Positions 1 through 64,000 of a stretch of 64,000 nucleotides of DNA are shown piece by piece. The translations under genes were made by a program, and so were the position numbers. Source of the stretch: Clostridia bacterium (GTDB taxonomy: Bacteria > Bacillota > Clostridia > Oscillospirales > Acutalibacteraceae); NCBI GenBank assembly GCA_017474125.1, contig JAFVIF010000076.1:9739-73738 (forward strand), given 5' to 3'. How positions within the stretch are numbered: position 1 is the stretch's first letter; each line of letters starts with the position of its first letter. The notes beneath the pieces were generated by a model, which searched no databases, had not been told where the DNA came from, and worked only from the letters and a program-made list of their open reading frames with translations.

Positions 1-1
1 A

Positions 2-214
2 TCGGCGGTCAGCCATTTAGAGGAAATTTTTGTCAGCGAAAAGCAGGCCATACGCTTTTCAAACGGCGGCAAATTAAGCTTTGACCGACTAAACAGGGAA
101 ATTACGCCCGACACACACTATCGTATAAAGTATAAGGATACCTTCATCGGTATCGGCTATGCCGATAAGGAAGAAAGGGAAATTCGCATAAAATGCCTTA
201 TTAATCCTATGTAA
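2..214 (+). CDS. truB: tRNA pseudouridine synthase B, C-terminal fragment (5' end lies outside the window)
   Basis: The frame is open from the window edge to TAA at 212-214. It translates ...AIRFSNGGKLSFDRL...IGIGYADKEEREIRIKCLINPM, which resembles the TruB C-terminal PUA-like region. The classic truB-ribF adjacency supports the call. Confidence 0.55.
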   Translation, partial: SAVSHLEEIFVSEKQAIRFSNGGKLSFDRLNREITPDTHYRIKYKDTFIGIGYADKEEREIRIKCLINPM

Positions 215-230
215 AAAAAGGAGGGAAGCT

Positions 231-1097
231 ATGAATAATACAGCCATTGCCCTTGGCACCTTCGACGGTGTACATTTAGGGCACGTTGCCGTGTTGCGCG
301 CCGCCGCCGAAAGCGGTTTTGAATCGGTTGCCGTTGCTTTCAGAGTTCCTCCAAAGTCTTTTTTTACTACCGACGGAATTATTCTTACCCTTGAAAAGGA
401 AAAAACCCGCCTTATAAAGGAAACGGGCATTAAAAAAATTGATTATATTGACTTTCCCTTGGTAAAGGACGTTTCTCCAAATGATTTTTTTGATTCCTTA
501 GTAGATAAATACTCCCCTGCATTTATAGCTTGCGGCTATGATTATACCTTTGGTAAGGGTGGCAAGGGCGACACAAAGCTACTTGAAGCCTTGTGCTGTG
601 AAAAAGGAATTAAACTAACGGTTATAGACAAGGTTACCCTTGACGGCGAGCCGATTTCAAGCAGTAGAATACGCACACTTTTAAAGAACGGTGACGTAAA
701 AAAAGCCGCCTCCCTTTTGAAAAGAGATTTTTCCGTTGTCTCCGAAGTGCTTCACGGGGACGAGCGCGGCAGAACAATAGGCTTTCCCACCTTTAACCAG
801 CTTTATCCGAAAAACGTTGCCTTAGTAAAATTCGGCGTTTATATGACCAAGGCGGTAATTGACGGTAAAGAATATTTTGGTATGACAAATATTGGTATTC
901 GCCCCACCTTTCCCTTAAATTCTCCCCTTTGCGAAACCAATCTTTTCGACTTCACAGGTGATTTGTACGGAAAAGCCATAAGGCTTTATCTTTTAGATTT
1001 TATAAGAGAAGAAAAGCGTTTTAATTCTGTCAGTGAATTAAAGGAAGCGCTGATAAGGGATAAAAATACAATACTTGAAAAACAAAAAAATCGGTGA
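231..1097 (+). CDS. ribF: Bifunctional riboflavin kinase / FMN adenylyltransferase
   Basis: The N-terminus GTFDGVHLGHVAVL is the nucleotidyltransferase motif. The C-terminal GDERGRTIGFPTFN...GMTNIGIRPTF is the riboflavin kinase signature. A GGAGG RBS lies upstream. Confidence 0.9.
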   Translation: MNNTAIALGTFDGVHLGHVAVLRAAAESGFESVAVAFRVPPKSFFTTDGIILTLEKEKTRLIKETGIKKIDYIDFPLVKDVSPNDFFDSLVDKYSPAFIACGYDYTFGKGGKGDTKLLEALCCEKGIKLTVIDKVTLDGEPISSSRIRTLLKNGDVKKAASLLKRDFSVVSEVLHGDERGRTIGFPTFNQLYPKNVALVKFGVYMTKAVIDGKEYFGMTNIGIRPTFPLNSPLCETNLFDFTGDLYGKAIRLYLLDFIREEKRFNSVSELKEALIRDKNTILEKQKNR

Positions 1098-1113
1098 TAT
1101 CACCGATTTTTTT
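1084..1113. terminator. Perfect 30-nt palindrome, likely a bidirectional intrinsic terminator overlapping the ribF stop codon
   Basis: AAAAAAATCGGTGAT|ATCACCGATTTTTTT, with A-run and T-run flanks. It sits between convergent genes. Confidence 0.7.
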
Positions 1114-1132
1114 ATTATAGTATGATTGCATT

Positions 1133-3265
1133 TTATTCAACGTATTCGTGCTTTTGCATATAAAGGGTAAAGTCGCCCGTTATATTTTCGCCCTTTATGT
1201 AGGTACCGTAAATGGGGTCGTGAACAACCTTAAAGCGGTCGTCTATTGGGGGTGCTATACCGTAATGATTACCTGTAGCACCAACAACGGCATCGTTTTT
1301 GCAGTATTCCTCGGGGAACAGACAAACCGTTGCATTTTCAAGTCCCGAAACGTTTATTTTTCTGCGGTATTTTCTGTTGCCGGGAACGCCTTCTCTTACC
1401 GTAACAATACCCTTTTCCTGCTGAACGTAAACGCGACATTCAAGGTGCTCGCATCTGCCGAAGCGGTATTTTGCCATACCGTTTTCAATAATAGCGTCAC
1501 TTCCTATAAATACGGGCATACCTAAGGGGAATTTAAGGAACATATCAAGGGCGGTGGTTTGGTTATAAAGGGAGAAGAACAACGCGTTATCGCTGTTAGC
1601 AATAGTCATTGTAGTGGTCTTTTTGCCTTGGTGCGGATTATTAAAGTCAATACAATAACCAAATTCCTTTAGCTTTTCTCTAATAACGGTAGGAGCATCC
1701 TTTTCAACGTCCACCTTAATTGCGTTTATATGGGAAGCCGCTTCAATATACTCGCTTGTGCCGTAAAGAATAACTCTGCCGCCATCCTTAATAAAGGCTT
1801 TAAGCTTATCCTCAATTTCCCTTGTTTCGGGAACGGGGGTAACAATAATGCTCTGCTTATAAAGTTCAAGGGGATTTTTAAGGAAAATGTCGGTAGAAAC
1901 AACACAGTTTAAGGGGAAGGAATTGTTAATAGCATCAACAATATACTTATCACCCTTATACATTTGCTTAATTACCCTTTCGTCATAGGCGGTGCTGTAT
2001 TCCCTTACGGGGTATAAAAGCACCAATGGCGCAGGGCGGTCGCCCGCGTTCTTTTTAGCCTTAATAAGGTGCGGCAAGGGTTCATTTACACAGGAATCGG
2101 GCATTTCGCCAAATGAATTATCAATAGACAAAATACTAAGATTATCTGCCGACTGTACCTTGCCCTCCTCGGTGATACGGGTTATAGCCATAGGCAAATA
2201 AATATCAATAGGCTCGCTTCCGTAGCGGTCGTACCAAGGAGAATTTACCCACCAAGGGTCGTGAATGTAGTAACGGAACAGAAAATCGTTTCCCGGCAGC
2301 TCGCAAATTCGGGTAAGGTGTCCCATTATTTCAAGGCCGTAATTGTCGTTGAGAGCGGCCCAAGGGGAATTTGGCGGCGGGTCGATATTAAAGCCGCCCT
2401 TATAAATATCGTAAATGGGCACAGCGTCGGTAGCATAGTCAACTCCTACGGTATTGTTGGTTCCTCTAACCCTTACGGGGAAATCGGGACAGCCCTCTCT
2501 GAAAAACTTCCAAAACTCAAAAACCTTTTTTCTCGTTTCTTTTAATTTTTCGGGGTGGAAGGTTTCACCGTCGTACACCCTGCCCTTAAGGCTCCACGGG
2601 TCGGCGGAAAAGCCGAAGCCGTTAGACAGCCAAACGAAATCCATTCCCATATCGCGTAAAAAGGCGTTACATTGCTTGCCCAAAAACAGACCCAAAGGGG
2701 TGTCCTGCGGAATACCGTTTGGATAAGCGGCGTAGGCTCTGTCGTCGGCATTAAGGGTGGCGGTACAGTCGACAAAGCCTAATTTATCAAGGGTTTGTCC
2801 CGTACAAATTTCGGTATGGCGCTTATACTTAAAGTCGGACTCGGCAAACTCGGGGCCGATATCAAAGGTGTCGCCCACGAGTATTTTTGCATTGGGAAGC
2901 GCCTTTTTACCCTCCTCCTTAAACAGCTCAACAATCCTCTTCATAACGCCGTAGGTTATAACGGGAGGATTTTTTGTATAATGATATTTATACTTATGAG
3001 GGCTTACGGCATCGTCACCCGTAGGATTAAAGGGCAGATTAGCGGTGCCTATATAACGGCACCACTCAATTTGTGCTTCCATATCCTTATTATATTCAAG
3101 AATTTCACTGCCGTCAGCCGCCCAAAACATTATGGACACGGTTTCACAGTTTTTAATTAAAGGCCTCCACTGTTCAAAAACACCTGCGCAAATGCCCCTT
3201 ATAAAATCGTCGTCGGTTTTAATAAAGGGCTTAAAGCTTATTTCAAGAGTTATATGCTTATACAT
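1133..3265 (-). CDS. Hypothetical cytoplasmic protein (710 aa), possibly glycoside-hydrolase-like; co-operonic with the sugar isomerase
   Basis: Long ORF with an ATG start and a GAGGTG RBS, and no signal peptide. It starts 17 nt downstream of the isomerase gene. I do not recognise the family by eye. Confidence 0.6.
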   Translation of the reverse strand: MYKHITLEISFKPFIKTDDDFIRGICAGVFEQWRPLIKNCETVSIMFWAADGSEILEYNKDMEAQIEWCRYIGTANLPFNPTGDDAVSPHKYKYHYTKNPPVITYGVMKRIVELFKEEGKKALPNAKILVGDTFDIGPEFAESDFKYKRHTEICTGQTLDKLGFVDCTATLNADDRAYAAYPNGIPQDTPLGLFLGKQCNAFLRDMGMDFVWLSNGFGFSADPWSLKGRVYDGETFHPEKLKETRKKVFEFWKFFREGCPDFPVRVRGTNNTVGVDYATDAVPIYDIYKGGFNIDPPPNSPWAALNDNYGLEIMGHLTRICELPGNDFLFRYYIHDPWWVNSPWYDRYGSEPIDIYLPMAITRITEEGKVQSADNLSILSIDNSFGEMPDSCVNEPLPHLIKAKKNAGDRPAPLVLLYPVREYSTAYDERVIKQMYKGDKYIVDAINNSFPLNCVVSTDIFLKNPLELYKQSIIVTPVPETREIEDKLKAFIKDGGRVILYGTSEYIEAASHINAIKVDVEKDAPTVIREKLKEFGYCIDFNNPHQGKKTTTMTIANSDNALFFSLYNQTTALDMFLKFPLGMPVFIGSDAIIENGMAKYRFGRCEHLECRVYVQQEKGIVTVREGVPGNRKYRRKINVSGLENATVCLFPEEYCKNDAVVGATGNHYGIAPPIDDRFKVVHDPIYGTYIKGENITGDFTLYMQKHEYVE

Positions 3266-3281
3266 AACCTACACCTCTTTT

Positions 3282-4727
3282 TTATCTTACAATAACAGAC
3301 TCGATACCGAGAACGTCGGCAATTTTCTTAATTGTATCTGCGTGATGGCCTATGCCGAGTGCATAATGATGGGTGGGTCCCTCCATTACCCAACGCTTAA
3401 TAAATTCCTTGGTGGTAGGCTCAAAGAAGCCTCGGGTATTAGTGTTTCCCGTAGGAGGAATGGGGCCCTTTTTGGATTCACCCTCACCGATAACAAACTT
3501 AAAGCCGCCGTCGGCCTTTTGGGTAATACCGAGCATTGTAATAGGGCCTTCCTTGATTTTGAATTCAACGCTTGCGCCGCTTCCCGGCTTGCCGTGGAAT
3601 TTGGTAAGGCTACGTAAAACAGGCTTGCCCTCGGCAATGGCAATATGGTGAGGACCGTCGTGGCCTACCAAAATAAAGTCCTCCTTAAAATCGAAGGGAT
3701 GGAACTCGGCAAAGCTTCCGCCTATACCAAGCTTATCCATAATAAACATTGCTATAAGGGTTTTAATATCAAACTCACCGCACATTGGTGTGCCCTGCGC
3801 GTTAAGAATAGAGTTACCTGCTATAAAGGAGGTGGCAACCTCACGCTGAATGGAGCCTACCTCGCCCTCGTAATAATAGGCAAGACCCGACAGATTATAC
3901 TTTTCAACAAATCTGTCCAGGGCGGCGGCTCCCTTTGAAGCGTGAATCAAATCCTTTTCGGTAAGCTTCATTGTAACGGGGTCGCTTTTGGGGTCGGGCA
4001 TATCGAATTCTTCACAAATAATCTTTTTCTTTGCTTCTATTTCCTCTTCGGTCAAAGCAACGTATTCTCTCACAATATCTTCAATTTCCAAAAGAGGCAC
4101 GTGAACACCGAAGGCGGCGGAAATAGCGGTAGGATCGGCGTGCATATCGTACATTGCTTCAAGCACGTGTCCCATAAGAGCGAATCTCGCGCCCTTAAGT
4201 CCGTTAAGCACCTTAGCAATGTCGCACCATTCGGCAACCTGCTTTTCGGCCTCGGCATCGTTATAAAGACAGCCGATAATAACGTCCTTAACGGGGCGGC
4301 CGAGTCTTATGGCAACACCGGTAAATTCAGGCACCGAGCATATATTGTCGTTTTCAAGCTGCATATAGGTACAGGCCTTAGTATAATCCATAGCCATTAA
4401 GGGCTGTAAGGCAACGAGAACAATAGGTGCCTTGGTGTTCTGTACAATGGGTGCAAATACGCTTGAGGTGGCATAGGTAATCATATTACAGAAAATAACG
4501 TCAATTTTATCCCCTGCAATAAGATCGGCAACCTCAAAGGCGCGGGCATTACTGCCCACAATACCGTAGTCAACAACCTCTACGCCGTTTTTTTCTACAA
4601 GCTTTATTGTATCGGCGTGGTATTTTTTAAGAGAAGCCTCAAGACCCTCAAACTGGTCAAAATAAACTGCGTGCACTACCGAGAAAAATGCTATTCTTCC
4701 CTGACGCTTTACTTTTCTTTCTATCAT
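3282..4727 (-). CDS. L-arabinose/L-fucose isomerase family protein
   Basis: 481 aa. The N-terminal pattern (RIAFFSVVHAVYFDQFEG...DVIFCNMITYATSS...PIVLVALQP) is typical of the AraA/FucI-like isomerase superfamily. Confidence 0.7.
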   Translation of the reverse strand: MIERKVKRQGRIAFFSVVHAVYFDQFEGLEASLKKYHADTIKLVEKNGVEVVDYGIVGSNARAFEVADLIAGDKIDVIFCNMITYATSSVFAPIVQNTKAPIVLVALQPLMAMDYTKACTYMQLENDNICSVPEFTGVAIRLGRPVKDVIIGCLYNDAEAEKQVAEWCDIAKVLNGLKGARFALMGHVLEAMYDMHADPTAISAAFGVHVPLLEIEDIVREYVALTEEEIEAKKKIICEEFDMPDPKSDPVTMKLTEKDLIHASKGAAALDRFVEKYNLSGLAYYYEGEVGSIQREVATSFIAGNSILNAQGTPMCGEFDIKTLIAMFIMDKLGIGGSFAEFHPFDFKEDFILVGHDGPHHIAIAEGKPVLRSLTKFHGKPGSGASVEFKIKEGPITMLGITQKADGGFKFVIGEGESKKGPIPPTGNTNTRGFFEPTTKEFIKRWVMEGPTHHYALGIGHHADTIKKIADVLGIESVIVR

Positions 4728-4822
4728 GGTTATCCATCCTTTCCTCTTGATTTTAGCACAAATTCATAGTATAATCTATCTACATTGTAAAGATAAATTA
4801 GCACAAAATAAAGGTGAATTAT

Positions 4823-5671
4823 ATGAATTTCAGTGAAATTAATCCCTTCGGCAGGTACGTGCGCTATTTGAAAATAACCGAAAACAGCTCCTTTAATACG
4901 GTGCTCCCTCTTGACTGCCGCCTTTTTTACGTTAAAAAGGGCGTAGGTAAAATAAAAATTGATAACGAAATTTTTACTTTACCTATGGGAGCCCTGCTTT
5001 ATATTAATTCCTTCGTGCCGTATACCCTTTTAAAAAGCGACGTAAGGTATTTGGCAATTAATTTCGACTTTACAAATCGGCATTCACATTTAACCACTCC
5101 CCTGCCTCCCATACCCGTAAGCCGAAAGGAGGAGTTTTCCCCTGTAGAATGCGTAACCTTTGAGGATGCGCCCTGCTTTAACCGTTTCCTTTTTTTGGAA
5201 AATGCATCGGCATTACTTGAAGCCTTCGAGGAGGCGGAGGTAGAGTTCACCGAAAAGCCGCCCTTTTACAATTTAAAGAACTCTGCGCAAATAATAAATA
5301 TTTTAACCTTTCTTTTCAGAACAGCCGAGCTTGGCTCTTCAAACGAAAAGGGCTTTGATGCCGAAAAAGTTGCCCAATACATACGCGACCATTTATCGGA
5401 GGAGCTTAACGGTGATACCCTTGCCGAGCATTTTCATTTTCATAAAAACTATATAAGCAATCGCTTTTGCCGTCATTACGGCAAGCCGATTCATTCCTAT
5501 ATTCTTGAAATGCGTATAACCAAGGCAATTTCCCTTTTGGAAAGCGGCAGAAGTAATATCGGTGAAATAGCCGCCAAGGTAGGCTTTTGTGATCGCAACT
5601 ATTTTGCCCGATATTTTAAAAAGGTAACCGGCACCACACCCCGCGCCTATTTACAAAAGCATAAAAAATAA
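4823..5671 (+). CDS. AraC family transcriptional regulator (N-terminal cupin-like sensor, C-terminal HTH)
   Basis: The C-terminus ...IGEIAAKVGFCDRNYFARYFKKVTGTTPRAY is the AraC HTH signature. ATG 4823 is preferred over GTG 4814 because of the AAAGGTGA RBS. The gene is divergent from the isomerase operon. Confidence 0.85.
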   Translation: MNFSEINPFGRYVRYLKITENSSFNTVLPLDCRLFYVKKGVGKIKIDNEIFTLPMGALLYINSFVPYTLLKSDVRYLAINFDFTNRHSHLTTPLPPIPVSRKEEFSPVECVTFEDAPCFNRFLFLENASALLEAFEEAEVEFTEKPPFYNLKNSAQIINILTFLFRTAELGSSNEKGFDAEKVAQYIRDHLSEELNGDTLAEHFHFHKNYISNRFCRHYGKPIHSYILEMRITKAISLLESGRSNIGEIAAKVGFCDRNYFARYFKKVTGTTPRAYLQKHKK

Positions 5672-5712
5672 TAAAAAATGTTACAAATTGTAATTTTTGT
5701 GCATTTTTAACA

Positions 5713-5741
5713 TTGATTATTTGTTTAATATATGTTATTAT
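5713..5741 (+). promoter_or_regulatory. Sigma-A-like promoter for the first dockerin protein gene
   Basis: TTGATT, 17-nt spacer, TGtTATTAT (extended -10), about 40 nt upstream of the TTG start. Confidence 0.45.
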
Positions 5742-5777
5742 AGGACCGTTGAAATAAAAAATTAGGGAGTTTTTGCT

Positions 5778-7547
5778 TTGAAAAAAAGGATTTTTTCAAT
5801 TATTACAGCCGCTTTAATAATTGTTACAATGCTTGTTACCTCTTTGCCTGTTAACGCTTGGGTGCAATGGCTAAAGCCCAGTGACCTGAAGGGCAGTGAC
5901 TTTACCGACGTACCCGCCTTTGCCGCCGCTCTTGACGACGTTTTCGCAGGCGACGTTGATTTATTCACAAGCTCTTCCTTTACCAAGGAGGTTTCCCTTC
6001 CCTTAGGAAGCCGAATGAGTATGAACAACGCTTATCATATGAGAAGTGTAACCCGTAACGTAAAAACCTACGGCTGGACATGTTTTATTTATTCTAACGG
6101 TGCCTTTAACCGTCTTTTCGGTGAATACGTACACCGCGGCACCGGTCTTAAAAACTGTTACATAGCCGTTGGCAAGGGTGCTTCCAAAATGACCTATGAT
6201 CTGCTTGCAAATGCCAACATTAAAACCGGCGCCTATATCCGTACCTCGCCAAAATCCGACGGCTCCTACTACGGAAACGACGGACACTCTATGATTATTT
6301 TGGCCTATGATGAAAAGTATATTACCTACCTTGAGGGTAACGGTGACGGCAAGGGCTTAGTAAGAGTAACCAAGCGTACCTACTCCGAATTCAACTCGGC
6401 TCAGCTTACCGGCAGAGGCAGAAAAATCACACATATTGTTCAACCCACCGACGAATGGTTTAACGAGCTTTACGGCAACAGTCCCGAGGAAAACACCTAC
6501 ACCGTTTCCTACGACGCTAACGGCGGTTTTGGTAATATGGACTCCTGTACCGTACCCTATAACGGCGAAATTTCCCTTGCTTCAAATGGATTTGACCGCA
6601 ACGGCCACATTCTTTCGGGCTGGGCGCTTAAGCGCGATTACGACAACGCTTGGCTCACCGAGAACGGTTGGGTTAAGGAGGAAAGCCTTGGAGAGCTTTC
6701 TCCCACCACCTTTGCCACCGACGGTACAATTCCCCTTGATGCTTCCCTTATTAAGGACACCTACGGCAACGTAGCCTTTACCGCTTACGCCGTTTGGGCT
6801 GATTCTCCAAGACTGGAGCTTGCTTCGGTAACCGTTATTGACGACAGCTTTAAACGGGAATTTTATCCCATTGGCTCTCAAGGCTCTTTAAGCGGCGCAC
6901 AGCTTGAATTTACCTTTACCACCGGCGATAAGGTAAGGGTTACGGTTAATGACAGCTGTAACAACACGCTGCCACAAAGCTTCCGCCTTAAGGGCAACGA
7001 CTACAGCTTTTATATTGACAGCGATATAAAGGCAGAGGGCGACAACCCCTGCTACGTAAGAATAGAAAACTTTAAGGCTACTGTTATAAGCCTTTACGGC
7101 GGTAAATCCGTTAAGTCGGCTCGTATAGTATCCTCCCCTTCTGTTTCAACGGGAGAAAATGCCGAGGTTGAATTAACCTATTCCGACGGCACCACAGAAA
7201 CCATTGTCGCAACCGAATTTATTCCTAACGAAAGCCAAAGCGAGGCAATCGGAGGACTTATGAAAACCAACGGCGGCTTTGCAATAAGCTGGACCTACAG
7301 TGCAAAGGTAACCGATGACACAGTAACGGTAACCTTCCCCTGCGGCTTTACGAAAACGGCAGAAAACGGCGACTTTAATATGGACGGTCATTTCGACACT
7401 ACCGACCTCGCTTCCATTAAGCTGTTGCTTTCCTTCCTTAACGACGACCAGTATAACGCCTACTGTGCCGCCGACTTTAACGGTGACGGCGAGCTTTCTA
7501 CCGTTGACCTTGCAGCCTTAAAGCTTACCCTTGCAGGCGTTTATTAA
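5778..7547 (+). CDS. Secreted papain-like (Cys/His) hydrolase-domain protein with a Listeria-Bacteroides repeat and a C-terminal type I dockerin
   Basis: TTG start with a TAGGGAG RBS and a signal peptide (MKKRIFSIITAALIIVTMLVTSLPVNA). Candidate catalytic Cys (GWTCFIYS) and His (DGHSMIILAY). Flg_new-type repeat YTVSYDANGGFGNM...GHILSGWA. Dockerin Ca-loops DFNMDGHFDTTD and DFNGDGELSTVD. Confidence 0.8.
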   Translation: MKKRIFSIITAALIIVTMLVTSLPVNAWVQWLKPSDLKGSDFTDVPAFAAALDDVFAGDVDLFTSSSFTKEVSLPLGSRMSMNNAYHMRSVTRNVKTYGWTCFIYSNGAFNRLFGEYVHRGTGLKNCYIAVGKGASKMTYDLLANANIKTGAYIRTSPKSDGSYYGNDGHSMIILAYDEKYITYLEGNGDGKGLVRVTKRTYSEFNSAQLTGRGRKITHIVQPTDEWFNELYGNSPEENTYTVSYDANGGFGNMDSCTVPYNGEISLASNGFDRNGHILSGWALKRDYDNAWLTENGWVKEESLGELSPTTFATDGTIPLDASLIKDTYGNVAFTAYAVWADSPRLELASVTVIDDSFKREFYPIGSQGSLSGAQLEFTFTTGDKVRVTVNDSCNNTLPQSFRLKGNDYSFYIDSDIKAEGDNPCYVRIENFKATVISLYGGKSVKSARIVSSPSVSTGENAEVELTYSDGTTETIVATEFIPNESQSEAIGGLMKTNGGFAISWTYSAKVTDDTVTVTFPCGFTKTAENGDFNMDGHFDTTDLASIKLLLSFLNDDQYNAYCAADFNGDGELSTVDLAALKLTLAGVY

Positions 7548-7555
7548 AATCAAAT

Positions 7556-7598
7556 AAAAAATACTGCAGAAGCAAAAACGCTTCTGCAGTATTTTTTT
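7556..7598 (+). terminator. Intrinsic terminator
   Basis: An 18-bp stem, AAAAAATACTGCAGAAGC / GCTTCTGCAGTATTTTTT, followed by a T-run. Confidence 0.85.
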
Positions 7599-7669
7599 GC
7601 ATTTTTAAAAGTGTTTTAAGTTTGTAACCGCTCGTTACCAAATAGTAACCGAATGAAACAAAATCGTAA

Positions 7670-7698
7670 CTTGACAAATTATTTTGGATGTGCTATAA
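7670..7698 (+). promoter_or_regulatory. Sigma-A promoter for the NlpC/P60-dockerin gene
   Basis: TTGACA, 17-nt spacer, TGcTATAAT (consensus -35 and extended -10). Confidence 0.65.
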
Positions 7699-7781
7699 TA
7701 TGTGCACGGCTGTGTACACCTTTCAGCCATAAAACGTTTTTTCGCGCTTTAATGCGCCTTATATTCGGAGGTTTAATTATG

Positions 7782-9026
7782 AAAAAGCTACTCTCTGTAG
7801 CGTTGGCGGTCTTATTGATAATCGGTATAATGCCTATTATTTCTACCGAGGTTTACGCTGCCGACTACAGAATTGAACAGGCTATTGAATGGGCAACCAA
7901 AATAGCCAACGACGATACCCACGGATACAGTATGTCAAGCCGTCACGGCCCCAATTACGACTGCTCCTCCCTTGTGAGCTATGCCTTTAAAAATGCAGGC
8001 TTCGCCATTAAGGGCGTTCCCAACAGCAGCAGTATGATTTCCGCATTCTCCAAGGTAGGCTTTAAGGCCTACAAAACGGGTACGGTAACCCCCCGACGCG
8101 GTGACATTTACGTTCAGCCCGGCAGTCACGTTGAGCTTTACATAGGCAACGACACCTGTATCGGCGCCCACGAAAACACCGACGGCAAAAGCGGTGACTC
8201 CAAGGGCAACGAAATTGATATCAGAAACATTAGCAAATGCTCTTGGTGCAGAAACAAAAAGTACACCTACATATTACGTTATGAGGGTCCCGAAACCTAC
8301 ACCTATTCCTTTGCCTATAACACCCTTGAAAACCAGAATTATATTAACGGGTTTGAAGCTCTTTTAAGCAAGGACTTTACCGTTGACTGTAGTGTAGAGC
8401 GCGAAGGCTACACCCTTTCGGGTTGGACGGTACAGCGCAAGCGTGACAACAAATGGCACACCGAAAACGGCTGGAGTACCGAGGAAGAAATTTTCACAAG
8501 CGAAGGTGCAAAAACCGTTTTCACTAACGGCACCACCCTTACCTTCAGCGAGGAATGGACCTCCTCCTACAGCTGTGATACTCAGTTTGTATTTTACGCC
8601 GTATGGACTCCACATACCTACGAGGTAGCCTTTGATGCATGCGGCGGAAATAACGCTCCTGCACCTCAAATTAAGCTTCACGGCAGCGATATGACGGTTA
8701 CCACCGTTATCCCCACCAAATTTGCAACCCAATTTTTAGGCTGGGCCGAAACCCCGAATGCTACCGTTCCCACCTATTTACCCGGCGCCGCATATTACAC
8801 CAATGCTCCCGCCACCCTTTATGCAGTATGGGGTGAATCTAAGGGCGATATATATGCCGACGGAAAATTAGACACCTCAGACTTTGCATTATTTAAAATT
8901 ATGCTTTCAGGTGTTGCTTCTATAACTGCTGATGAGGAAAGAATTGCCGACGTTAACTTCGACGGCGTTTTCAATACTACCGATATGGCGATTATGAAGC
9001 TTATGCTTGCAGGCATTAACCCTTAA
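7782..9026 (+). CDS. Secreted NlpC/P60-family cell-wall hydrolase with a Listeria-Bacteroides repeat and a C-terminal type I dockerin
   Basis: Start moved to ATG 7782 (GGAGG RBS; signal peptide MKKLLSVALAVLLIIGIMPIISTEVYA). NlpC/P60 signature NYDCSSLVSYAF...GDIYVQPGSHVELYIG. Repeat GYTLSGWT. Dockerin loops DIYADGKLDTSD and DVNFDGVFNTTD. Confidence 0.85.
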   Translation, partial: KKLLSVALAVLLIIGIMPIISTEVYAADYRIEQAIEWATKIANDDTHGYSMSSRHGPNYDCSSLVSYAFKNAGFAIKGVPNSSSMISAFSKVGFKAYKTGTVTPRRGDIYVQPGSHVELYIGNDTCIGAHENTDGKSGDSKGNEIDIRNISKCSWCRNKKYTYILRYEGPETYTYSFAYNTLENQNYINGFEALLSKDFTVDCSVEREGYTLSGWTVQRKRDNKWHTENGWSTEEEIFTSEGAKTVFTNGTTLTFSEEWTSSYSCDTQFVFYAVWTPHTYEVAFDACGGNNAPAPQIKLHGSDMTVTTVIPTKFATQFLGWAETPNATVPTYLPGAAYYTNAPATLYAVWGESKGDIYADGKLDTSDFALFKIMLSGVASITADEERIADVNFDGVFNTTDMAIMKLMLAGINP

Positions 9027-9109
9027 AGGTATAAAAACAACCCCTGCAACGGGAGTTGTTCTTAGGGATAAACCGCCTAAAGAATCAATTTTTTACAGTC
9101 TAATATGTT

Positions 9110-9148
9110 AAAAAGCCGTGGTATGCGTCAGCATTACCACGGCTTTTT
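9110..9148. terminator. Bidirectional intrinsic terminator
   Basis: AAAAAGCCGTGGTA...TACCACGGCTTTTT, a 14-bp stem with A/T runs on both sides, between convergent genes. Confidence 0.8.
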
Positions 9149-9208
9149 GCCTTTTATTTCCACTAATAATTTATCTTTTTAGGTGCCTGCAGTTTTGTGA
9201 ATTTTTGC

Positions 9209-10393
9209 TTATTTTCCGGTATAATCGCGGTCAACCGATATTACGCATACGAAGGTGGGGTTAATCAGCAATGCCCGTTTGGTAATTTCAGCCTTAAAGT
9301 CTTCAACGGTCATATCAGCGCCGTTTGGAAGCACCGCATCAAAAATAAGATTGGTGCGCGTTTCGGCCATAGGGGTCATCCTGAAATCGTGAATGGTCGC
9401 GTCCGGATGAATTTCCTTTACCGCTTCGGCAATTTTCGCTTTGGTTAAGCTAACCTCCTCGCTGTCGGTATCAACGGGGTCGCAGTGAATGGTTAATTCA
9501 ACGCCAAGGCGTTCACATATCAGCTTTTCACACAAATCAATCTGCTCGTGGCAATACACCACGTCGATATTTTGGGGAACCTCTACGTGTACCGAAGCAA
9601 GACACCTTCCCGGTCCGTAGTTATGTACTATGAGGTCGTGAATACCCAAAAAGCAGTTAAAGGCAAAGATATTTTCCTCAAGGCTGCTTATAAGCTCCTT
9701 GCTCGGCGGCTGACCGAGTAATTTGTCAACCGTTTCCTTGGCGGAATTAAAGCCCGTATACAGTATAAACAGGCTCACTCCAATGCCCATAACGGCATCA
9801 AGATTAAAGGGCGGAGCAAAAACAGAGGAAGCTACAGCGGCAACAAGAATAACAATTGTAGCAATGCTGTCGTTAACGCTGTCCTGTGCCGTAGCGGCCA
9901 AGGCATCGGAATCAATTATTTTCGAAAGCCTTTTGTTAAAAACAAAAAGCCAAAGCTTAATTATTACCGAAACAACAAGAATTCCGTAGGTAATATAGGA
10001 ATACTGCGGTGCGGCTTCGCCGTTGACAATAGCCTCTACCGAGCTTTTAAAAAGCTCAAAGCCTACGAGTAAAATAAGTACAGACACAATAAAGGCGGAT
10101 AAGTACTCCATTCTGCCGTGACCGAAGGGGTGGTCCTTATCGGCAGGTCGTGCCGCCATTTTAAAGCCAACGGTTGTAATAATGCCCGAGCCCATATCGG
10201 CAAGGTTATTAAGTCCGTCGGCCAATACCGAAATACTGCCGATAATAAGACCGACGGCAATTTTTATACTGCACAAAATCAGATTACCTATCATTCCCAC
10301 AACACCCGACAGAGTGCCGTAGCGTTCTCGCACTGCAACGTTGCCTACATCGTTTTGGTTTTTAACGAAAAGGCGAATTAAAAGCTGTGTCAT
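9209..10393 (-). CDS. Cation diffusion facilitator (CDF) family metal efflux transporter
   Basis: TM domain with LADGLNNLAD and DKDHPFGHGRMEYL motifs, plus a C-terminal cytoplasmic domain. ATGA overlap with the ddl stop. Confidence 0.85.
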   Translation of the reverse strand: MTQLLIRLFVKNQNDVGNVAVRERYGTLSGVVGMIGNLILCSIKIAVGLIIGSISVLADGLNNLADMGSGIITTVGFKMAARPADKDHPFGHGRMEYLSAFIVSVLILLVGFELFKSSVEAIVNGEAAPQYSYITYGILVVSVIIKLWLFVFNKRLSKIIDSDALAATAQDSVNDSIATIVILVAAVASSVFAPPFNLDAVMGIGVSLFILYTGFNSAKETVDKLLGQPPSKELISSLEENIFAFNCFLGIHDLIVHNYGPGRCLASVHVEVPQNIDVVYCHEQIDLCEKLICERLGVELTIHCDPVDTDSEEVSLTKAKIAEAVKEIHPDATIHDFRMTPMAETRTNLIFDAVLPNGADMTVEDFKAEITKRALLINPTFVCVISVDRDYTGK

Positions 10394-11586
10394 ACCTTGG
10401 CGCCCTTACTTCCCTTCGCACCGCCAAGATTTACACCTGCAAGTATGTTGGTATCAATGGTAAAGGTTAAGTCGTCCTTTTTTCTTTGTCTTCTGAAGGC
10501 AATATCTACCATACGGTCAAGCAGTTCGGTATAGGGTACACCCGTGGGCTTCCACAAATAAAAGGAAAGTGAACCGGGTATAGTATTAATTTCGTTGGCG
10601 TAAACCTTATTAGTATCCTTATCAATAATAAAGTCGATTCTTACGACACCTGCACAGCCCAAGGCCTTAAAGATTTTGCAGGCAAGGCTTCTTATTTCCT
10701 CGGTGCGCTCCTCGTCAAGGTCGGCAGGCACCTTTCTCGAAAGGGAAGCCATTCCCTTACTGCCGCTCTTATTCTTGCCGCCCGAGGTATACTTATCCTC
10801 GTAGGAAAGAATTTCGTCGGTCATAAAGGGCTCCTCGCAAACCGAAGCGTAGCATTCGTCACAGTCTCCCAGCACCGAGCAGTTAATTTCTCTTAAATTG
10901 GTAACGGCTCTTTCAACCAGCACCTTGTCGGCAAAGGTCGTCGCGTTATCAATGGCATCAAGAAGGCCTTCTCTGTCGTTTGCCTTTTTAATGCCTACGC
11001 TGGAGCCTAAATTAATGGGCTTAACAATAGCGGGAAGTCCGATTTTCTCAATAATCTCGTCGGCAATTTTATCCTTATCAAGGGCATATTCCCTTGCATA
11101 AAAGGTTACACAGTCAAGCACGGGCAGGTCAAAGCGGCCAAGCACGTCTTTAAATACCGCCTTATCCATACCAACGGCACTGGAAATAATATCACAGCCA
11201 ACGTAAGGAAGGTTTAAAAACTCAAAGTAGCCCTGAAGGGTACCGTCCTCACAGTTGGTACCGTGAACAATCGGGAAGGCAACGTCGATAACCGTTTCCT
11301 TCGCCTTTTTAAACAGACCTGCCTTAAGCACGGTCATAACCACCTTGCCGTTTTTCCTTATTAGGGTAACGGGTGTGCAACGTGAAATTAAAGCGGGAAT
11401 ATCCTTGTAATTTTCAATGGAAAATAAAGCCTCGCCTGTAACGGTTTCTCCGTTTTTGGTAACGTAAACGGGATGAATATCGTACCTTTCTCTGTTCATA
11501 CTTGCCATTGCCTGAACGGCGGAAATTATAGAAACCTCGTGTTCAACACTTTGGCAACCGAAAAATACCGCTAAACTGATTTTCAT
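10390..11586 (-). CDS. ddl: D-alanine--D-alanine ligase
   Basis: FGCQSVEHEVSIISA N-terminus, ATP-grasp core (KPINLGSSVGI), C-terminal NEINTIPG motif, and an AGGAGG RBS. Confidence 0.9.
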   Translation of the reverse strand: MKISLAVFFGCQSVEHEVSIISAVQAMASMNRERYDIHPVYVTKNGETVTGEALFSIENYKDIPALISRCTPVTLIRKNGKVVMTVLKAGLFKKAKETVIDVAFPIVHGTNCEDGTLQGYFEFLNLPYVGCDIISSAVGMDKAVFKDVLGRFDLPVLDCVTFYAREYALDKDKIADEIIEKIGLPAIVKPINLGSSVGIKKANDREGLLDAIDNATTFADKVLVERAVTNLREINCSVLGDCDECYASVCEEPFMTDEILSYEDKYTSGGKNKSGSKGMASLSRKVPADLDEERTEEIRSLACKIFKALGCAGVVRIDFIIDKDTNKVYANEINTIPGSLSFYLWKPTGVPYTELLDRMVDIAFRRQRKKDDLTFTIDTNILAGVNLGGAKGSKGAKV

Positions 11587-11597
11587 AATAAAGCCTC

Positions 11598-13223
11598 CTA
11601 TTTAAGATAATTGTCGGGCAAATCGTTTTCAATAAGCACAACGGTATTGGCATCTGCAAGCTCTAAATATTTATCATAGGCTTCCTTAAAGCTCGCAGCA
11701 ACGTAAAGATTATTTTCAGAATAGCCCTTAGAAAGAATACCCTCTTTAATGGGCTCGCTTCTTTTTATTCCCACAAGAATAATAAAGTCGGCACATTCTG
11801 CCGCAACCTCGCCGAGCCTTTTATTGTGCATATATTCCTCATCTCCAAGCTCAACAAGTCCCGGAGTAATAAGCACACGCTTCATAGGTGCAAAGTGAGA
11901 AAGCACTCTGCAGGCCTCAAGACAGCCTACGGGGTTAGAGTTATAAGCATCGTCAATAAGGGTTGAGCCGTTGGCATAACGCTTTATTTCAAGGCGATGC
12001 TCAGGCGCGGTAAGGCGGGATACTGCAAATTTAATTTGTGCAGGGCTAACACCAAGAGAATGAGCCACGGCAGAAGCGCCAACGATGTTTTGCACGTTAT
12101 GATTGCCTAAAAGCTTGGTGGTTATTTCTATTTTTTCGCCCTTCAGGTGCAAATCAAAGGTTACCCCACGGGCGGAGCAATTAATATTATCCGCATAATA
12201 GTCGTAATTTGTATCGGTGCCGTAGAAAACAACCTCCCTTTCCCCTACTCTTGTTTTAATATCCTCACAGTCGCCGCAGGTGAAAAGGCTGCCGTTTTTT
12301 TGCTTTACGCTGTCGTAAAGCTCAAATTTAGTATTAAATACCGTATCAACGTCACCGAAGGTATCAAGATGCTGAGGGCCAACGGTGGTTATAAGGCCGC
12401 ACTCGGGATGTACAAGGTCGCATATTTCCTTGATATCACCGCTTCTTTTAGCACCCATTTCGCAAACGAAAATTTCGGTTTGCGGAGTAAAGTGCTGTCG
12501 AACGGTTATTACAACGCCCATTGTGGTATTAAAGTTTTTCGGTGTAGTAAGCACGTTGTACCTTTCCTTAAGCATTGCGGTTAAAATATGCTTGGTGCCT
12601 GTTTTGCCAAAGGAGCCCGTAACACCTATAACCTTAAGCCGTCCTTTATAGGAAGCGATTATTTTTTTAGCATCGTTAATATAATACCTTGTTATCATTT
12701 TTTCTATGGGGTAAAGCAACGCCCATAAAAGCAATACCGTAAAATAAGGAAAAATACAAAGGAGCACGTTTACGCTGAGCGCCCAGTAAGAATCTCCTCC
12801 AAGGAGGAAAAACTGTAAAACAACCATTAAAAGGGTTACGGTGCCGAGAGCGTAGTACATTCTTTTAACCCTTGCCGTAAACTTTAAGGGGATTATTGAT
12901 TTTTTCTGATGTCCTGCCGACAAAACAGCCAAAATAACGGTATAAATAAGCAACGCGGCTGTACATAAAAGTACCCTGATGCCCTTGGCATATTCCATAT
13001 TAAGTAAGGCATAAAGAACGAAAAAAGCCGCCCTGATTATGAATTTGCCCTTTTCATTTTCCTTGAGCCAAGGAATATAACGGCGGGGGAAGTATGAATT
13101 TTGCTGAAACATATGCATTTGCTTTGTAAGTGCAAAAAAGGCCGAAAGACCTGCAAGCAAAGCGGAAAGCGCATAAAAAAAGCTGTTATCCTTAAATATA
13201 AAAGTAATTATTTTACCTAACAA
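11598..13223 (-). CDS. murF: Mur ligase (MurF-like UDP-MurNAc-tripeptide--D-Ala-D-Ala ligase) with a polytopic membrane N-terminal region
   Basis: TTG start with a GGAGG RBS. Residues ~1-180 are hydrophobic helices. They are followed by the P-loop GVTGSFGKTGTKH and a Mur ligase C-terminal domain (DDAYNSNP). The gene lies directly upstream of ddl. Confidence 0.75.
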   Translation of the reverse strand: MLGKIITFIFKDNSFFYALSALLAGLSAFFALTKQMHMFQQNSYFPRRYIPWLKENEKGKFIIRAAFFVLYALLNMEYAKGIRVLLCTAALLIYTVILAVLSAGHQKKSIIPLKFTARVKRMYYALGTVTLLMVVLQFFLLGGDSYWALSVNVLLCIFPYFTVLLLWALLYPIEKMITRYYINDAKKIIASYKGRLKVIGVTGSFGKTGTKHILTAMLKERYNVLTTPKNFNTTMGVVITVRQHFTPQTEIFVCEMGAKRSGDIKEICDLVHPECGLITTVGPQHLDTFGDVDTVFNTKFELYDSVKQKNGSLFTCGDCEDIKTRVGEREVVFYGTDTNYDYYADNINCSARGVTFDLHLKGEKIEITTKLLGNHNVQNIVGASAVAHSLGVSPAQIKFAVSRLTAPEHRLEIKRYANGSTLIDDAYNSNPVGCLEACRVLSHFAPMKRVLITPGLVELGDEEYMHNKRLGEVAAECADFIILVGIKRSEPIKEGILSKGYSENNLYVAASFKEAYDKYLELADANTVVLIENDLPDNYLK

Positions 13224-13225
13224 AA

Positions 13226-13987
13226 TTATACCTCCAAAAAGCTTTTGAGTATTGCGGCGGTTTGCGCGGGATTATTAAGGAAAGAAAAATGTCCCGCGCC
13301 CTTGATTACGCAAAGACCCGCATCGGGGATAAGCTTTTCAATAGTTTGTGCATCCCTTAAGGGGGTATCGGTATCGTTTTCGCCCCAAATCAAAATTGTA
13401 GGGCAGGAAAAGCTTGGCAGTAAATGTCTTAAATCGGTATTTACAACGTTTACCATAGTTTTCCTTAAAACCTCGGGTGCCGATTTGTAATCGGCAGAGC
13501 CGAAATGATTTCGCGCTTTTTCTAAAAGGGGCGCCGAAAAGCTTTTAATAAGGGGAAGTGTAAGCACCCTTTTAATTAACTTAAAGGTGGCAATACGCAC
13601 TTTATTTTTAAAGCTTTTTTTAGGAATAAGACCCGCGCTGTCAAAAAGCACTATTTTTTCGGGGTTAAGCATTTTTTCGCCCACAAGCTTCATAATTACT
13701 CTGCCGCCGTGGGAATGGCCTATAAGTATAGGGTCGCTGATATTAACACCCTTGCAAAATTTAAGTACGAAATCGCAATAATCGTCAACAGTCCAAGGAC
13801 TTAGCATTGTATCACTTTGTCCGCAACCCGGAAAATCAACGGCGATTACGCGGTATTTAAGGCTTAATAAATTTATTATTCCGTTATAGGGCACCGTAGA
13901 GGAGCCCCAGCCGTGAAGCATTAGTATAGGCTCGCCCTCGCCCTTTTCAACGTAATTGATTTTTAAATTATCAATAACAATTTCCAT
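13226..13987 (-). CDS. Alpha/beta-fold hydrolase
   Basis: HGWGSS oxyanion region, nucleophile elbow GHSHGG, C-terminal GAGHF. Stop is 3 nt from the murF start. Confidence 0.8.
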   Translation of the reverse strand: MEIVIDNLKINYVEKGEGEPILMLHGWGSSTVPYNGIINLLSLKYRVIAVDFPGCGQSDTMLSPWTVDDYCDFVLKFCKGVNISDPILIGHSHGGRVIMKLVGEKMLNPEKIVLFDSAGLIPKKSFKNKVRIATFKLIKRVLTLPLIKSFSAPLLEKARNHFGSADYKSAPEVLRKTMVNVVNTDLRHLLPSFSCPTILIWGENDTDTPLRDAQTIEKLIPDAGLCVIKGAGHFSFLNNPAQTAAILKSFLEV

Positions 13988-14003
13988 AAACTCTACCCTT
14001 AAC

Positions 14004-14501
14004 TTAATTTAGCGCTTCGGTGAAGATTTCCCTTGCGAGTGAAGAATTTCTGTACCGCTTATCGCTTGTTACTTCCTTTATAACCTTTAAAAAATCCGGA
14101 ATGACAATTTCTTGCTTTTCGTCACTTAGCTCTATTTCCAAAAAGGCTCTGTCCTGCCAAAAGGGGAAAACGTCAACCTCCAAAAAAAGGCCGCCGCAGG
14201 GAATTATATAACGGGTTTTTGCAATTACGCTGGTTCCCCTTGCAAGGCCTTTTACGCCGTCAAGGTATTCCTCCTCGCTTATTTCCCATTCCTTTTCTTC
14301 CCTTTTAATATCGGTTATATGCTTTTTAACCGTTTTAATAAAATGGGTTTTCCCGTTTTCGGTAATTTTACGCACCCTGCCGCCGCCCTCAAGATAGCAT
14401 TGCTCAAGGTGGGTTATCCTTACCCCGTCAAGGGAGCCGATAACCGATATATCGGGATATTCTATAAGGAATTTTCGCTCAATTTCAAAGCCGTCCTTCA
14501 T
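14004..14501 (-). CDS. CYTH domain protein (CyaB/triphosphatase family)
   Basis: The N-terminal EIERKFL motif is the CYTH signature. Start set at ATG 14501, which has a GGAGGA RBS. The longer ORF would overlap mgtE. Confidence 0.7.
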   Translation of the reverse strand: MKDGFEIERKFLIEYPDISVIGSLDGVRITHLEQCYLEGGGRVRKITENGKTHFIKTVKKHITDIKREEKEWEISEEEYLDGVKGLARGTSVIAKTRYIIPCGGLFLEVDVFPFWQDRAFLEIELSDEKQEIVIPDFLKVIKEVTSDKRYRNSSLAREIFTEALN

Positions 14502-14514
14502 TTTGTCCTCCAAA

Positions 14515-15939
14515 TTAAAGCGCGCCAAGGAGCAATACCCAGGCAAGGCCGTAGTAAATTACCACAGCCACAAGGTCGTTAACAGTTGTAATCAGCGGAC
14601 CCGATGCAACGGCAGGGTCAATACCCAGCCTTTTGAACACAAGAGGAATAAAGGTGCCCGTAAAGCCTGATACCGTCATAGCGGCACACATTGCAAGCCC
14701 TACACAGCCGCTGGTCATAAAGGAATCAGCAAGGGTATAAGCCTTGGTAAAGTAAATGTAAAGTCCTATAACTGCGGCGCTGAGCACACCTAAAAGCACA
14801 CCGTTAAGGAAGCCGATTCTAAGCTCCCTTAACACCTTTTTCATATTATCCTTAAAGGATAATTCATCGCCCGTTAAGGTGCTTATGGTTACCGCAAGGG
14901 ACTGTGTTCCCACGTTACCCGCCATACCCAAAATAAGGGACTGGAAGGCAACTATAAGGGCAAGCTCCTTAACTACGTTTTCAAAAAGTCCTGCTACGGT
15001 GGAAACCACCATACCTAAAACAAGCAGTATCATAAGCCACGGAATACGCTTTTTAATGCTTTCCCTTAAGGGCTCCTTTTGATCCTCCTCGCCGCTAAGA
15101 CCTGCAAGCTTGGCGTAGTCTTCGTTGCTTTCGGTTTCAATGATTTCAACCACGTCAAGAGAGGTGATAACACCGATAAGGCTTTTGTCCTCGGGTGAAA
15201 GCACGGGAAAGGAATCCTCGGAATACTCCCTTAATTGCTCAATGGTTTGTGAAATGCTTTCGTTTGCATATACGTAAGGATATGACGTAACTATTAAAGA
15301 TTCAAGCTGTGTATCCTGACGGGCAAGAATAAGCTCCTTTAATTCAATGGCGCCGTAAAAACGGTTTTCTTCATCTACGGTATAAATGGTAGAAATATTA
15401 TCGTTTTCGGCGGCCTGATTAATAAGCTGGCGCATTGCCTGCTTAACGGTAAGGTCCTTGCTTATGACAATGAAGTTGGTGGTCATTATGCTACCGAATT
15501 CATCCTCGTCATAAGAATCAATAAGCTCAATATCCTCTTTAATTTCAGGGTCGAGCAGTTCAATAATTTCCTGACGCTTTTCTTCCTCCAATTCATCAAG
15601 AACGTCTACCGCGTCGTCGGCATCCATGCTCTCAATAATATCGGCGGCCTCGTCGCTTTCAAGCTCTTCAATGTAGGCATCAACGTCGTCAAGATAGGTA
15701 AATATATCCGATACTGCTTCGGGGCCTAAGGCTTCATAAAGGCTGTCACGCTCTTCGGGTGTTAAAAACTCAAGACATTCGGCAATATCGTTATCGTGGT
15801 AATCCTTTAATTTTTCATAAATTTCCTCGCCGCTTGCTCCGCTTCGTATAACGGCAAGTATTTCCTCGGTATAGTCACGGTTTTCAAGCACCGCTTCCTC
15901 CTCGGGAAGTATTATTTCCTTCTTATCCTTTTCTTCCAT
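14515..15939 (-). CDS. mgtE: Magnesium transporter MgtE
   Basis: Acidic N-domain, tandem CBS region, and a C-terminal TM domain with GNVGTQS and PLITTVNDL motifs. AGGAGGA RBS. Confidence 0.9.
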   Translation of the reverse strand: MEEKDKKEIILPEEEAVLENRDYTEEILAVIRSGASGEEIYEKLKDYHDNDIAECLEFLTPEERDSLYEALGPEAVSDIFTYLDDVDAYIEELESDEAADIIESMDADDAVDVLDELEEEKRQEIIELLDPEIKEDIELIDSYDEDEFGSIMTTNFIVISKDLTVKQAMRQLINQAAENDNISTIYTVDEENRFYGAIELKELILARQDTQLESLIVTSYPYVYANESISQTIEQLREYSEDSFPVLSPEDKSLIGVITSLDVVEIIETESNEDYAKLAGLSGEEDQKEPLRESIKKRIPWLMILLVLGMVVSTVAGLFENVVKELALIVAFQSLILGMAGNVGTQSLAVTISTLTGDELSFKDNMKKVLRELRIGFLNGVLLGVLSAAVIGLYIYFTKAYTLADSFMTSGCVGLAMCAAMTVSGFTGTFIPLVFKRLGIDPAVASGPLITTVNDLVAVVIYYGLAWVLLLGAL

Positions 15940-16066
15940 AATTTCCTCCTTCTGCAGCTACAAAAGGAGGGCATTCTCCTTTGAGCCGCGTTTATTCAAT
16001 TTACTACTTCGGGGATTCGCGCCTGCGTCCACGCAGCTCACCTCACTTTTTATAGATAATCATACA
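15940..16066 (-). promoter_or_regulatory. ~125-nt structured 5' leader of mgtE with a terminator-like hairpin; unclassified
   Basis: Minus-strand leader ...AGTGAGGTGAGCTGCGTGGACGCAGGCGCG...AAAGGAGAATGCCCTCCTTTTGT... lies between a strong promoter and the RBS. The hairpin AAAGGAG/CTCCTTT is followed by TTTTGT. Confidence 0.35.
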
Positions 16067-16072
16067 TAAAAA

Positions 16073-16101
16073 ATTATACCACTAATATTATTATATTTCA
16101 A
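16073..16101 (-). promoter_or_regulatory. Sigma-A promoter driving mgtE
   Basis: On the minus strand: TTGAAA, 17-nt spacer, TGgTATAAT (extended -10). Confidence 0.7.
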
Positions 16102-16183
16102 GAAGCTGTATATTTATTTTTAGTATTTTACAAATAATTATTTTTATGTTACAATATACAAAACGCAAAAAGGAGGGTACGGT

Positions 16184-18244
16184 ATGCTTAAAGAAAATTT
16201 TGCAATGGAGGTTTTGGCTCCCGTAGGCAATACCGAAATGCTTTACGCCGCCGTAAGGTCGGGCGCAAATGCGGTATATTTAGGTGCAAAAAGCTTTAAT
16301 GCACGGCGCAACGCCGATAATTTCGAAATTTACGACCTGAAAGAGGCTGTTGAATACTGCCATATACGTGGTGTTAAGGTATACCTTACCCTTAATATTC
16401 TTATATCTGACGGCGAAATGAAGGATGCCGTAGGCCTTGCGGCAGACGCTTATAATATAGGCATTGACGGTGTTATTATTGCTGATTTAGGCCTTGCCCG
16501 CATTTTAAGGGAAAAGCTTCCCCTTCTTCCCCTTCACGCCTCTACCCAAATGACGGTATGCCATAAGGATTCCCTTTATTTTCTAAAGGAGCTTGGCTTC
16601 AGCCGTGTGGTTGCAGCGCGAGAAATGAGCAAGGCGGAGCTAAATGAGCTTTGCGCAACGGCAAAGGAGCTTAATATAGAGGTTGAGGTTTTCGTTCACG
16701 GAGCGCTTTGTATGTGCCTTTCGGGACAATGCCTGCTTTCCGCTCTGCTTGGCGGACGAAGCGGCAACCGAGGACTTTGTGCAGGCCCCTGCCGTTTACC
16801 CTTTAGTGACCGAAAGGGCAACGATTACGTTTTAAGCCTTAAGGATTTATCCCTTCTACAGCATATTGACGAGCTTTCAAAAATGGGCGTTACCTCCCTG
16901 AAAATTGAAGGCAGAATGAAGCGAAGCGAATACGTTGCCGCCGCTGTCAGCGCCTTTAGAAGTATGGTTGATACGGGAAGCGTGCCTGAGGAATATGAAA
17001 AATGCCTAAAAGACGTTTTCAGCCGCTCGGGCTTTACCGACGGCTACTTTACCGAAAAGCGTTCAAAGGAAATGTTCGGCATTCGCACCAAGGAGGACGC
17101 CGGCGACGCCAAGGGCGCCTATCCCTTTTTACACGAGCTTATCCGTCACGAAAGGCAAAGCGTGGGTATTAGCATTTCTGCAGTAATAAAAGAAAACGAG
17201 CCTGTCACCCTTACTCTTTGCGACAATGAAAACACCGTTACCGTAACAGGGGAGCTTCCCGAAAAAGCCATAAACCGACCGTTAACTAAAGAAGCCGCGG
17301 CGCAGAATCTTTCAAAATTAGGCTCGACACCATATTTTGCCGAAAAGCAGGAAATTATTATTGACGACGGCATTACGGTACGCGCCTCTGCCCTTAACGA
17401 AATGCGCCGAAAGGCCTGTGAATTATTGAGCCTTAAGCGAGCGGAAATTAAAAGGGAAAGGGTAACCGTTTGCCTTTCTGCCCAATACTTAAATCCCCCA
17501 AAAACGGAAAAGGAGCTTTGGGTAAGGGTTAACTCGCCTTGCTTACTGCCCGACGATTTAAGCGGCATTTCGGCGGTGCTCCTCCCCATTGAAGCAGACC
17601 ACGATTTATTAAGGCTTTACGGCAAGGTGCTTTTAATTGCCGAGCTGCCGAGAGCAGGGCTTTACGGCAATGAGCTTAAGGAAAAATTAGAAAAGGCTAA
17701 GAAAAGCGGCTTTACCGCCGCCCTTGTCCAAAACTCGGCGCAGTTAAAGGCCGTAACCGACGTTGGACTCACCCCCATCGGCGGAAACGGGCTTAACGTT
17801 TTTTCCTCTCACACCCTTTCCACCCTAAAGTCCTTTGGCATAAACACCGCCGTTCTGTCACCCGAATTACGGGCCGAGCAAATAAACAGGCTTAATTCAG
17901 AAGTAAAAACCGTTCTTTTTGCCTATGGCAGGCTTCCTCTTATGATAACGAGAAACTGTCCTGCCGCACTTAGCGGCTGTAAGGACTGCAAGGGCGACAG
18001 GGTTATTACCGACCGCATGGGTATATCCTTCCCCGTCAAGTGCCGAAGCGGCTACAGCGAGCTGTTTTGCGACCGCCCCATTTGGCTTGGCGACCGCACT
18101 GATGAATTTAACGTTGACGCGCTTCTGCTTTACTTTACCTTCGAAGAAGGGAATGAAACCGAAAGGGTTATAAAGGCCTATAAAAACGGTGAAAAGAATA
18201 GTGGCGAATACACAAGAGGTATGTATTACAGAGGTGTAGAATAG
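16184..18244 (+). CDS. Peptidase U32 family protein (long form with a C-terminal extension)
   Basis: MEVLAPVGNTEMLYAAVRSGANAVYLG... and E-x-F-x-H-G-A-L-C (VEVFVHGALCMCLSGQC) are the U32 signature. Confidence 0.85.
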   Translation: MLKENFAMEVLAPVGNTEMLYAAVRSGANAVYLGAKSFNARRNADNFEIYDLKEAVEYCHIRGVKVYLTLNILISDGEMKDAVGLAADAYNIGIDGVIIADLGLARILREKLPLLPLHASTQMTVCHKDSLYFLKELGFSRVVAAREMSKAELNELCATAKELNIEVEVFVHGALCMCLSGQCLLSALLGGRSGNRGLCAGPCRLPFSDRKGNDYVLSLKDLSLLQHIDELSKMGVTSLKIEGRMKRSEYVAAAVSAFRSMVDTGSVPEEYEKCLKDVFSRSGFTDGYFTEKRSKEMFGIRTKEDAGDAKGAYPFLHELIRHERQSVGISISAVIKENEPVTLTLCDNENTVTVTGELPEKAINRPLTKEAAAQNLSKLGSTPYFAEKQEIIIDDGITVRASALNEMRRKACELLSLKRAEIKRERVTVCLSAQYLNPPKTEKELWVRVNSPCLLPDDLSGISAVLLPIEADHDLLRLYGKVLLIAELPRAGLYGNELKEKLEKAKKSGFTAALVQNSAQLKAVTDVGLTPIGGNGLNVFSSHTLSTLKSFGINTAVLSPELRAEQINRLNSEVKTVLFAYGRLPLMITRNCPAALSGCKDCKGDRVITDRMGISFPVKCRSGYSELFCDRPIWLGDRTDEFNVDALLLYFTFEEGNETERVIKAYKNGEKNSGEYTRGMYYRGVE

Positions 18245-18245
18245 T

Positions 18246-18279
18246 AAAAAAGACTTGTTCACTTGAACAAGTCTTTTTT
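18246..18279. terminator. Bidirectional intrinsic terminator
   Basis: AAAAAAGACTTGTTCA ct TGAACAAGTCTTTTTT, a 16-bp perfect stem between convergent genes. Confidence 0.85.
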
Positions 18280-18280
18280 G

Positions 18281-19042
18281 TCAGTCTTCATCTTTTTTAA
18301 ACACAAAGGGCTTTATAAGTCCGTAGGTGGCACCTGTAATTATAACCGTTATCATAAGCATAAGCACTATGGTAAGTCCCTTATCGATTACGCTGTCCAG
18401 TATTCTGACAGCATAAAAGGCCATTCGCAAAATAACCGAGGCGGCAAGCCAAAGCTTTTTATCACCGAATTTAAGCACCCTGTAAAAAATAACCGCAAAG
18501 GCAATTTCGGTTATAAACAGCATTAGCATTATGAGTAAATCGTAAAAATGATAAAGGGCGGAGCTGTCGGCAACCTGAGCAACGTTTTCTTCAAAAATCA
18601 CCGAAATACCTTCATTTTGGTTTTTAATATATATTGCCGAAATAATTGCGTTAACCACCGCTGATACACCGTAGCCCAATGCCATAAGACAGGAGGAAAA
18701 GCCTGCTCCCGCCATAATGCCGTCGACGTTTTGCTTTTCCTTTTTCATAACAGCCTTAAACCAAACAAGGTAGCCTACAGCTACGCAAAGAGTTTCGGCG
18801 GCAATGGTTATTCCGCTTTTTACGACGGTGCCCTCCATATCGTCAAATACCCCTGCAACAACCTCTAAATACGCCATAAGCACCGCGTAAATAAGACAGT
18901 AGAAAATTACGTAAACGGCTACGCCGCCGAAAAAGGCCTTTCCCCTTGCCGAGTATTTTCTTTTAAGGTAAATATAGGCGGCGGCAGGTATTATAAACGC
19001 CGTTAAAGCCTTTAATGCAAAAAGAATCAGAGACGAAATCAA
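18281..19042 (-). CDS. Polytopic membrane protein of unknown function (possibly YhfC-like)
   Basis: 253 aa with about 7 hydrophobic helices. The family assignment is uncertain. Confidence 0.5.
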   Translation of the reverse strand: MISSLILFALKALTAFIIPAAAYIYLKRKYSARGKAFFGGVAVYVIFYCLIYAVLMAYLEVVAGVFDDMEGTVVKSGITIAAETLCVAVGYLVWFKAVMKKEKQNVDGIMAGAGFSSCLMALGYGVSAVVNAIISAIYIKNQNEGISVIFEENVAQVADSSALYHFYDLLIMLMLFITEIAFAVIFYRVLKFGDKKLWLAASVILRMAFYAVRILDSVIDKGLTIVLMLMITVIITGATYGLIKPFVFKKDED

Positions 19043-19286
19043 TGCATTTTCCTCCTTTTAATTTTCACTTTATTATACAGCTTTTATAACCGATTGTCAA
19101 TTATTCTGCCTGCGCCTGAATTCAAGAGGCGGTTTGAATTTTTTTGCTTCATAAAGCACCTCTGACATTTTTTTAAAGTTTTAAAGCGCAAATTTAAAGT
19201 TTTCCTTTAATTTCACCCTTACAATAAAAGAAAAGCAAGCCTTTTTACAAAATTACTTTAAAAATATGCCAAACGGAGGAAAGATT

Positions 19287-21974
19287 ATGCAAAGCATTTG
19301 GATTGACGCCGCCGAATTTGAAAATAAGGGCGGATGGAAATTTGAGACTCAATTTGTAAGAAGTGTAGGAAGCGCATATCTTTTAGGACTTGATAAACCC
19401 GGTGTTCCCGTAGAGGCTGCTACCACCACCTTTACGGTAAAAGAAGAGGGAAACTACCGTTTCTTTGTACGCACCAAAAACTGGAAATTCCCCGAAGCCC
19501 CCGGTCAGTTTACTCTTGCCGCAGACGGCAAAGAGCTTCCCAACACTTTAGGTAAAATGCCTACTCATAAGTGGTACTGGGAAATTGCAGGTGACCTTTA
19601 TCTTACAAAGGGGGAGCACACCCTTTCTGCCGTTGATAAAACAGGCTGGCTTGCCCGTTTTGCAAGTGTTGTAATAACCAACGATATGGATTTTACCCCC
19701 TCTCCCGAAACCGAGCGTTTCTTAAAGCAGAGAGCCGAAATAAAAGGTATTTCTCCAAAAACTGCCGAGCTGCATTTTGATTACGTTATTATAGGCGCAG
19801 GCCCTGCAGGCATACCCGCCGCTATTGAAGCCGCAAGAAGCGGTCTTAAAGTCGCTCTTGTTTCGGGCAGACCCGCTATAGGCGGTAACGCAAGTGATGA
19901 AGGCACTATCGGTATGGAGGGTGCCGCTTCCAATAATCTCGGTTCATGGGAAGGCGGTATTTTCGGTGAAGTAAGAGCCTTACATATGCCCGGCGGTCTT
20001 ACCTATCAGGCTGCTTTTGAAACCCTTTGCGCAAGAGAAAAAAATCTTACTGTTTTCGTAAACGAGCTTTGTATTGATGCCGAAAGTGAAAACGGACATT
20101 TGATTTCTGCCACAACCATTAATACCATCACCCTTGAAAAGACGAAATTTACCGCCGATTACTTCTGTGACAGCAGCGGTGACGGTTGGCTGGGTTACTA
20201 TGCAGGCGCAGCCTATCGCGTAGGTCGAGAGGCAAGATGGGAATACAACGAAAGTCTTGCTCCCGAAGTACCCGACACCCTTACAATGAGCGGTTGTATT
20301 TGCGGTTGGCAAGAAGATATGCCCAAAATGAGAAGCTATAAGGCTGTAAAGACCGACCATAAGGTTACCTTTACGGCGCCCGATTGGGCAATTAAGCTTC
20401 CCGAAGGCGAAAAGCTTCACCGCGAACCCGTTCAGATTCATTCGAGCTCTTGGTGGCTTGAAAACTCCAACGACCACGATGATTTATGGGATGACGAATT
20501 CACCCGTGACGAAATGATACGTCTTGCCATTGGATATTTCCATTGGATTAAAAATTCGGCTCCCTTAAAACCCCACTTAGCCGAAGAGGTTGATTATTAC
20601 GAATTGGCGGCTCTTGCTCTTCACAATTCCAAAAGAGAATCCCGCCGTCTTATCGGTGATTACGTATTTAACCAGAATGACTGTAATTCGGACAGAGTTT
20701 ATCCTGATACCGTTTCCTATTGCGGTTGGTGTATCGACGTGCATCACCCGAGAGGAATTTATTCAGGTGAAGAAGGCGAATTCCATGCAAATTTACCGGT
20801 TCCCGTATCTCCTCTGCCCTACAGAATTCTTTATTCCAAAAACATTGATAACCTCTTTATTGCCGGCAGATGCTGTTCCGTTTCTCACCTTGGTCTCGGC
20901 ACAGTTCGCGTAGAAGCTACTTTGGCAACACTCGGTCAGGTAACAGGCGCCGCCGCTTATCTTTGTAAAAAGTACGGAACTACTCCCCGTGGAATTTACG
21001 AAAATCATATTAAAGAGCTTCAGCAGCTTCTTCTCCGCCACGATTTAACAATCCCCGGTGTTATAAACGAGGACGAAAAGGATTTGGCAAGAACTGCTAC
21101 CGACAGCGCTTCAAGCGTTGCAAAAGACGTTTATTTCTGCCGTAATTACGGCACAAAGGATTTGTGGATTCCCTTCGAAACCGTAATTTTTGCAGGTCCC
21201 TACTGTGATTCGGCAAAGCATCCTGCAGAATTTTATAAAGCAGAGCTTAAGAATTTGTCAGACAAAGACGTTACCTTTAAGGCGTACTTATGGCAGTATA
21301 ACGACCGAGAAGATATAAACGAAACTATGGAAAAAATTGCCGAATGTGAGATTTCACTTAAAGCAAACAGTGAAGCTTTGGTTGATTTGCCGTTTAACGC
21401 GCAATCCAAGCCGGCTAACTTCGTTGTTTCCTTTGACGCTAACAAAGATATCGCCTGGAGAAGACGTATTCATCCATATGGCTCAGGTGTTGTTTACTTC
21501 CTTAAGGACGGCAAAATAGTTCAAAGCCCTGATGAAACCATGGAGCTGTTCTTTAGCAGTGCGTTACACTTCACGGTTGACGCTTCACCCGAAAACGTTA
21601 TTAACGGCATTAACCGTCCGTTAAACCAAAAACTAAACGGTTGGGCTTCGGAAAAAGGACTTCCCGCCAGTCTTTACCTTAAGCTTAAAGAGCCTAAAGA
21701 AATAAGTGAGGTTAGAGTTACTACACAGATTGATCTTTCTTACCCCAGATTCAACTTCCACCGCCTTACCTCTTCTGTAGGTACTGCAAACGACGTTACC
21801 ATAAGTATCAGAAACGGTGAAAGCTGGCGTGAAGTTGCGCATATAACCGATAACATTCAAAAGCAGATGGTGGCAAGGTTTACCCCCACTCTTGCCGAAG
21901 AAGTTAAAATCACCGTAAACAAATCTTTATTAGACGATGCGGCGCACATAACCGAAGTCAGAATTTACGAATAA
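19287..21974 (+). CDS. FAD-dependent oxidoreductase (FAD_oxidored-type) with an N-terminal beta-rich domain and a C-terminal F5/8 type C (discoidin)-like domain; paralog 1
   Basis: Start set at ATG 19287 (GGAGGA RBS, matching the paralog start). Dinucleotide fold DYVIIGAGPAGIPAAIEAARSGLKVALVSGRPAIGGNAS. C-terminal ...NGWASEKGLPASLYLKL...ISEVRV...ITEVRIYE. Confidence 0.8.
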   Translation: MQSIWIDAAEFENKGGWKFETQFVRSVGSAYLLGLDKPGVPVEAATTTFTVKEEGNYRFFVRTKNWKFPEAPGQFTLAADGKELPNTLGKMPTHKWYWEIAGDLYLTKGEHTLSAVDKTGWLARFASVVITNDMDFTPSPETERFLKQRAEIKGISPKTAELHFDYVIIGAGPAGIPAAIEAARSGLKVALVSGRPAIGGNASDEGTIGMEGAASNNLGSWEGGIFGEVRALHMPGGLTYQAAFETLCAREKNLTVFVNELCIDAESENGHLISATTINTITLEKTKFTADYFCDSSGDGWLGYYAGAAYRVGREARWEYNESLAPEVPDTLTMSGCICGWQEDMPKMRSYKAVKTDHKVTFTAPDWAIKLPEGEKLHREPVQIHSSSWWLENSNDHDDLWDDEFTRDEMIRLAIGYFHWIKNSAPLKPHLAEEVDYYELAALALHNSKRESRRLIGDYVFNQNDCNSDRVYPDTVSYCGWCIDVHHPRGIYSGEEGEFHANLPVPVSPLPYRILYSKNIDNLFIAGRCCSVSHLGLGTVRVEATLATLGQVTGAAAYLCKKYGTTPRGIYENHIKELQQLLLRHDLTIPGVINEDEKDLARTATDSASSVAKDVYFCRNYGTKDLWIPFETVIFAGPYCDSAKHPAEFYKAELKNLSDKDVTFKAYLWQYNDREDINETMEKIAECEISLKANSEALVDLPFNAQSKPANFVVSFDANKDIAWRRRIHPYGSGVVYFLKDGKIVQSPDETMELFFSSALHFTVDASPENVINGINRPLNQKLNGWASEKGLPASLYLKLKEPKEISEVRVTTQIDLSYPRFNFHRLTSSVGTANDVTISIRNGESWREVAHITDNIQKQMVARFTPTLAEEVKITVNKSLLDDAAHITEVRIYE

Positions 21975-22016
21975 TAAAAATAAACGCGGAAATAGAGTCG
22001 TACTCTTAAGGACAGT

Positions 22017-22055
22017 AAAAAAGAAGCACGAAAATTTCGTGCTTCTTTTACTTTT
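22017..22055. terminator. Intrinsic terminator (bidirectional)
   Basis: AAAAGAAGCACGAAA a TTTCGTGCTTCTTTT, followed by a T-rich tail. Confidence 0.75.
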
Positions 22056-22165
22056 GTCTTATACCGTAACAAGCAGGACATTTTGACGCCCAAATGTCAC
22101 TTGTTAGGAGAACCTAAAACCCTCTATAATAATTATTATATTTCAAACTATTGTAATTATTACTC

Positions 22166-22870
22166 TTATTTGTTAATCTCCGCAAGATAACCCGCCGTAA
22201 TAACACCAGACGGCAATGCAATTATTGCAATGCCAAAAGCAGAAGAGATCATTGTAACAATTCTACCTATTGTTGTTACTGGATAAATATCGCCATAACC
22301 AACAGTTGTTAATGAGATGGTCGCCCAATAAATAGCATCAAAAAATGTCTCAAATGATTCCGGCTCAACATTATATATTACAAGAGCAGAAACCAAAATA
22401 TAAGCAACTGCCATTGTCGCAACTGCGGATAAAACCTTTTTCTGTTTTTTAAACACGCTAGCTATAATATCGAAACTTTTTGAATATCGCAAAAACTTGA
22501 AAACACGCAACACCTTTAATGTCCTTAACAGTCTAAACAGTTTCAACAATCTAAAGCCATTATTCAAGACAGAAATAGAAGGCAATATGGAAACTAAATC
22601 AATAATGGCCATTGGTGTAATCGGATAGATAAAGAAAGAAACCACTGACTTTTTAATTTTGAAATCTGCAGTTATCAATCTCAAAAAGTAGTCTAAGATA
22701 AAAATGCTTACAGTTATGTAGTCTATCCACCGAAAAACGGCATTTGTCTCTTTGAAAGCAAGTGGAACAAGGCTTATAACGATAGTTGTCATCATTATAA
22801 AATCGTAAATATTACTCAACTTACTGCCGTTGTCTACCGGCTCAATCACTGAAAATACTTTCTTCCTCAT
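22166..22870 (-). CDS. Voltage-gated-type (6TM) potassium channel
   Basis: S4-like helix RLLKLFRLLRTLKVLRVFKFLR has a positive charge at every third residue. Pore signature TTVGYGD. There is no RCK/ligand domain. AGGTG RBS. Start is 3 nt after the upstream gene's stop. Confidence 0.85.
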   Translation of the reverse strand: MRKKVFSVIEPVDNGSKLSNIYDFIMMTTIVISLVPLAFKETNAVFRWIDYITVSIFILDYFLRLITADFKIKKSVVSFFIYPITPMAIIDLVSILPSISVLNNGFRLLKLFRLLRTLKVLRVFKFLRYSKSFDIIASVFKKQKKVLSAVATMAVAYILVSALVIYNVEPESFETFFDAIYWATISLTTVGYGDIYPVTTIGRIVTMISSAFGIAIIALPSGVITAGYLAEINK

Positions 22871-22873
22871 AAT

Positions 22874-23230
22874 TTACACCTGTTTTGATTTTATCGTTTT
22901 AAGTGATGAAATTAACATTCTGCGAATCGCTCCGCATTCGTTTTGAACATCATTATAAATATCCTTAGTCATGCAGCCCGTCTCAAAAAGAAGTTCTAAC
23001 CAATATTCAGTTTCATAACACTCTTTTTGGGCTATTTCGAGTTTTGAAATAAAATCTTTAGTTCCTTGTGCATACTGAGCTTCGTGTAAATTTGCTCCAA
23101 TAGAGGTCGCTGAGCGAAGCAACTGATTTATTAAAACGGATTCTTTATGATTTGTTTTCATATCGCGACAAAGAAAAACGGTTTTCTTTGCAAACTCTTT
23201 TGCCTTATCTCTTAAAATACTATCCGCCAT
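22874..23230 (-). CDS. Four-helix-bundle protein (23S rRNA intervening-sequence protein / Avd-like family)
   Basis: Start set at ATG 23230 (GAGGTGA RBS). ...LINQLLRSATSIGANLHEAQYAQGTKDFISKLEIAQKECYETEYWLELL... matches the family hallmark (Q-x-x-RS-x-x-SI-x-AN-x-x-E...DF...A-x-x-E-x-x-E-x-x-YWL). Confidence 0.8.
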   Translation of the reverse strand: MADSILRDKAKEFAKKTVFLCRDMKTNHKESVLINQLLRSATSIGANLHEAQYAQGTKDFISKLEIAQKECYETEYWLELLFETGCMTKDIYNDVQNECGAIRRMLISSLKTIKSKQV

Positions 23231-23280
23231 AGTTATCACCTCTAAATCTATTATACATAAAGGATGATAATCTTTCAAGT

Positions 23281-23455
23281 TATATTCCGCCTTTGTCGGA
23301 GTGATATTATTGCCTTACGTCAATAGTGATATTGAAACCTTGCGGTTTCAGTGGTATTTTATTCGCCAATAACTGCCGAAGGCAATATCACTTGGGCTTT
23401 AATCCAAATATCACTGCGTAGCAATATAACTCGCCGTCAGGCGAATAAAACTGTT
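23281..23455. repeat. Heptamer-punctuated mini-hairpin array, copy A
   Basis: Units of ~23-25 nt. Each is a distinct short stem-loop followed by GTGATAT (23301, 23326; GTGGTAT 23351) and, further right, by the reverse complement ATATCAC (23385, 23408; ATATAAC 23424). Positions 23414-23447 are 33/34 identical to 50294-50327. Confidence 0.7.
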
Positions 23456-24369
23456 TATAGGTCACCCTCATCGGGCTCCAAGTCACAAATGTGAAGCTTT
23501 CTGAATTTTAACGGAGCTGTTCCCGTACTTTTTTTAAAGACAACCGAAAAATAATCGGTATTATAAAAGCCGCAGGAAAAGGCAATATCTTTAATGCTTC
23601 GGTCGGTTTCTATTAAATATCTACAGGCGCGCTCTATTCTTTTTCTGCGTATAGCGCTGGCTATTCCGTCAGAGGAAAATTCTATAAACAAATGCTGCAA
23701 ATACGAAAGGCTTACGTTTACGCGTTTGGCTACACTGAGTGGCGTAATATTTTCACAGCAATGCTTATCTATATGGTCCATTGCCATAAGAAAGTATTTG
23801 CGGCGATTATCAGGAGCATTTTTGTTTGACGTCGGCCTCATAAGCGGCGTGTTTCCCACTATATCGATTATCATATCAGCCACTACACCTAAATAACTTT
23901 TTAGCCTGCAAACGGTAGCTTCATCGGTTTCCCTTAAATGCGCTTGACGGAATTTTTCAAATTCTTCCACACCGGTTTCAGTATGTTTTGCCAGAATTTC
24001 AGTCATTTTTTGGCTTAGTGGTGAGAAAAAACCTGCCGCACAAACTGTACCTATATGCACACCGCTTATAAAAATGGGTATGGTATATTCCGCAACGCCG
24101 CAATAACAAACGCTAAAACCCGCGCAGCCTCTTTTTCTTTCTCTTCTTCTTGTGGCGCGCTTTAGTGCTACACACCTTTTCCAAAGTCTTGGATTCTTCT
24201 TTATTTTCATACAATAAGGATTAGTATGCCATTTTTTGTCCGATAAATATTCACCGATTATTTCATAAGGACGAAGCACCGAATAAAAATCCTCAATTAT
24301 TATATGCCAACCCGTATCCTTTGAAAGCACGTCCAAATAGTTTTTAAGCTTATCTATTTTAGTTTTCAT
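23455..24369 (-). CDS. AraC family transcriptional regulator with an N-terminal PocR-like Cys-rich sensor domain
   Basis: Start set at ATG 24369 (GGAGG RBS). The N-terminal domain has C-x-K...C...CAGFSVCYCGVAEYTIPIFISGVHIGTV, which is PocR-like. C-terminal AraC HTH (IKDIAFSCGFYNTDYFSVVFKKSTGTAP). Divergent from FAD paralog 2. Confidence 0.75.
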   Translation of the reverse strand: MKTKIDKLKNYLDVLSKDTGWHIIIEDFYSVLRPYEIIGEYLSDKKWHTNPYCMKIKKNPRLWKRCVALKRATRRRERKRGCAGFSVCYCGVAEYTIPIFISGVHIGTVCAAGFFSPLSQKMTEILAKHTETGVEEFEKFRQAHLRETDEATVCRLKSYLGVVADMIIDIVGNTPLMRPTSNKNAPDNRRKYFLMAMDHIDKHCCENITPLSVAKRVNVSLSYLQHLFIEFSSDGIASAIRRKRIERACRYLIETDRSIKDIAFSCGFYNTDYFSVVFKKSTGTAPLKFRKLHICDLEPDEGDL

Positions 24370-24498
24370 ACAACCTCCGCAGAAAATCATCGCACAAAAG
24401 CACAAAATCAAAGTTTTTTATTACATTTTAACGTTATAATAGGAAAAATGCAAGTGTTTTTACAAAAACACTTTAAAATAATGCTTGGAGGTTAAATT

Positions 24499-27189
24499 AT
24501 GCAGACCATTTGGATTGACGCCGCCGAATTTGAAAATAAGGGCGGATGGAAATTTGAGACTCAATTTGTAAGAAGTGTAGGAAGCGCATACCTTTTAGGT
24601 CTTAGCAAACCCGGTATACCCGTAGAGGATGCTCAGGCTTCCTTTACCGTAGAGGAAGACGGATACTACCGTTTCTTTGTACGCACCAAAAACTGGAAGT
24701 TCCCCGAGGCTCCCGGTCAGTTTAAGCTTTCTGCCGACGGAGAGGAATTGCCTAATACTTTAGGCAAAATGCCTACTCATAAGTGGTACTGGGAAATTGC
24801 AGGTGACGTTTATCTTACAAAGGGCGAACACACCCTTTCCGCCGTTGATAAAACAGGCTGGCTCGCCCGTTTTGCAAGTGTTGTTATTACCAACGATTTT
24901 GATTTCACCCCCTCCCCCGAAATTGAGCGTTTCTTAAAGCAGAGAGCAGAAATTAAGGGCATTTGCACAAAACCCGAAGAATTACATTTTGATTACGTTG
25001 TTGTAGGTGCAGGCCCTGCCGGTACCCCCGCCGCTATTGAAGCTGCAAGAAACGGCCTTAAGGTTGCCCTTATTTCAGGTAGACCTACCATAGGCGGTAA
25101 CGCAAGTAACGAAGGCACCATCGGTCTTGACGGCGCCGCTTGCCGTAATAAAGGCGCTTGGGAAGGCGGTATCGCCAACGAAATCAGAAATTATCATATG
25201 ACCAAAAAACTCGGTTGGCAGAAATCTATGGAAGCGCTTTGTGAGGAAGAAGAAAATCTTACCGTATTCTGTAGCGAGCTTTGTATAGATGCCGAAAGTG
25301 AAAACGGACATATTATTTCTGCCACCACCGTAAATACCACTACCCTTAAGAGAACAAAGTTTTTTGCAGATTTCTTCTGCGACTGCAGTGGCGATGCTTG
25401 GCTCGGTTATTACGCAGGCGCCGCCTACCGTATGGGCAGAGAAGCAAAATGGGAATATAATGAAGAATTCGCTCCCGAAGTCCCCGACACCCTTACAATG
25501 AGCGGTTGCCTTTGCGACGAGCAGGAGGGTATGCCTCATATGAGAATTTTCCGTGCACGTCCCACAGATAAAGAGGTTGAGTTTACCGCACCCGAATGGG
25601 CTATAAAGCTTCCCGAAGGTGAAAAGCTTCATCGCAAAGTAGCCGGACTTAGCGGTGCTATGTGGTGGCTTGAAAACTCTAACGACCACGACGACCTTTG
25701 GGATGATGAATTTGCCCGTGACGAAATGGTGCGCTTGGGACTCGGCTACTTCCATTGGCTTAAAAATTCCGCACCGCTAAATGATGAACTTGCATCTAAG
25801 GTTAAATACTACGAGCTTTGCGGTATTGCACTTCACAACTCAAAAAGAGAAAACCGCAGACTTATAGGCGACTACGTATTTAATCAGAACGACTGTGTTG
25901 CAGACAGAGTTTATCCCGATACTATCTCTTATTGCGGTTGGTGTATTGACGTACATCATCCGAGAGGAATTTACTCAGGCGCTGAAGGCGCATTCTATTC
26001 CAATGCATGTATACCCTGCTGTCCGCTTCCCTACCGTATTATTTATTCAAAGAACATTGACAACTTATTTATGGCAGGACGTTGCTGTTCCGTTTCTCAT
26101 ATAGGTCTTGGCACCGTAAGAGTTGAATCTACCATTGCTACCTTAGGTCAGGCAACAGGCGCTGCCGCTTATCTGTGCAAAAAGTACGGTACCACCCCGA
26201 GAGGAATTTACGAAAGCCATATTAAAGAGCTTCAGCAGTTACTTGTTCGTCACGATTTAACAATCCCCGGTATAGAAAACGAAGACGAAAAGGATTTGGC
26301 AAGAACCGCTACGGTTACCGCTTCAAGCGTTGCCGACGACCTTTATCTTTTATCGGTTCACGGCACAAAGGACGTATGGGTTCCCCTTACCACCGAAATT
26401 TATTCAGGTCCTTACTGCCACGCCGCCACCTATCCTGCCGAGTTCTACAAGGCTGAGCTTAAGAATTTAAGCGACCAAAAGGTTACCTTGAAGGCTAAGC
26501 TCTGGCAGTATAATCAAAAGGAAGATATCAACGAAACCATTGAGCAAATCGGAGAATGCGAGATTACTATTGAACCCGATTGCGAAACAATTGCAGACCT
26601 TCCCTTCGGCGTTAAATCAAAAATGGATAACTTTGTTGTTTCATTCGAACCTAACGAAAAAATCGCCTGGAGAAGACGTATTTATACCGTTGACGGCTCG
26701 GCTGTAGTTTACTATACCGAAGACGGTAAAATAGTTCAGCATCCAAAAGAAGGTATGGAGCTTTACTTTAACAGCGAAATAAACGTTTTGGCAGACGCTT
26801 CTCCCGAAAACGTTATTAACGGCGCAAACCGTCCCGTTGGCAACACCCTTAACGGCTGGGCTTCAAAGAGAGGACTTCCCGCAAGTCTTACCTTAAAGCT
26901 TAAGGAAGCAAAGGAAATAAGCGAAGTACGTATAACAACTCAGGTTGACCTTTCCTATCCACAGTACTGCTTTACAGGTGACACAAAATCAATAGGCACC
27001 GCAAGTGACGTAACGATAGAGGTTAAAAAAGGCGAAAATTGGTGCGAAGTTGCCCATATTAAAGATAACGTTAAAAAGCAGATGGTGGCCCACTTTACGC
27101 CCACTCTTGCAGAGGAAGTAAGAATCACCGTAAATAAGTCCATATTAGACGATGCGGCTCATATTACCGAAGTAAGAATTTACGAATAA
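24499..27189 (+). CDS. FAD-dependent oxidoreductase with an N-terminal beta-rich domain and a C-terminal discoidin-like domain; paralog 2
   Basis: Same architecture as 19287-21974 and collinear over the full length. DYVVVGAGPAGTPAAIEAARNGLKVALISGRPTIGGNAS. GGAGG RBS. Confidence 0.8.
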   Translation: MQTIWIDAAEFENKGGWKFETQFVRSVGSAYLLGLSKPGIPVEDAQASFTVEEDGYYRFFVRTKNWKFPEAPGQFKLSADGEELPNTLGKMPTHKWYWEIAGDVYLTKGEHTLSAVDKTGWLARFASVVITNDFDFTPSPEIERFLKQRAEIKGICTKPEELHFDYVVVGAGPAGTPAAIEAARNGLKVALISGRPTIGGNASNEGTIGLDGAACRNKGAWEGGIANEIRNYHMTKKLGWQKSMEALCEEEENLTVFCSELCIDAESENGHIISATTVNTTTLKRTKFFADFFCDCSGDAWLGYYAGAAYRMGREAKWEYNEEFAPEVPDTLTMSGCLCDEQEGMPHMRIFRARPTDKEVEFTAPEWAIKLPEGEKLHRKVAGLSGAMWWLENSNDHDDLWDDEFARDEMVRLGLGYFHWLKNSAPLNDELASKVKYYELCGIALHNSKRENRRLIGDYVFNQNDCVADRVYPDTISYCGWCIDVHHPRGIYSGAEGAFYSNACIPCCPLPYRIIYSKNIDNLFMAGRCCSVSHIGLGTVRVESTIATLGQATGAAAYLCKKYGTTPRGIYESHIKELQQLLVRHDLTIPGIENEDEKDLARTATVTASSVADDLYLLSVHGTKDVWVPLTTEIYSGPYCHAATYPAEFYKAELKNLSDQKVTLKAKLWQYNQKEDINETIEQIGECEITIEPDCETIADLPFGVKSKMDNFVVSFEPNEKIAWRRRIYTVDGSAVVYYTEDGKIVQHPKEGMELYFNSEINVLADASPENVINGANRPVGNTLNGWASKRGLPASLTLKLKEAKEISEVRITTQVDLSYPQYCFTGDTKSIGTASDVTIEVKKGENWCEVAHIKDNVKKQMVAHFTPTLAEEVRITVNKSILDDAAHITEVRIYE

Positions 27190-27194
27190 TTTAT

Positions 27195-27232
27195 TCAAGC
27201 CTTCCGAATTTAGGAAGGCTTGATACTTTTTT
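27195..27232 (+). terminator. Intrinsic terminator
   Basis: TCAAGCCTTCC gaattta GGAAGGCTTGA, followed by a T-run. Confidence 0.8.
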
Positions 27233-27233
27233 C

Positions 27234-27262
27234 TTGACAAATCCGCTTTGTCCTTGTATAAT
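27234..27262 (+). promoter_or_regulatory. Sigma-A promoter of the rpsF-ssb-rpsR operon
   Basis: TTGACA, 17-nt spacer, TATAAT (both hexamers consensus). Confidence 0.7.
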
Positions 27263-27348
27263 AGATAGGCTATTGGTGGTATTATGCCAAAAAATAGCTC
27301 CTTGCCGATCTGCGGATCGGACAAATGTCCATAAGGAGGTGCAACGCG

Positions 27349-27630
27349 ATGACTAACAAGTATGAGGCCGCTATGATTTTTTCCGTATTAAACGGCGACG
27401 AAGCTACCAAGGCTTTAGTTGAAAAATTCAATGCCCTTATTGCTGAAAACGGTACCATCGAAGATGTTGCTGATTGGGGCAAGCGCAAGCTCGCTTATCT
27501 TATCAACGACGAAACCGAAGGCTACTATGTTTTCACTACCTTTACAGCAGGCCCTGAATTCCCTGCTGAATTAGAGCGTGTAGCCGGTATTACCGACGGC
27601 GTTCTTCGCGCAATGGTTATTAAGAAGTAA
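27349..27630 (+). CDS. rpsF: 30S ribosomal protein S6
   Basis: MTNKYEAAMIF...WGKRKLAYLINDETEGYYV... AGGAGG RBS 8 nt upstream of ATG 27349. Confidence 0.9.
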   Translation: MTNKYEAAMIFSVLNGDEATKALVEKFNALIAENGTIEDVADWGKRKLAYLINDETEGYYVFTTFTAGPEFPAELERVAGITDGVLRAMVIKK

Positions 27631-27651
27631 TTAAAGAGAGGATGCGTTTTT

Positions 27652-28071
27652 ATGTTTAATCTTGTTGTTCTCACCGGTAGACTTACTGCCGATCCCGAAC
27701 TCAAAACCACACCCAGCGGTGTATCTGTAACCACCTTCTCTATCGCGGTTTCCCGTCGCTATAAGGCAGGAGAAGAAACCCAGGCCGATTTTATTAACAT
27801 CGTTGCTTGGAGACAGACCGCAGAATTCATTACCAAATACTTTAAAAGAGGCAGCATGATTGGTATCGAAGGTTCTATTCAAACCCGTCGTTACGTTGAT
27901 AAGGACGGCAAGAACCGTACCGTATTTGAGGTTATTGCAAATAACGCTCAGTTTGTAGAGTCCAAGCGCGATTCTGCCCCCGGAAGCGAAGCTCCTGCTT
28001 CCTTCTCTAACGCTTCGGCAAATGAATTTACCGAGGTTGCCGGTGAATCCGACGAAGATTTACCGTTCTAA
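27652..28071 (+). CDS. ssb: Single-stranded DNA-binding protein
   Basis: OB fold MFNLVVLTGRLTADPELKTTPSGVSVTTFSIAV and the acidic tail DEDLPF. Confidence 0.9.
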   Translation: MFNLVVLTGRLTADPELKTTPSGVSVTTFSIAVSRRYKAGEETQADFINIVAWRQTAEFITKYFKRGSMIGIEGSIQTRRYVDKDGKNRTVFEVIANNAQFVESKRDSAPGSEAPASFSNASANEFTEVAGESDEDLPF

Positions 28072-28122
28072 TTTAAGCTGTGACCATCGGTCACCCTACA
28101 AAAAATTCAGGAGGTCTTTATA

Positions 28123-28362
28123 ATGGAAAAGATGGAAAGACCTGCACATAGAAAAGTTCGTAAAAAGATTTGTCATTTCTGTGCAGACCGCGTAGAAGAA
28201 ATTGATTACAAGGATATTGCTCGTCTTCGTAAGTTCATTTCCGAGCGCGCTAAAATTCTTCCCCGCCGTGCAACCGGTACCTGTGCTGCTCATCAGCGCA
28301 AGTTAACCATCGCAATTAAGCGTGCACGTCAGATTGCTATTCTTCCTTACGTTAACGACTAA
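28123..28362 (+). CDS. rpsR: 30S ribosomal protein S18
   Basis: [48 protein letters not shown] is the canonical S18 sequence. Confidence 0.9.
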
Positions 28363-28382
28363 GAAGAAATATGTTATAAGTC

Positions 28383-28420
28383 AAAAAACACTCTGCTTTT
28401 AAGCAGAGTGTTTTTGTTTT
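28383..28420 (+). terminator. Intrinsic terminator of rpsR (copy 1 of a duplicated 33-nt element)
   Basis: AAAAAACACTCTGCTTTTAAGCAGAGTGTTTTT. The identical 33-mer recurs at 32541-32573. Confidence 0.85.
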
Positions 28421-28456
28421 ATTCCGGTTGGCTTTATTTTTTCTACTATTTGTGGA

Positions 28457-28485
28457 TTGCTTAAAAAATGGGTAAATGATATAAT
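28457..28485 (+). promoter_or_regulatory. Sigma-A-like promoter for the 933-aa/GNAT cassette
   Basis: TTGCTT, 17-nt spacer, TGaTATAAT (extended -10). Confidence 0.5.
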
Positions 28486-28534
28486 ATTTTTATAAAAAAG
28501 CGGCTTGAGTTTTTATAATAAAGGGAAATGATTT

Positions 28535-31336
28535 ATGAAAAGTTATATAATTTCTTCAGAAAACGGAAAAAGAAAAGTTTTATTCAACCTTAGTGACGAA
28601 GCGTTTGTTATGACCGTTGTCAATAACGGGGAAGAATATACTTTTAACTTTGCTGACGGTTTTTTTACCGAGCATTACTCTAAGGACTGGGGCGCTAAAA
28701 AGAATTATAATCTTTATAACTTTTATCATAATGCCACTAAAGTTACTGTAAACGATAATACTATTGAGTTTGTCTCAAACCCAAAGTTTATAAAAGAAGA
28801 AAAAGAACTTTCTAATATAACCGTTACCAACAGATTTACTCTTTTGGAAAATCAAGCCTCCGTTATACAGGAAACCTTTTTTGAGGTAGATGATGCCTTT
28901 TATGATTGTTGCCACAGGGTAGCAAGGGCGAAAATCGACCTTTCCTCTTTTGAAACTATAGAAAATGAGAAAGCAGGATTTTGTTTTAATATAAGCGATT
29001 TGGAAAGAAGCAATATCGGTTATCCCGAGGAACTTGTTTTAAGGGGCAAAAACCGATATTTAAAGGTAAACGGCGGTTTGGTAACGGTTACCGGCACTAC
29101 ACTTGAAGCCCATTATTATTCTTTTGATTATGATGATACTCCCTCTTATTATAATTCAAAGAATCCTATATACACCGTATATTCCTTTGAAGAGTGCGAA
29201 ACTCCCGAACTTCCCGTAAAGGAAAAGAGCAGTGTAAACGATAACGATATTTTATATTTAAACAGCGGTATTCTCAGTTTAAAGATTAAAAAAAGCGAAA
29301 GAGGAATCGCTTTTATTAACAACGGCAACGAAATGCCCGTCACCGCATTAGCCTTTAAAAATTTAAAAACAAACGAAACACTATACGCCGATACTTTAAG
29401 GGACTTTGAAAAGGTACAAATAAATAAAAACGGAAATTGTACTGAATTTTTACTTTTTAATCCAAGGGGAATTACTGACGTTTGTCTTAAAATAAAAGCG
29501 CAGGCCATAGAGGATAAAAACCGTTTTGAATGGGAAGTAGAAGTTATTAACAACAGTGAAGATTATTCTCTTTTCTGGTGCAACTATCCTCGATTGTACG
29601 TTGAATGCGGCAAAAATTACAATTTATTTATGCCCGAAAACGGTGGTACTGAATTTTGCGGTTTTTCTAACTCGGATTTGCATTATATTTCTTCCTATCC
29701 GGACGGATTTTACGGCACTATGTCATATATGGCGTTATATTCTAAGGAAATAAGCGAAAATAACGGAATTTATTTTGCTATTCACGATTCTCTCGGCAGC
29801 AGAAAAGAATTTAGTGCCGCAGGAACGCAATCAAACAGTTTAAGGTTTAATTGTCGCTTTTATGCCGAAAACATAGGTGAATCCAAAAATTCCAATCGTT
29901 TGCCCGGTAAGGCAATTTTCCAAATCTTTACGGGAGATTGGTTCGATGCCACTGAGCTTTACAGTGAATTTGTTCGTAATGAATGTTATTGGACAAAACG
30001 TAATATCAAAGACAAAAACACACCTCTTTGGATGCAGGATATCCCGTTTTGGATTATGGATTGGGTACCCTATGATAACGACGAAAAAGTACCGACCAAA
30101 TTGCGTACCGATAGTGACGTTATAGGTCCAAACGATTGGTACGAAAAGGCTATAAGACTTCAAAAGGAATTTGGTGTGCCTATCGGATATCACGTTTATA
30201 ATTGGCATAAAATTCCTTTTAATAATGATTATCCTCATTTTATGCCCGCTAAAGAAAAATTTATAAACGGACTTAAAGAATTAAAGAAGTCTGATATCAG
30301 AGTTATGCCGTATATTAACGTGCTTTTGTGGGATACAAAGGATAAAGAAAACGAAGACTTTGAATTTGAAACACTTGGTAAGCCGGGTGCGGTGAAAAAA
30401 GAAGACGGAACACCGCAAACCTTTAGTTTTGAGTCAAAGGAAAAGGATGGTAATCCTGTTGAGTTGGCGGCAATGTGTCCGTCAAGTAAAATTTGGCGCG
30501 AAAAACTAACGAAACTTATCACCGAAATGTTTAATGAGCTGGATATAGACGCTATTTATTTAGACCAGTTGGCTGCAAGAGTACCGCTTCTTTGTATGGA
30601 TAAAACCCATAATCACCCTGCGGGAGGCGGCTCGTGGTGGGCAAAGGAATATAATGATTTGGCCGCCGAGCTCAACGCGCATAAGCCGAAGGACAAAGCC
30701 TTTACAACCGAATGTAATGCCGAAGTTTATGCGGGTCAAATAGATGGATTTTTGTCTTGGACCTGGATGAGAAGCACCAATGAAGTTCCTGCATTTATGC
30801 GCATTTATTACGATATTATTAAAGTGTTTGGCAGAAACACGGGCGGCGCTACGAAACATTGTCATATGCAGTGGAAATATAATTTGGCGCAAAGTCTTTT
30901 GTGCGGTCAGCAAATGGGCTGGGTAAATGCCGACCTTGTTGATATGCCCGACAGACTTGAGTTCACTAAAAAGTTAGTACGTTTCCGTTATGAGAATCGT
31001 GAGTTTTTCCGTAATGCAAGGGTTATGCGTCCACCAACCGTTTTAGCCGATAAATCCCATCGTTTTTACAGCGATATAGCTATGCGACACGTAGGTGTTT
31101 TGATTCAGCCGTATATATGTGTGGGTGCTTTGCAAAACGGCAATAAAAATATGATAATTTTGGTTAATACAGGCAAGGAAAAAATGACCGATGTCGTTAC
31201 CTTTAATTCGGCGGAATACACCATAGCGGACAACCGTAGAGTATATGGCGACGGAAGTATAAAAATGCTGAATAGCGGTAGTTTTGAATGTACAATTGAC
31301 GGAGAAAGTTATATTTGCATTGAATGGAATAGCTGA
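28535..31336 (+). CDS. Large cytoplasmic protein of unknown function (933 aa); the C-terminal half looks like a glycoside-hydrolase-type barrel
   Basis: Uninterrupted 933-codon ORF with no signal peptide. The segment HVYNWHKIPFNNDYPHFMP...MPYINVLLWD...DAIYLDQLA...FTTECNAE resembles GH-like TIM-barrel strand ends. The family was not recognised by eye. Confidence 0.6.
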   Translation: MKSYIISSENGKRKVLFNLSDEAFVMTVVNNGEEYTFNFADGFFTEHYSKDWGAKKNYNLYNFYHNATKVTVNDNTIEFVSNPKFIKEEKELSNITVTNRFTLLENQASVIQETFFEVDDAFYDCCHRVARAKIDLSSFETIENEKAGFCFNISDLERSNIGYPEELVLRGKNRYLKVNGGLVTVTGTTLEAHYYSFDYDDTPSYYNSKNPIYTVYSFEECETPELPVKEKSSVNDNDILYLNSGILSLKIKKSERGIAFINNGNEMPVTALAFKNLKTNETLYADTLRDFEKVQINKNGNCTEFLLFNPRGITDVCLKIKAQAIEDKNRFEWEVEVINNSEDYSLFWCNYPRLYVECGKNYNLFMPENGGTEFCGFSNSDLHYISSYPDGFYGTMSYMALYSKEISENNGIYFAIHDSLGSRKEFSAAGTQSNSLRFNCRFYAENIGESKNSNRLPGKAIFQIFTGDWFDATELYSEFVRNECYWTKRNIKDKNTPLWMQDIPFWIMDWVPYDNDEKVPTKLRTDSDVIGPNDWYEKAIRLQKEFGVPIGYHVYNWHKIPFNNDYPHFMPAKEKFINGLKELKKSDIRVMPYINVLLWDTKDKENEDFEFETLGKPGAVKKEDGTPQTFSFESKEKDGNPVELAAMCPSSKIWREKLTKLITEMFNELDIDAIYLDQLAARVPLLCMDKTHNHPAGGGSWWAKEYNDLAAELNAHKPKDKAFTTECNAEVYAGQIDGFLSWTWMRSTNEVPAFMRIYYDIIKVFGRNTGGATKHCHMQWKYNLAQSLLCGQQMGWVNADLVDMPDRLEFTKKLVRFRYENREFFRNARVMRPPTVLADKSHRFYSDIAMRHVGVLIQPYICVGALQNGNKNMIILVNTGKEKMTDVVTFNSAEYTIADNRRVYGDGSIKMLNSGSFECTIDGESYICIEWNS

Positions 31337-31354
31337 TATTAAGGAGTTATAATT

Positions 31355-32500
31355 ATGAAACCTGAACTGGTAAGACTAAAAAAAGAAGATTTTAAGGAAG
31401 TAGTTAATCTGCTTAATTTTGTTTTTACTGTTCAAAATGGCGCGAAAACGGATTTTGAAAGTCTTTTCCCTCGTATCTTTATCGAAAGCGAAGAAACTAT
31501 GGGTTGGCACGTAGGCGCTAAAATTGACGGAAAACTTTGCGGAATAGCGGCGAGTTACCCGCTTACTTATCGTGTGGGTGGAGTTGACTTAAAGGTTAGC
31601 GCAGGCGGAAACGTGGCTGTAGATTCCAATTTCCGCGGCCAAGGAGTTATGCAAAGCATTTTAAACGAAATTGATAAACAAGACCGAGAAAACGGTTTTG
31701 ACATAAGCTATTTGCACGGTGACAGATTCCGTTACCGCAATTTTGGATATGAACGTTGCGGTATAGAGTGTTCCTTTACCATACTCCGACAAATGGTAGG
31801 CAAAGATTTGCCGAAGCGAAAGATAAGATTTTTGGATTTGCGCTCTCAAAACGAGGCTCTCGTAAAAGACGTTTACAAATTATATAACCAACAGTCGGTG
31901 CTTATTTTCCGTGATTATGATTCTTTTATGTTGTCGCTGACTGCAAAAGGTATGGTGCCGTTTGCCGTGTTAACGGAGGAAGAAAAACTTGTTGGTTACT
32001 TCTGCATTGGTATGAATAATTTTAGCATAAGTGAAATTTTTATAAAAGATACTACGATGTTTAAAGAAATAATTAAAAACTTTATGCAACAGTTTAACAC
32101 CGGCAGAGTAACACTTAGCCTTCCTTATTACGACCCCCTTACCGAACAGGCTTTTTTATATTCCGACCGTTGCAGTATTGTTCAACCTGCCAACTTTAAA
32201 ATTTATAATTTTAAGCGCGTGGTAGAAAGTTTTATGAAAGAAAAAATGCTTCACGAAACGTTACCTGACGGCTGTATCACCTTAGATAGCGAAATTTTTG
32301 GTAAATGGAGTATTAAAAAAATCGGCGAAAAGGTGCAGGTAGAAGAATATAGCGGTCAGGCAGAATACGTGTTACCTGAGTTTACCGTGTATCATTTTCT
32401 TTTTGGTTCGTTAACCTTTAAGGAATACCTGAAAGGCGATAAGGCAAACGTAGTGAAAGCTTGGTTCCCTCTACCGTTATATTGTCCCTATTTAACGTAA
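31355..32500 (+). CDS. Eis-like GNAT family N-acetyltransferase (GNAT plus C-terminal SCP2-like region)
   Basis: Acetyl-CoA motif VAVDSNFRGQGVMQSILNEI, followed by YLHGDRFRYRNFGYERCG. The ~380-aa length is typical of Eis-like enzymes. Starts 18 nt after the upstream stop. Confidence 0.75.
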   Translation: MKPELVRLKKEDFKEVVNLLNFVFTVQNGAKTDFESLFPRIFIESEETMGWHVGAKIDGKLCGIAASYPLTYRVGGVDLKVSAGGNVAVDSNFRGQGVMQSILNEIDKQDRENGFDISYLHGDRFRYRNFGYERCGIECSFTILRQMVGKDLPKRKIRFLDLRSQNEALVKDVYKLYNQQSVLIFRDYDSFMLSLTAKGMVPFAVLTEEEKLVGYFCIGMNNFSISEIFIKDTTMFKEIIKNFMQQFNTGRVTLSLPYYDPLTEQAFLYSDRCSIVQPANFKIYNFKRVVESFMKEKMLHETLPDGCITLDSEIFGKWSIKKIGEKVQVEEYSGQAEYVLPEFTVYHFLFGSLTFKEYLKGDKANVVKAWFPLPLYCPYLT

Positions 32501-32540
32501 GCAAAATTTGCTACGATACAATTTAATCTAACGTATAAAT

Positions 32541-32577
32541 AAAAAACACTCTGCTTTTAAGCAGAGTGTTTTTTTGC
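32541..32577. terminator. Intrinsic terminator (copy 2 of the duplicated 33-nt element)
   Basis: Identical to 28383-28415. It sits between the convergent GNAT and GH3 genes. Confidence 0.85.
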
Positions 32578-32605
32578 GGTAAAAATCGGTCTCACAGATA
32601 TCCGT

Positions 32606-34171
32606 TTATTTTAATTTTACGTCGTAGGTAAGGGTTCCCTTTGCAGTATAAAGACCGGCAAGAATGTCAATGGCTCCATAAACGCTTTCATCACACAAGC
32701 CACCGAGAAGAACTCTGGGAATATGAGGAAGCACACCAAGAACACAGGGATTACCGAAATGTATAAGCGCAGAAACTCTGTCGGTGAACTGCAGTGCGTT
32801 AACAAGGCTTATAACACGGGAGGTAATAGCCTCGGCACCTGCGTATGCAATAAACTCCGAGAAGGTAAGGAAAATTACATCGTCGCAATCTATTGAAGCC
32901 TGAAAAATTTCATAGTTTTGCATACCTGTAGGGAATTCGTGGAAGGTTTTTACTTTGGAATTGGGGAAGACTTCTAATATTTTTTGAGTAACCTTATCGG
33001 GGAAAAGCCAACCGTTAGTAAAGGTATCAACGTCGGGCTTGGTTAAATCTGCTTCGTTTCTTACCATAATGGCAAAAAGGTGTTTGCCGTCTCTTGAAAG
33101 TGTAGGACTGATACCTTGGTCTGTTCTTTGGTAAATTCCTGCTTTGGGAATTTCTTTACAAAGGGCAATTTCTTCGTCGGTCAAAGACTTACATCTATTT
33201 TTATCCAGTTCCATTACCTTATGCTGAGCGGCAAGAACACGCTTAACACAAGCATCGAGCTGCTCGTCGGTAATAACGCCCTTTTCATATGCGGTTTTAA
33301 TTGCTTCACTCTCGAAAACGGGATTGTGAGTAAAAGGTAAAGGCAAATCGTTACCGGCGGCAATGGCAAGACCCAGACTTTCTGCATCGCCAAAGTTTGC
33401 ACGGATACCCATCATATTAAGTGCATCGGTTATGCAAAAGCCCTCAAAGCCTTGGTTTCTGAATACGTCAATAACCTTTTTAGAAAGACTTGCAGGATAT
33501 TTATCGTCGATGTTAGTAAGTCTTATATGGGAGGTCATAACGCCGTCAAGTACGCCCTGCTTCATCATATAAACGTATGCAAAAAGACCGTCGTCAAGTA
33601 GCTGTTCTGCAGTTTGACTTGATACGCTTTCTGCCATGTGAGAGTCTATACTGCGGTCATCTCTTGCACTGGGGTAATGCTTACCAACGGTTAAAACGCC
33701 TGCATCGTGCATACCCTTTGCTTCGGCAGTACCCATTTTTGCTATTACATGTTTATCACAACCAAAGCTACGGGCACCTCCTTTATCGGAAATATCCAAA
33801 ACGGGATTGCATACCACGTTATAGCCTAATTCCTTAGCGGTAAAGCCTACGGTTTTACCGAAAGCATAAGCATATTTTTCATCTCCGGTACAGCTTATGG
33901 GATTGTGACGGCCTATTTTATATTCACCAATTCCGTTTTCGGCATCGGTTATTATAAGGATAGGATAATCGGCGGTTTCCACAACACGCTTCAAATATTC
34001 TTCCCATTTCCATGCACCCCACTGAATCCATACGGCACCGACTGCACGGGCTTTGATACGGTCAAAAATAAATTCTATATCCTCTTCTTTTATACCGCCG
34101 TTTACCTTTATGGTATGAACTAAACCTAATTTTTGGTCAAGGGTCAGCTCTTCAAATTTAAGCTCTTTCAT
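32606..34171 (-). CDS. Glycoside hydrolase family 3 protein (NagZ-like beta-N-acetylhexosaminidase / beta-glucosidase type)
   Basis: GKHYPS...DSHM and ITDALNMMGI correspond to the GH3 motifs KHFPG..DSH and SD.l.M. Start set at ATG 34171 (GGAG RBS) rather than TTG 34195. Confidence 0.75.
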   Translation of the reverse strand: MKELKFEELTLDQKLGLVHTIKVNGGIKEEDIEFIFDRIKARAVGAVWIQWGAWKWEEYLKRVVETADYPILIITDAENGIGEYKIGRHNPISCTGDEKYAYAFGKTVGFTAKELGYNVVCNPVLDISDKGGARSFGCDKHVIAKMGTAEAKGMHDAGVLTVGKHYPSARDDRSIDSHMAESVSSQTAEQLLDDGLFAYVYMMKQGVLDGVMTSHIRLTNIDDKYPASLSKKVIDVFRNQGFEGFCITDALNMMGIRANFGDAESLGLAIAAGNDLPLPFTHNPVFESEAIKTAYEKGVITDEQLDACVKRVLAAQHKVMELDKNRCKSLTDEEIALCKEIPKAGIYQRTDQGISPTLSRDGKHLFAIMVRNEADLTKPDVDTFTNGWLFPDKVTQKILEVFPNSKVKTFHEFPTGMQNYEIFQASIDCDDVIFLTFSEFIAYAGAEAITSRVISLVNALQFTDRVSALIHFGNPCVLGVLPHIPRVLLGGLCDESVYGAIDILAGLYTAKGTLTYDVKLK

Positions 34172-34202
34172 TTCAGTTTCTCCTTTTTCTGACAATTATT
34201 AA

Positions 34203-34240
34203 AAAAAACATTGCTGTTTCATAAGGCTTTAAATTTAAGG
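34203..34240 (-). pseudogene. Relic of the 3' end of a paralog of the 677-aa gene (non-functional fragment)
   Basis: The minus strand reads LNLKPYETAMFF, against the C-terminus LNLKPYETAVFLFN* of the gene ending at 36202. About 32 of 36 nt are identical to 36212-36247. Confidence 0.5.
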
Positions 34241-34269
34241 AAACGATTATCGCCGTTCAGTGAAATCAA

Positions 34270-36177
34270 TTACACTCGTTTAGTAAAATACATTTCAAAA
34301 ATAGTTTTGCAATATTGACTCGCATCACATACGGTATCTATCATTTCTTCATTTTCCTTTGCCAAGGCAATAAACTTTTCTTTAAGCAAATCGGCTGTTT
34401 CTTTATCGTCGCTGTAAAGGGCAATATAAGCGTCGCTTAGAATATCGGTAAGCTCTACGTGAAGCATAAGATACGACCACTCGTCTGACTTATCTTTACA
34501 GCGTTCCATATATTCTTCCTTAAAAGCTTTTATAACCTCTTTTGCTTTTTTATAACCCATAATATAATCTTCTGCTGTAACAAGCTTGGTTCTGTCTTTA
34601 GGATTAAAAAGATTAGAAATCTCCCTTAAATAATTGCTTACTGCCTCTGACTCATCACCGAAAGCGGCAGAGAAATATTCATCCTTTACTTCTTCAAAGC
34701 TACCGTTTTTATCCCAAAGCCCCGAAGCCATGGCATACTGTGACAAGCCCGTTGGAAAAGCAGAGCGAAGACGCTGACAGCTCATCATACCGTTAAGACC
34801 CAATTTATGAAGTGAAATCATATCCCTATATAAAAATTCTGCCACGTTAAAGCCTGCGGGGTCTTTATGATGATTCCACATTAAATGGTAATCGAAATCA
34901 AAAGCATCTTTACCGTCGAAAATTTTGCGCCATTCTAAAAGATACGCAACGTTTGGAGCATCACCGCAACGCAAAAATTCTTTATTACGTTGATATTCGG
35001 GAAGCTCGGGAAGATTTTCCAAATCAATATCTGCATAACTATCCTTATACCAACGGTTTATAGGCGCAAACATTAAAGCAAATCTATCGGGATTTTTAAT
35101 GCGTTCTTTAATGGGCGGAAACAACAAATCCACGTATATAAGGAAAACTATTTTTGTATTAACACCTGCTTTTGTCATTTTTTCATCTAACAAATTAAGC
35201 ATATCTACGTAATAATCCGACGGTCTTTTTTTAACACATTCTTCACATTCGCAGTGGTTCATAGCGTCATCTGCCAACCAAAAATGAAGATAATCCACAT
35301 TAGGATTATTTGCGCAATATTCCGTAATACAATCGGTTATTTTGTTTTGCACGTAAGGGTTAGAATAACAAAGATTAGTATTTTTCGGTTTTCCGCCGTT
35401 GAATTCCCGTTTGCCATTACGCAAAGCAAGAATTTTTTGAACATTTTCGTCTATTTCACCCTCGTATTCATCCCAACCCGAATCATCAAAACCAAAGGGC
35501 TTACAGTTCCAACCGTGACCTACCGCATGGTAAACCAAATCTCTTTTATAAACTTCCTCAAGCAATGATGCAACTATTGCATCTATATCATCATTAGAAA
35601 GTTCATTTCCGAAATCGCGATCGTTAGGATCGTTATAAAACCTTTCATAATACGCTCTGAAGAAAACTCCGGGGGTAAAAAACTGGGTAAAAAATGAGTT
35701 CATTCCCACCTTGGGCAGCCAGTCTATAGTATTATAAACGTGCTCACAGCTTACCGCACCCTCAATACAAATACCTCTGTGCTTATAGCTTGCCGTTTCT
35801 TTAACCTCTGCCTTTAAATCGGCATAGTCAAGTTTTCTCTCAGGAATTTTTTCGCCGTTTTTGCCGGGATATAAATAGCGACAGCCCATTTCCTTCATAA
35901 AGCGGTACGCCGCCATAAGTACGCTTCTTTCATTAGAGCCGCTTATAATACCTGCTCCGTTTTCTACGCTTATATAAATACTGTCCTCGTCACTATTTGC
36001 CTTAACAGAGCCGTCAAGCCCTACCCATAAAGCGTTTTTTACCGAGTTATTCTTTTCTTCGTATTTTCTTATGTCCAGGGTAACGGAGTTATCCATAGCC
36101 TTAATAAGGCGCACAAGCTCCTTTACGGCAAATTTTACCGTTTTATCATTACCTATTTGTGCTAATATAAGTCTCAT
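34270..36177 (-). CDS. DUF4838-like putative glycoside hydrolase (635 aa) with an HCECEEC motif
   Basis: GAGGGA RBS and no signal peptide. The N-terminal pattern and the C-x-C-x-x-C motif (35236-35253) recall DUF4838/GH20-like proteins. This assignment is from memory only. Confidence 0.5.
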   Translation of the reverse strand: MRLILAQIGNDKTVKFAVKELVRLIKAMDNSVTLDIRKYEEKNNSVKNALWVGLDGSVKANSDEDSIYISVENGAGIISGSNERSVLMAAYRFMKEMGCRYLYPGKNGEKIPERKLDYADLKAEVKETASYKHRGICIEGAVSCEHVYNTIDWLPKVGMNSFFTQFFTPGVFFRAYYERFYNDPNDRDFGNELSNDDIDAIVASLLEEVYKRDLVYHAVGHGWNCKPFGFDDSGWDEYEGEIDENVQKILALRNGKREFNGGKPKNTNLCYSNPYVQNKITDCITEYCANNPNVDYLHFWLADDAMNHCECEECVKKRPSDYYVDMLNLLDEKMTKAGVNTKIVFLIYVDLLFPPIKERIKNPDRFALMFAPINRWYKDSYADIDLENLPELPEYQRNKEFLRCGDAPNVAYLLEWRKIFDGKDAFDFDYHLMWNHHKDPAGFNVAEFLYRDMISLHKLGLNGMMSCQRLRSAFPTGLSQYAMASGLWDKNGSFEEVKDEYFSAAFGDESEAVSNYLREISNLFNPKDRTKLVTAEDYIMGYKKAKEVIKAFKEEYMERCKDKSDEWSYLMLHVELTDILSDAYIALYSDDKETADLLKEKFIALAKENEEMIDTVCDASQYCKTIFEMYFTKRV

Positions 36178-36201
36178 AAGTATCCCTCTTAAATAAATGC
36201 T

Positions 36202-38235
36202 TTAATTAAACAAAAACACTGCTGTTTCATAGGGTTTTAAATTAAGATTTACAAATTTACCCGTTCCGCTTTCATTACTGCCGTATTTTTTCCACTTTTT
36301 ATCTTCGCCGAAATCAAGCGTTCCGCAATATTCTTTATCGCTTGCTATAACGGTTAAAAAGCGATTGTCCCCGTAAAGCGTATAATCTGCATCGCAGTAA
36401 ATATGGCAACCTGCCTTTTTAACGATATTTTTAAGCTCTTCAATAGAAATTTTGGGAATGGTGTTCATTATTAAAGTTCTGCCGTCTTCTATTCTTTCGG
36501 CAAAAGAACCCTTTTCGGTTTCGTATAAAACGTTATTGTTAATCTTAACGGTTGGGTACATCTCATTTGTTTTTTCTTCATTGTCACGCAAAGAAAAGCC
36601 TGTTACGTTTTCAATGTTTTTAAAAGAGAACTTACCGTCTGCCACACAACCTGCCATATACTGAAACATAATTGTAGCATTGGAGCTTTCTTTAACGTAG
36701 TTTAGAGTTTCGGTGTTTAAACGGAAATCGTAAGAAAAAACAATAAGCTTATAACGGCTTAAATCAATATTTTTAATATCAGAAGTTCTGAAAATATCAA
36801 CAAGCACGCCGGTACGTTTAAGGTCGAATATAAGGTAGGTAGAATAAGCGTCTAAAGACATACCTGAACATGTAATACCGGCAGAAAGTTCATCTGCAAG
36901 TACTAAAACGTCACTTACTCTTTCGTGAGGTTTTTTTCTGATTAAGTTGTTAAGAGTGTCTAATTCTTCAACCAAATCCAACATTTCGGTAGAATTGTAC
37001 CAACCGTCACCCAAATCCATAAACCAAAAGCCCGAATTGTGAGAAAGGTTTTTTGAAAGTTCACGATAGAGCGCATTTCTTGTTTGCAGCATATTTTTAC
37101 TTGCCCATTTGGGTGGTGTGTCGGCTGCTGCGAGGTGGGTGCGTACGTCACATTCGTCAACCCACACTTTAGTTAAATTTACCGATTGAGTAATACTGTG
37201 TTCACCGCTACTGTCTCCGGGAGCGCAACGGTCATACAGTTTTGGAGCGGCAAAGAAATCAACGTAGGGAGAATCAAGCAATTTTTGTATATGGGTATGA
37301 CCCGTATAGCCTGTTTGAGCAATTCCCATATAATAACCGTAGAAAACGCCCGTTAACTTTGTGGGAGCAATTTCCTTTACAGCCTTGCACAAATATTCTA
37401 TTGCATAGGAATTTATTTCGCCCATAAACTCGTCGTAATAACGCGAAACGGGGTCGTTTGCGCGCATATAATCACTTGCGTTATCTCGTTTATAATAACG
37501 TTGTTCGGGAGAAGCAATTTCAGCCTCTATGCCGTATTTTTCCTTTAAAAAAGCCTTGAATTTTCTTTGGTGATTAATACCGTAATCACCGCAATCGCGC
37601 TTAACTCTACCCCAAAGCAAAGTTTCGCCCGACGTTCCGTACGCTATATGATAACCCAAAATTTTATTGCCGTATTTTTCTTCCAAATGGGTTAAAAGCA
37701 CCTTTAACATTTCTTTGGCATCATGAAGCCATTTGTCAGAAGAAAAACTCTGATTAGAAATTTTACCGCCAACGTTTGGACGGGTATATTTGGGGTTGCC
37801 CATATACATACCACCGGGCGCATCATAGCCAAGTTGGTCGTGCAACGGCGTATCGACAAGAGCGCTGATTTCTTCGGGAGTCTGCGGTCCGCCGTAGTAA
37901 ACAAAAACTTCTTCAGGATTATTTTTGAGCCATTCGTAAGGAGGGTCTAATTTAATTCGTGGGATAAGCATTGCATCCTCGCCAATTTGAACGGCTGCAT
38001 CCATAGTTTTATCGGTGGTGGTAAAGTTATAAACTCCTTCGCCAATCCAACCTGTCTCTAAAATAAAACTGTGTAATTTTATACCGCGTTTATAAAAATC
38101 CTGATGATATTTAAGTTCAGAAAAGGTATCGTTACCGATTACGGGATTTCCGTCTTCGTCCAAAGCCTTATGGCCGATACCTATTCCAAGTCTGGACCAA
38201 AATATAGTTTTGTTTCTTAAAATCTCTCTATTCAT
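36202..38235 (-). CDS. Putative glycoside hydrolase, GH42/beta-galactosidase-like fold (677 aa); paralog of 39750-41525
   Basis: Shares the blocks GYH(I/L)A.G..E, LDSPYVDFFAAP / IDSPYIDFFCSP and ECD(V/I)RT.L with the 591-aa protein. No signal peptide. Confidence 0.5.
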   Translation of the reverse strand: MNREILRNKTIFWSRLGIGIGHKALDEDGNPVIGNDTFSELKYHQDFYKRGIKLHSFILETGWIGEGVYNFTTTDKTMDAAVQIGEDAMLIPRIKLDPPYEWLKNNPEEVFVYYGGPQTPEEISALVDTPLHDQLGYDAPGGMYMGNPKYTRPNVGGKISNQSFSSDKWLHDAKEMLKVLLTHLEEKYGNKILGYHIAYGTSGETLLWGRVKRDCGDYGINHQRKFKAFLKEKYGIEAEIASPEQRYYKRDNASDYMRANDPVSRYYDEFMGEINSYAIEYLCKAVKEIAPTKLTGVFYGYYMGIAQTGYTGHTHIQKLLDSPYVDFFAAPKLYDRCAPGDSSGEHSITQSVNLTKVWVDECDVRTHLAAADTPPKWASKNMLQTRNALYRELSKNLSHNSGFWFMDLGDGWYNSTEMLDLVEELDTLNNLIRKKPHERVSDVLVLADELSAGITCSGMSLDAYSTYLIFDLKRTGVLVDIFRTSDIKNIDLSRYKLIVFSYDFRLNTETLNYVKESSNATIMFQYMAGCVADGKFSFKNIENVTGFSLRDNEEKTNEMYPTVKINNNVLYETEKGSFAERIEDGRTLIMNTIPKISIEELKNIVKKAGCHIYCDADYTLYGDNRFLTVIASDKEYCGTLDFGEDKKWKKYGSNESGTGKFVNLNLKPYETAVFLFN

Positions 38236-38241
38236 AGCTTA

Positions 38242-39708
38242 CTATCCATTTCTTGTAGAAACTACGTAAATCATATTTCTAATGTCGTTACCAAGCCAAG
38301 TCCATCTGCCCTTAATTTCGCTCGACGAATTTTTAAGGGAATGTAAAATATCAAGCACCTCGTTATAATAACCGTCAAGTAAAGCAAGCTTTTGCTCGTT
38401 GCTGTACTCAACTGCCTTATTAAGAAAATCGGGGTCGTCGGTTAATTTTTCAAGAGGCTGATAGGAAAGATGTTTTTTCTTTGCGCGTTCGCCTAACATA
38501 AGCAGACGGCCTTTTATATATAAATCGCGCCATTTTGTAGCCATTGAAGAACCACCGTACAATGGGTCAAGTGTATTTGCGTAAAACTTTTCGATAGACA
38601 GTTCGCTGTTTTCTCTGCCAAGTCCGCAAGCCTCTTCAAAAGCAAGATAATTTGCTTCGTTAGGGGGAGCAACAAAGGATTCTTCACCAAAAATACTAAC
38701 GCCGTTTACGTCGTGTTTTCTTGCCTCAGTTACCAACTGCCAAATAAGCTCAACCGCCCAATCGCCCATACCCATTGCGGAATACTGACTTCCTGCATGA
38801 ACTCGTAAAATATTATCAGCCTTTGGTGTGTAAATATCGTCGGGCCAATAATCGGTTGCATAGCCGCCTATAGCCTTATCAGCTGCCCACTGAAGAATGG
38901 AGCCTTCGGGCAAAGCCGACAGCAATTTTCTGTCTTCATTTGGCATAGATTGCCAGTTGCCGTCAACAAATTCCGCCTTTGGTGAAGTGAAACCTGAATA
39001 GGTTTCGCAAAGAACCCAAGCGTCCTTCTTTTTGGACTTTGAAACCTCGACTGCAGCGGTATATGTATTTAACATATCTTCAACCGAGTAATCGCGTTTG
39101 ATATTTCTGCCTTTTCTGCGTTCTTCGCAAAGAGGACAATGGCAAACGCTGTAGTCACCCACCTCAACCTGAATTCCGTCAATATCAAATTCGTCATAAA
39201 GCCAAGCAAGGGCTTCCTTAAACCACTGTAAATTTTCAGGCCTTGAAGGACAAGCGAGAACGTTCATAGGGCCAAAGGGATAAGGCTTGCCATTCTCATC
39301 TACCGACATATATTCAGGGTGTTCATTAAGCCAGGTATTAAGGGAATATTTATGTGTTCCGAACTTGCGGTCAATACCCAGAGAAGCGGTAGTTGAAGGG
39401 TCGTAGAAAACACCGCCGTAGCTAAAGGCGCTTATACCGGGCATAATTCTTACACCCTTTTCTCTGCCGTATTTTACAAGCTCCTTAAACTGCTGCAGAC
39501 CGTTATTATGAGCGCGAAGCGCACCCCAAATAACTATTCCGTTAAAATGATGCGCGCTCGCATAATCAACCATTCTTTTATAGTCGTTTAAAAAGGCTTC
39601 GCGTCTGAAATTTTTACCCGAGCAGCCGTTTATTTTATTGCCGACGGATATATCCCAATTGGAGCCTAAATCCCACGTCCAAAGCACACGGTATTTTGGT
39701 GTATTCAT
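38242..39708 (-). CDS. Putative glycoside-hydrolase-like TIM-barrel protein (488 aa) with a CHCPLCEERRKG motif
   Basis: AGGAGGA RBS. NGIVIWGA...GVRIMPGI... barrel-like pattern. C-x-C-x-x-C at 39127-39144, as in the 635-aa protein. Confidence 0.5.
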   Translation of the reverse strand: MNTPKYRVLWTWDLGSNWDISVGNKINGCSGKNFRREAFLNDYKRMVDYASAHHFNGIVIWGALRAHNNGLQQFKELVKYGREKGVRIMPGISAFSYGGVFYDPSTTASLGIDRKFGTHKYSLNTWLNEHPEYMSVDENGKPYPFGPMNVLACPSRPENLQWFKEALAWLYDEFDIDGIQVEVGDYSVCHCPLCEERRKGRNIKRDYSVEDMLNTYTAAVEVSKSKKKDAWVLCETYSGFTSPKAEFVDGNWQSMPNEDRKLLSALPEGSILQWAADKAIGGYATDYWPDDIYTPKADNILRVHAGSQYSAMGMGDWAVELIWQLVTEARKHDVNGVSIFGEESFVAPPNEANYLAFEEACGLGRENSELSIEKFYANTLDPLYGGSSMATKWRDLYIKGRLLMLGERAKKKHLSYQPLEKLTDDPDFLNKAVEYSNEQKLALLDGYYNEVLDILHSLKNSSSEIKGRWTWLGNDIRNMIYVVSTRNG

Positions 39709-39749
39709 AACCTTTTCCTCCTGAAAAATACGGTTTTAATAGTTATACG

Positions 39750-41525
39750 TTAATCTTTTAAAGTAAAAATAAGGGTTTGATGTTTTCTCATTTTTACGGT
39801 TATTTCATCCGCCCTAAAGGGCGCTTTATTTGAGCAAATATTTTTAACGGTTGCGGTTTTGGGAAGTTTAATCTTCTTTTCTCCGCCGGAAGCGGCGTGA
39901 ATAGACAGTAAGCTGTTGCCACAGCAAATTACGTCGTTGGTATCAATAAAAATATGCACCTTTGCCGATTTTGCAAAATCGCGCAGCTCGCAAGAAGTAA
40001 AGGTATACTTTTTAAAATCAGCGCAAAGCATCGGTATTCCCGCTTCCCTGCACAGTTTTTTTGCTTTTTCGAGTTCCTTTGAAGATATAGCGGCAGGGAA
40101 AATAATTGCTTTATAGTCTTTATACCGTGCCTTAAAGTCACCCAGCAAATATAGGTCATATGGTATTCCGCTGTTGCCTAAGCTGTTTCTTATACTGTTT
40201 TGTGACCAGCAAGACCGATGTGCCATTCCCTGACGCATATAAAGAGCTCCGTCAACAAAAACGGCAATTTCCGATTTATAATTATACTGACTATAGTTAT
40301 GCTTTTCAAAAAGCTTCTTGCAACGCTTTGCCTCCAGCATATATCGGGGATTATTATACCAGCCTCCCCACATATCAAACCACCAAAGGCTGTTACCTCT
40401 GGTAATTTGATGAGTATAGGCTTTACGCATTGCCGAAACCGAGCCTTCAACCGTTTTTGGGCCGAGCCAAATTTCACCGTAGTAGCTGTTGTTTTTATCA
40501 GCACCTGCTCGGCAATTATTTATAAAATCGGATAGTGAAGTACGAATATCGCACTCCGAAAAATATATTTTGTTATGTTCTCTGAGAGAAGCAGAGGGTA
40601 AAATATCGCCCCAATCCATTCCGAGGGTTCGGTTTTTTATATAAGAGTTGGGCGAGCAAAAGAAATCAATATATGGGCTATCTATTATATGATGGAGCGC
40701 TAAATCACCGCAAAGAGGATTGCAAACCTCCATAATATATCCATAAAAGGTTCCTACTGTCTGGGCATAACCCGTAGCCTCTTTAACCGCTTTTGCAAAA
40801 TGTATTATACTGTCGGCAACCGATATGTTGCTGAATTCCAAATAACGAGTAAAGAGTTTATCTTGTATTTCCCCCGCAACGTTTAAGCTTTTTACGTCGG
40901 GAAGTGTTCGCGGCAGGTCTTCATCGGGGTATTTTTCGTCTAAGAAACGGAAAAAATACTTTTTTGCGTTTTCGCAAATTGCGCCGTCTTTACCGTAGTG
41001 AAACCATTCCTCTGCACATCCGCTCGCCAAATGATAACCGATAATATTTTCGGCGTAAGACTGCTTTTTAACGTGGTTTATAAGACATTTAAGCATTTTT
41101 GTTCCCTCTGCTCTGAAAGCGTCAGAGAAAAGCATTTCACGCTTTTCTCCGCAAGGGGTATCTACCACCTCTTCGGGATTCTGCTCACACCACCACTCCG
41201 GCATGGTTATTAATACGCGGGGGAATATATAGGCGTTAGGGTTCGCTTTGAGAACCCTTTCTACAGCCTTATCCACTATAGAAAAATCGGGCTCATTTTC
41301 TTTATCGAATATGCCCTTTTCATAAGGAGTAAAGCCCGTAAAGCTGTTAAGGGCTCGAGAAGCAAAAGCAAACGTAACAGAATAAAGCCGATAGCCTGCC
41401 TTACTAAAAGCTTCATAACAGTTTCGCTCATCAAAATAAGTAGTATACGCACAGGAAGGGACTTGCTCTTCGTTTATAAACAGCCTTACTGTGCCGTTTA
41501 CCTTTTTTACATAGCTTTCAGCCAC
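39750..41525 (-). CDS. Putative glycoside hydrolase, GH42/beta-galactosidase-like fold (591 aa); paralog of 36202-38235
   Basis: GTG start with an AGGTGG RBS. Conserved blocks are shared with the 677-aa protein. Confidence 0.5.
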   Translation of the reverse strand: MAESYVKKVNGTVRLFINEEQVPSCAYTTYFDERNCYEAFSKAGYRLYSVTFAFASRALNSFTGFTPYEKGIFDKENEPDFSIVDKAVERVLKANPNAYIFPRVLITMPEWWCEQNPEEVVDTPCGEKREMLFSDAFRAEGTKMLKCLINHVKKQSYAENIIGYHLASGCAEEWFHYGKDGAICENAKKYFFRFLDEKYPDEDLPRTLPDVKSLNVAGEIQDKLFTRYLEFSNISVADSIIHFAKAVKEATGYAQTVGTFYGYIMEVCNPLCGDLALHHIIDSPYIDFFCSPNSYIKNRTLGMDWGDILPSASLREHNKIYFSECDIRTSLSDFINNCRAGADKNNSYYGEIWLGPKTVEGSVSAMRKAYTHQITRGNSLWWFDMWGGWYNNPRYMLEAKRCKKLFEKHNYSQYNYKSEIAVFVDGALYMRQGMAHRSCWSQNSIRNSLGNSGIPYDLYLLGDFKARYKDYKAIIFPAAISSKELEKAKKLCREAGIPMLCADFKKYTFTSCELRDFAKSAKVHIFIDTNDVICCGNSLLSIHAASGGEKKIKLPKTATVKNICSNKAPFRADEITVKMRKHQTLIFTLKD

Positions 41526-41553
41526 TTAAACCACCTGCTTATTTAAACATATA

Positions 41554-42810
41554 TCAATATACCACAGCACCGTTTTCCGTAAGCATTTTCTGTAACGCCT
41601 TTACGTCCAAGGTGTGTGTATTTGTATTTGTATTTTTAGCAATGCCTATAGCCGTTCCTGCGGCTTCGCCGAGACAAGCGCATATAGGCATAATTCGTAC
41701 CGACGACTGCGCTTCGTGGGTGGCAGAAATACATCTGCCTGCTACCAGAAGATTATCGTATTCCTTGGGAAGAAGACTGCGATAAGGTATACTGTAGAAT
41801 TTTCGTCTGTCAAACCGTTTCATTACGGTGCCCGTACCTGAAGGGCTGTGAATATCCACGTCGTAATTTCCAAGCGCTATACTGTCTTCAAAAGCAACGC
41901 AATCAAAAAGCTCTTCGGAGGTGAGAATATGCTCACCCTTTAGCTTTCTTGATTCACGAACACCTATCTGGGAGGCAACCGATGAAATAACGGCATTTTT
42001 AAACGCAACGGAATTTTTCTTTAAAAAATCCACCATTTCAAAAATCTGTTTTCTTGCATTAACCTCCGCAACGCTTATATCCATAGGATTGGTTGGGTCC
42101 ATTTTAACGATTCTGGTAGTATTAAAATGGAGCATTCCGTCAGGAAGTCCGCCGAAAATCAAAATATTTTCCCTTGGGTTTTTGATTTTTCCTTCATGAA
42201 CGTATTTTTTATAAAGCTCCTGAAGGCCTTCTATTTCTTCCTTGTATTTTTCCATATCAATTCCGCAAAGGCGAAAACAGGTAGTCATGGGTTGGCAAAG
42301 ATTATCCTCTTCCCTACCCAAAAGATAGTCACACCCTGCAAGGTAGAAAACGTCTCCGTCACCGGTGGTATCAATAAAGAAATCAGCCTCAATTTCCGTA
42401 CTGCCCGCTTTTGTGGCAACCATAACGCTTTTTACGTTTCTTTCGCTGCCCTTTACGTCATAAACAATAGCGTGCAAAAGCAAATCAATATTAGCTTCTG
42501 TAACTATATCGTCAAGAACAAATTTAAAATATTCGGTATCAAAATTTATATCTACCGTTTCACCTGTTTTTTCGGCGTAGCGTTCTCTCATCTCGGTAAA
42601 AAGACCGCCCGATAAAAGCTTTGCGGGTTTTTCTTCTGTTTTCCAAGTCTTATAAGGACAAAAGGGAAACACCAATGCAGACGAAAGTGCACCGCCAAGG
42701 CTGTTGGTTTTTTCAATAAGTAAAACCTTTAAATTCTGTCTTGCGGCGGCAACTGCGGCGCCAACACCTGAAAGTCCTCCGCCTACAACAACCAAATCGT
42801 ATTTTTTCAT
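41554..42810 (-). CDS. FAD-dependent oxidoreductase (FAD_oxidored-type, 418 aa)
   Basis: MKKYDLVVVGGGLSGVGAAVAAARQNLKVLLIEKTNSLGG dinucleotide fold. C-terminal ...LLVAGRCISATHEAQSSVR parallels ...FIAGRCCSVSHLGLGTVR of the ~900-aa paralogs. Confidence 0.8.
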   Translation of the reverse strand: MKKYDLVVVGGGLSGVGAAVAAARQNLKVLLIEKTNSLGGALSSALVFPFCPYKTWKTEEKPAKLLSGGLFTEMRERYAEKTGETVDINFDTEYFKFVLDDIVTEANIDLLLHAIVYDVKGSERNVKSVMVATKAGSTEIEADFFIDTTGDGDVFYLAGCDYLLGREEDNLCQPMTTCFRLCGIDMEKYKEEIEGLQELYKKYVHEGKIKNPRENILIFGGLPDGMLHFNTTRIVKMDPTNPMDISVAEVNARKQIFEMVDFLKKNSVAFKNAVISSVASQIGVRESRKLKGEHILTSEELFDCVAFEDSIALGNYDVDIHSPSGTGTVMKRFDRRKFYSIPYRSLLPKEYDNLLVAGRCISATHEAQSSVRIMPICACLGEAAGTAIGIAKNTNTNTHTLDVKALQKMLTENGAVVY

Positions 42811-42904
42811 ACTGCTTCCTCTTCGCTTTTCTAATGGTTACAATGGTTAGCAGAGGCTATCTGCTAACCATTATATAAATTTGCCTACTTAAAAGGGGTG
42901 ATAA

Positions 42905-43270
42905 TTAAAATCCGTAACCTGCGGGGCTGTAATAAGCCATATTTGTCTGTCTTACGTCAAGTCTGCCAAAGCAAGCGCAAACAGGTACGTTTGAAATAAC
43001 GTGAATTGCGTACTGACCGTAGGGAATTTGATACCCTTCTTTTCCTATAGGCTTATCTAAACGCAGGCAGGTTGTTCTTTCTGCATTAAGGTCTATTGTT
43101 ATTTTATCATAAGCCGGCTTATCTTCAAACAAAATTTTTATGCGAATATGAGCATCTTTTTTACCCACGTTTGTAATCATAAGCGCTTCGTGGCCGGGGA
43201 AATCGGGATTATCGCCCTTAGGAGGTAAATCTCCGTCACAAAATACCCAGTTCTTTTTTCCGTATTTCAT
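42905..43270 (-). CDS. Sensory rhodopsin transducer (ASRT) family protein
   Basis: The 121-aa protein W.F.DGDLPPKG....PGHEALMITNVGKKDAHIRIKILFEDK...ERTTCLRLD...IPYGQYAIHVISNVPV...GRLDVRQ is collinear with my recollection of Anabaena ASRT (W..AEGYIPPYG...SHE...ILN...DAHV.I.I....RR....R......IP....FA.VI.SNVP....RLD.RQ). Confidence 0.7.
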   Translation of the reverse strand: MKYGKKNWVFCDGDLPPKGDNPDFPGHEALMITNVGKKDAHIRIKILFEDKPAYDKITIDLNAERTTCLRLDKPIGKEGYQIPYGQYAIHVISNVPVCACFGRLDVRQTNMAYYSPAGYGF

Positions 43271-43282
43271 TTTTCTTCCTCC

Positions 43283-44455
43283 TTATTTTACGTAGTTGAA
43301 AAGCTCTTCTTCAAATTCGGGGCAAAGAGGTTCTGCGCCGTTTTCGGTAATTACGTAGCAGGTTTCAACTCTAAGACCGTTAAGGGTAGGATGACCGAAG
43401 AAGCTTACGTCTACGTTTACTATCATATTCTTTTCTAACTTATCGTCACTGTTGGGGCCAAAGAAAGGAGCCTCTGCTTCCATAAGTCCCATTGTATGAG
43501 CAAAGGGGCAAACAATATACTTTAAGTAACCGCCCTTTTCGTAGAGAACTCTGCCTGCGGCGTCTATCTCACGTCCGCTGTTACCGATTTTAAGCATATT
43601 TTTAACGTCACGCATAACTTCAATCATATCAATAAGGCATTTTCTCTGTTCGGGGGTGTATTCACCGCTAACGGGAACGGTATGACCAAAGGTGCCTGCA
43701 TAGCCGTTAATACGGGGAGCAATACCAAGCATAACCATTTCGCCGTTTTCCATAACCTTGTTTGTAGCGGTAGGTACTACTGCATTGGAACGAACACCGC
43801 TGCCTACAATAGTCTGATAAGCAAAGCTGTTTGCTCCGTTTGCGCGGCATACTGCTTCACCTGCTGCGGCAACCTCGTATTCCTTGTTTCCTGCCTTTAC
43901 CTTTTCCATCATTGCTTTGTAAGCATCATAGCAAAGCATAGTAGCCTTACGTGCCTGCTCAACCTCCCAATCGCTCTTTACGTATCTGAACTTAAGATAA
44001 TCGTCGGTAAGGTCTACAATTTCACAGCCTGCAAAGCCGCTTACCAAATCCTGATGAACAAGATAAGGCATATCGTTTGTACCGATAAGGCCAACCTTTT
44101 TAATTGGGAATTTTTTATTAAGCTCTTCAAAAAGCTCTTCAAAGCCTATAATTGTTGCAAGAGGATATTCCTCGTCGGGCACCATAAATACCTTAAAGCA
44201 TCTGGTATCATGAATAGCCGAAGACTGCTTTGCAAAGGGTTCACTTTCAGGGCCGCCCAAAAGCATTGTAGTGCCGTCTCTTCCAACCAAAACGGCACCC
44301 TTTTCAAACTGGCCTACCCAGCCTGTTAAGTACCAGCCGTTAGCAACGTTTAATTCGTCGAAGTAGATAACGGCAATATCGGTGTCTTTTTCGTTTAAAA
44401 GATTCACCACTTTCTGAATTCTTTTTTCTGTTTCCTGCGCATTGTAGTATGACAT
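43283..44455 (-). CDS. M24-fold (creatinase/prolidase-like) protein, apparently lacking the two Asp metal ligands
   Basis: Creatinase-like N-domain plus pita-bread C-domain. VMLGIAPRINGYAGTFGHTV aligns with the prolidase motif I.IDAG...NGYA.D.TRT, with D->G and D->T at the ligand positions. Confidence 0.7.
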   Translation of the reverse strand: MSYYNAQETEKRIQKVVNLLNEKDTDIAVIYFDELNVANGWYLTGWVGQFEKGAVLVGRDGTTMLLGGPESEPFAKQSSAIHDTRCFKVFMVPDEEYPLATIIGFEELFEELNKKFPIKKVGLIGTNDMPYLVHQDLVSGFAGCEIVDLTDDYLKFRYVKSDWEVEQARKATMLCYDAYKAMMEKVKAGNKEYEVAAAGEAVCRANGANSFAYQTIVGSGVRSNAVVPTATNKVMENGEMVMLGIAPRINGYAGTFGHTVPVSGEYTPEQRKCLIDMIEVMRDVKNMLKIGNSGREIDAAGRVLYEKGGYLKYIVCPFAHTMGLMEAEAPFFGPNSDDKLEKNMIVNVDVSFFGHPTLNGLRVETCYVITENGAEPLCPEFEEELFNYVK

Positions 44456-44487
44456 TTTTATTCCTCCTAAATATTATTTATATATCA

Positions 44488-45879
44488 TCAGGCTTCCCAC
44501 TCGAATTCGTCAAGCGGGTACATAGGCCTGATAATTTTCTTAAGACCGAGCTTTTCAAGCTCCACACAGCTGGCTCCCATTGAGAGAGCAAAGATTTCTC
44601 TGTCGGCGAAGGGCTTAAGCTCCTGGAACAAATAACCCAGCTTTACGGTAACAACCTCGTAAGAAAGCAAATCAACCCTTGCTTCGTCGAAATTACGTTT
44701 TTCTATAAAGGCGCAACGTTTTTCTGCAAAAACGGCGTCAATATTCCCAAAGCTAAGGCACAAGCTTCTGCCTATAAGCTCTTTTCCCCAGCCCAGAATA
44801 TTACCGTGGGACTTGACGGTCGCCTTTTTACCGAATTTATCGACAAAAACCTCTTCTCCGTCCTTTTTATCCCAAAAAGCTTCTACAAGCTCAGGGTCGG
44901 TAATACCGGCAACACAAATTCGCTTTTCGGAGTTGCTTTTAAGGAAAAGCTCTAACATTTCGGTGCTTTCCCCTTCTGCGCCGGCCGTCGTGTTATCGCC
45001 GCTGTCGGTAACAAAAATTCGGTTTTCCTTACCCATTAAAGCCAGCTCTACGGATTTCTCTACACTTTCGGCTTCAATTTTAAACCTATATATTTTACGT
45101 GTTGCCCAAAGCTTATTTGCAAGATTCTTTGCAACACTCTCGGCCTCTTCTCGGCTTTTAGCGCAAACCACCGTTGAAGCGGAGGTGTTTTTTGCATCTA
45201 TCCAGCAGTGACCCAAAAAAAGATTTGCAGAATAAATGCTTTCCTGCTGTTCAAGCTGTAAGGTTTCTTCTATAAGCGTTTTAAGCGGTTCTTCACGTGT
45301 TAAAAGGGTGTCGTTCTTTAAAAGGAAGGGCACTCTTTGAATATACATAATCGGTTTTTCTCCGCTTTTTAACGCTCTTATTAAGCAGTTGGCGGCACGA
45401 AGCTGACTTTCCGCTTGGTCGGTATGAGGAACTGTTTTAAAGCCGCACACAATATCAGCATAGCTGCACAGCTCGTCGGTTATATTGGCATGAGCATCCA
45501 TAGTCAAAGAAATCACGCATTTTTCCGAAACTATTTTACGTATTTCCTTTAAAAGATAAAGCTCACCGCTGCCAATTTCCTCTACCTCCATACTTCCGTG
45601 GAAGAAAATATAAACTCCGTCAGCATCCAAGTTTTCTTTTACTGTTTCAATAATCTCTTCCGCATAGTGAAAGTATATATCCTTTTCAACCGTTCCTGCA
45701 GGAAGGGCAACCGCATAAATTGCGGGGACAACCTCATAACCCGCCTTTTCAAAAACGTCTTTTACAACAAGCTTTTTGAAAATATCTTCGCCCTTAAAAT
45801 ACTCAAAATCATACTTTTGAGGGTGGGTTTTTGCGCGGCTGTTGGACTCGCATTGAAATGATGCACAAATGATTTTCAT
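44488..45879 (-). CDS. M81 family (MlrC-like) metallopeptidase-fold protein
   Basis: Start set at ATG 45879 (GGAGTGAG RBS). The N-terminus MKIICASFQCESNS matches the MlrC-type start (hxESN). The 121-codon upstream extension in the ORF track is AT-rich promoter sequence. Confidence 0.65.
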   Translation of the reverse strand: MKIICASFQCESNSRAKTHPQKYDFEYFKGEDIFKKLVVKDVFEKAGYEVVPAIYAVALPAGTVEKDIYFHYAEEIIETVKENLDADGVYIFFHGSMEVEEIGSGELYLLKEIRKIVSEKCVISLTMDAHANITDELCSYADIVCGFKTVPHTDQAESQLRAANCLIRALKSGEKPIMYIQRVPFLLKNDTLLTREEPLKTLIEETLQLEQQESIYSANLFLGHCWIDAKNTSASTVVCAKSREEAESVAKNLANKLWATRKIYRFKIEAESVEKSVELALMGKENRIFVTDSGDNTTAGAEGESTEMLELFLKSNSEKRICVAGITDPELVEAFWDKKDGEEVFVDKFGKKATVKSHGNILGWGKELIGRSLCLSFGNIDAVFAEKRCAFIEKRNFDEARVDLLSYEVVTVKLGYLFQELKPFADREIFALSMGASCVELEKLGLKKIIRPMYPLDEFEWEA

Positions 45880-46011
45880 AATGGTCTCACTCCTTATATA
45901 AACATTATAACAGTTAGCATTTTCATTAGCAGTAGATGAAATAAAACAAAAAGTGTAAAAAATAAAACAAATATTTTTAATATTGACTTTTTTACATCTG
46001 TATGCTACCAT

Positions 46012-46875
46012 ATGGCTATGAAAAAATACTATACTTATACCGTAAAAAAGCTTATAACCGTTCAACAGCTCGTAACCATAGAGTATCTTCAGGTAGAAAA
46101 GGATTTCTTTTATCCGGAAGAATCTCATGACTTTTACGAATTTGTTTGCGTGGAAAAGGGCAGTATAATCTGTAAGACTGAAAACGAGGAGGTTTTTTTG
46201 CAAAAAAAGGATTTTTTCCTTATTCCGCCTAACCTTTCCCACTCTTACTGCGTAAAAGACACCGACGCTGCCACCGTTATTACGGTCGTTTGCTTTAAAA
46301 GTAAATCCAATATAATTTCAATTATCGACGGAATAAAGCATCTGGACGAAGACACCGTCGAGCTGGTCAAGAAAATTTTGAAGGAAGCCGCAGAAACCTT
46401 TGTGTTTCCCTTTGACAAAAAGCTTGCTCTTAATTCTCACCCTCGCCTCGGTTCTCAGCAATTAATAGAAAATTATATTGAAGAGCTTTTAATAAAGCTT
46501 GTTCAGCTTACCACATATAACAATCAAAGCTTCCGCATTGCCACAAACAGCTTTGACGTAAAAAAATCAATCACCAACGAAATTGTTAAAATGCTTAAAA
46601 GCAATATTTACGGAAAAATCACCCTTACGGATATATGCAACCGTATGTTTTACAGTAAAACCTTTTTAAATTCGGTTTTCAAAGAAAACAAGGGTGTTAC
46701 CATAATGCAATATTATCAGGCGCTTAAAATTGACGAAGCAAAATCACTTTTAAAGAAAAAGGAAAGTATAACCTCGGTTTCGGAAAAGCTTTGCTTTGAA
46801 AGCCCTCAATATTTTGCTAAGGTTTTTAAAGCAAAAGTGGGAGAAACCCCAACAAAGTACAAAAAAAACACATAA
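46012..46875 (+). CDS. AraC family transcriptional regulator (cupin + HTH), divergent from the nine-gene operon
   Basis: The C-terminus ITSVSEKLCFESPQYFAKVFKAKVGETPTKY is the AraC HTH signature. The start could be ATG 46012 or 46018. Confidence 0.85.
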   Translation: MAMKKYYTYTVKKLITVQQLVTIEYLQVEKDFFYPEESHDFYEFVCVEKGSIICKTENEEVFLQKKDFFLIPPNLSHSYCVKDTDAATVITVVCFKSKSNIISIIDGIKHLDEDTVELVKKILKEAAETFVFPFDKKLALNSHPRLGSQQLIENYIEELLIKLVQLTTYNNQSFRIATNSFDVKKSITNEIVKMLKSNIYGKITLTDICNRMFYSKTFLNSVFKENKGVTIMQYYQALKIDEAKSLLKKKESITSVSEKLCFESPQYFAKVFKAKVGETPTKYKKNT

Positions 46876-46900
46876 ACCTTGCGTTTATGTGTTTTTCTTT
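46866..46900. terminator. Intrinsic terminator overlapping the AraC stop codon
   Basis: AACACATAAAC cttgc GTTTATGTGTT plus a T-run, between convergent genes. Confidence 0.7.
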
Positions 46901-48193
46901 TTAGTTATCCATTCCAAAGCTCGAAATATAATCACTTACCGATTCTACCGTTTTATTCCTGCGCGATTTTTCGGCAGCAAAGCCTATTAAATGGTTTTTA
47001 GTAGAAATTTCAATGTTTGCGGCTTTATATCCGTCGTATTCGTCATTGATGTATTCGTAAAGTTCTCTTATAATTCCGATATCTCCGCCACCGTGACCGC
47101 CGTTGATGTCTTCCTGTGTTTCGGTAACGGGAACGTTGATTGTTTTTTTGCCTTCGAAAATTGAAAGGGTTATTTCTTTATCGGACATATTGGCGTAAAG
47201 TTCGCCCTTTGTGCCGAAAATACGTATGTATCTGCCGCCTAAATTAAAAGCGTTCATCGTGAGACTTGCCGTTACTCCACCCTCAAATTCCATATTAACA
47301 ACCTGATGGTCAACAACGTCGTTGTTGGCATGGAAAACGCACAGACCGTAATCGGTGGTTTTTAAAGCCTCTAACACTTCTTCGTCGGTAGGCTTTTCGC
47401 CCTTTGCGTTGTATCCTGCGGCGGCACCGCGGAACCAATCGCTCTTTGAATGGTAATAAAGCTTCATACAGTTGTATTCACAGGTATCTTTAATGGGACA
47501 AGTACCGTCTACACAGCGAACGGGCGCTCCTTCGGGCGCGTAGTCGGGCGTAAAGTAGGTAAGACTTCCGAAAGATTGAACGTTTTTGCAGGGCTTATCA
47601 ATAAGCCACTGAATAATATCCAAATCGTGACAACACTTTGCAAGAAGCATAGGTGTAGTTTCTTCTTCGCTGTGCCAGTTTCCTCTGACGTAGCTGTGAG
47701 ACTGATGAATGTTTCCAACACCTTCAACCTGAATAACCGACACAATGTCACCAATTTTTCCGTCCATAACAATCTCTTTGATTCTGTCATAGAAGGGGGT
47801 ATATCTCAGCACGTGGCATACTAACACTTTAACGCCTTTTTTCTTGGCGGCTAATGCAATATCGGCACACTCTTTAGCAGTTTGCGCGATAGGCTTTTCC
47901 AAAAGTATATTATAGCCAAGTTCAATTGCCTTTAAAGCAGGTTCGTAATGCATATCGTCAAGCATAGATATAATAGCAAGATCTGCCATTTTAGGTCTGT
48001 CTAATATTTCATCCCATGAATGATAACAGTTTTCTTCGGGAATGTTGTGCATTTTTTTGATTTTGTCGCGACGGCTTTGCGAAGGCTCTGCAATACCGAC
48101 AACGCGATATTTTTCTCCTAATTTCGTCATTTGGTACGCATAGGTGGTTCCTCTGCTTCCGCAACCCATTATAATAGCTGTTAAAGTTTTCAT
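46901..48193 (-). CDS. Gfo/Idh/MocA family oxidoreductase
   Basis: N-terminal Rossmann fold IIMGCGSRGTTYA and the EKP motif (LLEKPIA). GGAGGA RBS. Confidence 0.85.
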   Translation of the reverse strand: MKTLTAIIMGCGSRGTTYAYQMTKLGEKYRVVGIAEPSQSRRDKIKKMHNIPEENCYHSWDEILDRPKMADLAIISMLDDMHYEPALKAIELGYNILLEKPIAQTAKECADIALAAKKKGVKVLVCHVLRYTPFYDRIKEIVMDGKIGDIVSVIQVEGVGNIHQSHSYVRGNWHSEEETTPMLLAKCCHDLDIIQWLIDKPCKNVQSFGSLTYFTPDYAPEGAPVRCVDGTCPIKDTCEYNCMKLYYHSKSDWFRGAAAGYNAKGEKPTDEEVLEALKTTDYGLCVFHANNDVVDHQVVNMEFEGGVTASLTMNAFNLGGRYIRIFGTKGELYANMSDKEITLSIFEGKKTINVPVTETQEDINGGHGGGDIGIIRELYEYINDEYDGYKAANIEISTKNHLIGFAAEKSRRNKTVESVSDYISSFGMDN

Positions 48194-48303
48194 AATTAGT
48201 CCTCCATTGACTTTTGTATATGTTTATGGTAACATACTTTTGTATAAAATAATAGGATAATACTGTCAGAGTATTAGCACAATTTTGATATTTTGGTGAT
48301 TGT

Positions 48304-49134
48304 ATGAAAAAGTATGAGGAAGAACTTGCGCCGGTCAAATACGGAGCGAATGCCATAAGAACCGCATCGTATAAAATAGGAAAAGGTCAAAATGCTATTC
48401 CAATGCACTGGCACGACCGAATGGAGCTGATATATCTTAAAAGCGGTAAACTGAAAATTGGATATGAAGAAAATATTCAAGCTTTACATAGCGGCGAAAT
48501 ATATATAATTCCGCCAAAAACACCCCATTGGGCAATGTGTTTAAGTGAAAAAGCCCACTGGGACGTTTTAATGTTTGATATTCGCTATTTTTATAACACC
48601 GTACCCTTAAGCTGTGACATACTTCCCACTATTTTCGACGGCAGAGCAAAATTCAAAATGACTTTAAAAAGCGACGAAACGGCAGAATGCTACCAAAGAC
48701 TTATAGAAGCCGCAAACAAAAACACCTTTGAAAGCGTTGCACTTATTTACCGTTTAATTGATTTGCTATTTAAAAATGCACTTCTGGAAGTGCAGGAAAA
48801 CGTAACGAAAGGTAAATACGTAATAGAAGAAGCACTGGAATTTATTAAAGAAAATTTAGATAAAGATCTTAATACAAAATTTCTTGCAGAAAAGTTTAAC
48901 TATTCCGAAGAGCATTTTTGCCGCCTTTTTAAAGAGTCCACCAAAGTCACCCCTACCAACTATATAAAAATCAACAGATTAAACAAGGCCGCCAACCTGC
49001 TAAAAGGCTGTAACCACAGCATAAGCGAGGTTTCCGCGCTTTGCGGCTTTAACGACCATAATTACTTTACTCGTTGCTTTAAGGCGCATTATGGAATAAC
49101 CCCTACGGAATATATAAAACGCGAAAAGCTTTAA
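48304..49134 (+). CDS. AraC family transcriptional regulator (cupin + HTH)
   Basis: The C-terminus ISEVSALCGFNDHNYFTRCFKAHYGITPTEY is the AraC HTH signature. Divergent from the Gfo/Idh/MocA gene. Confidence 0.85.
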   Translation: MKKYEEELAPVKYGANAIRTASYKIGKGQNAIPMHWHDRMELIYLKSGKLKIGYEENIQALHSGEIYIIPPKTPHWAMCLSEKAHWDVLMFDIRYFYNTVPLSCDILPTIFDGRAKFKMTLKSDETAECYQRLIEAANKNTFESVALIYRLIDLLFKNALLEVQENVTKGKYVIEEALEFIKENLDKDLNTKFLAEKFNYSEEHFCRLFKESTKVTPTNYIKINRLNKAANLLKGCNHSISEVSALCGFNDHNYFTRCFKAHYGITPTEYIKREKL

Positions 49135-49228
49135 AAATTGTATCGAAAATGTTAAAATTTATCGTTTTTACCATTGAATTTTTATAAAAAAATGAATACA
49201 ATTAACTAAAAAAACGGAGGGTTATATT

Positions 49229-49996
49229 ATGGATTTCACGAATAAAACAGCAATATCAACAGGCGCCGCAAGCGGTATGGGACTTCTTTTTGCGCAAAAT
49301 TTCGCCGACCTTTACGGAAACGTAGTTATGTGCGACATAAATGAAGAAGTGCTTAACGAAAAGGTTAAAGAAATTAACGCAAAGGGTAAAGGAAAAGCCG
49401 TTGGCGTAGTTTGTGACGTGCGTGATTATAATCAGGTTTGCGCCGCAAGAGATAAAGCTGTAACCGAATTCGGCAGTATTGACGTTATGGCAAACTTTGC
49501 AGGCGGATATGCGCTCAGAATGCTGAAGGTTGATACACAGCAGTATCCCGAATTTCCCGACGTGCCCATTGAGGTTTTCGATTGGGGACTTGACGTAAAC
49601 CTAAAGGGTCCCTTCTATTTTGCTCACGCTGTACTCAGCCAAATGAGAGAGCAGAAAAGCGGACTCATTATAAATATAGGTTCAATTTCAGGCGCCGAGG
49701 GCAGCTCGTTTGGAATGGAATACCCCACCGCCAAAGCGGGACTTATGTACGGACTTACAAAGTCTATTGCACAGTACGGCTCAAAGCACGGAATAAGATG
49801 TGTTTGTGTTTCCCCCGGACCTGTGCTCACCCGTGAAGCTATGGCGAATATGAAAACCCTTATGGGCAGAGCCGCCGAGCCGCAGGAAATAATTGATTTA
49901 TGCTTATTCATAGCATCTGATAAAGGACAGTTTATTAACGGCGAAAACATTATGATTGACGGCGGACGAAACGCCGCACCGCGCTGGTGCCGATAA
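49229..49996 (+). CDS. SDR family oxidoreductase
   Basis: TGAASGMG cofactor motif, a catalytic Y-x-x-x-K (YPTAKAG), and a PGPV motif. Confidence 0.85.
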   Translation: MDFTNKTAISTGAASGMGLLFAQNFADLYGNVVMCDINEEVLNEKVKEINAKGKGKAVGVVCDVRDYNQVCAARDKAVTEFGSIDVMANFAGGYALRMLKVDTQQYPEFPDVPIEVFDWGLDVNLKGPFYFAHAVLSQMREQKSGLIINIGSISGAEGSSFGMEYPTAKAGLMYGLTKSIAQYGSKHGIRCVCVSPGPVLTREAMANMKTLMGRAAEPQEIIDLCLFIASDKGQFINGENIMIDGGRNAAPRWCR

Positions 49997-50112
49997 AAGT
50001 GCGTTGTTCTTATCGGAGAAAATAGAATTCTTTTAAATTCAGCTAAGAACCGGCAAGTGCATTTGTAAGTACAAATGCATTTGGGCAGTAGCCCAAACCC
50101 ACTAACAACAGA

Positions 50113-50154
50113 AAAGAGAAGATTCGTATCATAACGAGTCTTCTCTTTCTTTTT
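50113..50154 (+). terminator. Intrinsic terminator, 117 nt downstream of the SDR gene
   Basis: AAAGAGAAGA ... TCTTCTCTTT followed by CTTTTTG. Confidence 0.7.
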
Positions 50155-50163
50155 GTCTGATAA

Positions 50164-50360
50164 GTGATATGCTGACTAAAGTCAGCGTGATATTTTCGCT
50201 TTGCGAAAGTGATATGAAACCTATCGGTTTCGTGATATTCTATTCGCCCATAAACTTGCGAAGCAAATATCACTCGGCGTAAGCCGAATAACACTGCGTT
50301 GCAATATAACTCGCCGTCAGGCGAATAGAGTTGCGTGATACTCTTAACGGAGTATCACGC
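50164..50360. repeat. Heptamer-punctuated mini-hairpin array, copy B
   Basis: GTGATAT at 50164, 50187, 50209 and 50232 (spacing 22-23 nt). Each is followed by a different perfect hairpin (GCTGAC-taaa-GTCAGC, TTTCGC-ttt-GCGAAA, GAAACC-tatc-GGTTTC). Further right come ATATCAC (50267), ATAACAC (50288) and ATATAAC (50304). The element ends in an 11-bp hairpin, GCGTGATACTC/GAGTATCACGC. Confidence 0.7.
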
Positions 50361-50382
50361 CAAGCCGGCAAGGGGTTTTTCT

Positions 50383-51960
50383 TTAGCCGAGAGACTGTTT
50401 TTTGCTTGTAACAACCTCGTGGTCGTAGCATTCAAATTTTTCATCAACCTTTTCGGGGAGAGTTTTCTGAGTCAGCAAGCTGACAATGGGGACTAAAATT
50501 AAACCGCCCACCATTGCGAATACACCCGAATAAAGGGAATTTGTAAATATAAAGCTGATTACGGGTATGCCTGCAGCCTTTATCCAGCCAAGGCTTACAC
50601 AAAGCTGAATTATTTCAAGACCTACGCCGAAAATAAAGCTTGCGGCAACCGCGGCCTTGGTAGTCTTTTTCCAGTAAAGACCGTACATAAAGGGGGCGAG
50701 GAAGGCGCCTGCAAGGGCACCCCACGAAACACCCATCATTTGAGCAATAAACATATTGTTCGACCAAACAGAATCCTTAAGAATGGCGATAATTGCGGAA
50801 ACGGCGATAAAGAATACTATAAAGAGTCGCATAATAAGTACGCTTCTTTTTTCGCTGATTTCCTTTTTTAAGCTCGGCTTTACAACATCAAGGGTAATGG
50901 TAGAAGCGGAGGTAAGCACGAGGGAGGAAAGAGTAGACATTGATGCCGACAGCACAAGCACTATAACGAGAGCAACGATAACGGGAGCTAATTCGCCGAG
51001 CATGGTAGGAACAACCTTATCGAAAAGGACCTTGCCGCCGTTTATAAAGCCGCTTGATACCATTTTATCTTCATATAAACGACCGAAGCCGCCGAGGAAA
51101 TAGCAACCGCCTGCAACTATAATAGCAAACAGGGTGGAAATTACGGTGCCCTTTTTAATGGAGGCCTCATCCTTTATAGAGTAGAACTTACCTACCATTT
51201 GAGGCAGTCCCCAGGTACCGAGCGAGGTAAGCATTACGACAAAGAAAAGGAATACGGGGTTGGGGCCGAACATAGCGGTATACTGCGTTCCTGCGCTAAC
51301 TCCCAAGGCTTCAACTGCGGCGTTAAAGCCGCCGTTTTCCATTAATACAGAGGCAATAACGGCAATGATACCCACAAGCATTATAACGCCCTGAATAAAA
51401 TCGTTAACGGCGGTAGCCATATAGCCGCCGAAAATTACGTAGATACCCGTAAGGATTGACATAACCACAACTATTACCCAGTAATCAACGGCAAAAACGT
51501 TATTGAAGAGAGAGGATAGTCCGTTATAGAGGGATGCGGTATAGGGAATGAGGAATATGAAGGTTATAAAGGAAGCCACTACCTTTAAGGTTTTGGAATC
51601 AAAACGCTTTTCAAAAAAGTCGGGCATTGTTTTACTGCCTAAGTGCTGTGTCATAACTCTTGTTCTTCTGCCCAGCACGCTCCAAGCAAGCAAGGAGCCG
51701 ATAAAGGCGTTACCTAAGCCAATCCAGGTGGAGGCAAGACCGAAGTTCCAGCCGAACTGCCCTGCATAGCCTACGAAGATAACAGCCGAAAAATAAGAGG
51801 TGCCGAAGGCGAAGGCGGTAAGCCACGGGCCTACGTTTCTGCCGCCCAGCACAAAGCCGTCAACACTTACCGCATTCCTTCTGCAATAAAATCCAACCCC
51901 TATCATAAGGCCGAAAAAGCAGAGTAGCAACGGTATTGTAATAATTACTGTAGTTGTCAT
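50383..51960 (-). CDS. Sodium:solute symporter (SSS) family transporter
   Basis: 525 aa with about 13 TM helices and an SSS-like pattern (GGRNVGPWLTAFAFGTSYFSA...). GAAAGGG RBS. Confidence 0.8.
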   Translation of the reverse strand: MTTTVIITIPLLLCFFGLMIGVGFYCRRNAVSVDGFVLGGRNVGPWLTAFAFGTSYFSAVIFVGYAGQFGWNFGLASTWIGLGNAFIGSLLAWSVLGRRTRVMTQHLGSKTMPDFFEKRFDSKTLKVVASFITFIFLIPYTASLYNGLSSLFNNVFAVDYWVIVVVMSILTGIYVIFGGYMATAVNDFIQGVIMLVGIIAVIASVLMENGGFNAAVEALGVSAGTQYTAMFGPNPVFLFFVVMLTSLGTWGLPQMVGKFYSIKDEASIKKGTVISTLFAIIVAGGCYFLGGFGRLYEDKMVSSGFINGGKVLFDKVVPTMLGELAPVIVALVIVLVLSASMSTLSSLVLTSASTITLDVVKPSLKKEISEKRSVLIMRLFIVFFIAVSAIIAILKDSVWSNNMFIAQMMGVSWGALAGAFLAPFMYGLYWKKTTKAAVAASFIFGVGLEIIQLCVSLGWIKAAGIPVISFIFTNSLYSGVFAMVGGLILVPIVSLLTQKTLPEKVDEKFECYDHEVVTSKKQSLG

Positions 51961-52013
51961 AAAACCAACCCTTTCACATTTTAGTGGTTTAAAGCGTTAA
52001 ACTGTATGAATAC

Positions 52014-52042
52014 ACTTTAGCACTTTAAAGCGTGTTTGTCAA
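52014..52042 (-). promoter_or_regulatory. Sigma-A promoter for the symporter gene (mirror copy)
   Basis: Minus strand: TTGACA aacaCGCTTTAAAGTGC TAAAGT (17-nt spacer). Confidence 0.6.
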
Positions 52043-52080
52043 CACCTTTTTTTAATTTTTTTCCAAAAAGCCGATTTTTG

Positions 52081-52109
52081 TTGACATTTTCGCTTTAAAG
52101 TGCTAAAGT
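52081..52109 (+). promoter_or_regulatory. Sigma-A promoter for the acyl-CoA synthetase-iorAB operon (mirror copy)
   Basis: TTGACA ttttCGCTTTAAAGTGC TAAAGT (17-nt spacer). The spacer core and -10 are the same as in the divergent promoter. Confidence 0.6.
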
Positions 52110-52147
52110 ATTATTGGTAGATTTTTATCATTTTGAGGTTGTTTATT

Positions 52148-53782
52148 ATGACTATTGTTCACCTACTTGAAAAAAACGCAAAGGAATTTGCAAACGACAC
52201 CGCGTTGGTGGAGATTAATCCCGACCAGCCCGAAACCCGTAAGCTTACATGGCACGAGTACGAGCTTGTTCAGCCCACCAACAAAAAGCACTACAGGAGA
52301 GAAATCACCTGGCAGGTGTTTGACGAAAAAGCAAACCGCCTTGCAAATATGCTTGCTCATAACGGTATAGGCAAGGGCAAAAAGGTTGCCATTCTTTTAA
52401 TGAACTGTATTGATTGGCTTCCTATTTATTTTGGTATATTAAAGACGGGCGCTCTTGCAGTTCCCCTTAACTTCCGCTATTCGTCGGATGAAATTGACTA
52501 CTGTCTTGACTTGGCCGAAGCCGACGTGCTTATTTTCGGTAACGAGTTCGTAGGCCGTGTTGAAGCGGTAGCCGAAAAAATCAGCAAAAAATGCACCCTT
52601 ATATATTTAGGAGGAAGCTGTCCCGATTTTGCCGACGACTACAATGACCTTATCAGCGAGTTTTCGGGTATTTTCCCCGAATGTACCTTGACTGAGGAGG
52701 ACGACGCCGCCATTTATTTTTCTTCGGGTACCACGGGCTTCCCCAAGGCTATTTTACATAAGCACAGAAGCCTTATTCACTCCTGCCGAGTTGAACAGGC
52801 GCACCACGGCCAAACCAAGGACGATTGCTTTTTGTGTATTCCTCCCCTGTATCATACGGGAGCAAAAATGCACTGGTTCGGCAGTCTCTTAGTAGGCGGT
52901 AAGGCTGTTATTTTAAAGGGCACCGCTTCAAAGAGTATTCTTGAAGCCGCAAGCAGTGAAAAATGCTCTATAGTATGGCTGCTTGTTCCTTGGGCTCAGG
53001 ATATTTTAAACGCTATTGAGCGCGGAGAAATCGACCTTAAGGATTATGATTTATCCAATTGGCGCCTTATGCATATAGGCGCACAGCCCGTTCCTCAAAG
53101 CCTTATCAAGCGTTGGCTGGAGGTTTTCCCCAACCACGATTACGACACAAACTACGGTCTTAGCGAATCTATAGGACCGGGCGCCGTCCACTTGGGTATT
53201 GAAAACGTTCACAAGGTTGGCGCTATCGGTATACCCGGCTACGGCTGGGAGGTTAAAATAGTAGACCCGAATGGCAACACCGTTAATAAGGGAGACGTTG
53301 GTGAGCTTTGCCTTAAGGGCCCCGGTGTTATGACCTGCTACTACAGAGACGAAAAGGCTACTGCCGACTCCCTTAAAGACGGTTGGCTTTACACAGGCGA
53401 TATGGCTATGCAGGACCCTGACGGCTTTATTTACCTTGTTGACCGTAAGAAGGACGTTATTATTACGGGCGGCGAAAACCTTTACCCCGTACAAATTGAA
53501 AACTTCCTGTCTGCTCACGAAAAAATCAAGGATGTCGCCGTTATCGGTCTTCCCGACACCCGACTTGGCGAAATTGCTACCGCTATTATCGAGCTTAAAA
53601 AGGGTATGACCTGCACCGAGGAGGAAATTAATCAGTTCTGCCTTGACCTTCCCCGCTACAAGCGTCCCCGTAAAATTATTTTTGCCGACGTTCCTCGTAA
53701 TCCAACGGGTAAAATCGAAAAGCCCAAGCTTCGTAAAATTTACGGTGCCGAGGGTCTTGTTGCTTCTCAGAACAAATCGTAA
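52148..53782 (+). CDS. AMP-dependent acyl-CoA synthetase/ligase (class I adenylate-forming enzyme)
   Basis: AMP-binding motif IYFSSGTTGFPKAI, then YHTGA, GDMA...DGF.YLVDRKKD and PRNPTGKI. ATG 52148 has a TGAGGT RBS. Confidence 0.85.
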   Translation: MTIVHLLEKNAKEFANDTALVEINPDQPETRKLTWHEYELVQPTNKKHYRREITWQVFDEKANRLANMLAHNGIGKGKKVAILLMNCIDWLPIYFGILKTGALAVPLNFRYSSDEIDYCLDLAEADVLIFGNEFVGRVEAVAEKISKKCTLIYLGGSCPDFADDYNDLISEFSGIFPECTLTEEDDAAIYFSSGTTGFPKAILHKHRSLIHSCRVEQAHHGQTKDDCFLCIPPLYHTGAKMHWFGSLLVGGKAVILKGTASKSILEAASSEKCSIVWLLVPWAQDILNAIERGEIDLKDYDLSNWRLMHIGAQPVPQSLIKRWLEVFPNHDYDTNYGLSESIGPGAVHLGIENVHKVGAIGIPGYGWEVKIVDPNGNTVNKGDVGELCLKGPGVMTCYYRDEKATADSLKDGWLYTGDMAMQDPDGFIYLVDRKKDVIITGGENLYPVQIENFLSAHEKIKDVAVIGLPDTRLGEIATAIIELKKGMTCTEEEINQFCLDLPRYKRPRKIIFADVPRNPTGKIEKPKLRKIYGAEGLVASQNKS

Positions 53783-53800
53783 GGAAAGGAATTTATACAT

Positions 53801-55525
53801 ATGAAAAAGCTTATGATAGGTAATGCCGCAGTTGCCGCAGGTCTTCACGACGGCGGACTTGGCGTAGTTTCCAGCTACCCCGGCACACCCTCTACCGAAA
53901 TTACCGAATTTTTATCTAAATACGACGATTTACATTCCGAATGGGCGCCTAACGAAAAGGTTGCCTGCGAGGTTGCCTTTGGCGCAAGCCTTGCAGGTGC
54001 CCGAAGCGCCTGCGCTATGAAGCACGTTGGCTTAAACGTAGCTGCCGACCCCCTTTTCACCCTTTCCTATACGGGTGTTAACGGCGGTATGGTTATTTGC
54101 GTTGCCGACGACCCTGCTATGCATTCCTCGCAAAACGAGCAGGACTCCCGCCATTACGCTATTGCTTCCAAGGTTCCTATGCTGGAGCCCAGCGATTCCC
54201 AAGAAGCCTACGATTTTGCAAAAACAGCCTTTGAGCTTTCGGAAAAATTCGACACCCCCGTACTGCTTCGTATGTGCACCCGTATTGCACACAGTCAGTC
54301 GGTGGTAGAGGCAGGCGAGGCCGTTCCCGCCGTTTTAAAGGATTATACGAAAAATCCTCAAAAGTATATTATGATGCCCGGTAACGCAATTCGCCGCCAC
54401 CCCTTCGTTGAGCAAAGAACCGCCGATTTGGCTGAATTTGCCAACGACTGTATGTATAATAAGGTAGAAATGAACAGTAGCGAAATAGGTATTATCACCT
54501 CGGGCTGCTCCTACCTTTACGTTAAAGAGGTTATGGGAGACTCGGCCAGCATACTTAAAATCGGTATGCCCAATCCCCTGCCCGACAAATTAATAAAGGA
54601 ATTTGCAAAAAAGGTTAAAAAGCTTTACGTTATTGAAGAGCTTGACCCCGTTATTGAAAGTCACGTTAAGGCTTTGGGCATTGACTGTATCGGCAAGGAG
54701 TTGTTTTCCCTTTTGGGCGAATTTTCTCAGGGCACTATTGCAAAGGCCTTCGGCAAGGAGGACAAATACAGCGTAACCGCCGACAGCGTTATTCCTCCCC
54801 GTCCTCCCATGATGTGTGCAGGCTGTCCTCACAGAGGTATGTTCTACACCCTTTCCAAAAATAAAATTACCGTTATGGGTGATATCGGCTGTTACACTCT
54901 TGGCGCCGTTGCCCCCCTTAACGCACTTGATTCTACCCTTTGTATGGGTGCCTCGGTTTCGGGTCTTCACGGCTTTAACGCCGCAAGAGGCAATGAGACC
55001 GAAAAGAAGAGCGTTGCCGTTATCGGTGACTCTACCTTTATGCATTCGGGTATGACGGGACTTGTAAACATTGCCTATAACGCTACCAATTCCACCGTTA
55101 TTATCCTTGATAACTCCATTACGGGTATGACGGGACATCAGCAAAACCCCACCACAGGCTATAACATTAAGGGTGACCCTGCCGCGAAGGTTGATTTGGA
55201 AGCACTTTGCAAGGCTCTCGGTATTAACCGAGTAAGGGTTGTCGACCCCTACGATTTAAAGGCCTGCGAAACCGCCGTTAAGGAGGAGCTGGCGATAGAC
55301 GAGCCGTCGGTAATTATTTCAAGACGTCCCTGCGTATTACTTAAAACCGTTAAGCACGCTCCCTCGCTAAAGGTTGAAAGCGACAAGTGCAGGTCCTGCA
55401 AGCGCTGTATGGGTCTCGGCTGTCCCGCTATTAGTCTTAAGGACGGAAAAGCAAAAATCGACAATACACTTTGCGTTGGCTGTGGCGTATGCAAACAGCT
55501 TTGCGCATTTGACGCTATAGTTTAA
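53801..55525 (+). CDS. iorA: Indolepyruvate:ferredoxin oxidoreductase, alpha subunit
   Basis: N-terminal GNAAVAAGL..GG..VVSSYPGTPSTEI, a TPP motif region (GDSTFMHSGMTG), and two C-terminal 4Fe-4S motifs (CRSCKRCMGLGCP, CVGCGVCKQLC). Confidence 0.85.
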   Translation: MKKLMIGNAAVAAGLHDGGLGVVSSYPGTPSTEITEFLSKYDDLHSEWAPNEKVACEVAFGASLAGARSACAMKHVGLNVAADPLFTLSYTGVNGGMVICVADDPAMHSSQNEQDSRHYAIASKVPMLEPSDSQEAYDFAKTAFELSEKFDTPVLLRMCTRIAHSQSVVEAGEAVPAVLKDYTKNPQKYIMMPGNAIRRHPFVEQRTADLAEFANDCMYNKVEMNSSEIGIITSGCSYLYVKEVMGDSASILKIGMPNPLPDKLIKEFAKKVKKLYVIEELDPVIESHVKALGIDCIGKELFSLLGEFSQGTIAKAFGKEDKYSVTADSVIPPRPPMMCAGCPHRGMFYTLSKNKITVMGDIGCYTLGAVAPLNALDSTLCMGASVSGLHGFNAARGNETEKKSVAVIGDSTFMHSGMTGLVNIAYNATNSTVIILDNSITGMTGHQQNPTTGYNIKGDPAAKVDLEALCKALGINRVRVVDPYDLKACETAVKEELAIDEPSVIISRRPCVLLKTVKHAPSLKVESDKCRSCKRCMGLGCPAISLKDGKAKIDNTLCVGCGVCKQLCAFDAIV

Positions 55526-55538
55526 GGAGGAAGCAGTA

Positions 55539-56108
55539 ATGACAAAAAGTGTTATGATAGTAGGCGTAGGCGGACAGGGCAGTCTCCTTGCCTCCAAATT
55601 ACTCGGCCGACTTCTTATGGACGAGGGCTTTGACGTTAAGGTTAGCGAGGTACACGGTATGAGCCAGCGCGGCGGCAGCGTTGTTACCTACGTGCGCTAC
55701 GGCGAGCAGGTTTATTCACCCATTATTACCGAGGGTGAAGCCGATATTATTATATCCTTTGAAAAGCTGGAGGCCGCGCGCTATGCCGCCTTCCTTAAAA
55801 AGGATGGAAAAATTGTGGTTAATACCCAGCAAATTGACCCTATGCCCGTTATTATCGGCGCTGCTGAGTACCCCGAAAAGGTGCTTAACGAATTAACCGA
55901 TAAGGGTTGCTGTGTTGAAGCCTTAGACGCACTGAGTCTTGCCGAAAAGGCAGGCAGCAGTAAGGCGGTAAACATTGTGCTTATGGGCAAGGCCGCAAAG
56001 TATTTCCATATTCCTTACGACAAATGGATTGCGGCTATTGAAAATACCGTTGCTCCAAAATTTGTGGAAATGAACAAAATAGCTTTCGATTTAGGCTATA
56101 ACGCATAA
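55539..56108 (+). CDS. iorB: Indolepyruvate:ferredoxin oxidoreductase, beta subunit
   Basis: IVGVGGQGSLLASKLLG...HGMSQRGGSV is the gamma-type subunit signature. The gene directly follows iorA. Confidence 0.85.
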   Translation: MTKSVMIVGVGGQGSLLASKLLGRLLMDEGFDVKVSEVHGMSQRGGSVVTYVRYGEQVYSPIITEGEADIIISFEKLEAARYAAFLKKDGKIVVNTQQIDPMPVIIGAAEYPEKVLNELTDKGCCVEALDALSLAEKAGSSKAVNIVLMGKAAKYFHIPYDKWIAAIENTVAPKFVEMNKIAFDLGYNA

Positions 56109-56138
56109 GCCCGAAAAATCAACTTTTTTATAAAAGTG

Positions 56139-56167
56139 TTGACAATTAAATTTTACCGTGTTAAAAT
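56139..56167 (+). promoter_or_regulatory. Sigma-A promoter of the T-box leader
   Basis: TTGACA, 17-nt spacer, TGtTAAAAT (extended -10). Confidence 0.7.
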
Positions 56168-56203
56168 ATTTCTTGTCTTAAAGACGTTTTAAATGCGATG
56201 ATC

Positions 56204-56470
56204 AGAAAGTAGTAAATTCGGAAAAGCTTTTAAGAGAGTTGTCGTTCGGTGCGAGACAATAGGCAAGTACGTTTTGAATTCATTCTGTTAGCAGTGCACT
56301 GAACTAAGCTTTGCTTAAAGTAGGCTGCAACGGGTGTTCCCGTAACAGAACTAAGGTATGTTAGTACCTGAAAAGGCCGTTACCGTGAGATAACGGCGAA
56401 CTGAGGTGGTACCACGGGATTTCGATTTTCTCGTCCTCTGTATTCTTATCGGAATGCAGAGGATTTTTTT
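56204..56470 (+). promoter_or_regulatory. T-box riboswitch leader with a UUC (Phe) specifier, controlling paaK-ACT
   Basis: Stem I spans 56204-56293 (TGC-GATGAT-CAGAA-AGTAG ... GAA-TTC-A-TTCTG-TTA-GCA). AGAGAG box and GGTGCGAGAC distal loop are present. T-box sequence AACTGAGGTGGTACCACGGG lies at 56399-56418. A terminator stem at 56435-56462 is followed by T7. Confidence 0.85.
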
Positions 56471-56526
56471 ATTTCCTTTCATTCCGCGGTTTGTACCAAA
56501 CAAAATAAACAGAAAGGATGATTACA

Positions 56527-57834
56527 ATGGCACAAAACTACTATCAAAAAGAAATCGAAACCATGCCGGTTGAGGAAATTAAAAAGCTTCAATCGGAAAA
56601 ACTGAAAAAGCAGGTAAAGCACGTATATGAAAACGTTGCCTATTACCGCGATTTAATGGACAAAAAAGGCGTTAAACCCGAAGATATCAACGGTATTGAG
56701 GATTTACATAAGCTCCCCTTTTTATCCAAGGCAGATTTAAGAGAAGCTTACCCCTACGGTCTTCTTGCAAAGCCCCTTAAGGACTGTGTACGTATCCACT
56801 CTACCTCGGGTACTACAGGTAAGCGCGTAGTTGCTTTTTATACTCAGAACGACGTTGATTTATGGGAGGATTGCTGTGCGCGAGCTATCGTTGCCGCAGG
56901 CGGCACCAACGAGGACGTTTGTCAGGTTGCTTACGGCTACGGCCTCTTTACAGGCGGCGCAGGTCTTCACGGCGGCTCACACAAGGTAGGCTGTCTTACC
57001 CTTCCTATGTCTTCAGGCTTTACCGAAAGACAAATTCAGTTTATGAATGACCTTTCCGCTACAATTCTTTGCTGTACTCCCTCTTATGCCGCATATATTG
57101 CCGAATCCTTAAAGGAAATGGGCTACACTCCCGACCAAATTCCCCTTAAAGCAGGTATTTTCGGCGCCGAGCCCTGGACAGAAGAAATGAGACGCGGTAT
57201 TGAAAAAGATTTAGGCATTAAGGCTTACGATATTTACGGTCTTACCGAAACCAGCGGCCCCGGTGTAGCTTTTGAATGCTGTGAGCAAACGGGTATGCAC
57301 GTTAACGAGGACCACTTCCTTGCCGAAATTATCGACCCCGATACGGGCGAGGTTCTTCCCGAGGGCGAAAAGGGTGAGCTTGTATTCACCGCTTTAGATA
57401 AGGAAGCCTTCCCCCTGCTCCGCTACAGAACACGTGATATTTGCGTTCTTTCACGCAAAAAATGCTCCTGCGGCAGAACTCTCATTAAAATGGCTAAGCC
57501 TATGGGCAGAACCGACGATATGCTGATTATCCGCGGCGTAAACGTCTTCCCCAGCCAAATCGAAACCGTTCTTTTAAACGATGGCTATCAGCCTAACTAT
57601 CAGATTATCGTTGACAGAGTAGGCAACAACGACACCTTCGACATTAACGTTGAAATGAATCCCGAGCAGTTTACCGACACCGTTAGCGGTATTACCGCTC
57701 TTGAAAAGGCTCTTGCAAACTCTATGAAGGTTATGCTCGGCATTAACCCTGCAGTTCATCTTGTTCCGCCCAAGTCAATTACCCGAAGCGAGGGCAAGGC
57801 TGTGCGCGTAATTGATAAGCGCAAGCTTCATTAA
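56527..57834 (+). CDS. paaK: Phenylacetate--CoA ligase
   Basis: HSTSGTTGKRVV, IFGAEPW, YGLTETSGPGVAFEC and RTDDMLIIRGVNVFPSQIE are PaaK-type adenylate-forming motifs. ATG 56527 is preferred over 56518 on RBS spacing. Confidence 0.85.
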   Translation: MAQNYYQKEIETMPVEEIKKLQSEKLKKQVKHVYENVAYYRDLMDKKGVKPEDINGIEDLHKLPFLSKADLREAYPYGLLAKPLKDCVRIHSTSGTTGKRVVAFYTQNDVDLWEDCCARAIVAAGGTNEDVCQVAYGYGLFTGGAGLHGGSHKVGCLTLPMSSGFTERQIQFMNDLSATILCCTPSYAAYIAESLKEMGYTPDQIPLKAGIFGAEPWTEEMRRGIEKDLGIKAYDIYGLTETSGPGVAFECCEQTGMHVNEDHFLAEIIDPDTGEVLPEGEKGELVFTALDKEAFPLLRYRTRDICVLSRKKCSCGRTLIKMAKPMGRTDDMLIIRGVNVFPSQIETVLLNDGYQPNYQIIVDRVGNNDTFDINVEMNPEQFTDTVSGITALEKALANSMKVMLGINPAVHLVPPKSITRSEGKAVRVIDKRKLH

Positions 57835-57849
57835 GAAAGGAGAATAGCT

Positions 57850-58281
57850 ATGTCTTTAAAACAACTTACCGTTTTCGTTCAGAATCATCAGGGCTCTCTC
57901 GTTGCAATTACCGATACTCTTGCAAAGCATAACGTGAACATTCGCGCTCTTTCTATTGCCGACACCGAGGATTTCGGTATTCTGCGCCTTATCGTTAACG
58001 ATACAGCCCTTGCAGGCAAAACCCTTGCCGAGGAAGGCTATCTCCTTAAAACCACCGACGTTGTGGGTGTTAAAATCGGTGATGCCCCCGGAAAGCTCTC
58101 CGAAGCCTTAAAGGTTTTAGACGAAAACCATATTAATATGGAATACCTTTACGCCTTTATGACCAGAACCGAAAAGCACGCATATATGGTTATGCGCGTT
58201 GCCGATAACCAAAAGGCCGAAGCCGCTCTTACAGGCGCAGGCTTCCATATTATTACCGACAGCGACGTAGAAAAGCTGTAA
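57850..58281 (+). CDS. ACT domain-containing protein
   Basis: 143 aa with tandem ACT-like beta-alpha-beta-beta-alpha-beta segments (LTVFVQNHQGSLVAITDTLAKHNVNIRALS). Small ACT proteins commonly follow paaK in anaerobes. Confidence 0.75.
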   Translation: MSLKQLTVFVQNHQGSLVAITDTLAKHNVNIRALSIADTEDFGILRLIVNDTALAGKTLAEEGYLLKTTDVVGVKIGDAPGKLSEALKVLDENHINMEYLYAFMTRTEKHAYMVMRVADNQKAEAALTGAGFHIITDSDVEKL

Positions 58282-58295
58282 ATTTTAAAACAAAC

Positions 58296-58333
58296 AAAAA
58301 GCGAAGGCAGTTTATTAACAGCCTTCGCTTTTT
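58296..58333 (+). terminator. Intrinsic terminator
   Basis: AAAAAGCGAAGGC ... GCCTTCGCTTTTT. Confidence 0.8.
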
Positions 58334-58444
58334 ATTATGCTAACGCCTACGGGTGATGACAAACCGAAAAGTGCCGAAAGAATGCCGTTTTAGGCAGGTT
58401 AGGATTATTCGTGTTTGCTTACGGTATGATGTAGGCATCATACC

Positions 58445-58759
58445 CTACGATTTATTTGAATTAAGGGCGCGTATCATTTGTAATACTACCTGCTTTTGTT
58501 CGGTTGTCAAATTCACCCAAGAATTAAAAAGCTCTTTAATTTCAGGTGTCATTTCAATCATATCCCCCTGTGCAAAAAACTGAGATATGGTAATACCAAA
58601 GCCCTTACAAATTGCTTCAAGCGTGCTTATAGACGGCAAGGTATTTCTTTTGAAAATATTTGCAATGGTTGACTCCGACAATCCGCATTCCTTAGACAAA
58701 CGGTATTCAGTCCATCCACGTTCATCCAATAATTGCCTAAGTCTTTGATGTGTGTCCAT
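58445..58759 (-). CDS. XRE family helix-turn-helix transcriptional regulator
   Basis: RLRQLLDERGWTEYRLSKECGLSESTIANIFKRNTLPSISTLEAICKGFGITISQFF is an HTH_3 domain. Confidence 0.8.
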   Translation of the reverse strand: MDTHQRLRQLLDERGWTEYRLSKECGLSESTIANIFKRNTLPSISTLEAICKGFGITISQFFAQGDMIEMTPEIKELFNSWVNLTTEQKQVVLQMIRALNSNKS

Positions 58760-58908
58760 AATCTCACCCTTTCACATCTGTATTTTACCGCTAAATTTAA
58801 CGGTTTTATACACAATACTTGTAATGTTTTTACCGTTATGTTAAACTGTAATGTATATTCAGGTTGAAAGGTAGCGGTGCTTAATGCTTAAATAACAAAG
58901 AATATTAT

Positions 58909-59121
58909 TTGAAATACTACGACGAAATTACCCTTTCCGAAAGAGCAGCCCTTTCCCACCCCAAGGCCGCCTTAGAGGAACGTAACCGCGAAATGGTAGA
59001 CAGGGCAGATTTAATTATCTGCTACGTTAACCGTGAATTCGGCGGTGCCTACAAAGCAATGAAGTACGCAGAAAAGCGCCAAAAGCCAATTATCAATTTG
59101 GCAAAGGATATTTGCTCATAG
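58909..59121 (+). pseudogene. C-terminal remnant of a SLOG/DUF1273-family protein
   Basis: The 70-aa ORF has a TTG start and no RBS. ...RNREMVDRADLIICYVNREFGGAYKAMKYAEKRQKPIINL matches only the C-terminal third of ~180-aa DUF1273 proteins. Confidence 0.4.
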
Positions 59122-59234
59122 CTTTTATACCGAAATAAACCTTTTCCGTAATTTTACAAACGCAGTAGTTATTTATTGCATTTTCTTAAAAAATGTGCAA
59201 TAATAAGGTATATTCTTTGAAAGGTTTGAGACAA

Positions 59235-60590
59235 ATGAGTGAAAAACGCAGTAATTTCTCCAGTAAAATCGGCTTTGTTCTTGCCACCGCCGGTTCTGCT
59301 GTAGGTCTTGGTAACATTTGGCGCTTCCCCTACCTTGCGGCAAAGCACGGCGGCGGTATGTTCCTTCTTGTTTACCTTATTTTAGTATTAACCTTCGGCT
59401 TTGCTTTAGCGGCCGCCGAAATTCTTATCGGTAGAAAAACAGGCCAAAGCGCCATCAATGCCTTTGGAGCGCTTAGCAAAAAATGGTCCTTTATCGGTTG
59501 GCTTGCGGCCCTTGTACCCGTTATTATCCTTCCCTATTATTCTGTAATAGGCGGCTGGATTTTTAAGTATCTTGTTGCCTTTATCGGCGGTCAGGCAAAT
59601 GCCGCCGCAGGAGACGATTACTTCACAGGCTTTATCGGTAAGGTTGGCGAGCCTATCGGTTGGTTTATGCTCTTTATCGGCATAACTGCCTTAATCGTTC
59701 TTTTCGGTGTTGAAAAGGGCGTTGAAAAGGCAAGTAAAATAATGATGCCCATTCTTGTTGTCATTACTATTTTTATTGCTATATACTCGGCGTGTATGCC
59801 GGGCGCTTTTGAGGGTGTGCTTTACTACATAACACCCAACTTTGAGCACTTCTCGGTTACCACCGTACTTGCCGCTTTGGGTCAGCTTTTCTACTCAATG
59901 AGCCTTGCAATGGGTATTATGATTACCTACGGCTCCTATATGAAAAAGGACGTTAACGTTTCCTCCTCAATTCATCAGGTTGAAATTTTCGATACAGGCA
60001 TTGCTTTCCTTGCGGGTCTTATGATTGTGCCCGCCGTATTCTCTTTCTCGGGCGGTAGCGAGGAAGCCTTAGGCAAGGGTCCCTCTCTTATGTTTATTAC
60101 TCTGCCCAAGGTATTCCAAAGTATGCCCGGCGGTACTGTTATAGGTATTATTTTCTTCCTTATGGTGCTTTTTGCCGCACTTACCTCCTCCATTTCCCTT
60201 ATGGAAACGGTTGTTTCGGTAATTCAGGATAAGTTTAAGCTTAACCGTAAAATCACCTGCCTTATAGTATTTATCGGATGTGTTGCTTTAGGTCTGCCGT
60301 CATCTCTCGGCAACGGCGCTTGGGCAGGTGTTAAGATTTTAGGCTTCGCCTTCCTCGACTTCTTCGACTTCATAAGCAACAGCGTGCTTATGCCAATAGT
60401 CGCTCTGCTCACCTGCATTTTCGTTGGCTACGTTATTAAACCCAAATCGCTTATTGAGGAAGCTGAGCTTTCTGCGCAGTTTAAAGCCAAAACGCTTTTC
60501 AGTGTAATTATCCGTTACGTTGCCCCCGTTTTAATCGTTCTTATCCTCGGCTTCTCGGTACTCGAAGCCTTCGGTATAGTAAAGGTTTAA
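59235..60590 (+). CDS. Neurotransmitter:sodium symporter (NSS/SNF) family transporter
   Basis: GFVLATAGSAVGLGNIWRFPYLAAKHGGG is the NSS signature. The start is ATG 59235; ATG 59193 cannot be excluded. Confidence 0.85.
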   Translation: MSEKRSNFSSKIGFVLATAGSAVGLGNIWRFPYLAAKHGGGMFLLVYLILVLTFGFALAAAEILIGRKTGQSAINAFGALSKKWSFIGWLAALVPVIILPYYSVIGGWIFKYLVAFIGGQANAAAGDDYFTGFIGKVGEPIGWFMLFIGITALIVLFGVEKGVEKASKIMMPILVVITIFIAIYSACMPGAFEGVLYYITPNFEHFSVTTVLAALGQLFYSMSLAMGIMITYGSYMKKDVNVSSSIHQVEIFDTGIAFLAGLMIVPAVFSFSGGSEEALGKGPSLMFITLPKVFQSMPGGTVIGIIFFLMVLFAALTSSISLMETVVSVIQDKFKLNRKITCLIVFIGCVALGLPSSLGNGAWAGVKILGFAFLDFFDFISNSVLMPIVALLTCIFVGYVIKPKSLIEEAELSAQFKAKTLFSVIIRYVAPVLIVLILGFSVLEAFGIVKV

Positions 60591-60597
60591 ATAAAAC

Positions 60598-60654
60598 AAA
60601 AAAACGGTCGCTTAGGAGTTGGTCTTAAGAACAACTCCCCAGCGACCGTTTTTT
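60598..60654. terminator. Bidirectional intrinsic terminator (nested stems)
   Basis: AAAAAACGGTCGCT..GGAGTTG...CAACTCC..AGCGACCGTTTTTT. It overlaps the 3' end of the minus-strand membrane protein ORF. Confidence 0.75.
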
Positions 60655-61308
60655 ATTTAGCCGAAAATTCAGTTTAAAAAACAGCTTGAAGGACAGTATA
60701 AGAAGTACAAAAAGGGCTATATAATATATGGGCAGAATCCACGCACCGAACAGCCTTAAAGGTAAATACGCAAACAGTAATTCATAAATAAAAATCCCCC
60801 TGCCGCCGTTAAAAAGTCCGTAAAGCATAAGGGTGCGAAGTCCCACAAGGCTTAAGGCTGTGACAAGCAACCAGCAGGATTTTTCACAAAAGCGGCTTTG
60901 CTCGGTTATGAAAAGGGATAAAAGCAATAATATGCCGTGGCAAAAATATGCTGCGGCTATTCTTTCATTCGTATAATGAACGTACGCCCATTTACCGAAG
61001 GCAATTACCGACAAAAAATAACCGCCCCCTGCAAGCAGTCCCGAGTATGCTGCCCAAACGTAAAGCCCTTTAACCTTAAAAAGCAGTATAAGCGGCACAA
61101 AAAAATAGGCAAGAGCCGAAAACTCTACGGGAGGGCGTATTATCCCCGATACCACCCATTGGCTTATATAACGGTATATATTGAAAATAAGAAGAGTCAG
61201 CGCAAAAAGCTTTTGCAAAAGCTCCTTATTTCTATTATTTAAAACAGAAAAGCGGCGGTAGGCAAGGATTAAAACCAAAGCCAAAGCCGCCGCTAATATA
61301 TTAATCAC
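60625..61308 (-). CDS. Polytopic membrane protein of unknown function
   Basis: 227 aa with about 7 hydrophobic helices. No recognisable motif. Confidence 0.5.
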   Translation of the reverse strand: MINILAAALALVLILAYRRFSVLNNRNKELLQKLFALTLLIFNIYRYISQWVVSGIIRPPVEFSALAYFFVPLILLFKVKGLYVWAAYSGLLAGGGYFLSVIAFGKWAYVHYTNERIAAAYFCHGILLLLSLFITEQSRFCEKSCWLLVTALSLVGLRTLMLYGLFNGGRGIFIYELLFAYLPLRLFGAWILPIYYIALFVLLILSFKLFFKLNFRLNKKRSLGSCS

Positions 61309-61421
61309 TTTATCGGCTCACCTCAAGGATAGTATTATCACTTTATTCCTTGATATGAGCTTAAGCAAACACAAATAATCCGGACCTGATTTTAAAGGCT
61401 CAATTTTCGTCTTTGCTTATT

Positions 61422-63071
61422 TTAGTTTATTTCTACCGCCGATACGGTAACACCCATACTGTCGCTTGAATAGGTTAAGGTAACGGTGTCGCCTGCGCCT
61501 ACAAAGGGAAGCTTATCAGAAAGGGTGACGGGCACGGTAAACACCGTGTCGTTGTCCTTTAGCATAATATAGTAGCAGGTATTACCGTCAACTACCGCGC
61601 TGCTTATTTTTTCAACAGTACCGCTAATAGACTGCTTTTCGCTTACCGAGGTATCAACATCTTCCTTTTTAAGCTTGTTAAGGTAGTCGATTCTGCTTTC
61701 CTCTACCGTGCTGCCCGTACCGACAATCTGATACTGCTGTACGTCAACGAAGGCGTACATTTTAACAAGCCCTGCCGAATCCTTAAGAGCCATAAAATAG
61801 CTGGGACGGTCGGCAACGTTTAAAAGCAAGGGGAAGGTTGCTGTGTAGGAAAGATGCTGTACCTGACCCTCTGCCGAGCTCATAGCCGAAAATTCCTCGG
61901 CACCGGGTACGGGATAGTAACGGGTTTCCTTAGTACGCAAATTAGTAAGCACAAAGCCAACGTTAGATTCATCGCTTGTTACCGAGGTAATACCCGTATA
62001 AAGCCATACGTCGTCGTTTATTGCAAGGTAATTATAGCCGTCGGTGGGCTGAAGCACGCCCTTTTGACCGAACACCGAGTTTAACCAGCCCGAGCGATAC
62101 TTACCGTTATAGGCAAGCTGAGTCAGTACCAAATCAGCGCTGTAAACCTGATCAACCCAAGTGGGGATATCTTTAATATCGTAATAAACGCTTTCTCCCG
62201 TTTGTGCGTTAAGCAGCACCGCGCCTCCGATATCGGTACCGCTGAACAGTCCTATACGGTACTCCACCGTGGAAGCAACCCAGAATGGCGTTCCGTTATC
62301 GTCGATTTCAAAGGTAATATCATCGAAAATTTTGGTGGGATAGGCAAATCGGAGCTTTCTCATAAGGTCGCGCATAAAATATTCGCTTTCGGAATACTTA
62401 ATGCCCTCGTTAAGGCGAACAAGGGTTGTATCCTGAGTGGTCATATCCACCATAATATAAGCAGGTATACCCTCAGCTCTGTTGCCAAGCCACTTAATAG
62501 CATCGCCGTAGCGCAAGGGAGTTACGCGCACAGGTCTGCCCTTAAAGTTAATCTGAGTATAATGAGCATCAATTTCAAACTGCGAAACAAGGTCAGCCAT
62601 TTCGCCAAGCTTTCTTTGTCCAAGCCTTGAAGCGGTATCCTTGTCAACTACGGGAATCTGCTCCTTGCCGATTTCACTAACCTCGGTTACAAAATCGCCG
62701 TTTTGCATAGTCATAAGGGTATTGTAGCTTGAAGCGTTGAAAATCTGCGCGCCGATAACGGTGCCTACAAGCATAACGACTATAACGAGCAGTATGGCGC
62801 AAACCGAAATTTTAAACGGTGTTTTGAGCCGCTTAAATTTATCTACCGCCGCCTTTATAGAATTTCGGTCGTTTGCGTCGTTTACCTCTTTTAAAGACTT
62901 AAACACACTGCCAAAGCCGAAAACCACCGTAACGGCAATAATCACAAAAATCATAAAGCCGTAAAGCTCGGTGCTGCGAAGATTTAAGGGCGGAAGCATT
63001 ATCCAATACCCTGCAAAAATCACCGCGGCGCTTATAAGCGCTTTAATTAAAATAGCCAGTGTTTTCTTCAT
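61422..63071 (-). CDS. Membrane-anchored protein of unknown function (N-terminal TM helices, large extracytoplasmic domain)
   Basis: Start set at ATG 63071 (GGAAAGG RBS 9 nt upstream) rather than GTG 63113. Three N-terminal hydrophobic helices. Confidence 0.6.
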   Translation of the reverse strand: MKKTLAILIKALISAAVIFAGYWIMLPPLNLRSTELYGFMIFVIIAVTVVFGFGSVFKSLKEVNDANDRNSIKAAVDKFKRLKTPFKISVCAILLVIVVMLVGTVIGAQIFNASSYNTLMTMQNGDFVTEVSEIGKEQIPVVDKDTASRLGQRKLGEMADLVSQFEIDAHYTQINFKGRPVRVTPLRYGDAIKWLGNRAEGIPAYIMVDMTTQDTTLVRLNEGIKYSESEYFMRDLMRKLRFAYPTKIFDDITFEIDDNGTPFWVASTVEYRIGLFSGTDIGGAVLLNAQTGESVYYDIKDIPTWVDQVYSADLVLTQLAYNGKYRSGWLNSVFGQKGVLQPTDGYNYLAINDDVWLYTGITSVTSDESNVGFVLTNLRTKETRYYPVPGAEEFSAMSSAEGQVQHLSYTATFPLLLNVADRPSYFMALKDSAGLVKMYAFVDVQQYQIVGTGSTVEESRIDYLNKLKKEDVDTSVSEKQSISGTVEKISSAVVDGNTCYYIMLKDNDTVFTVPVTLSDKLPFVGAGDTVTLTYSSDSMGVTVSAVEIN

Positions 63072-64000
63072 CGTTTTCATCCTTTCCGTATTCAGGTCGG
63101 CCTGCCTTTTCACGCTTTTTACGTATTTTTTCCTTGTGCAAAAGCTCCTTTTCCTCGTCGTAAGGAATATACCTTACCTTTCGAGTCTTCTTTTTGCCCT
63201 TAGAATTAATATACGCAACGTAAGCCACAAAGCAAAGCACCGACAAAATAAGCAATATAAATATAACCGTAAAGGCGGTTGAAGTAACTATTCTTCTGAT
63301 AAAGTCAAAGAAAACCAGCATTGCATTGCTGTCTATGTCCTGCCCCGCCACAAGGTTAACGGTACCTATTACCTGCTCGGCGTAAACCACCTCCGCCGTA
63401 CCGAGCACGTCACCCTTTTTAACGGGCGCGTTAACCGATTTATAGCTTAGGGTAGGCTTTATTATTATGGTGGAATTATCGGCTTCGTTAGGCAAAATGG
63501 AGGTAAGCTGCTTTTCGGGATACAGCGCAACGTGGTCGTATTCCATAGAAAGTCGCACAGGCATTTCGGCTACGGGCGAGGCCGTATCGAGAATAGCCTT
63601 ATACTCAAAGCCGTTAAAGGCCCAACGGAACATTTGACGCGCCGTAGAAAACTCTATTCTGGTACTGCCGCTCGGACAGTTCATAAGCACCGCCAAATAT
63701 TTATAGCCGTTGTAGGAGGCAGTAGCGGTAAGGCATCTGCCCGCTTCATCGGTGTAGCCTGTTTTGGTGCCCGTACAGTAGGTGTAATAATAATTTGTGC
63801 CCGTATCAACCATATAGTTGGTGGTAACTATGGTACGCTCATCCCTCATATTGGTTGCCGCCATTTTATAACGTGATTTAGCGGTAAGCTCGGAAAAAAC
63901 GGGATGCTTTTCTATAGCGTAGCTTGTAAGGGTTATTATATCCCTGACGGTGGTGTAGTTATTATTGTCGTGAAGGCCTATAGGGTTTGTAAAGTGCGTA
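63043..64000 (-). CDS. D-alanyl-D-alanine carboxypeptidase (PBP5/DacB-like), 5' end outside the window
   Basis: The frame stays open upstream of the listed Met to the window edge (THFTNPIGLHDNNNYTTVRDIITL...). KTGYTDEAGRC (KTG motif), a C-terminal TM anchor and a basic/acidic tail. Confidence 0.8.
   Translation of the reverse strand, partial: THFTNPIGLHDNNNYTTVRDIITLTSYAIEKHPVFSELTAKSRYKMAATNMRDERTIVTTNYMVDTGTNYYYTYCTGTKTGYTDEAGRCLTATASYNGYKYLAVLMNCPSGSTRIEFSTARQMFRWAFNGFEYKAILDTASPVAEMPVRLSMEYDHVALYPEKQLTSILPNEADNSTIIIKPTLSYKSVNAPVKKGDVLGTAEVVYAEQVIGTVNLVAGQDIDSNAMLVFFDFIRRIVTSTAFTVIFILLILSVLCFVAYVAYINSKGKKKTRKVRYIPYDEEKELLHKEKIRKKREKAGRPEYGKDENDEENTGYFN

Follow-up and report, generated by a model that had tools for sequence, protein, structure and literature searches.

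A T-box turns on genes whose products replenish charged tRNA (PMC7778990, PMC2494555). The closest described relatives of the leader reported here are the Phe T-box leaders of pheS/pheST and other class-I members of RF00230, which have the same Stem I (K-turn, S-turn, specifier, AG bulge and distal loop), the same Stem II, IIA/B and Stem III, and the same antiterminator/terminator arrangement with a UGGN bulge. The UUC specifier and the presumed ligand, uncharged tRNA-Phe, are also common to the pheS/pheST leaders and this one. However, the genes downstream are different, as here they encode an aryl-acetate-CoA ligase and an ACT protein rather than a tRNA synthetase, a shikimate/prephenate enzyme or an amino acid transporter. 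In the Bacillus cereus group a phenylalanine-4-hydroxylase is controlled by a T-box, and NSS transporters are controlled by Phe, Trp and Leu T-boxes (Wels et al. 2008, PMC2494555). These examples are a precedent both for T-box control of salvage or interconversion steps and of uptake, as opposed to de novo synthesis, and for T-box duplication followed by a change between Tyr and Phe specifiers (PMC2494555). The two systems occur in different bacteria and differ in chemistry (amino acid hydroxylation there, CoA activation of an aryl acid here) and in transporter family (NSS there, SSF here).

The proposed chemistry of this locus, from aryl-acetate to aryl-acetyl-CoA, by IOR-catalysed reductive carboxylation to aryl-pyruvate, and on to the amino acid, is also that of Methanococcus maripaludis and of rumen anaerobes (PMC4162585, PMC7356843). 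M. maripaludis uses IOR to bring aryl acids into the synthesis of aromatic amino acids (Porat 2004, as cited in PMC4162585), and rumen anaerobes convert phenylacetate to phenylalanine (Allison 1965, as cited in PMC7356843). As these two papers relate the work, flux was shown, in the archaeon together with IOR genes, and tRNA-sensing control does not figure in it, whereas in the present case it is the regulation that is seen.

For the AMP-forming ligase beside the Bacteroides IOR, Jiang et al. 2026 confirmed the identity as an arylacetate-CoA ligase and proposed a biosynthetic role, as in methanogens (PMC13285125). The Bacteroides ligase, co-located with IOR, is homologous to the one described here (4R1L family, E 1.3e-120; PMC13285125), and the Bacteroides homologue of the ACT protein has a solved structure, 2F06. 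However, no T-box has been described for the Bacteroides genes, which thus have no amino-acid-starvation signal assigned to them. In the aerobic paa catabolic operons PaaK is under the control of PaaX/PaaR-type repressors. The protein family and the first reaction are the same as here. However, the inducer there is the substrate or its CoA ester and the pathway runs on to ring degradation, whereas the control signal at the present locus would be a shortage of the amino acid product.

We examined a 64-kb window, the whole stretch of Clostridia bacterium DNA presented above. The earlier note had described a complete T-box leader ahead of paaK and an ACT-domain gene. A whole-window Rfam scan bears this out, with RF00230 matching 56189-56441(+) over the full model (positions 1-219 of 219) at 119.9 bits, where the gathering score is 93. 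The E-value is 5.8e-26 for the whole window and 8.6e-27 in a second, permissive Rfam scan of 49900-59300, and this is the only T-box that Rfam finds within the 64 kb. All of the leader elements that had been named are present, displaced by a few bases at most. The leader is confirmed as a transcriptional T-box of class I, complete and with UUC as its specifier, ahead of paaK-ACT. The mode of control is ordinary transcription attenuation; what is new is the identity of the regulated gene. The coordinates of the leader and of the surrounding genes are given in Table 1.

Table 1. Features of the T-box-paaK-ACT locus and its neighbours (positions within the window).
Feature	Position	Strand	Basis
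Sodium:solute symporter (SSF family)	50383..51960	-	Pfam, NCBIfam
Second AMP-forming acyl-CoA ligase, 549 aa	52133..53782	+	Pfam, NCBIfam
iorA, indolepyruvate/arylpyruvate:ferredoxin oxidoreductase	53801-55525	+	TIGR03336 731.8 bits, cutoff 650.9; Pfam
iorB	55539-56108	+	NF005325 270.6 bits, cutoff 230; Pfam
Sigma-70-type promoter: TTGACA, 17 nt, TAAAAT, TG extended -10	56139..56167	+	11/12 matches, best of the region
Promoter -35 TTGACA	56139-56144	+	
Promoter -10 TAAAAT, TG ahead	56162-56167	+	
T-box leader RNA: Stem I, Stem II, IIA/B, Stem III, antiterminator	56189..56441	+	RF00230
Stem I	56194..56293	+	RF00230 alignment and exact coordinates
GAUGA, base of Stem I	56197-56201	+	
S-turn 5' half AGUAGUA	56208-56214	+	
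AG bulge AGAGAG	56233-56238	+	
Stem I distal loop GGUGCGAGAC	56248-56257	+	
Specifier loop 3' side: GAA (S-turn), UUC, A	56276..56282	+	RF00230 alignment
Specifier codon UUC	56279-56281	+	
Stem III	56376..56397	+	RNAalifold columns 206-228
T-box sequence AACUGAGGUGGUACCACGGG	56399..56418	+	RF00230 alignment
Antiterminator helix GAGG/CCUC and ACGGGA/UCUCGU	56403..56438	+	-10.1 kcal/mol folded alone
UGGU in 7-nt antiterminator bulge; predicted to pair with tRNA 3' end ACCA	56407-56410	+	
Intrinsic terminator: 14-pair stem 56433-56464, U7 56464-56470	56433..56470	+	-20.4 kcal/mol
paaK ribosome binding site	56511-56518	+	
paaK, PaaK-family AMP-forming aryl-acetate/phenylacetate-CoA ligase, 435 aa	56527..57834	+	Pfam AMP-binding, AMP-binding_C_2
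ACT-domain-pair protein, 143 aa, predicted to be co-transcribed with paaK	57850..58281	+	Pfam ACT_8, ACT, ACT_AHAS_ss
Hairpin AGCGAAGGC...GCCUUCGCU followed by U-run	58300..58335	+	Seen directly in the sequence

The leader has its own promoter, predicted to be a strong one. Within Stem I the AG bulge and the distal loop GGUGCGAGAC align to the RF00230 motifs AGAGA and GGUG..A, the sequence-level platform motifs for the tRNA elbow. A single unpaired base follows the three-base specifier, as in the T-box class, and the S-turn is of the form AGUA...GAA. In the fold of the antiterminator the 7-nt bulge is UGGUACC, beside the GAGG/CCUC helix. The 5' arm of the terminator overlaps the 3' arm of the antiterminator, and the two structures are mutually exclusive as CCUC is common to both. 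The distance from the U-run to the start of paaK is 57 nt, which places the competing terminator upstream of the regulated gene. The terminator had been described as a 12-bp stem followed by U7; the U7 is present, but the stem amounts to 14 pairs when G-U and outer pairs are counted.

The specifier loop GAA-UUC-A was correctly placed in the earlier note, and the structural alignment retains UUC (Phe) as the specifier. A different tRNA would be sensed if the codon were read in another frame, as AUU (Ile) or as UCA or UCC (Ser). The base 3' of UUC is either A or, in approximately 40% of relatives, C in place of the usual purine, and the shifted triplets UCA and UCC each code for Ser; additionally, TBDB considers the -1 and +1 frames (PMC7778990). 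However, UUC fills positions 2-4 when the loop is numbered from its 3' end, and it follows immediately on the S-turn GAA; this is the canonical frame (PMC7778990), and the sister T-boxes described below read UAC (Tyr) in this frame and ACA or AUA in the alternatives. The bulge is also informative. Bacterial tRNA-Phe and tRNA-Tyr carry an A73 discriminator, which fits UGGU, whereas the discriminator of bacterial tRNA-Ser is G73. Given the loop geometry, the UAC sisters and the UGGU bulge, we rejected the Ile and Ser frames, and we consider a specifier in another frame highly improbable. The assignment to Phe is upheld by the RF00230 alignment, by UUC being read in every one of the 70 related leaders, by covarying flanking stems and by the match of UGGU to A73. 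There are no tRNA genes in the window, and no tRNA-Phe gene was found in L003, L019 and L052, the three related loci scanned for tRNAs.

We compared the locus with those of 80 related species genomes in which PaaK is 86–93% identical, the genome scan having kept relatives of at least 86% identity only. Among the matches listed by searches with PaaK and with the ACT protein there are only close relatives (at least 89% PaaK identity and at least 80% ACT identity). The T-box controlling paaK occurs in 70 of the 80 genomes, with paaK-ACT downstream of it and varied surroundings, and the ACT gene follows paaK in 77 of the 80 loci. A promoter equivalent with at least 9 of 12 matches is located upstream of 64 of 67 related leaders, 51 of them with the TG. 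The promoter, T-box, paaK and ACT gene are conserved together as an autonomous unit. Conserved neighbours besides iorAB and the SSF gene, for example an aminotransferase, were sought around this unit and none was found, the neighbourhoods being too variable.

An alignment of 68 leader sequences (mean column identity 74%) shows that the three specifier nucleotides (U91, U92 and C93) and the GGUGGUACC portion of the T-box sequence are invariant. AGAGAG and GGUGCGAGAC are nearly invariant, and the terminator is conserved. RNAalifold finds compensatory changes in 23 of 51 predicted pairs. The basal pairs of Stem I compensate (e.g., AU to GC in 8 and in 12 sequences), the helix flanking the specifier loop covaries around the unchanging UUC, six of the eight Stem III pairs show compensatory changes, and the upper helix of the antiterminator exhibits GC to AU compensation in 10 sequences.

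Eight close relatives lack the T-box through a clean deletion, with paaK fused to iorAB; in one of these, L028, synteny is otherwise identical. Since these eight manage without it, T-box control is common, not obligatory. The deletions, together with the L048 leader, whose 5' half appears degenerate, might be taken to mean that the leader is a decaying relic, with a constitutive terminator or no function. However, the Rfam score clears the gathering score by a wide margin, the functional motifs are invariant over the 68 sequences while the stems compensate, and the dedicated promoter is conserved. There is very little chance that the leader is such a relic.

The first gene under T-box control is paaK. 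For its start the ATG at 56527, eight bases past the AGGA ending at 56518, is likelier than the ATG at 56518; the identical sequence in public gene calls is also 435 aa long. The interval proposed in the earlier note (56139-57834) encloses the leader and paaK and leaves out the ACT gene, which is in the same transcription unit. The hairpin following the ACT gene is probably the end of the paaK-ACT transcript. Tandem ACT folds are recognized in the encoded protein (ACT_8 79 bits, ACT 46.4 bits, ACT_AHAS_ss 45.3 bits), which also matches PDB 2F06 (E 9.5e-23). It is most likely an amino-acid-binding partner that would add feedback control at the level of the enzyme. A literature search revealed no publication connecting ACT domains to PaaK.

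The ligase contains the PaaK-type C-terminal domain AMP-binding_C_2 (101 bits). It scores 534.9 bits against TIGR02155, under the equivalog cutoff of 646.3, and is therefore classed as PaaK-family with phenylacetate as the probable substrate. It aligns with PDB 2Y27, Burkholderia PaaK1, over query residues 9-433 (E 7e-126), with 2Y4O (E 3.9e-122), and over its full length with 4R1L. The Phe T-box could be real and the ligase act instead on 3-phenylpropionate, phenyllactate, 4-hydroxyphenylacetate or indoleacetate, or the phenylacetyl-CoA formed might not be used for phenylalanine. Besides the shortfall against the TIGR02155 cutoff, related IOR-linked ligases take PA, HPA and IA (PMC13285125), and iorAB is non-adjacent in most related loci. 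However, the alignment of PaaK with two structurally solved phenylacetate-CoA ligases spans its whole length, and the only regulatory rationale for a Phe T-box would be a product that adds to the phenylalanine supply. Phenylacetate is the only aryl-acetate that gives phenylalanine after carboxylation and transamination. We regard another substrate or fate as unlikely, although it is the strongest of the competing explanations.

Upstream of the T-box, and outside its control, are iorA and iorB. The earlier note had pointed to an adjacent IorAB-type enzyme, and both subunits score above the NCBIfam equivalog cutoffs. They follow the 549-aa ligase, which is the first gene of a ligase-iorA-iorB operon whose synteny is kept in 20 related loci; iorAB is adjacent to the T-box-paaK unit in 21 of the 80. 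The SSF gene is divergent from this operon, and its product is a candidate aryl-acid permease. A permissive Rfam scan of 49900-59300 identified no credible riboswitch or T-box ahead of the ligase-iorAB operon, the SSF gene or the SNF gene.

In its classical role PaaK opens the catabolism of phenylacetate. The locus might accordingly be a catabolic or detoxifying module in which PaaK removes phenylacetate and the link of the T-box to phenylalanine is incidental, or spares phenylalanine from degradation. Amino-acid fermenters do run IOR oxidatively (PMC13285125). However, no Paa ring-attack or benzoyl-CoA-type genes occur among the annotated genes of the window, the annotation covering all but the ORFs of approximately 22-41.5 kb. 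An oxidative IOR route would be expected to end in an ATP-yielding kinase or ADP-forming ligase, not an AMP-forming one (PMC13285125). All 70 species that keep the T-box also keep UUC in it unchanged. In the paa operons known to be catabolic, it is the substrate that induces, not starvation for the product. Together these observations make a catabolic module quite improbable. The presence of the T-box ahead of PaaK-ACT in approximately 70 species argues instead that the ligase would serve synthesis of phenylalanine from phenylacetate. Phenylacetate is abundant in gut contents, and AMP-forming ligases favour synthesis of the CoA ester.

In two relatives (L015 and L043) a sodium:solute symporter gene is located inside the Phe T-box operon, and we count its co-transcription toward the biosynthetic direction. 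A 42%-identical SSF paralogue is found in or beside the T-box-paaK unit in L007, L015, L043, L051, L052 and L078. In two other relatives a sister T-box, 64–69% identical, precedes the symporter and reads UAC (Tyr) at the same three positions, one base away from UUC. Extra T-boxes 3' of paaK-ACT (L015, L019 and L032) or on the minus strand (L051) were considered as possible control of isovalerate-to-leucine carboxylation, and this was rejected. These read CUC or CUG (Leu) and precede leuA (HMGL-like and LeuA_dimer), and are therefore ordinary and unrelated.

Based on these observations we propose, with a probability of roughly 0.7, that a canonical transcriptional T-box specific for tRNA-Phe(GAA) gates paaK-ACT and that PaaK feeds phenylalanine synthesis via IorAB. 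Transcription would begin at the leader promoter, and by default the nascent leader would fold the terminator and halt transcription ahead of paaK. When phenylalanine is scarce, the anticodon of uncharged tRNA-Phe would pair with UUC, its elbow would dock on distal Stem I, and its free 3' ACCA would pair with UGGU. This last pairing would stabilise the antiterminator, allowing RNA polymerase to proceed into paaK and the ACT gene. PaaK would then convert phenylacetate to phenylacetyl-CoA at the expense of ATP, IorAB with reduced ferredoxin would carboxylate this to phenylpyruvate, and an aminotransferase would convert phenylpyruvate to phenylalanine. The ACT-pair protein would contribute feedback control of the enzyme. 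Induction by phenylalanine starvation and the route from phenylacetate to phenylalanine had been suggested in the earlier note; both are inferred here as well, and the proposed synthesis of phenylalanine is strengthened by conservation of the unit as an autonomous module, by co-transcription of the symporter from a Phe T-box and by the UAC sister T-box.

A broader and decidedly tentative possibility, which we consider doubtful when all of its parts are taken jointly, is that gut and rumen Oscillospirales have a modular salvage of aryl acids for aromatic amino acids, with each substrate-specific entry step wired to the tRNA of its product. The Phe T-box would control the phenylacetate ligase, and Phe and Tyr T-boxes, distinguished by the single-base difference UUC/UAC, would act on the linked gene for an SSF aryl-acid permease. 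Regulation of the second ligase and of IorAB, which is shared, would be separate, through a conserved promoter-embedded operator, CGCTTTAAAGTGYTAAAGT. The ACT-pair protein would be a Phe-sensing allosteric brake on PaaK, and reductive carboxylation of community-derived phenylacetate, not the shikimate pathway, would be a main regulated source of phenylalanine in these organisms.

Our literature search, which extended to publications other than the 2008-2009 T-box regulon surveys, TBDB and RegPrecise, found none tying a T-box to PaaK or IOR; an existing regulon table may already list paaK. Few computational indicators of which amino acid a gene serves are as reliable as a T-box specifier. In this case UUC would place the PaaK-family ligase, together with its uncharacterised ACT partner, in an anabolic role that supplies phenylalanine; annotation pipelines file both genes under phenylacetate degradation. 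The prediction is that paaK is induced by phenylalanine limitation and not by phenylacetate. The Phe T-box ahead of paaK supports the recent proposal that IOR-linked AMP-forming ligases of gut bacteria are biosynthetic. If correct, the proposed role would make the phenylacetate-to-phenylalanine route of rumen anaerobes, which has been observed since the 1960s, accessible through its genes and their regulation. It would also affect modelling of the gut phenylacetate pool, as the host metabolite phenylacetylglutamine is formed from phenylacetate.

We identified a single T-box in the 64-kb window using the Rfam covariance model RF00230, and the match covers all 219 model positions (119.9 bits against a gathering score of 93, E 5.8e-26). 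This bears out the earlier note, which had claimed a complete T-box leader in front of paaK, and all of the motifs it named were located. The leader is a textbook T-box, unremarkable within a very well-known RNA family. The antiterminator consists of a GAGG/CCUC pairing that encloses a seven-nucleotide bulge (UGGUACC), together with ACGGGA/UCUCGU. Folded separately, the terminator has a free energy of -20.4 kcal/mol and the antiterminator -10.1 kcal/mol. Because the CCUC strand is common to both, the two structures form a classic mutually exclusive pair.

Coordinates of the T-box leader and associated features (window coordinates, except for the L loci from other species, which have their own)
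Feature	Position	Detail
Promoter of the ligase-iorA-iorB unit	52081-52109	
Sigma-70-type promoter	56139-56167	TTGACA, 17 nt, TAAAAT, TG extended -10; best of neighbourhood, just 5' of leader
T-box match (RF00230)	56189-56441 (+)	
AGUAGUA	56208-56214	
AGAGAG	56233-56238	
GGUGCGAGAC	56248-56257	
Specifier region	56276-56282	GAA, UUC, A
T-box sequence	56399-56418	AACUGAGGUGGUACCACGGG
Terminator hairpin	56433-56464	14 pairs, U7 directly after
paaK	ATG 56527 (likeliest start)	PaaK-family AMP-forming ligase, 435 aa; 3' of T-box
Tandem-ACT gene	57850-58281	143 aa; after paaK
Hairpin and U-run	58300-58335	3' of ACT gene
SSF-linked T-box, L007	3666-3913	UAC (Tyr)
SSF-linked T-box, L052	3687-3932	UAC (Tyr)
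SSF-linked T-box, L015	4135-4389	UUC (Phe)
SSF-linked T-box, L043	4183-4417	UUC (Phe)

The paaK start is also found in public gene calls for an identical metagenomic sequence. PaaK aligns end to end with crystallised phenylacetate-CoA ligases from Burkholderia (2Y27, E 7e-126) and Bacteroides (4R1L, E 1.3e-120). Its score of 534.9 bits lies below the NCBIfam equivalog cutoff of 646.3, and phenylacetate is therefore a putative substrate. That the ligase uses another substrate, or that its product has another fate, is unlikely. The tandem-ACT protein has matches to Pfam ACT_8, ACT and ACT_AHAS_ss and to 2F06, a Bacteroides structure that lacks annotation. Its domain family prompts the guess that the ACT pair probably contributes allosteric feedback.

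A scan with one genome per species yielded at least 588 relatives, of which the best 80 (PaaK 86-93% identical to that of the window) were kept. Most of these are MAGs that bear the label Acutalibacteraceae, Oscillospiraceae or Clostridia, and many have ruminant hindgut sample names. Among these best 80, a homologous T-box is immediately 5' of paaK in 68 loci, and in two more (L015 and L043) it is one gene further 5', heading a symporter-paaK-ACT operon. The specifier is UUC in all 70 related T-boxes from this set, as the earlier note had read it in the window (Phe). In an alignment of the 68 leaders (mean column identity 74%), UUC and GGUGGUACC are invariant, and RNAalifold predicts 51 pairs, 23 of which show compensatory double changes, including the helix closing the specifier loop; that the leader is a decaying relic is very unlikely. 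Sufficient sequence precedes 67 of the related leaders, and 64 of these have a strong promoter of their own. The genes flanking the unit differ widely between loci (the ligase-iorAB operon adjoins it in 21 of the best 80), which argues that promoter, T-box(Phe), paaK and ACT form a conserved autonomous module.

The T-box is absent in eight close relatives (L003, L005, L013, L014, L018, L024, L027 and L028), where the whole promoter-T-box segment of approximately 390 nt is missing and paaK follows iorB by 20-60 nt in one operon; the gene order in L028 is that of the window. A further locus, L062, has paaK with a plain promoter, and the L079 sequence ends too near paaK for a T-box call. T-box control is therefore common without being indispensable.

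A sodium:solute symporter (SSF) heads the Phe T-box operon in L015 and L043 and is 42–43% identical to the window symporter. This symporter carries a T-box of its own in L007 and L052, with the specifier UAC (Tyr), one base from UUC, and the UGGU bulge kept. These leaders share 64–69% identity with the Phe-paaK leaders, compared with only 42–50% with neighbouring Leu-leuA leaders. Such sister T-boxes fix the specifier reading frame, making a different frame highly improbable, and place the module in aromatic amino acid supply. The L043 Phe leader is nearer to the Tyr leaders (64–65% identity) than to the Phe-paaK leaders (59–60%), which suggests a one-base specifier switch inside a single T-box lineage.

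Leu-specifier (CUC/CUG) T-boxes precede leuA beside paaK-ACT in four species (L015 7874-8116, L019 7841-8081, L032 7891-8140 and L051 1890-2132 (-)). The one locus annotated is L019, where an 819-aa fusion protein, joining a xylose-isomerase-like TIM barrel to an AMP-binding ligase, comes after leuA. L032 also carries a glycine riboswitch (3825-3916).

Upstream of the T-box, a separate unit encodes a 549-aa acyl-CoA ligase, IorA and IorB, the latter two both passing their NCBIfam equivalog cutoffs; the SSF gene is divergent from it. No terminator lies between iorB and the T-box promoter, so upstream read-through would also end at the T-box terminator. The same element of approximately 20 nt (ACTTTAGCACTTTAAAGCG, mirror CGCTTTAAAGTGCTAAAGT) lies between -35 and -10 in both divergent promoters (52013-52033 and 52091-52109) and contains the palindrome CTTTAAAG, a sequence with only three occurrences across the 64-kb window. 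The equivalent promoters of L001, L005, L012, L018, L027, L028 and L069 also contain CGCTTTAAAGTGYTAAAGT, and the T-box-less L062 paaK promoter has the similar CGCTTTAGTGTGATATCAT. The element is probably the operator of a regulator for the symporter and ligase-iorAB operon.

A Gut-1 RNA (RF01706, 51.7 bits, gathering score 50) at 50162-50243 (+) and a convergent copy just under threshold (45.5 bits, 50262-50333 (-)) both sit in the interval separating an SDR gene from the symporter gene 3' end; L013 has a copy (57.2 bits, 255-325 (-)) approximately 240 nt 5' of ligase-iorAB. Two secreted proteins with dockerin type I domains (5778-7547 and 7653-9026), one also with NlpC/P60 and amidase domains, point to a cellulosome- or amylosome-building Firmicute. 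The segment 58445-59120, between the ACT and SNF transporter genes, holds a minus-strand Xre-type HTH gene (58445-58759) and a short piece of reading frame that by eye seems to resemble the C-terminal end of a YpsA/SLOG-type protein. As SNF directly follows ACT in L012 and L028, this segment looks like a small insertion. A sodium:neurotransmitter-symporter-family (NSS) transporter (59193-60590) adjoins the cluster, and no RNA element was found upstream of its gene. Transporters of this family are controlled by Phe, Trp or Leu T-boxes in the Bacillus cereus group (PMC2494555).

We take the leader to work as every class-I T-box does. In this class, uncharged tRNA stabilises the antiterminator and charged tRNA cannot (summarised in PMC7778990). 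Uncharged tRNA-Phe would pair with UUC and, via its ACCA end, with UGGU, stabilising the antiterminator so that transcription continues into paaK-ACT; charged tRNA-Phe would give no such stabilisation. By this regulatory logic PaaK-ACT would raise phenylalanine supply. To our knowledge only one chemistry fits, in which phenylacetate would be activated to phenylacetyl-CoA, reductively carboxylated by IOR to phenylpyruvate, and converted to phenylalanine by an aminotransferase. Labelling demonstrated this route in rumen anaerobes (Allison 1965, as cited in PMC7356843), and genetic work did so via IOR in Methanococcus maripaludis (Porat 2004, as cited in PMC4162585). The AMP-forming ligase beside a Bacteroides IOR is a confirmed arylacetate-CoA ligase, argued from energetics to be probably biosynthetic (Jiang et al. 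2026, PMC13285125). A catabolic or detoxifying module is quite improbable: no ring-degradation genes are among the annotated window genes (ORFs at ~22 to 41.5 kb lie outside the annotation), and an oxidative IOR route would finish with an ATP-yielding kinase or ADP-forming ligase. For the biosynthetic route, a division of labour, with IOR serving all three aromatic series and the entry step specific to one substrate, would account for the T-box being on the ligase alone.

In the open-access literature that we searched, no paper connects a T-box to paaK or phenylacetate-CoA ligase, to phenylacetate metabolism or to indolepyruvate oxidoreductase, nor ACT domains to PaaK (the 2008–2009 surveys of Vitreschak and Gutierrez-Preciado fall outside this scope, and T-box databases may include leaders of this kind unremarked). 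The T-boxes reported by Wels et al. 2008 comprise Phe, Trp and Leu ones for NSS transporters and one for phenylalanine-4-hydroxylase, and no CoA ligase is among the targets (PMC2494555). The novelty lies in the regulated gene and its implication, not in the mechanism. The association of a T-box with paaK offers a clean and easily tested lead to the genes behind an old physiological observation and to their control.
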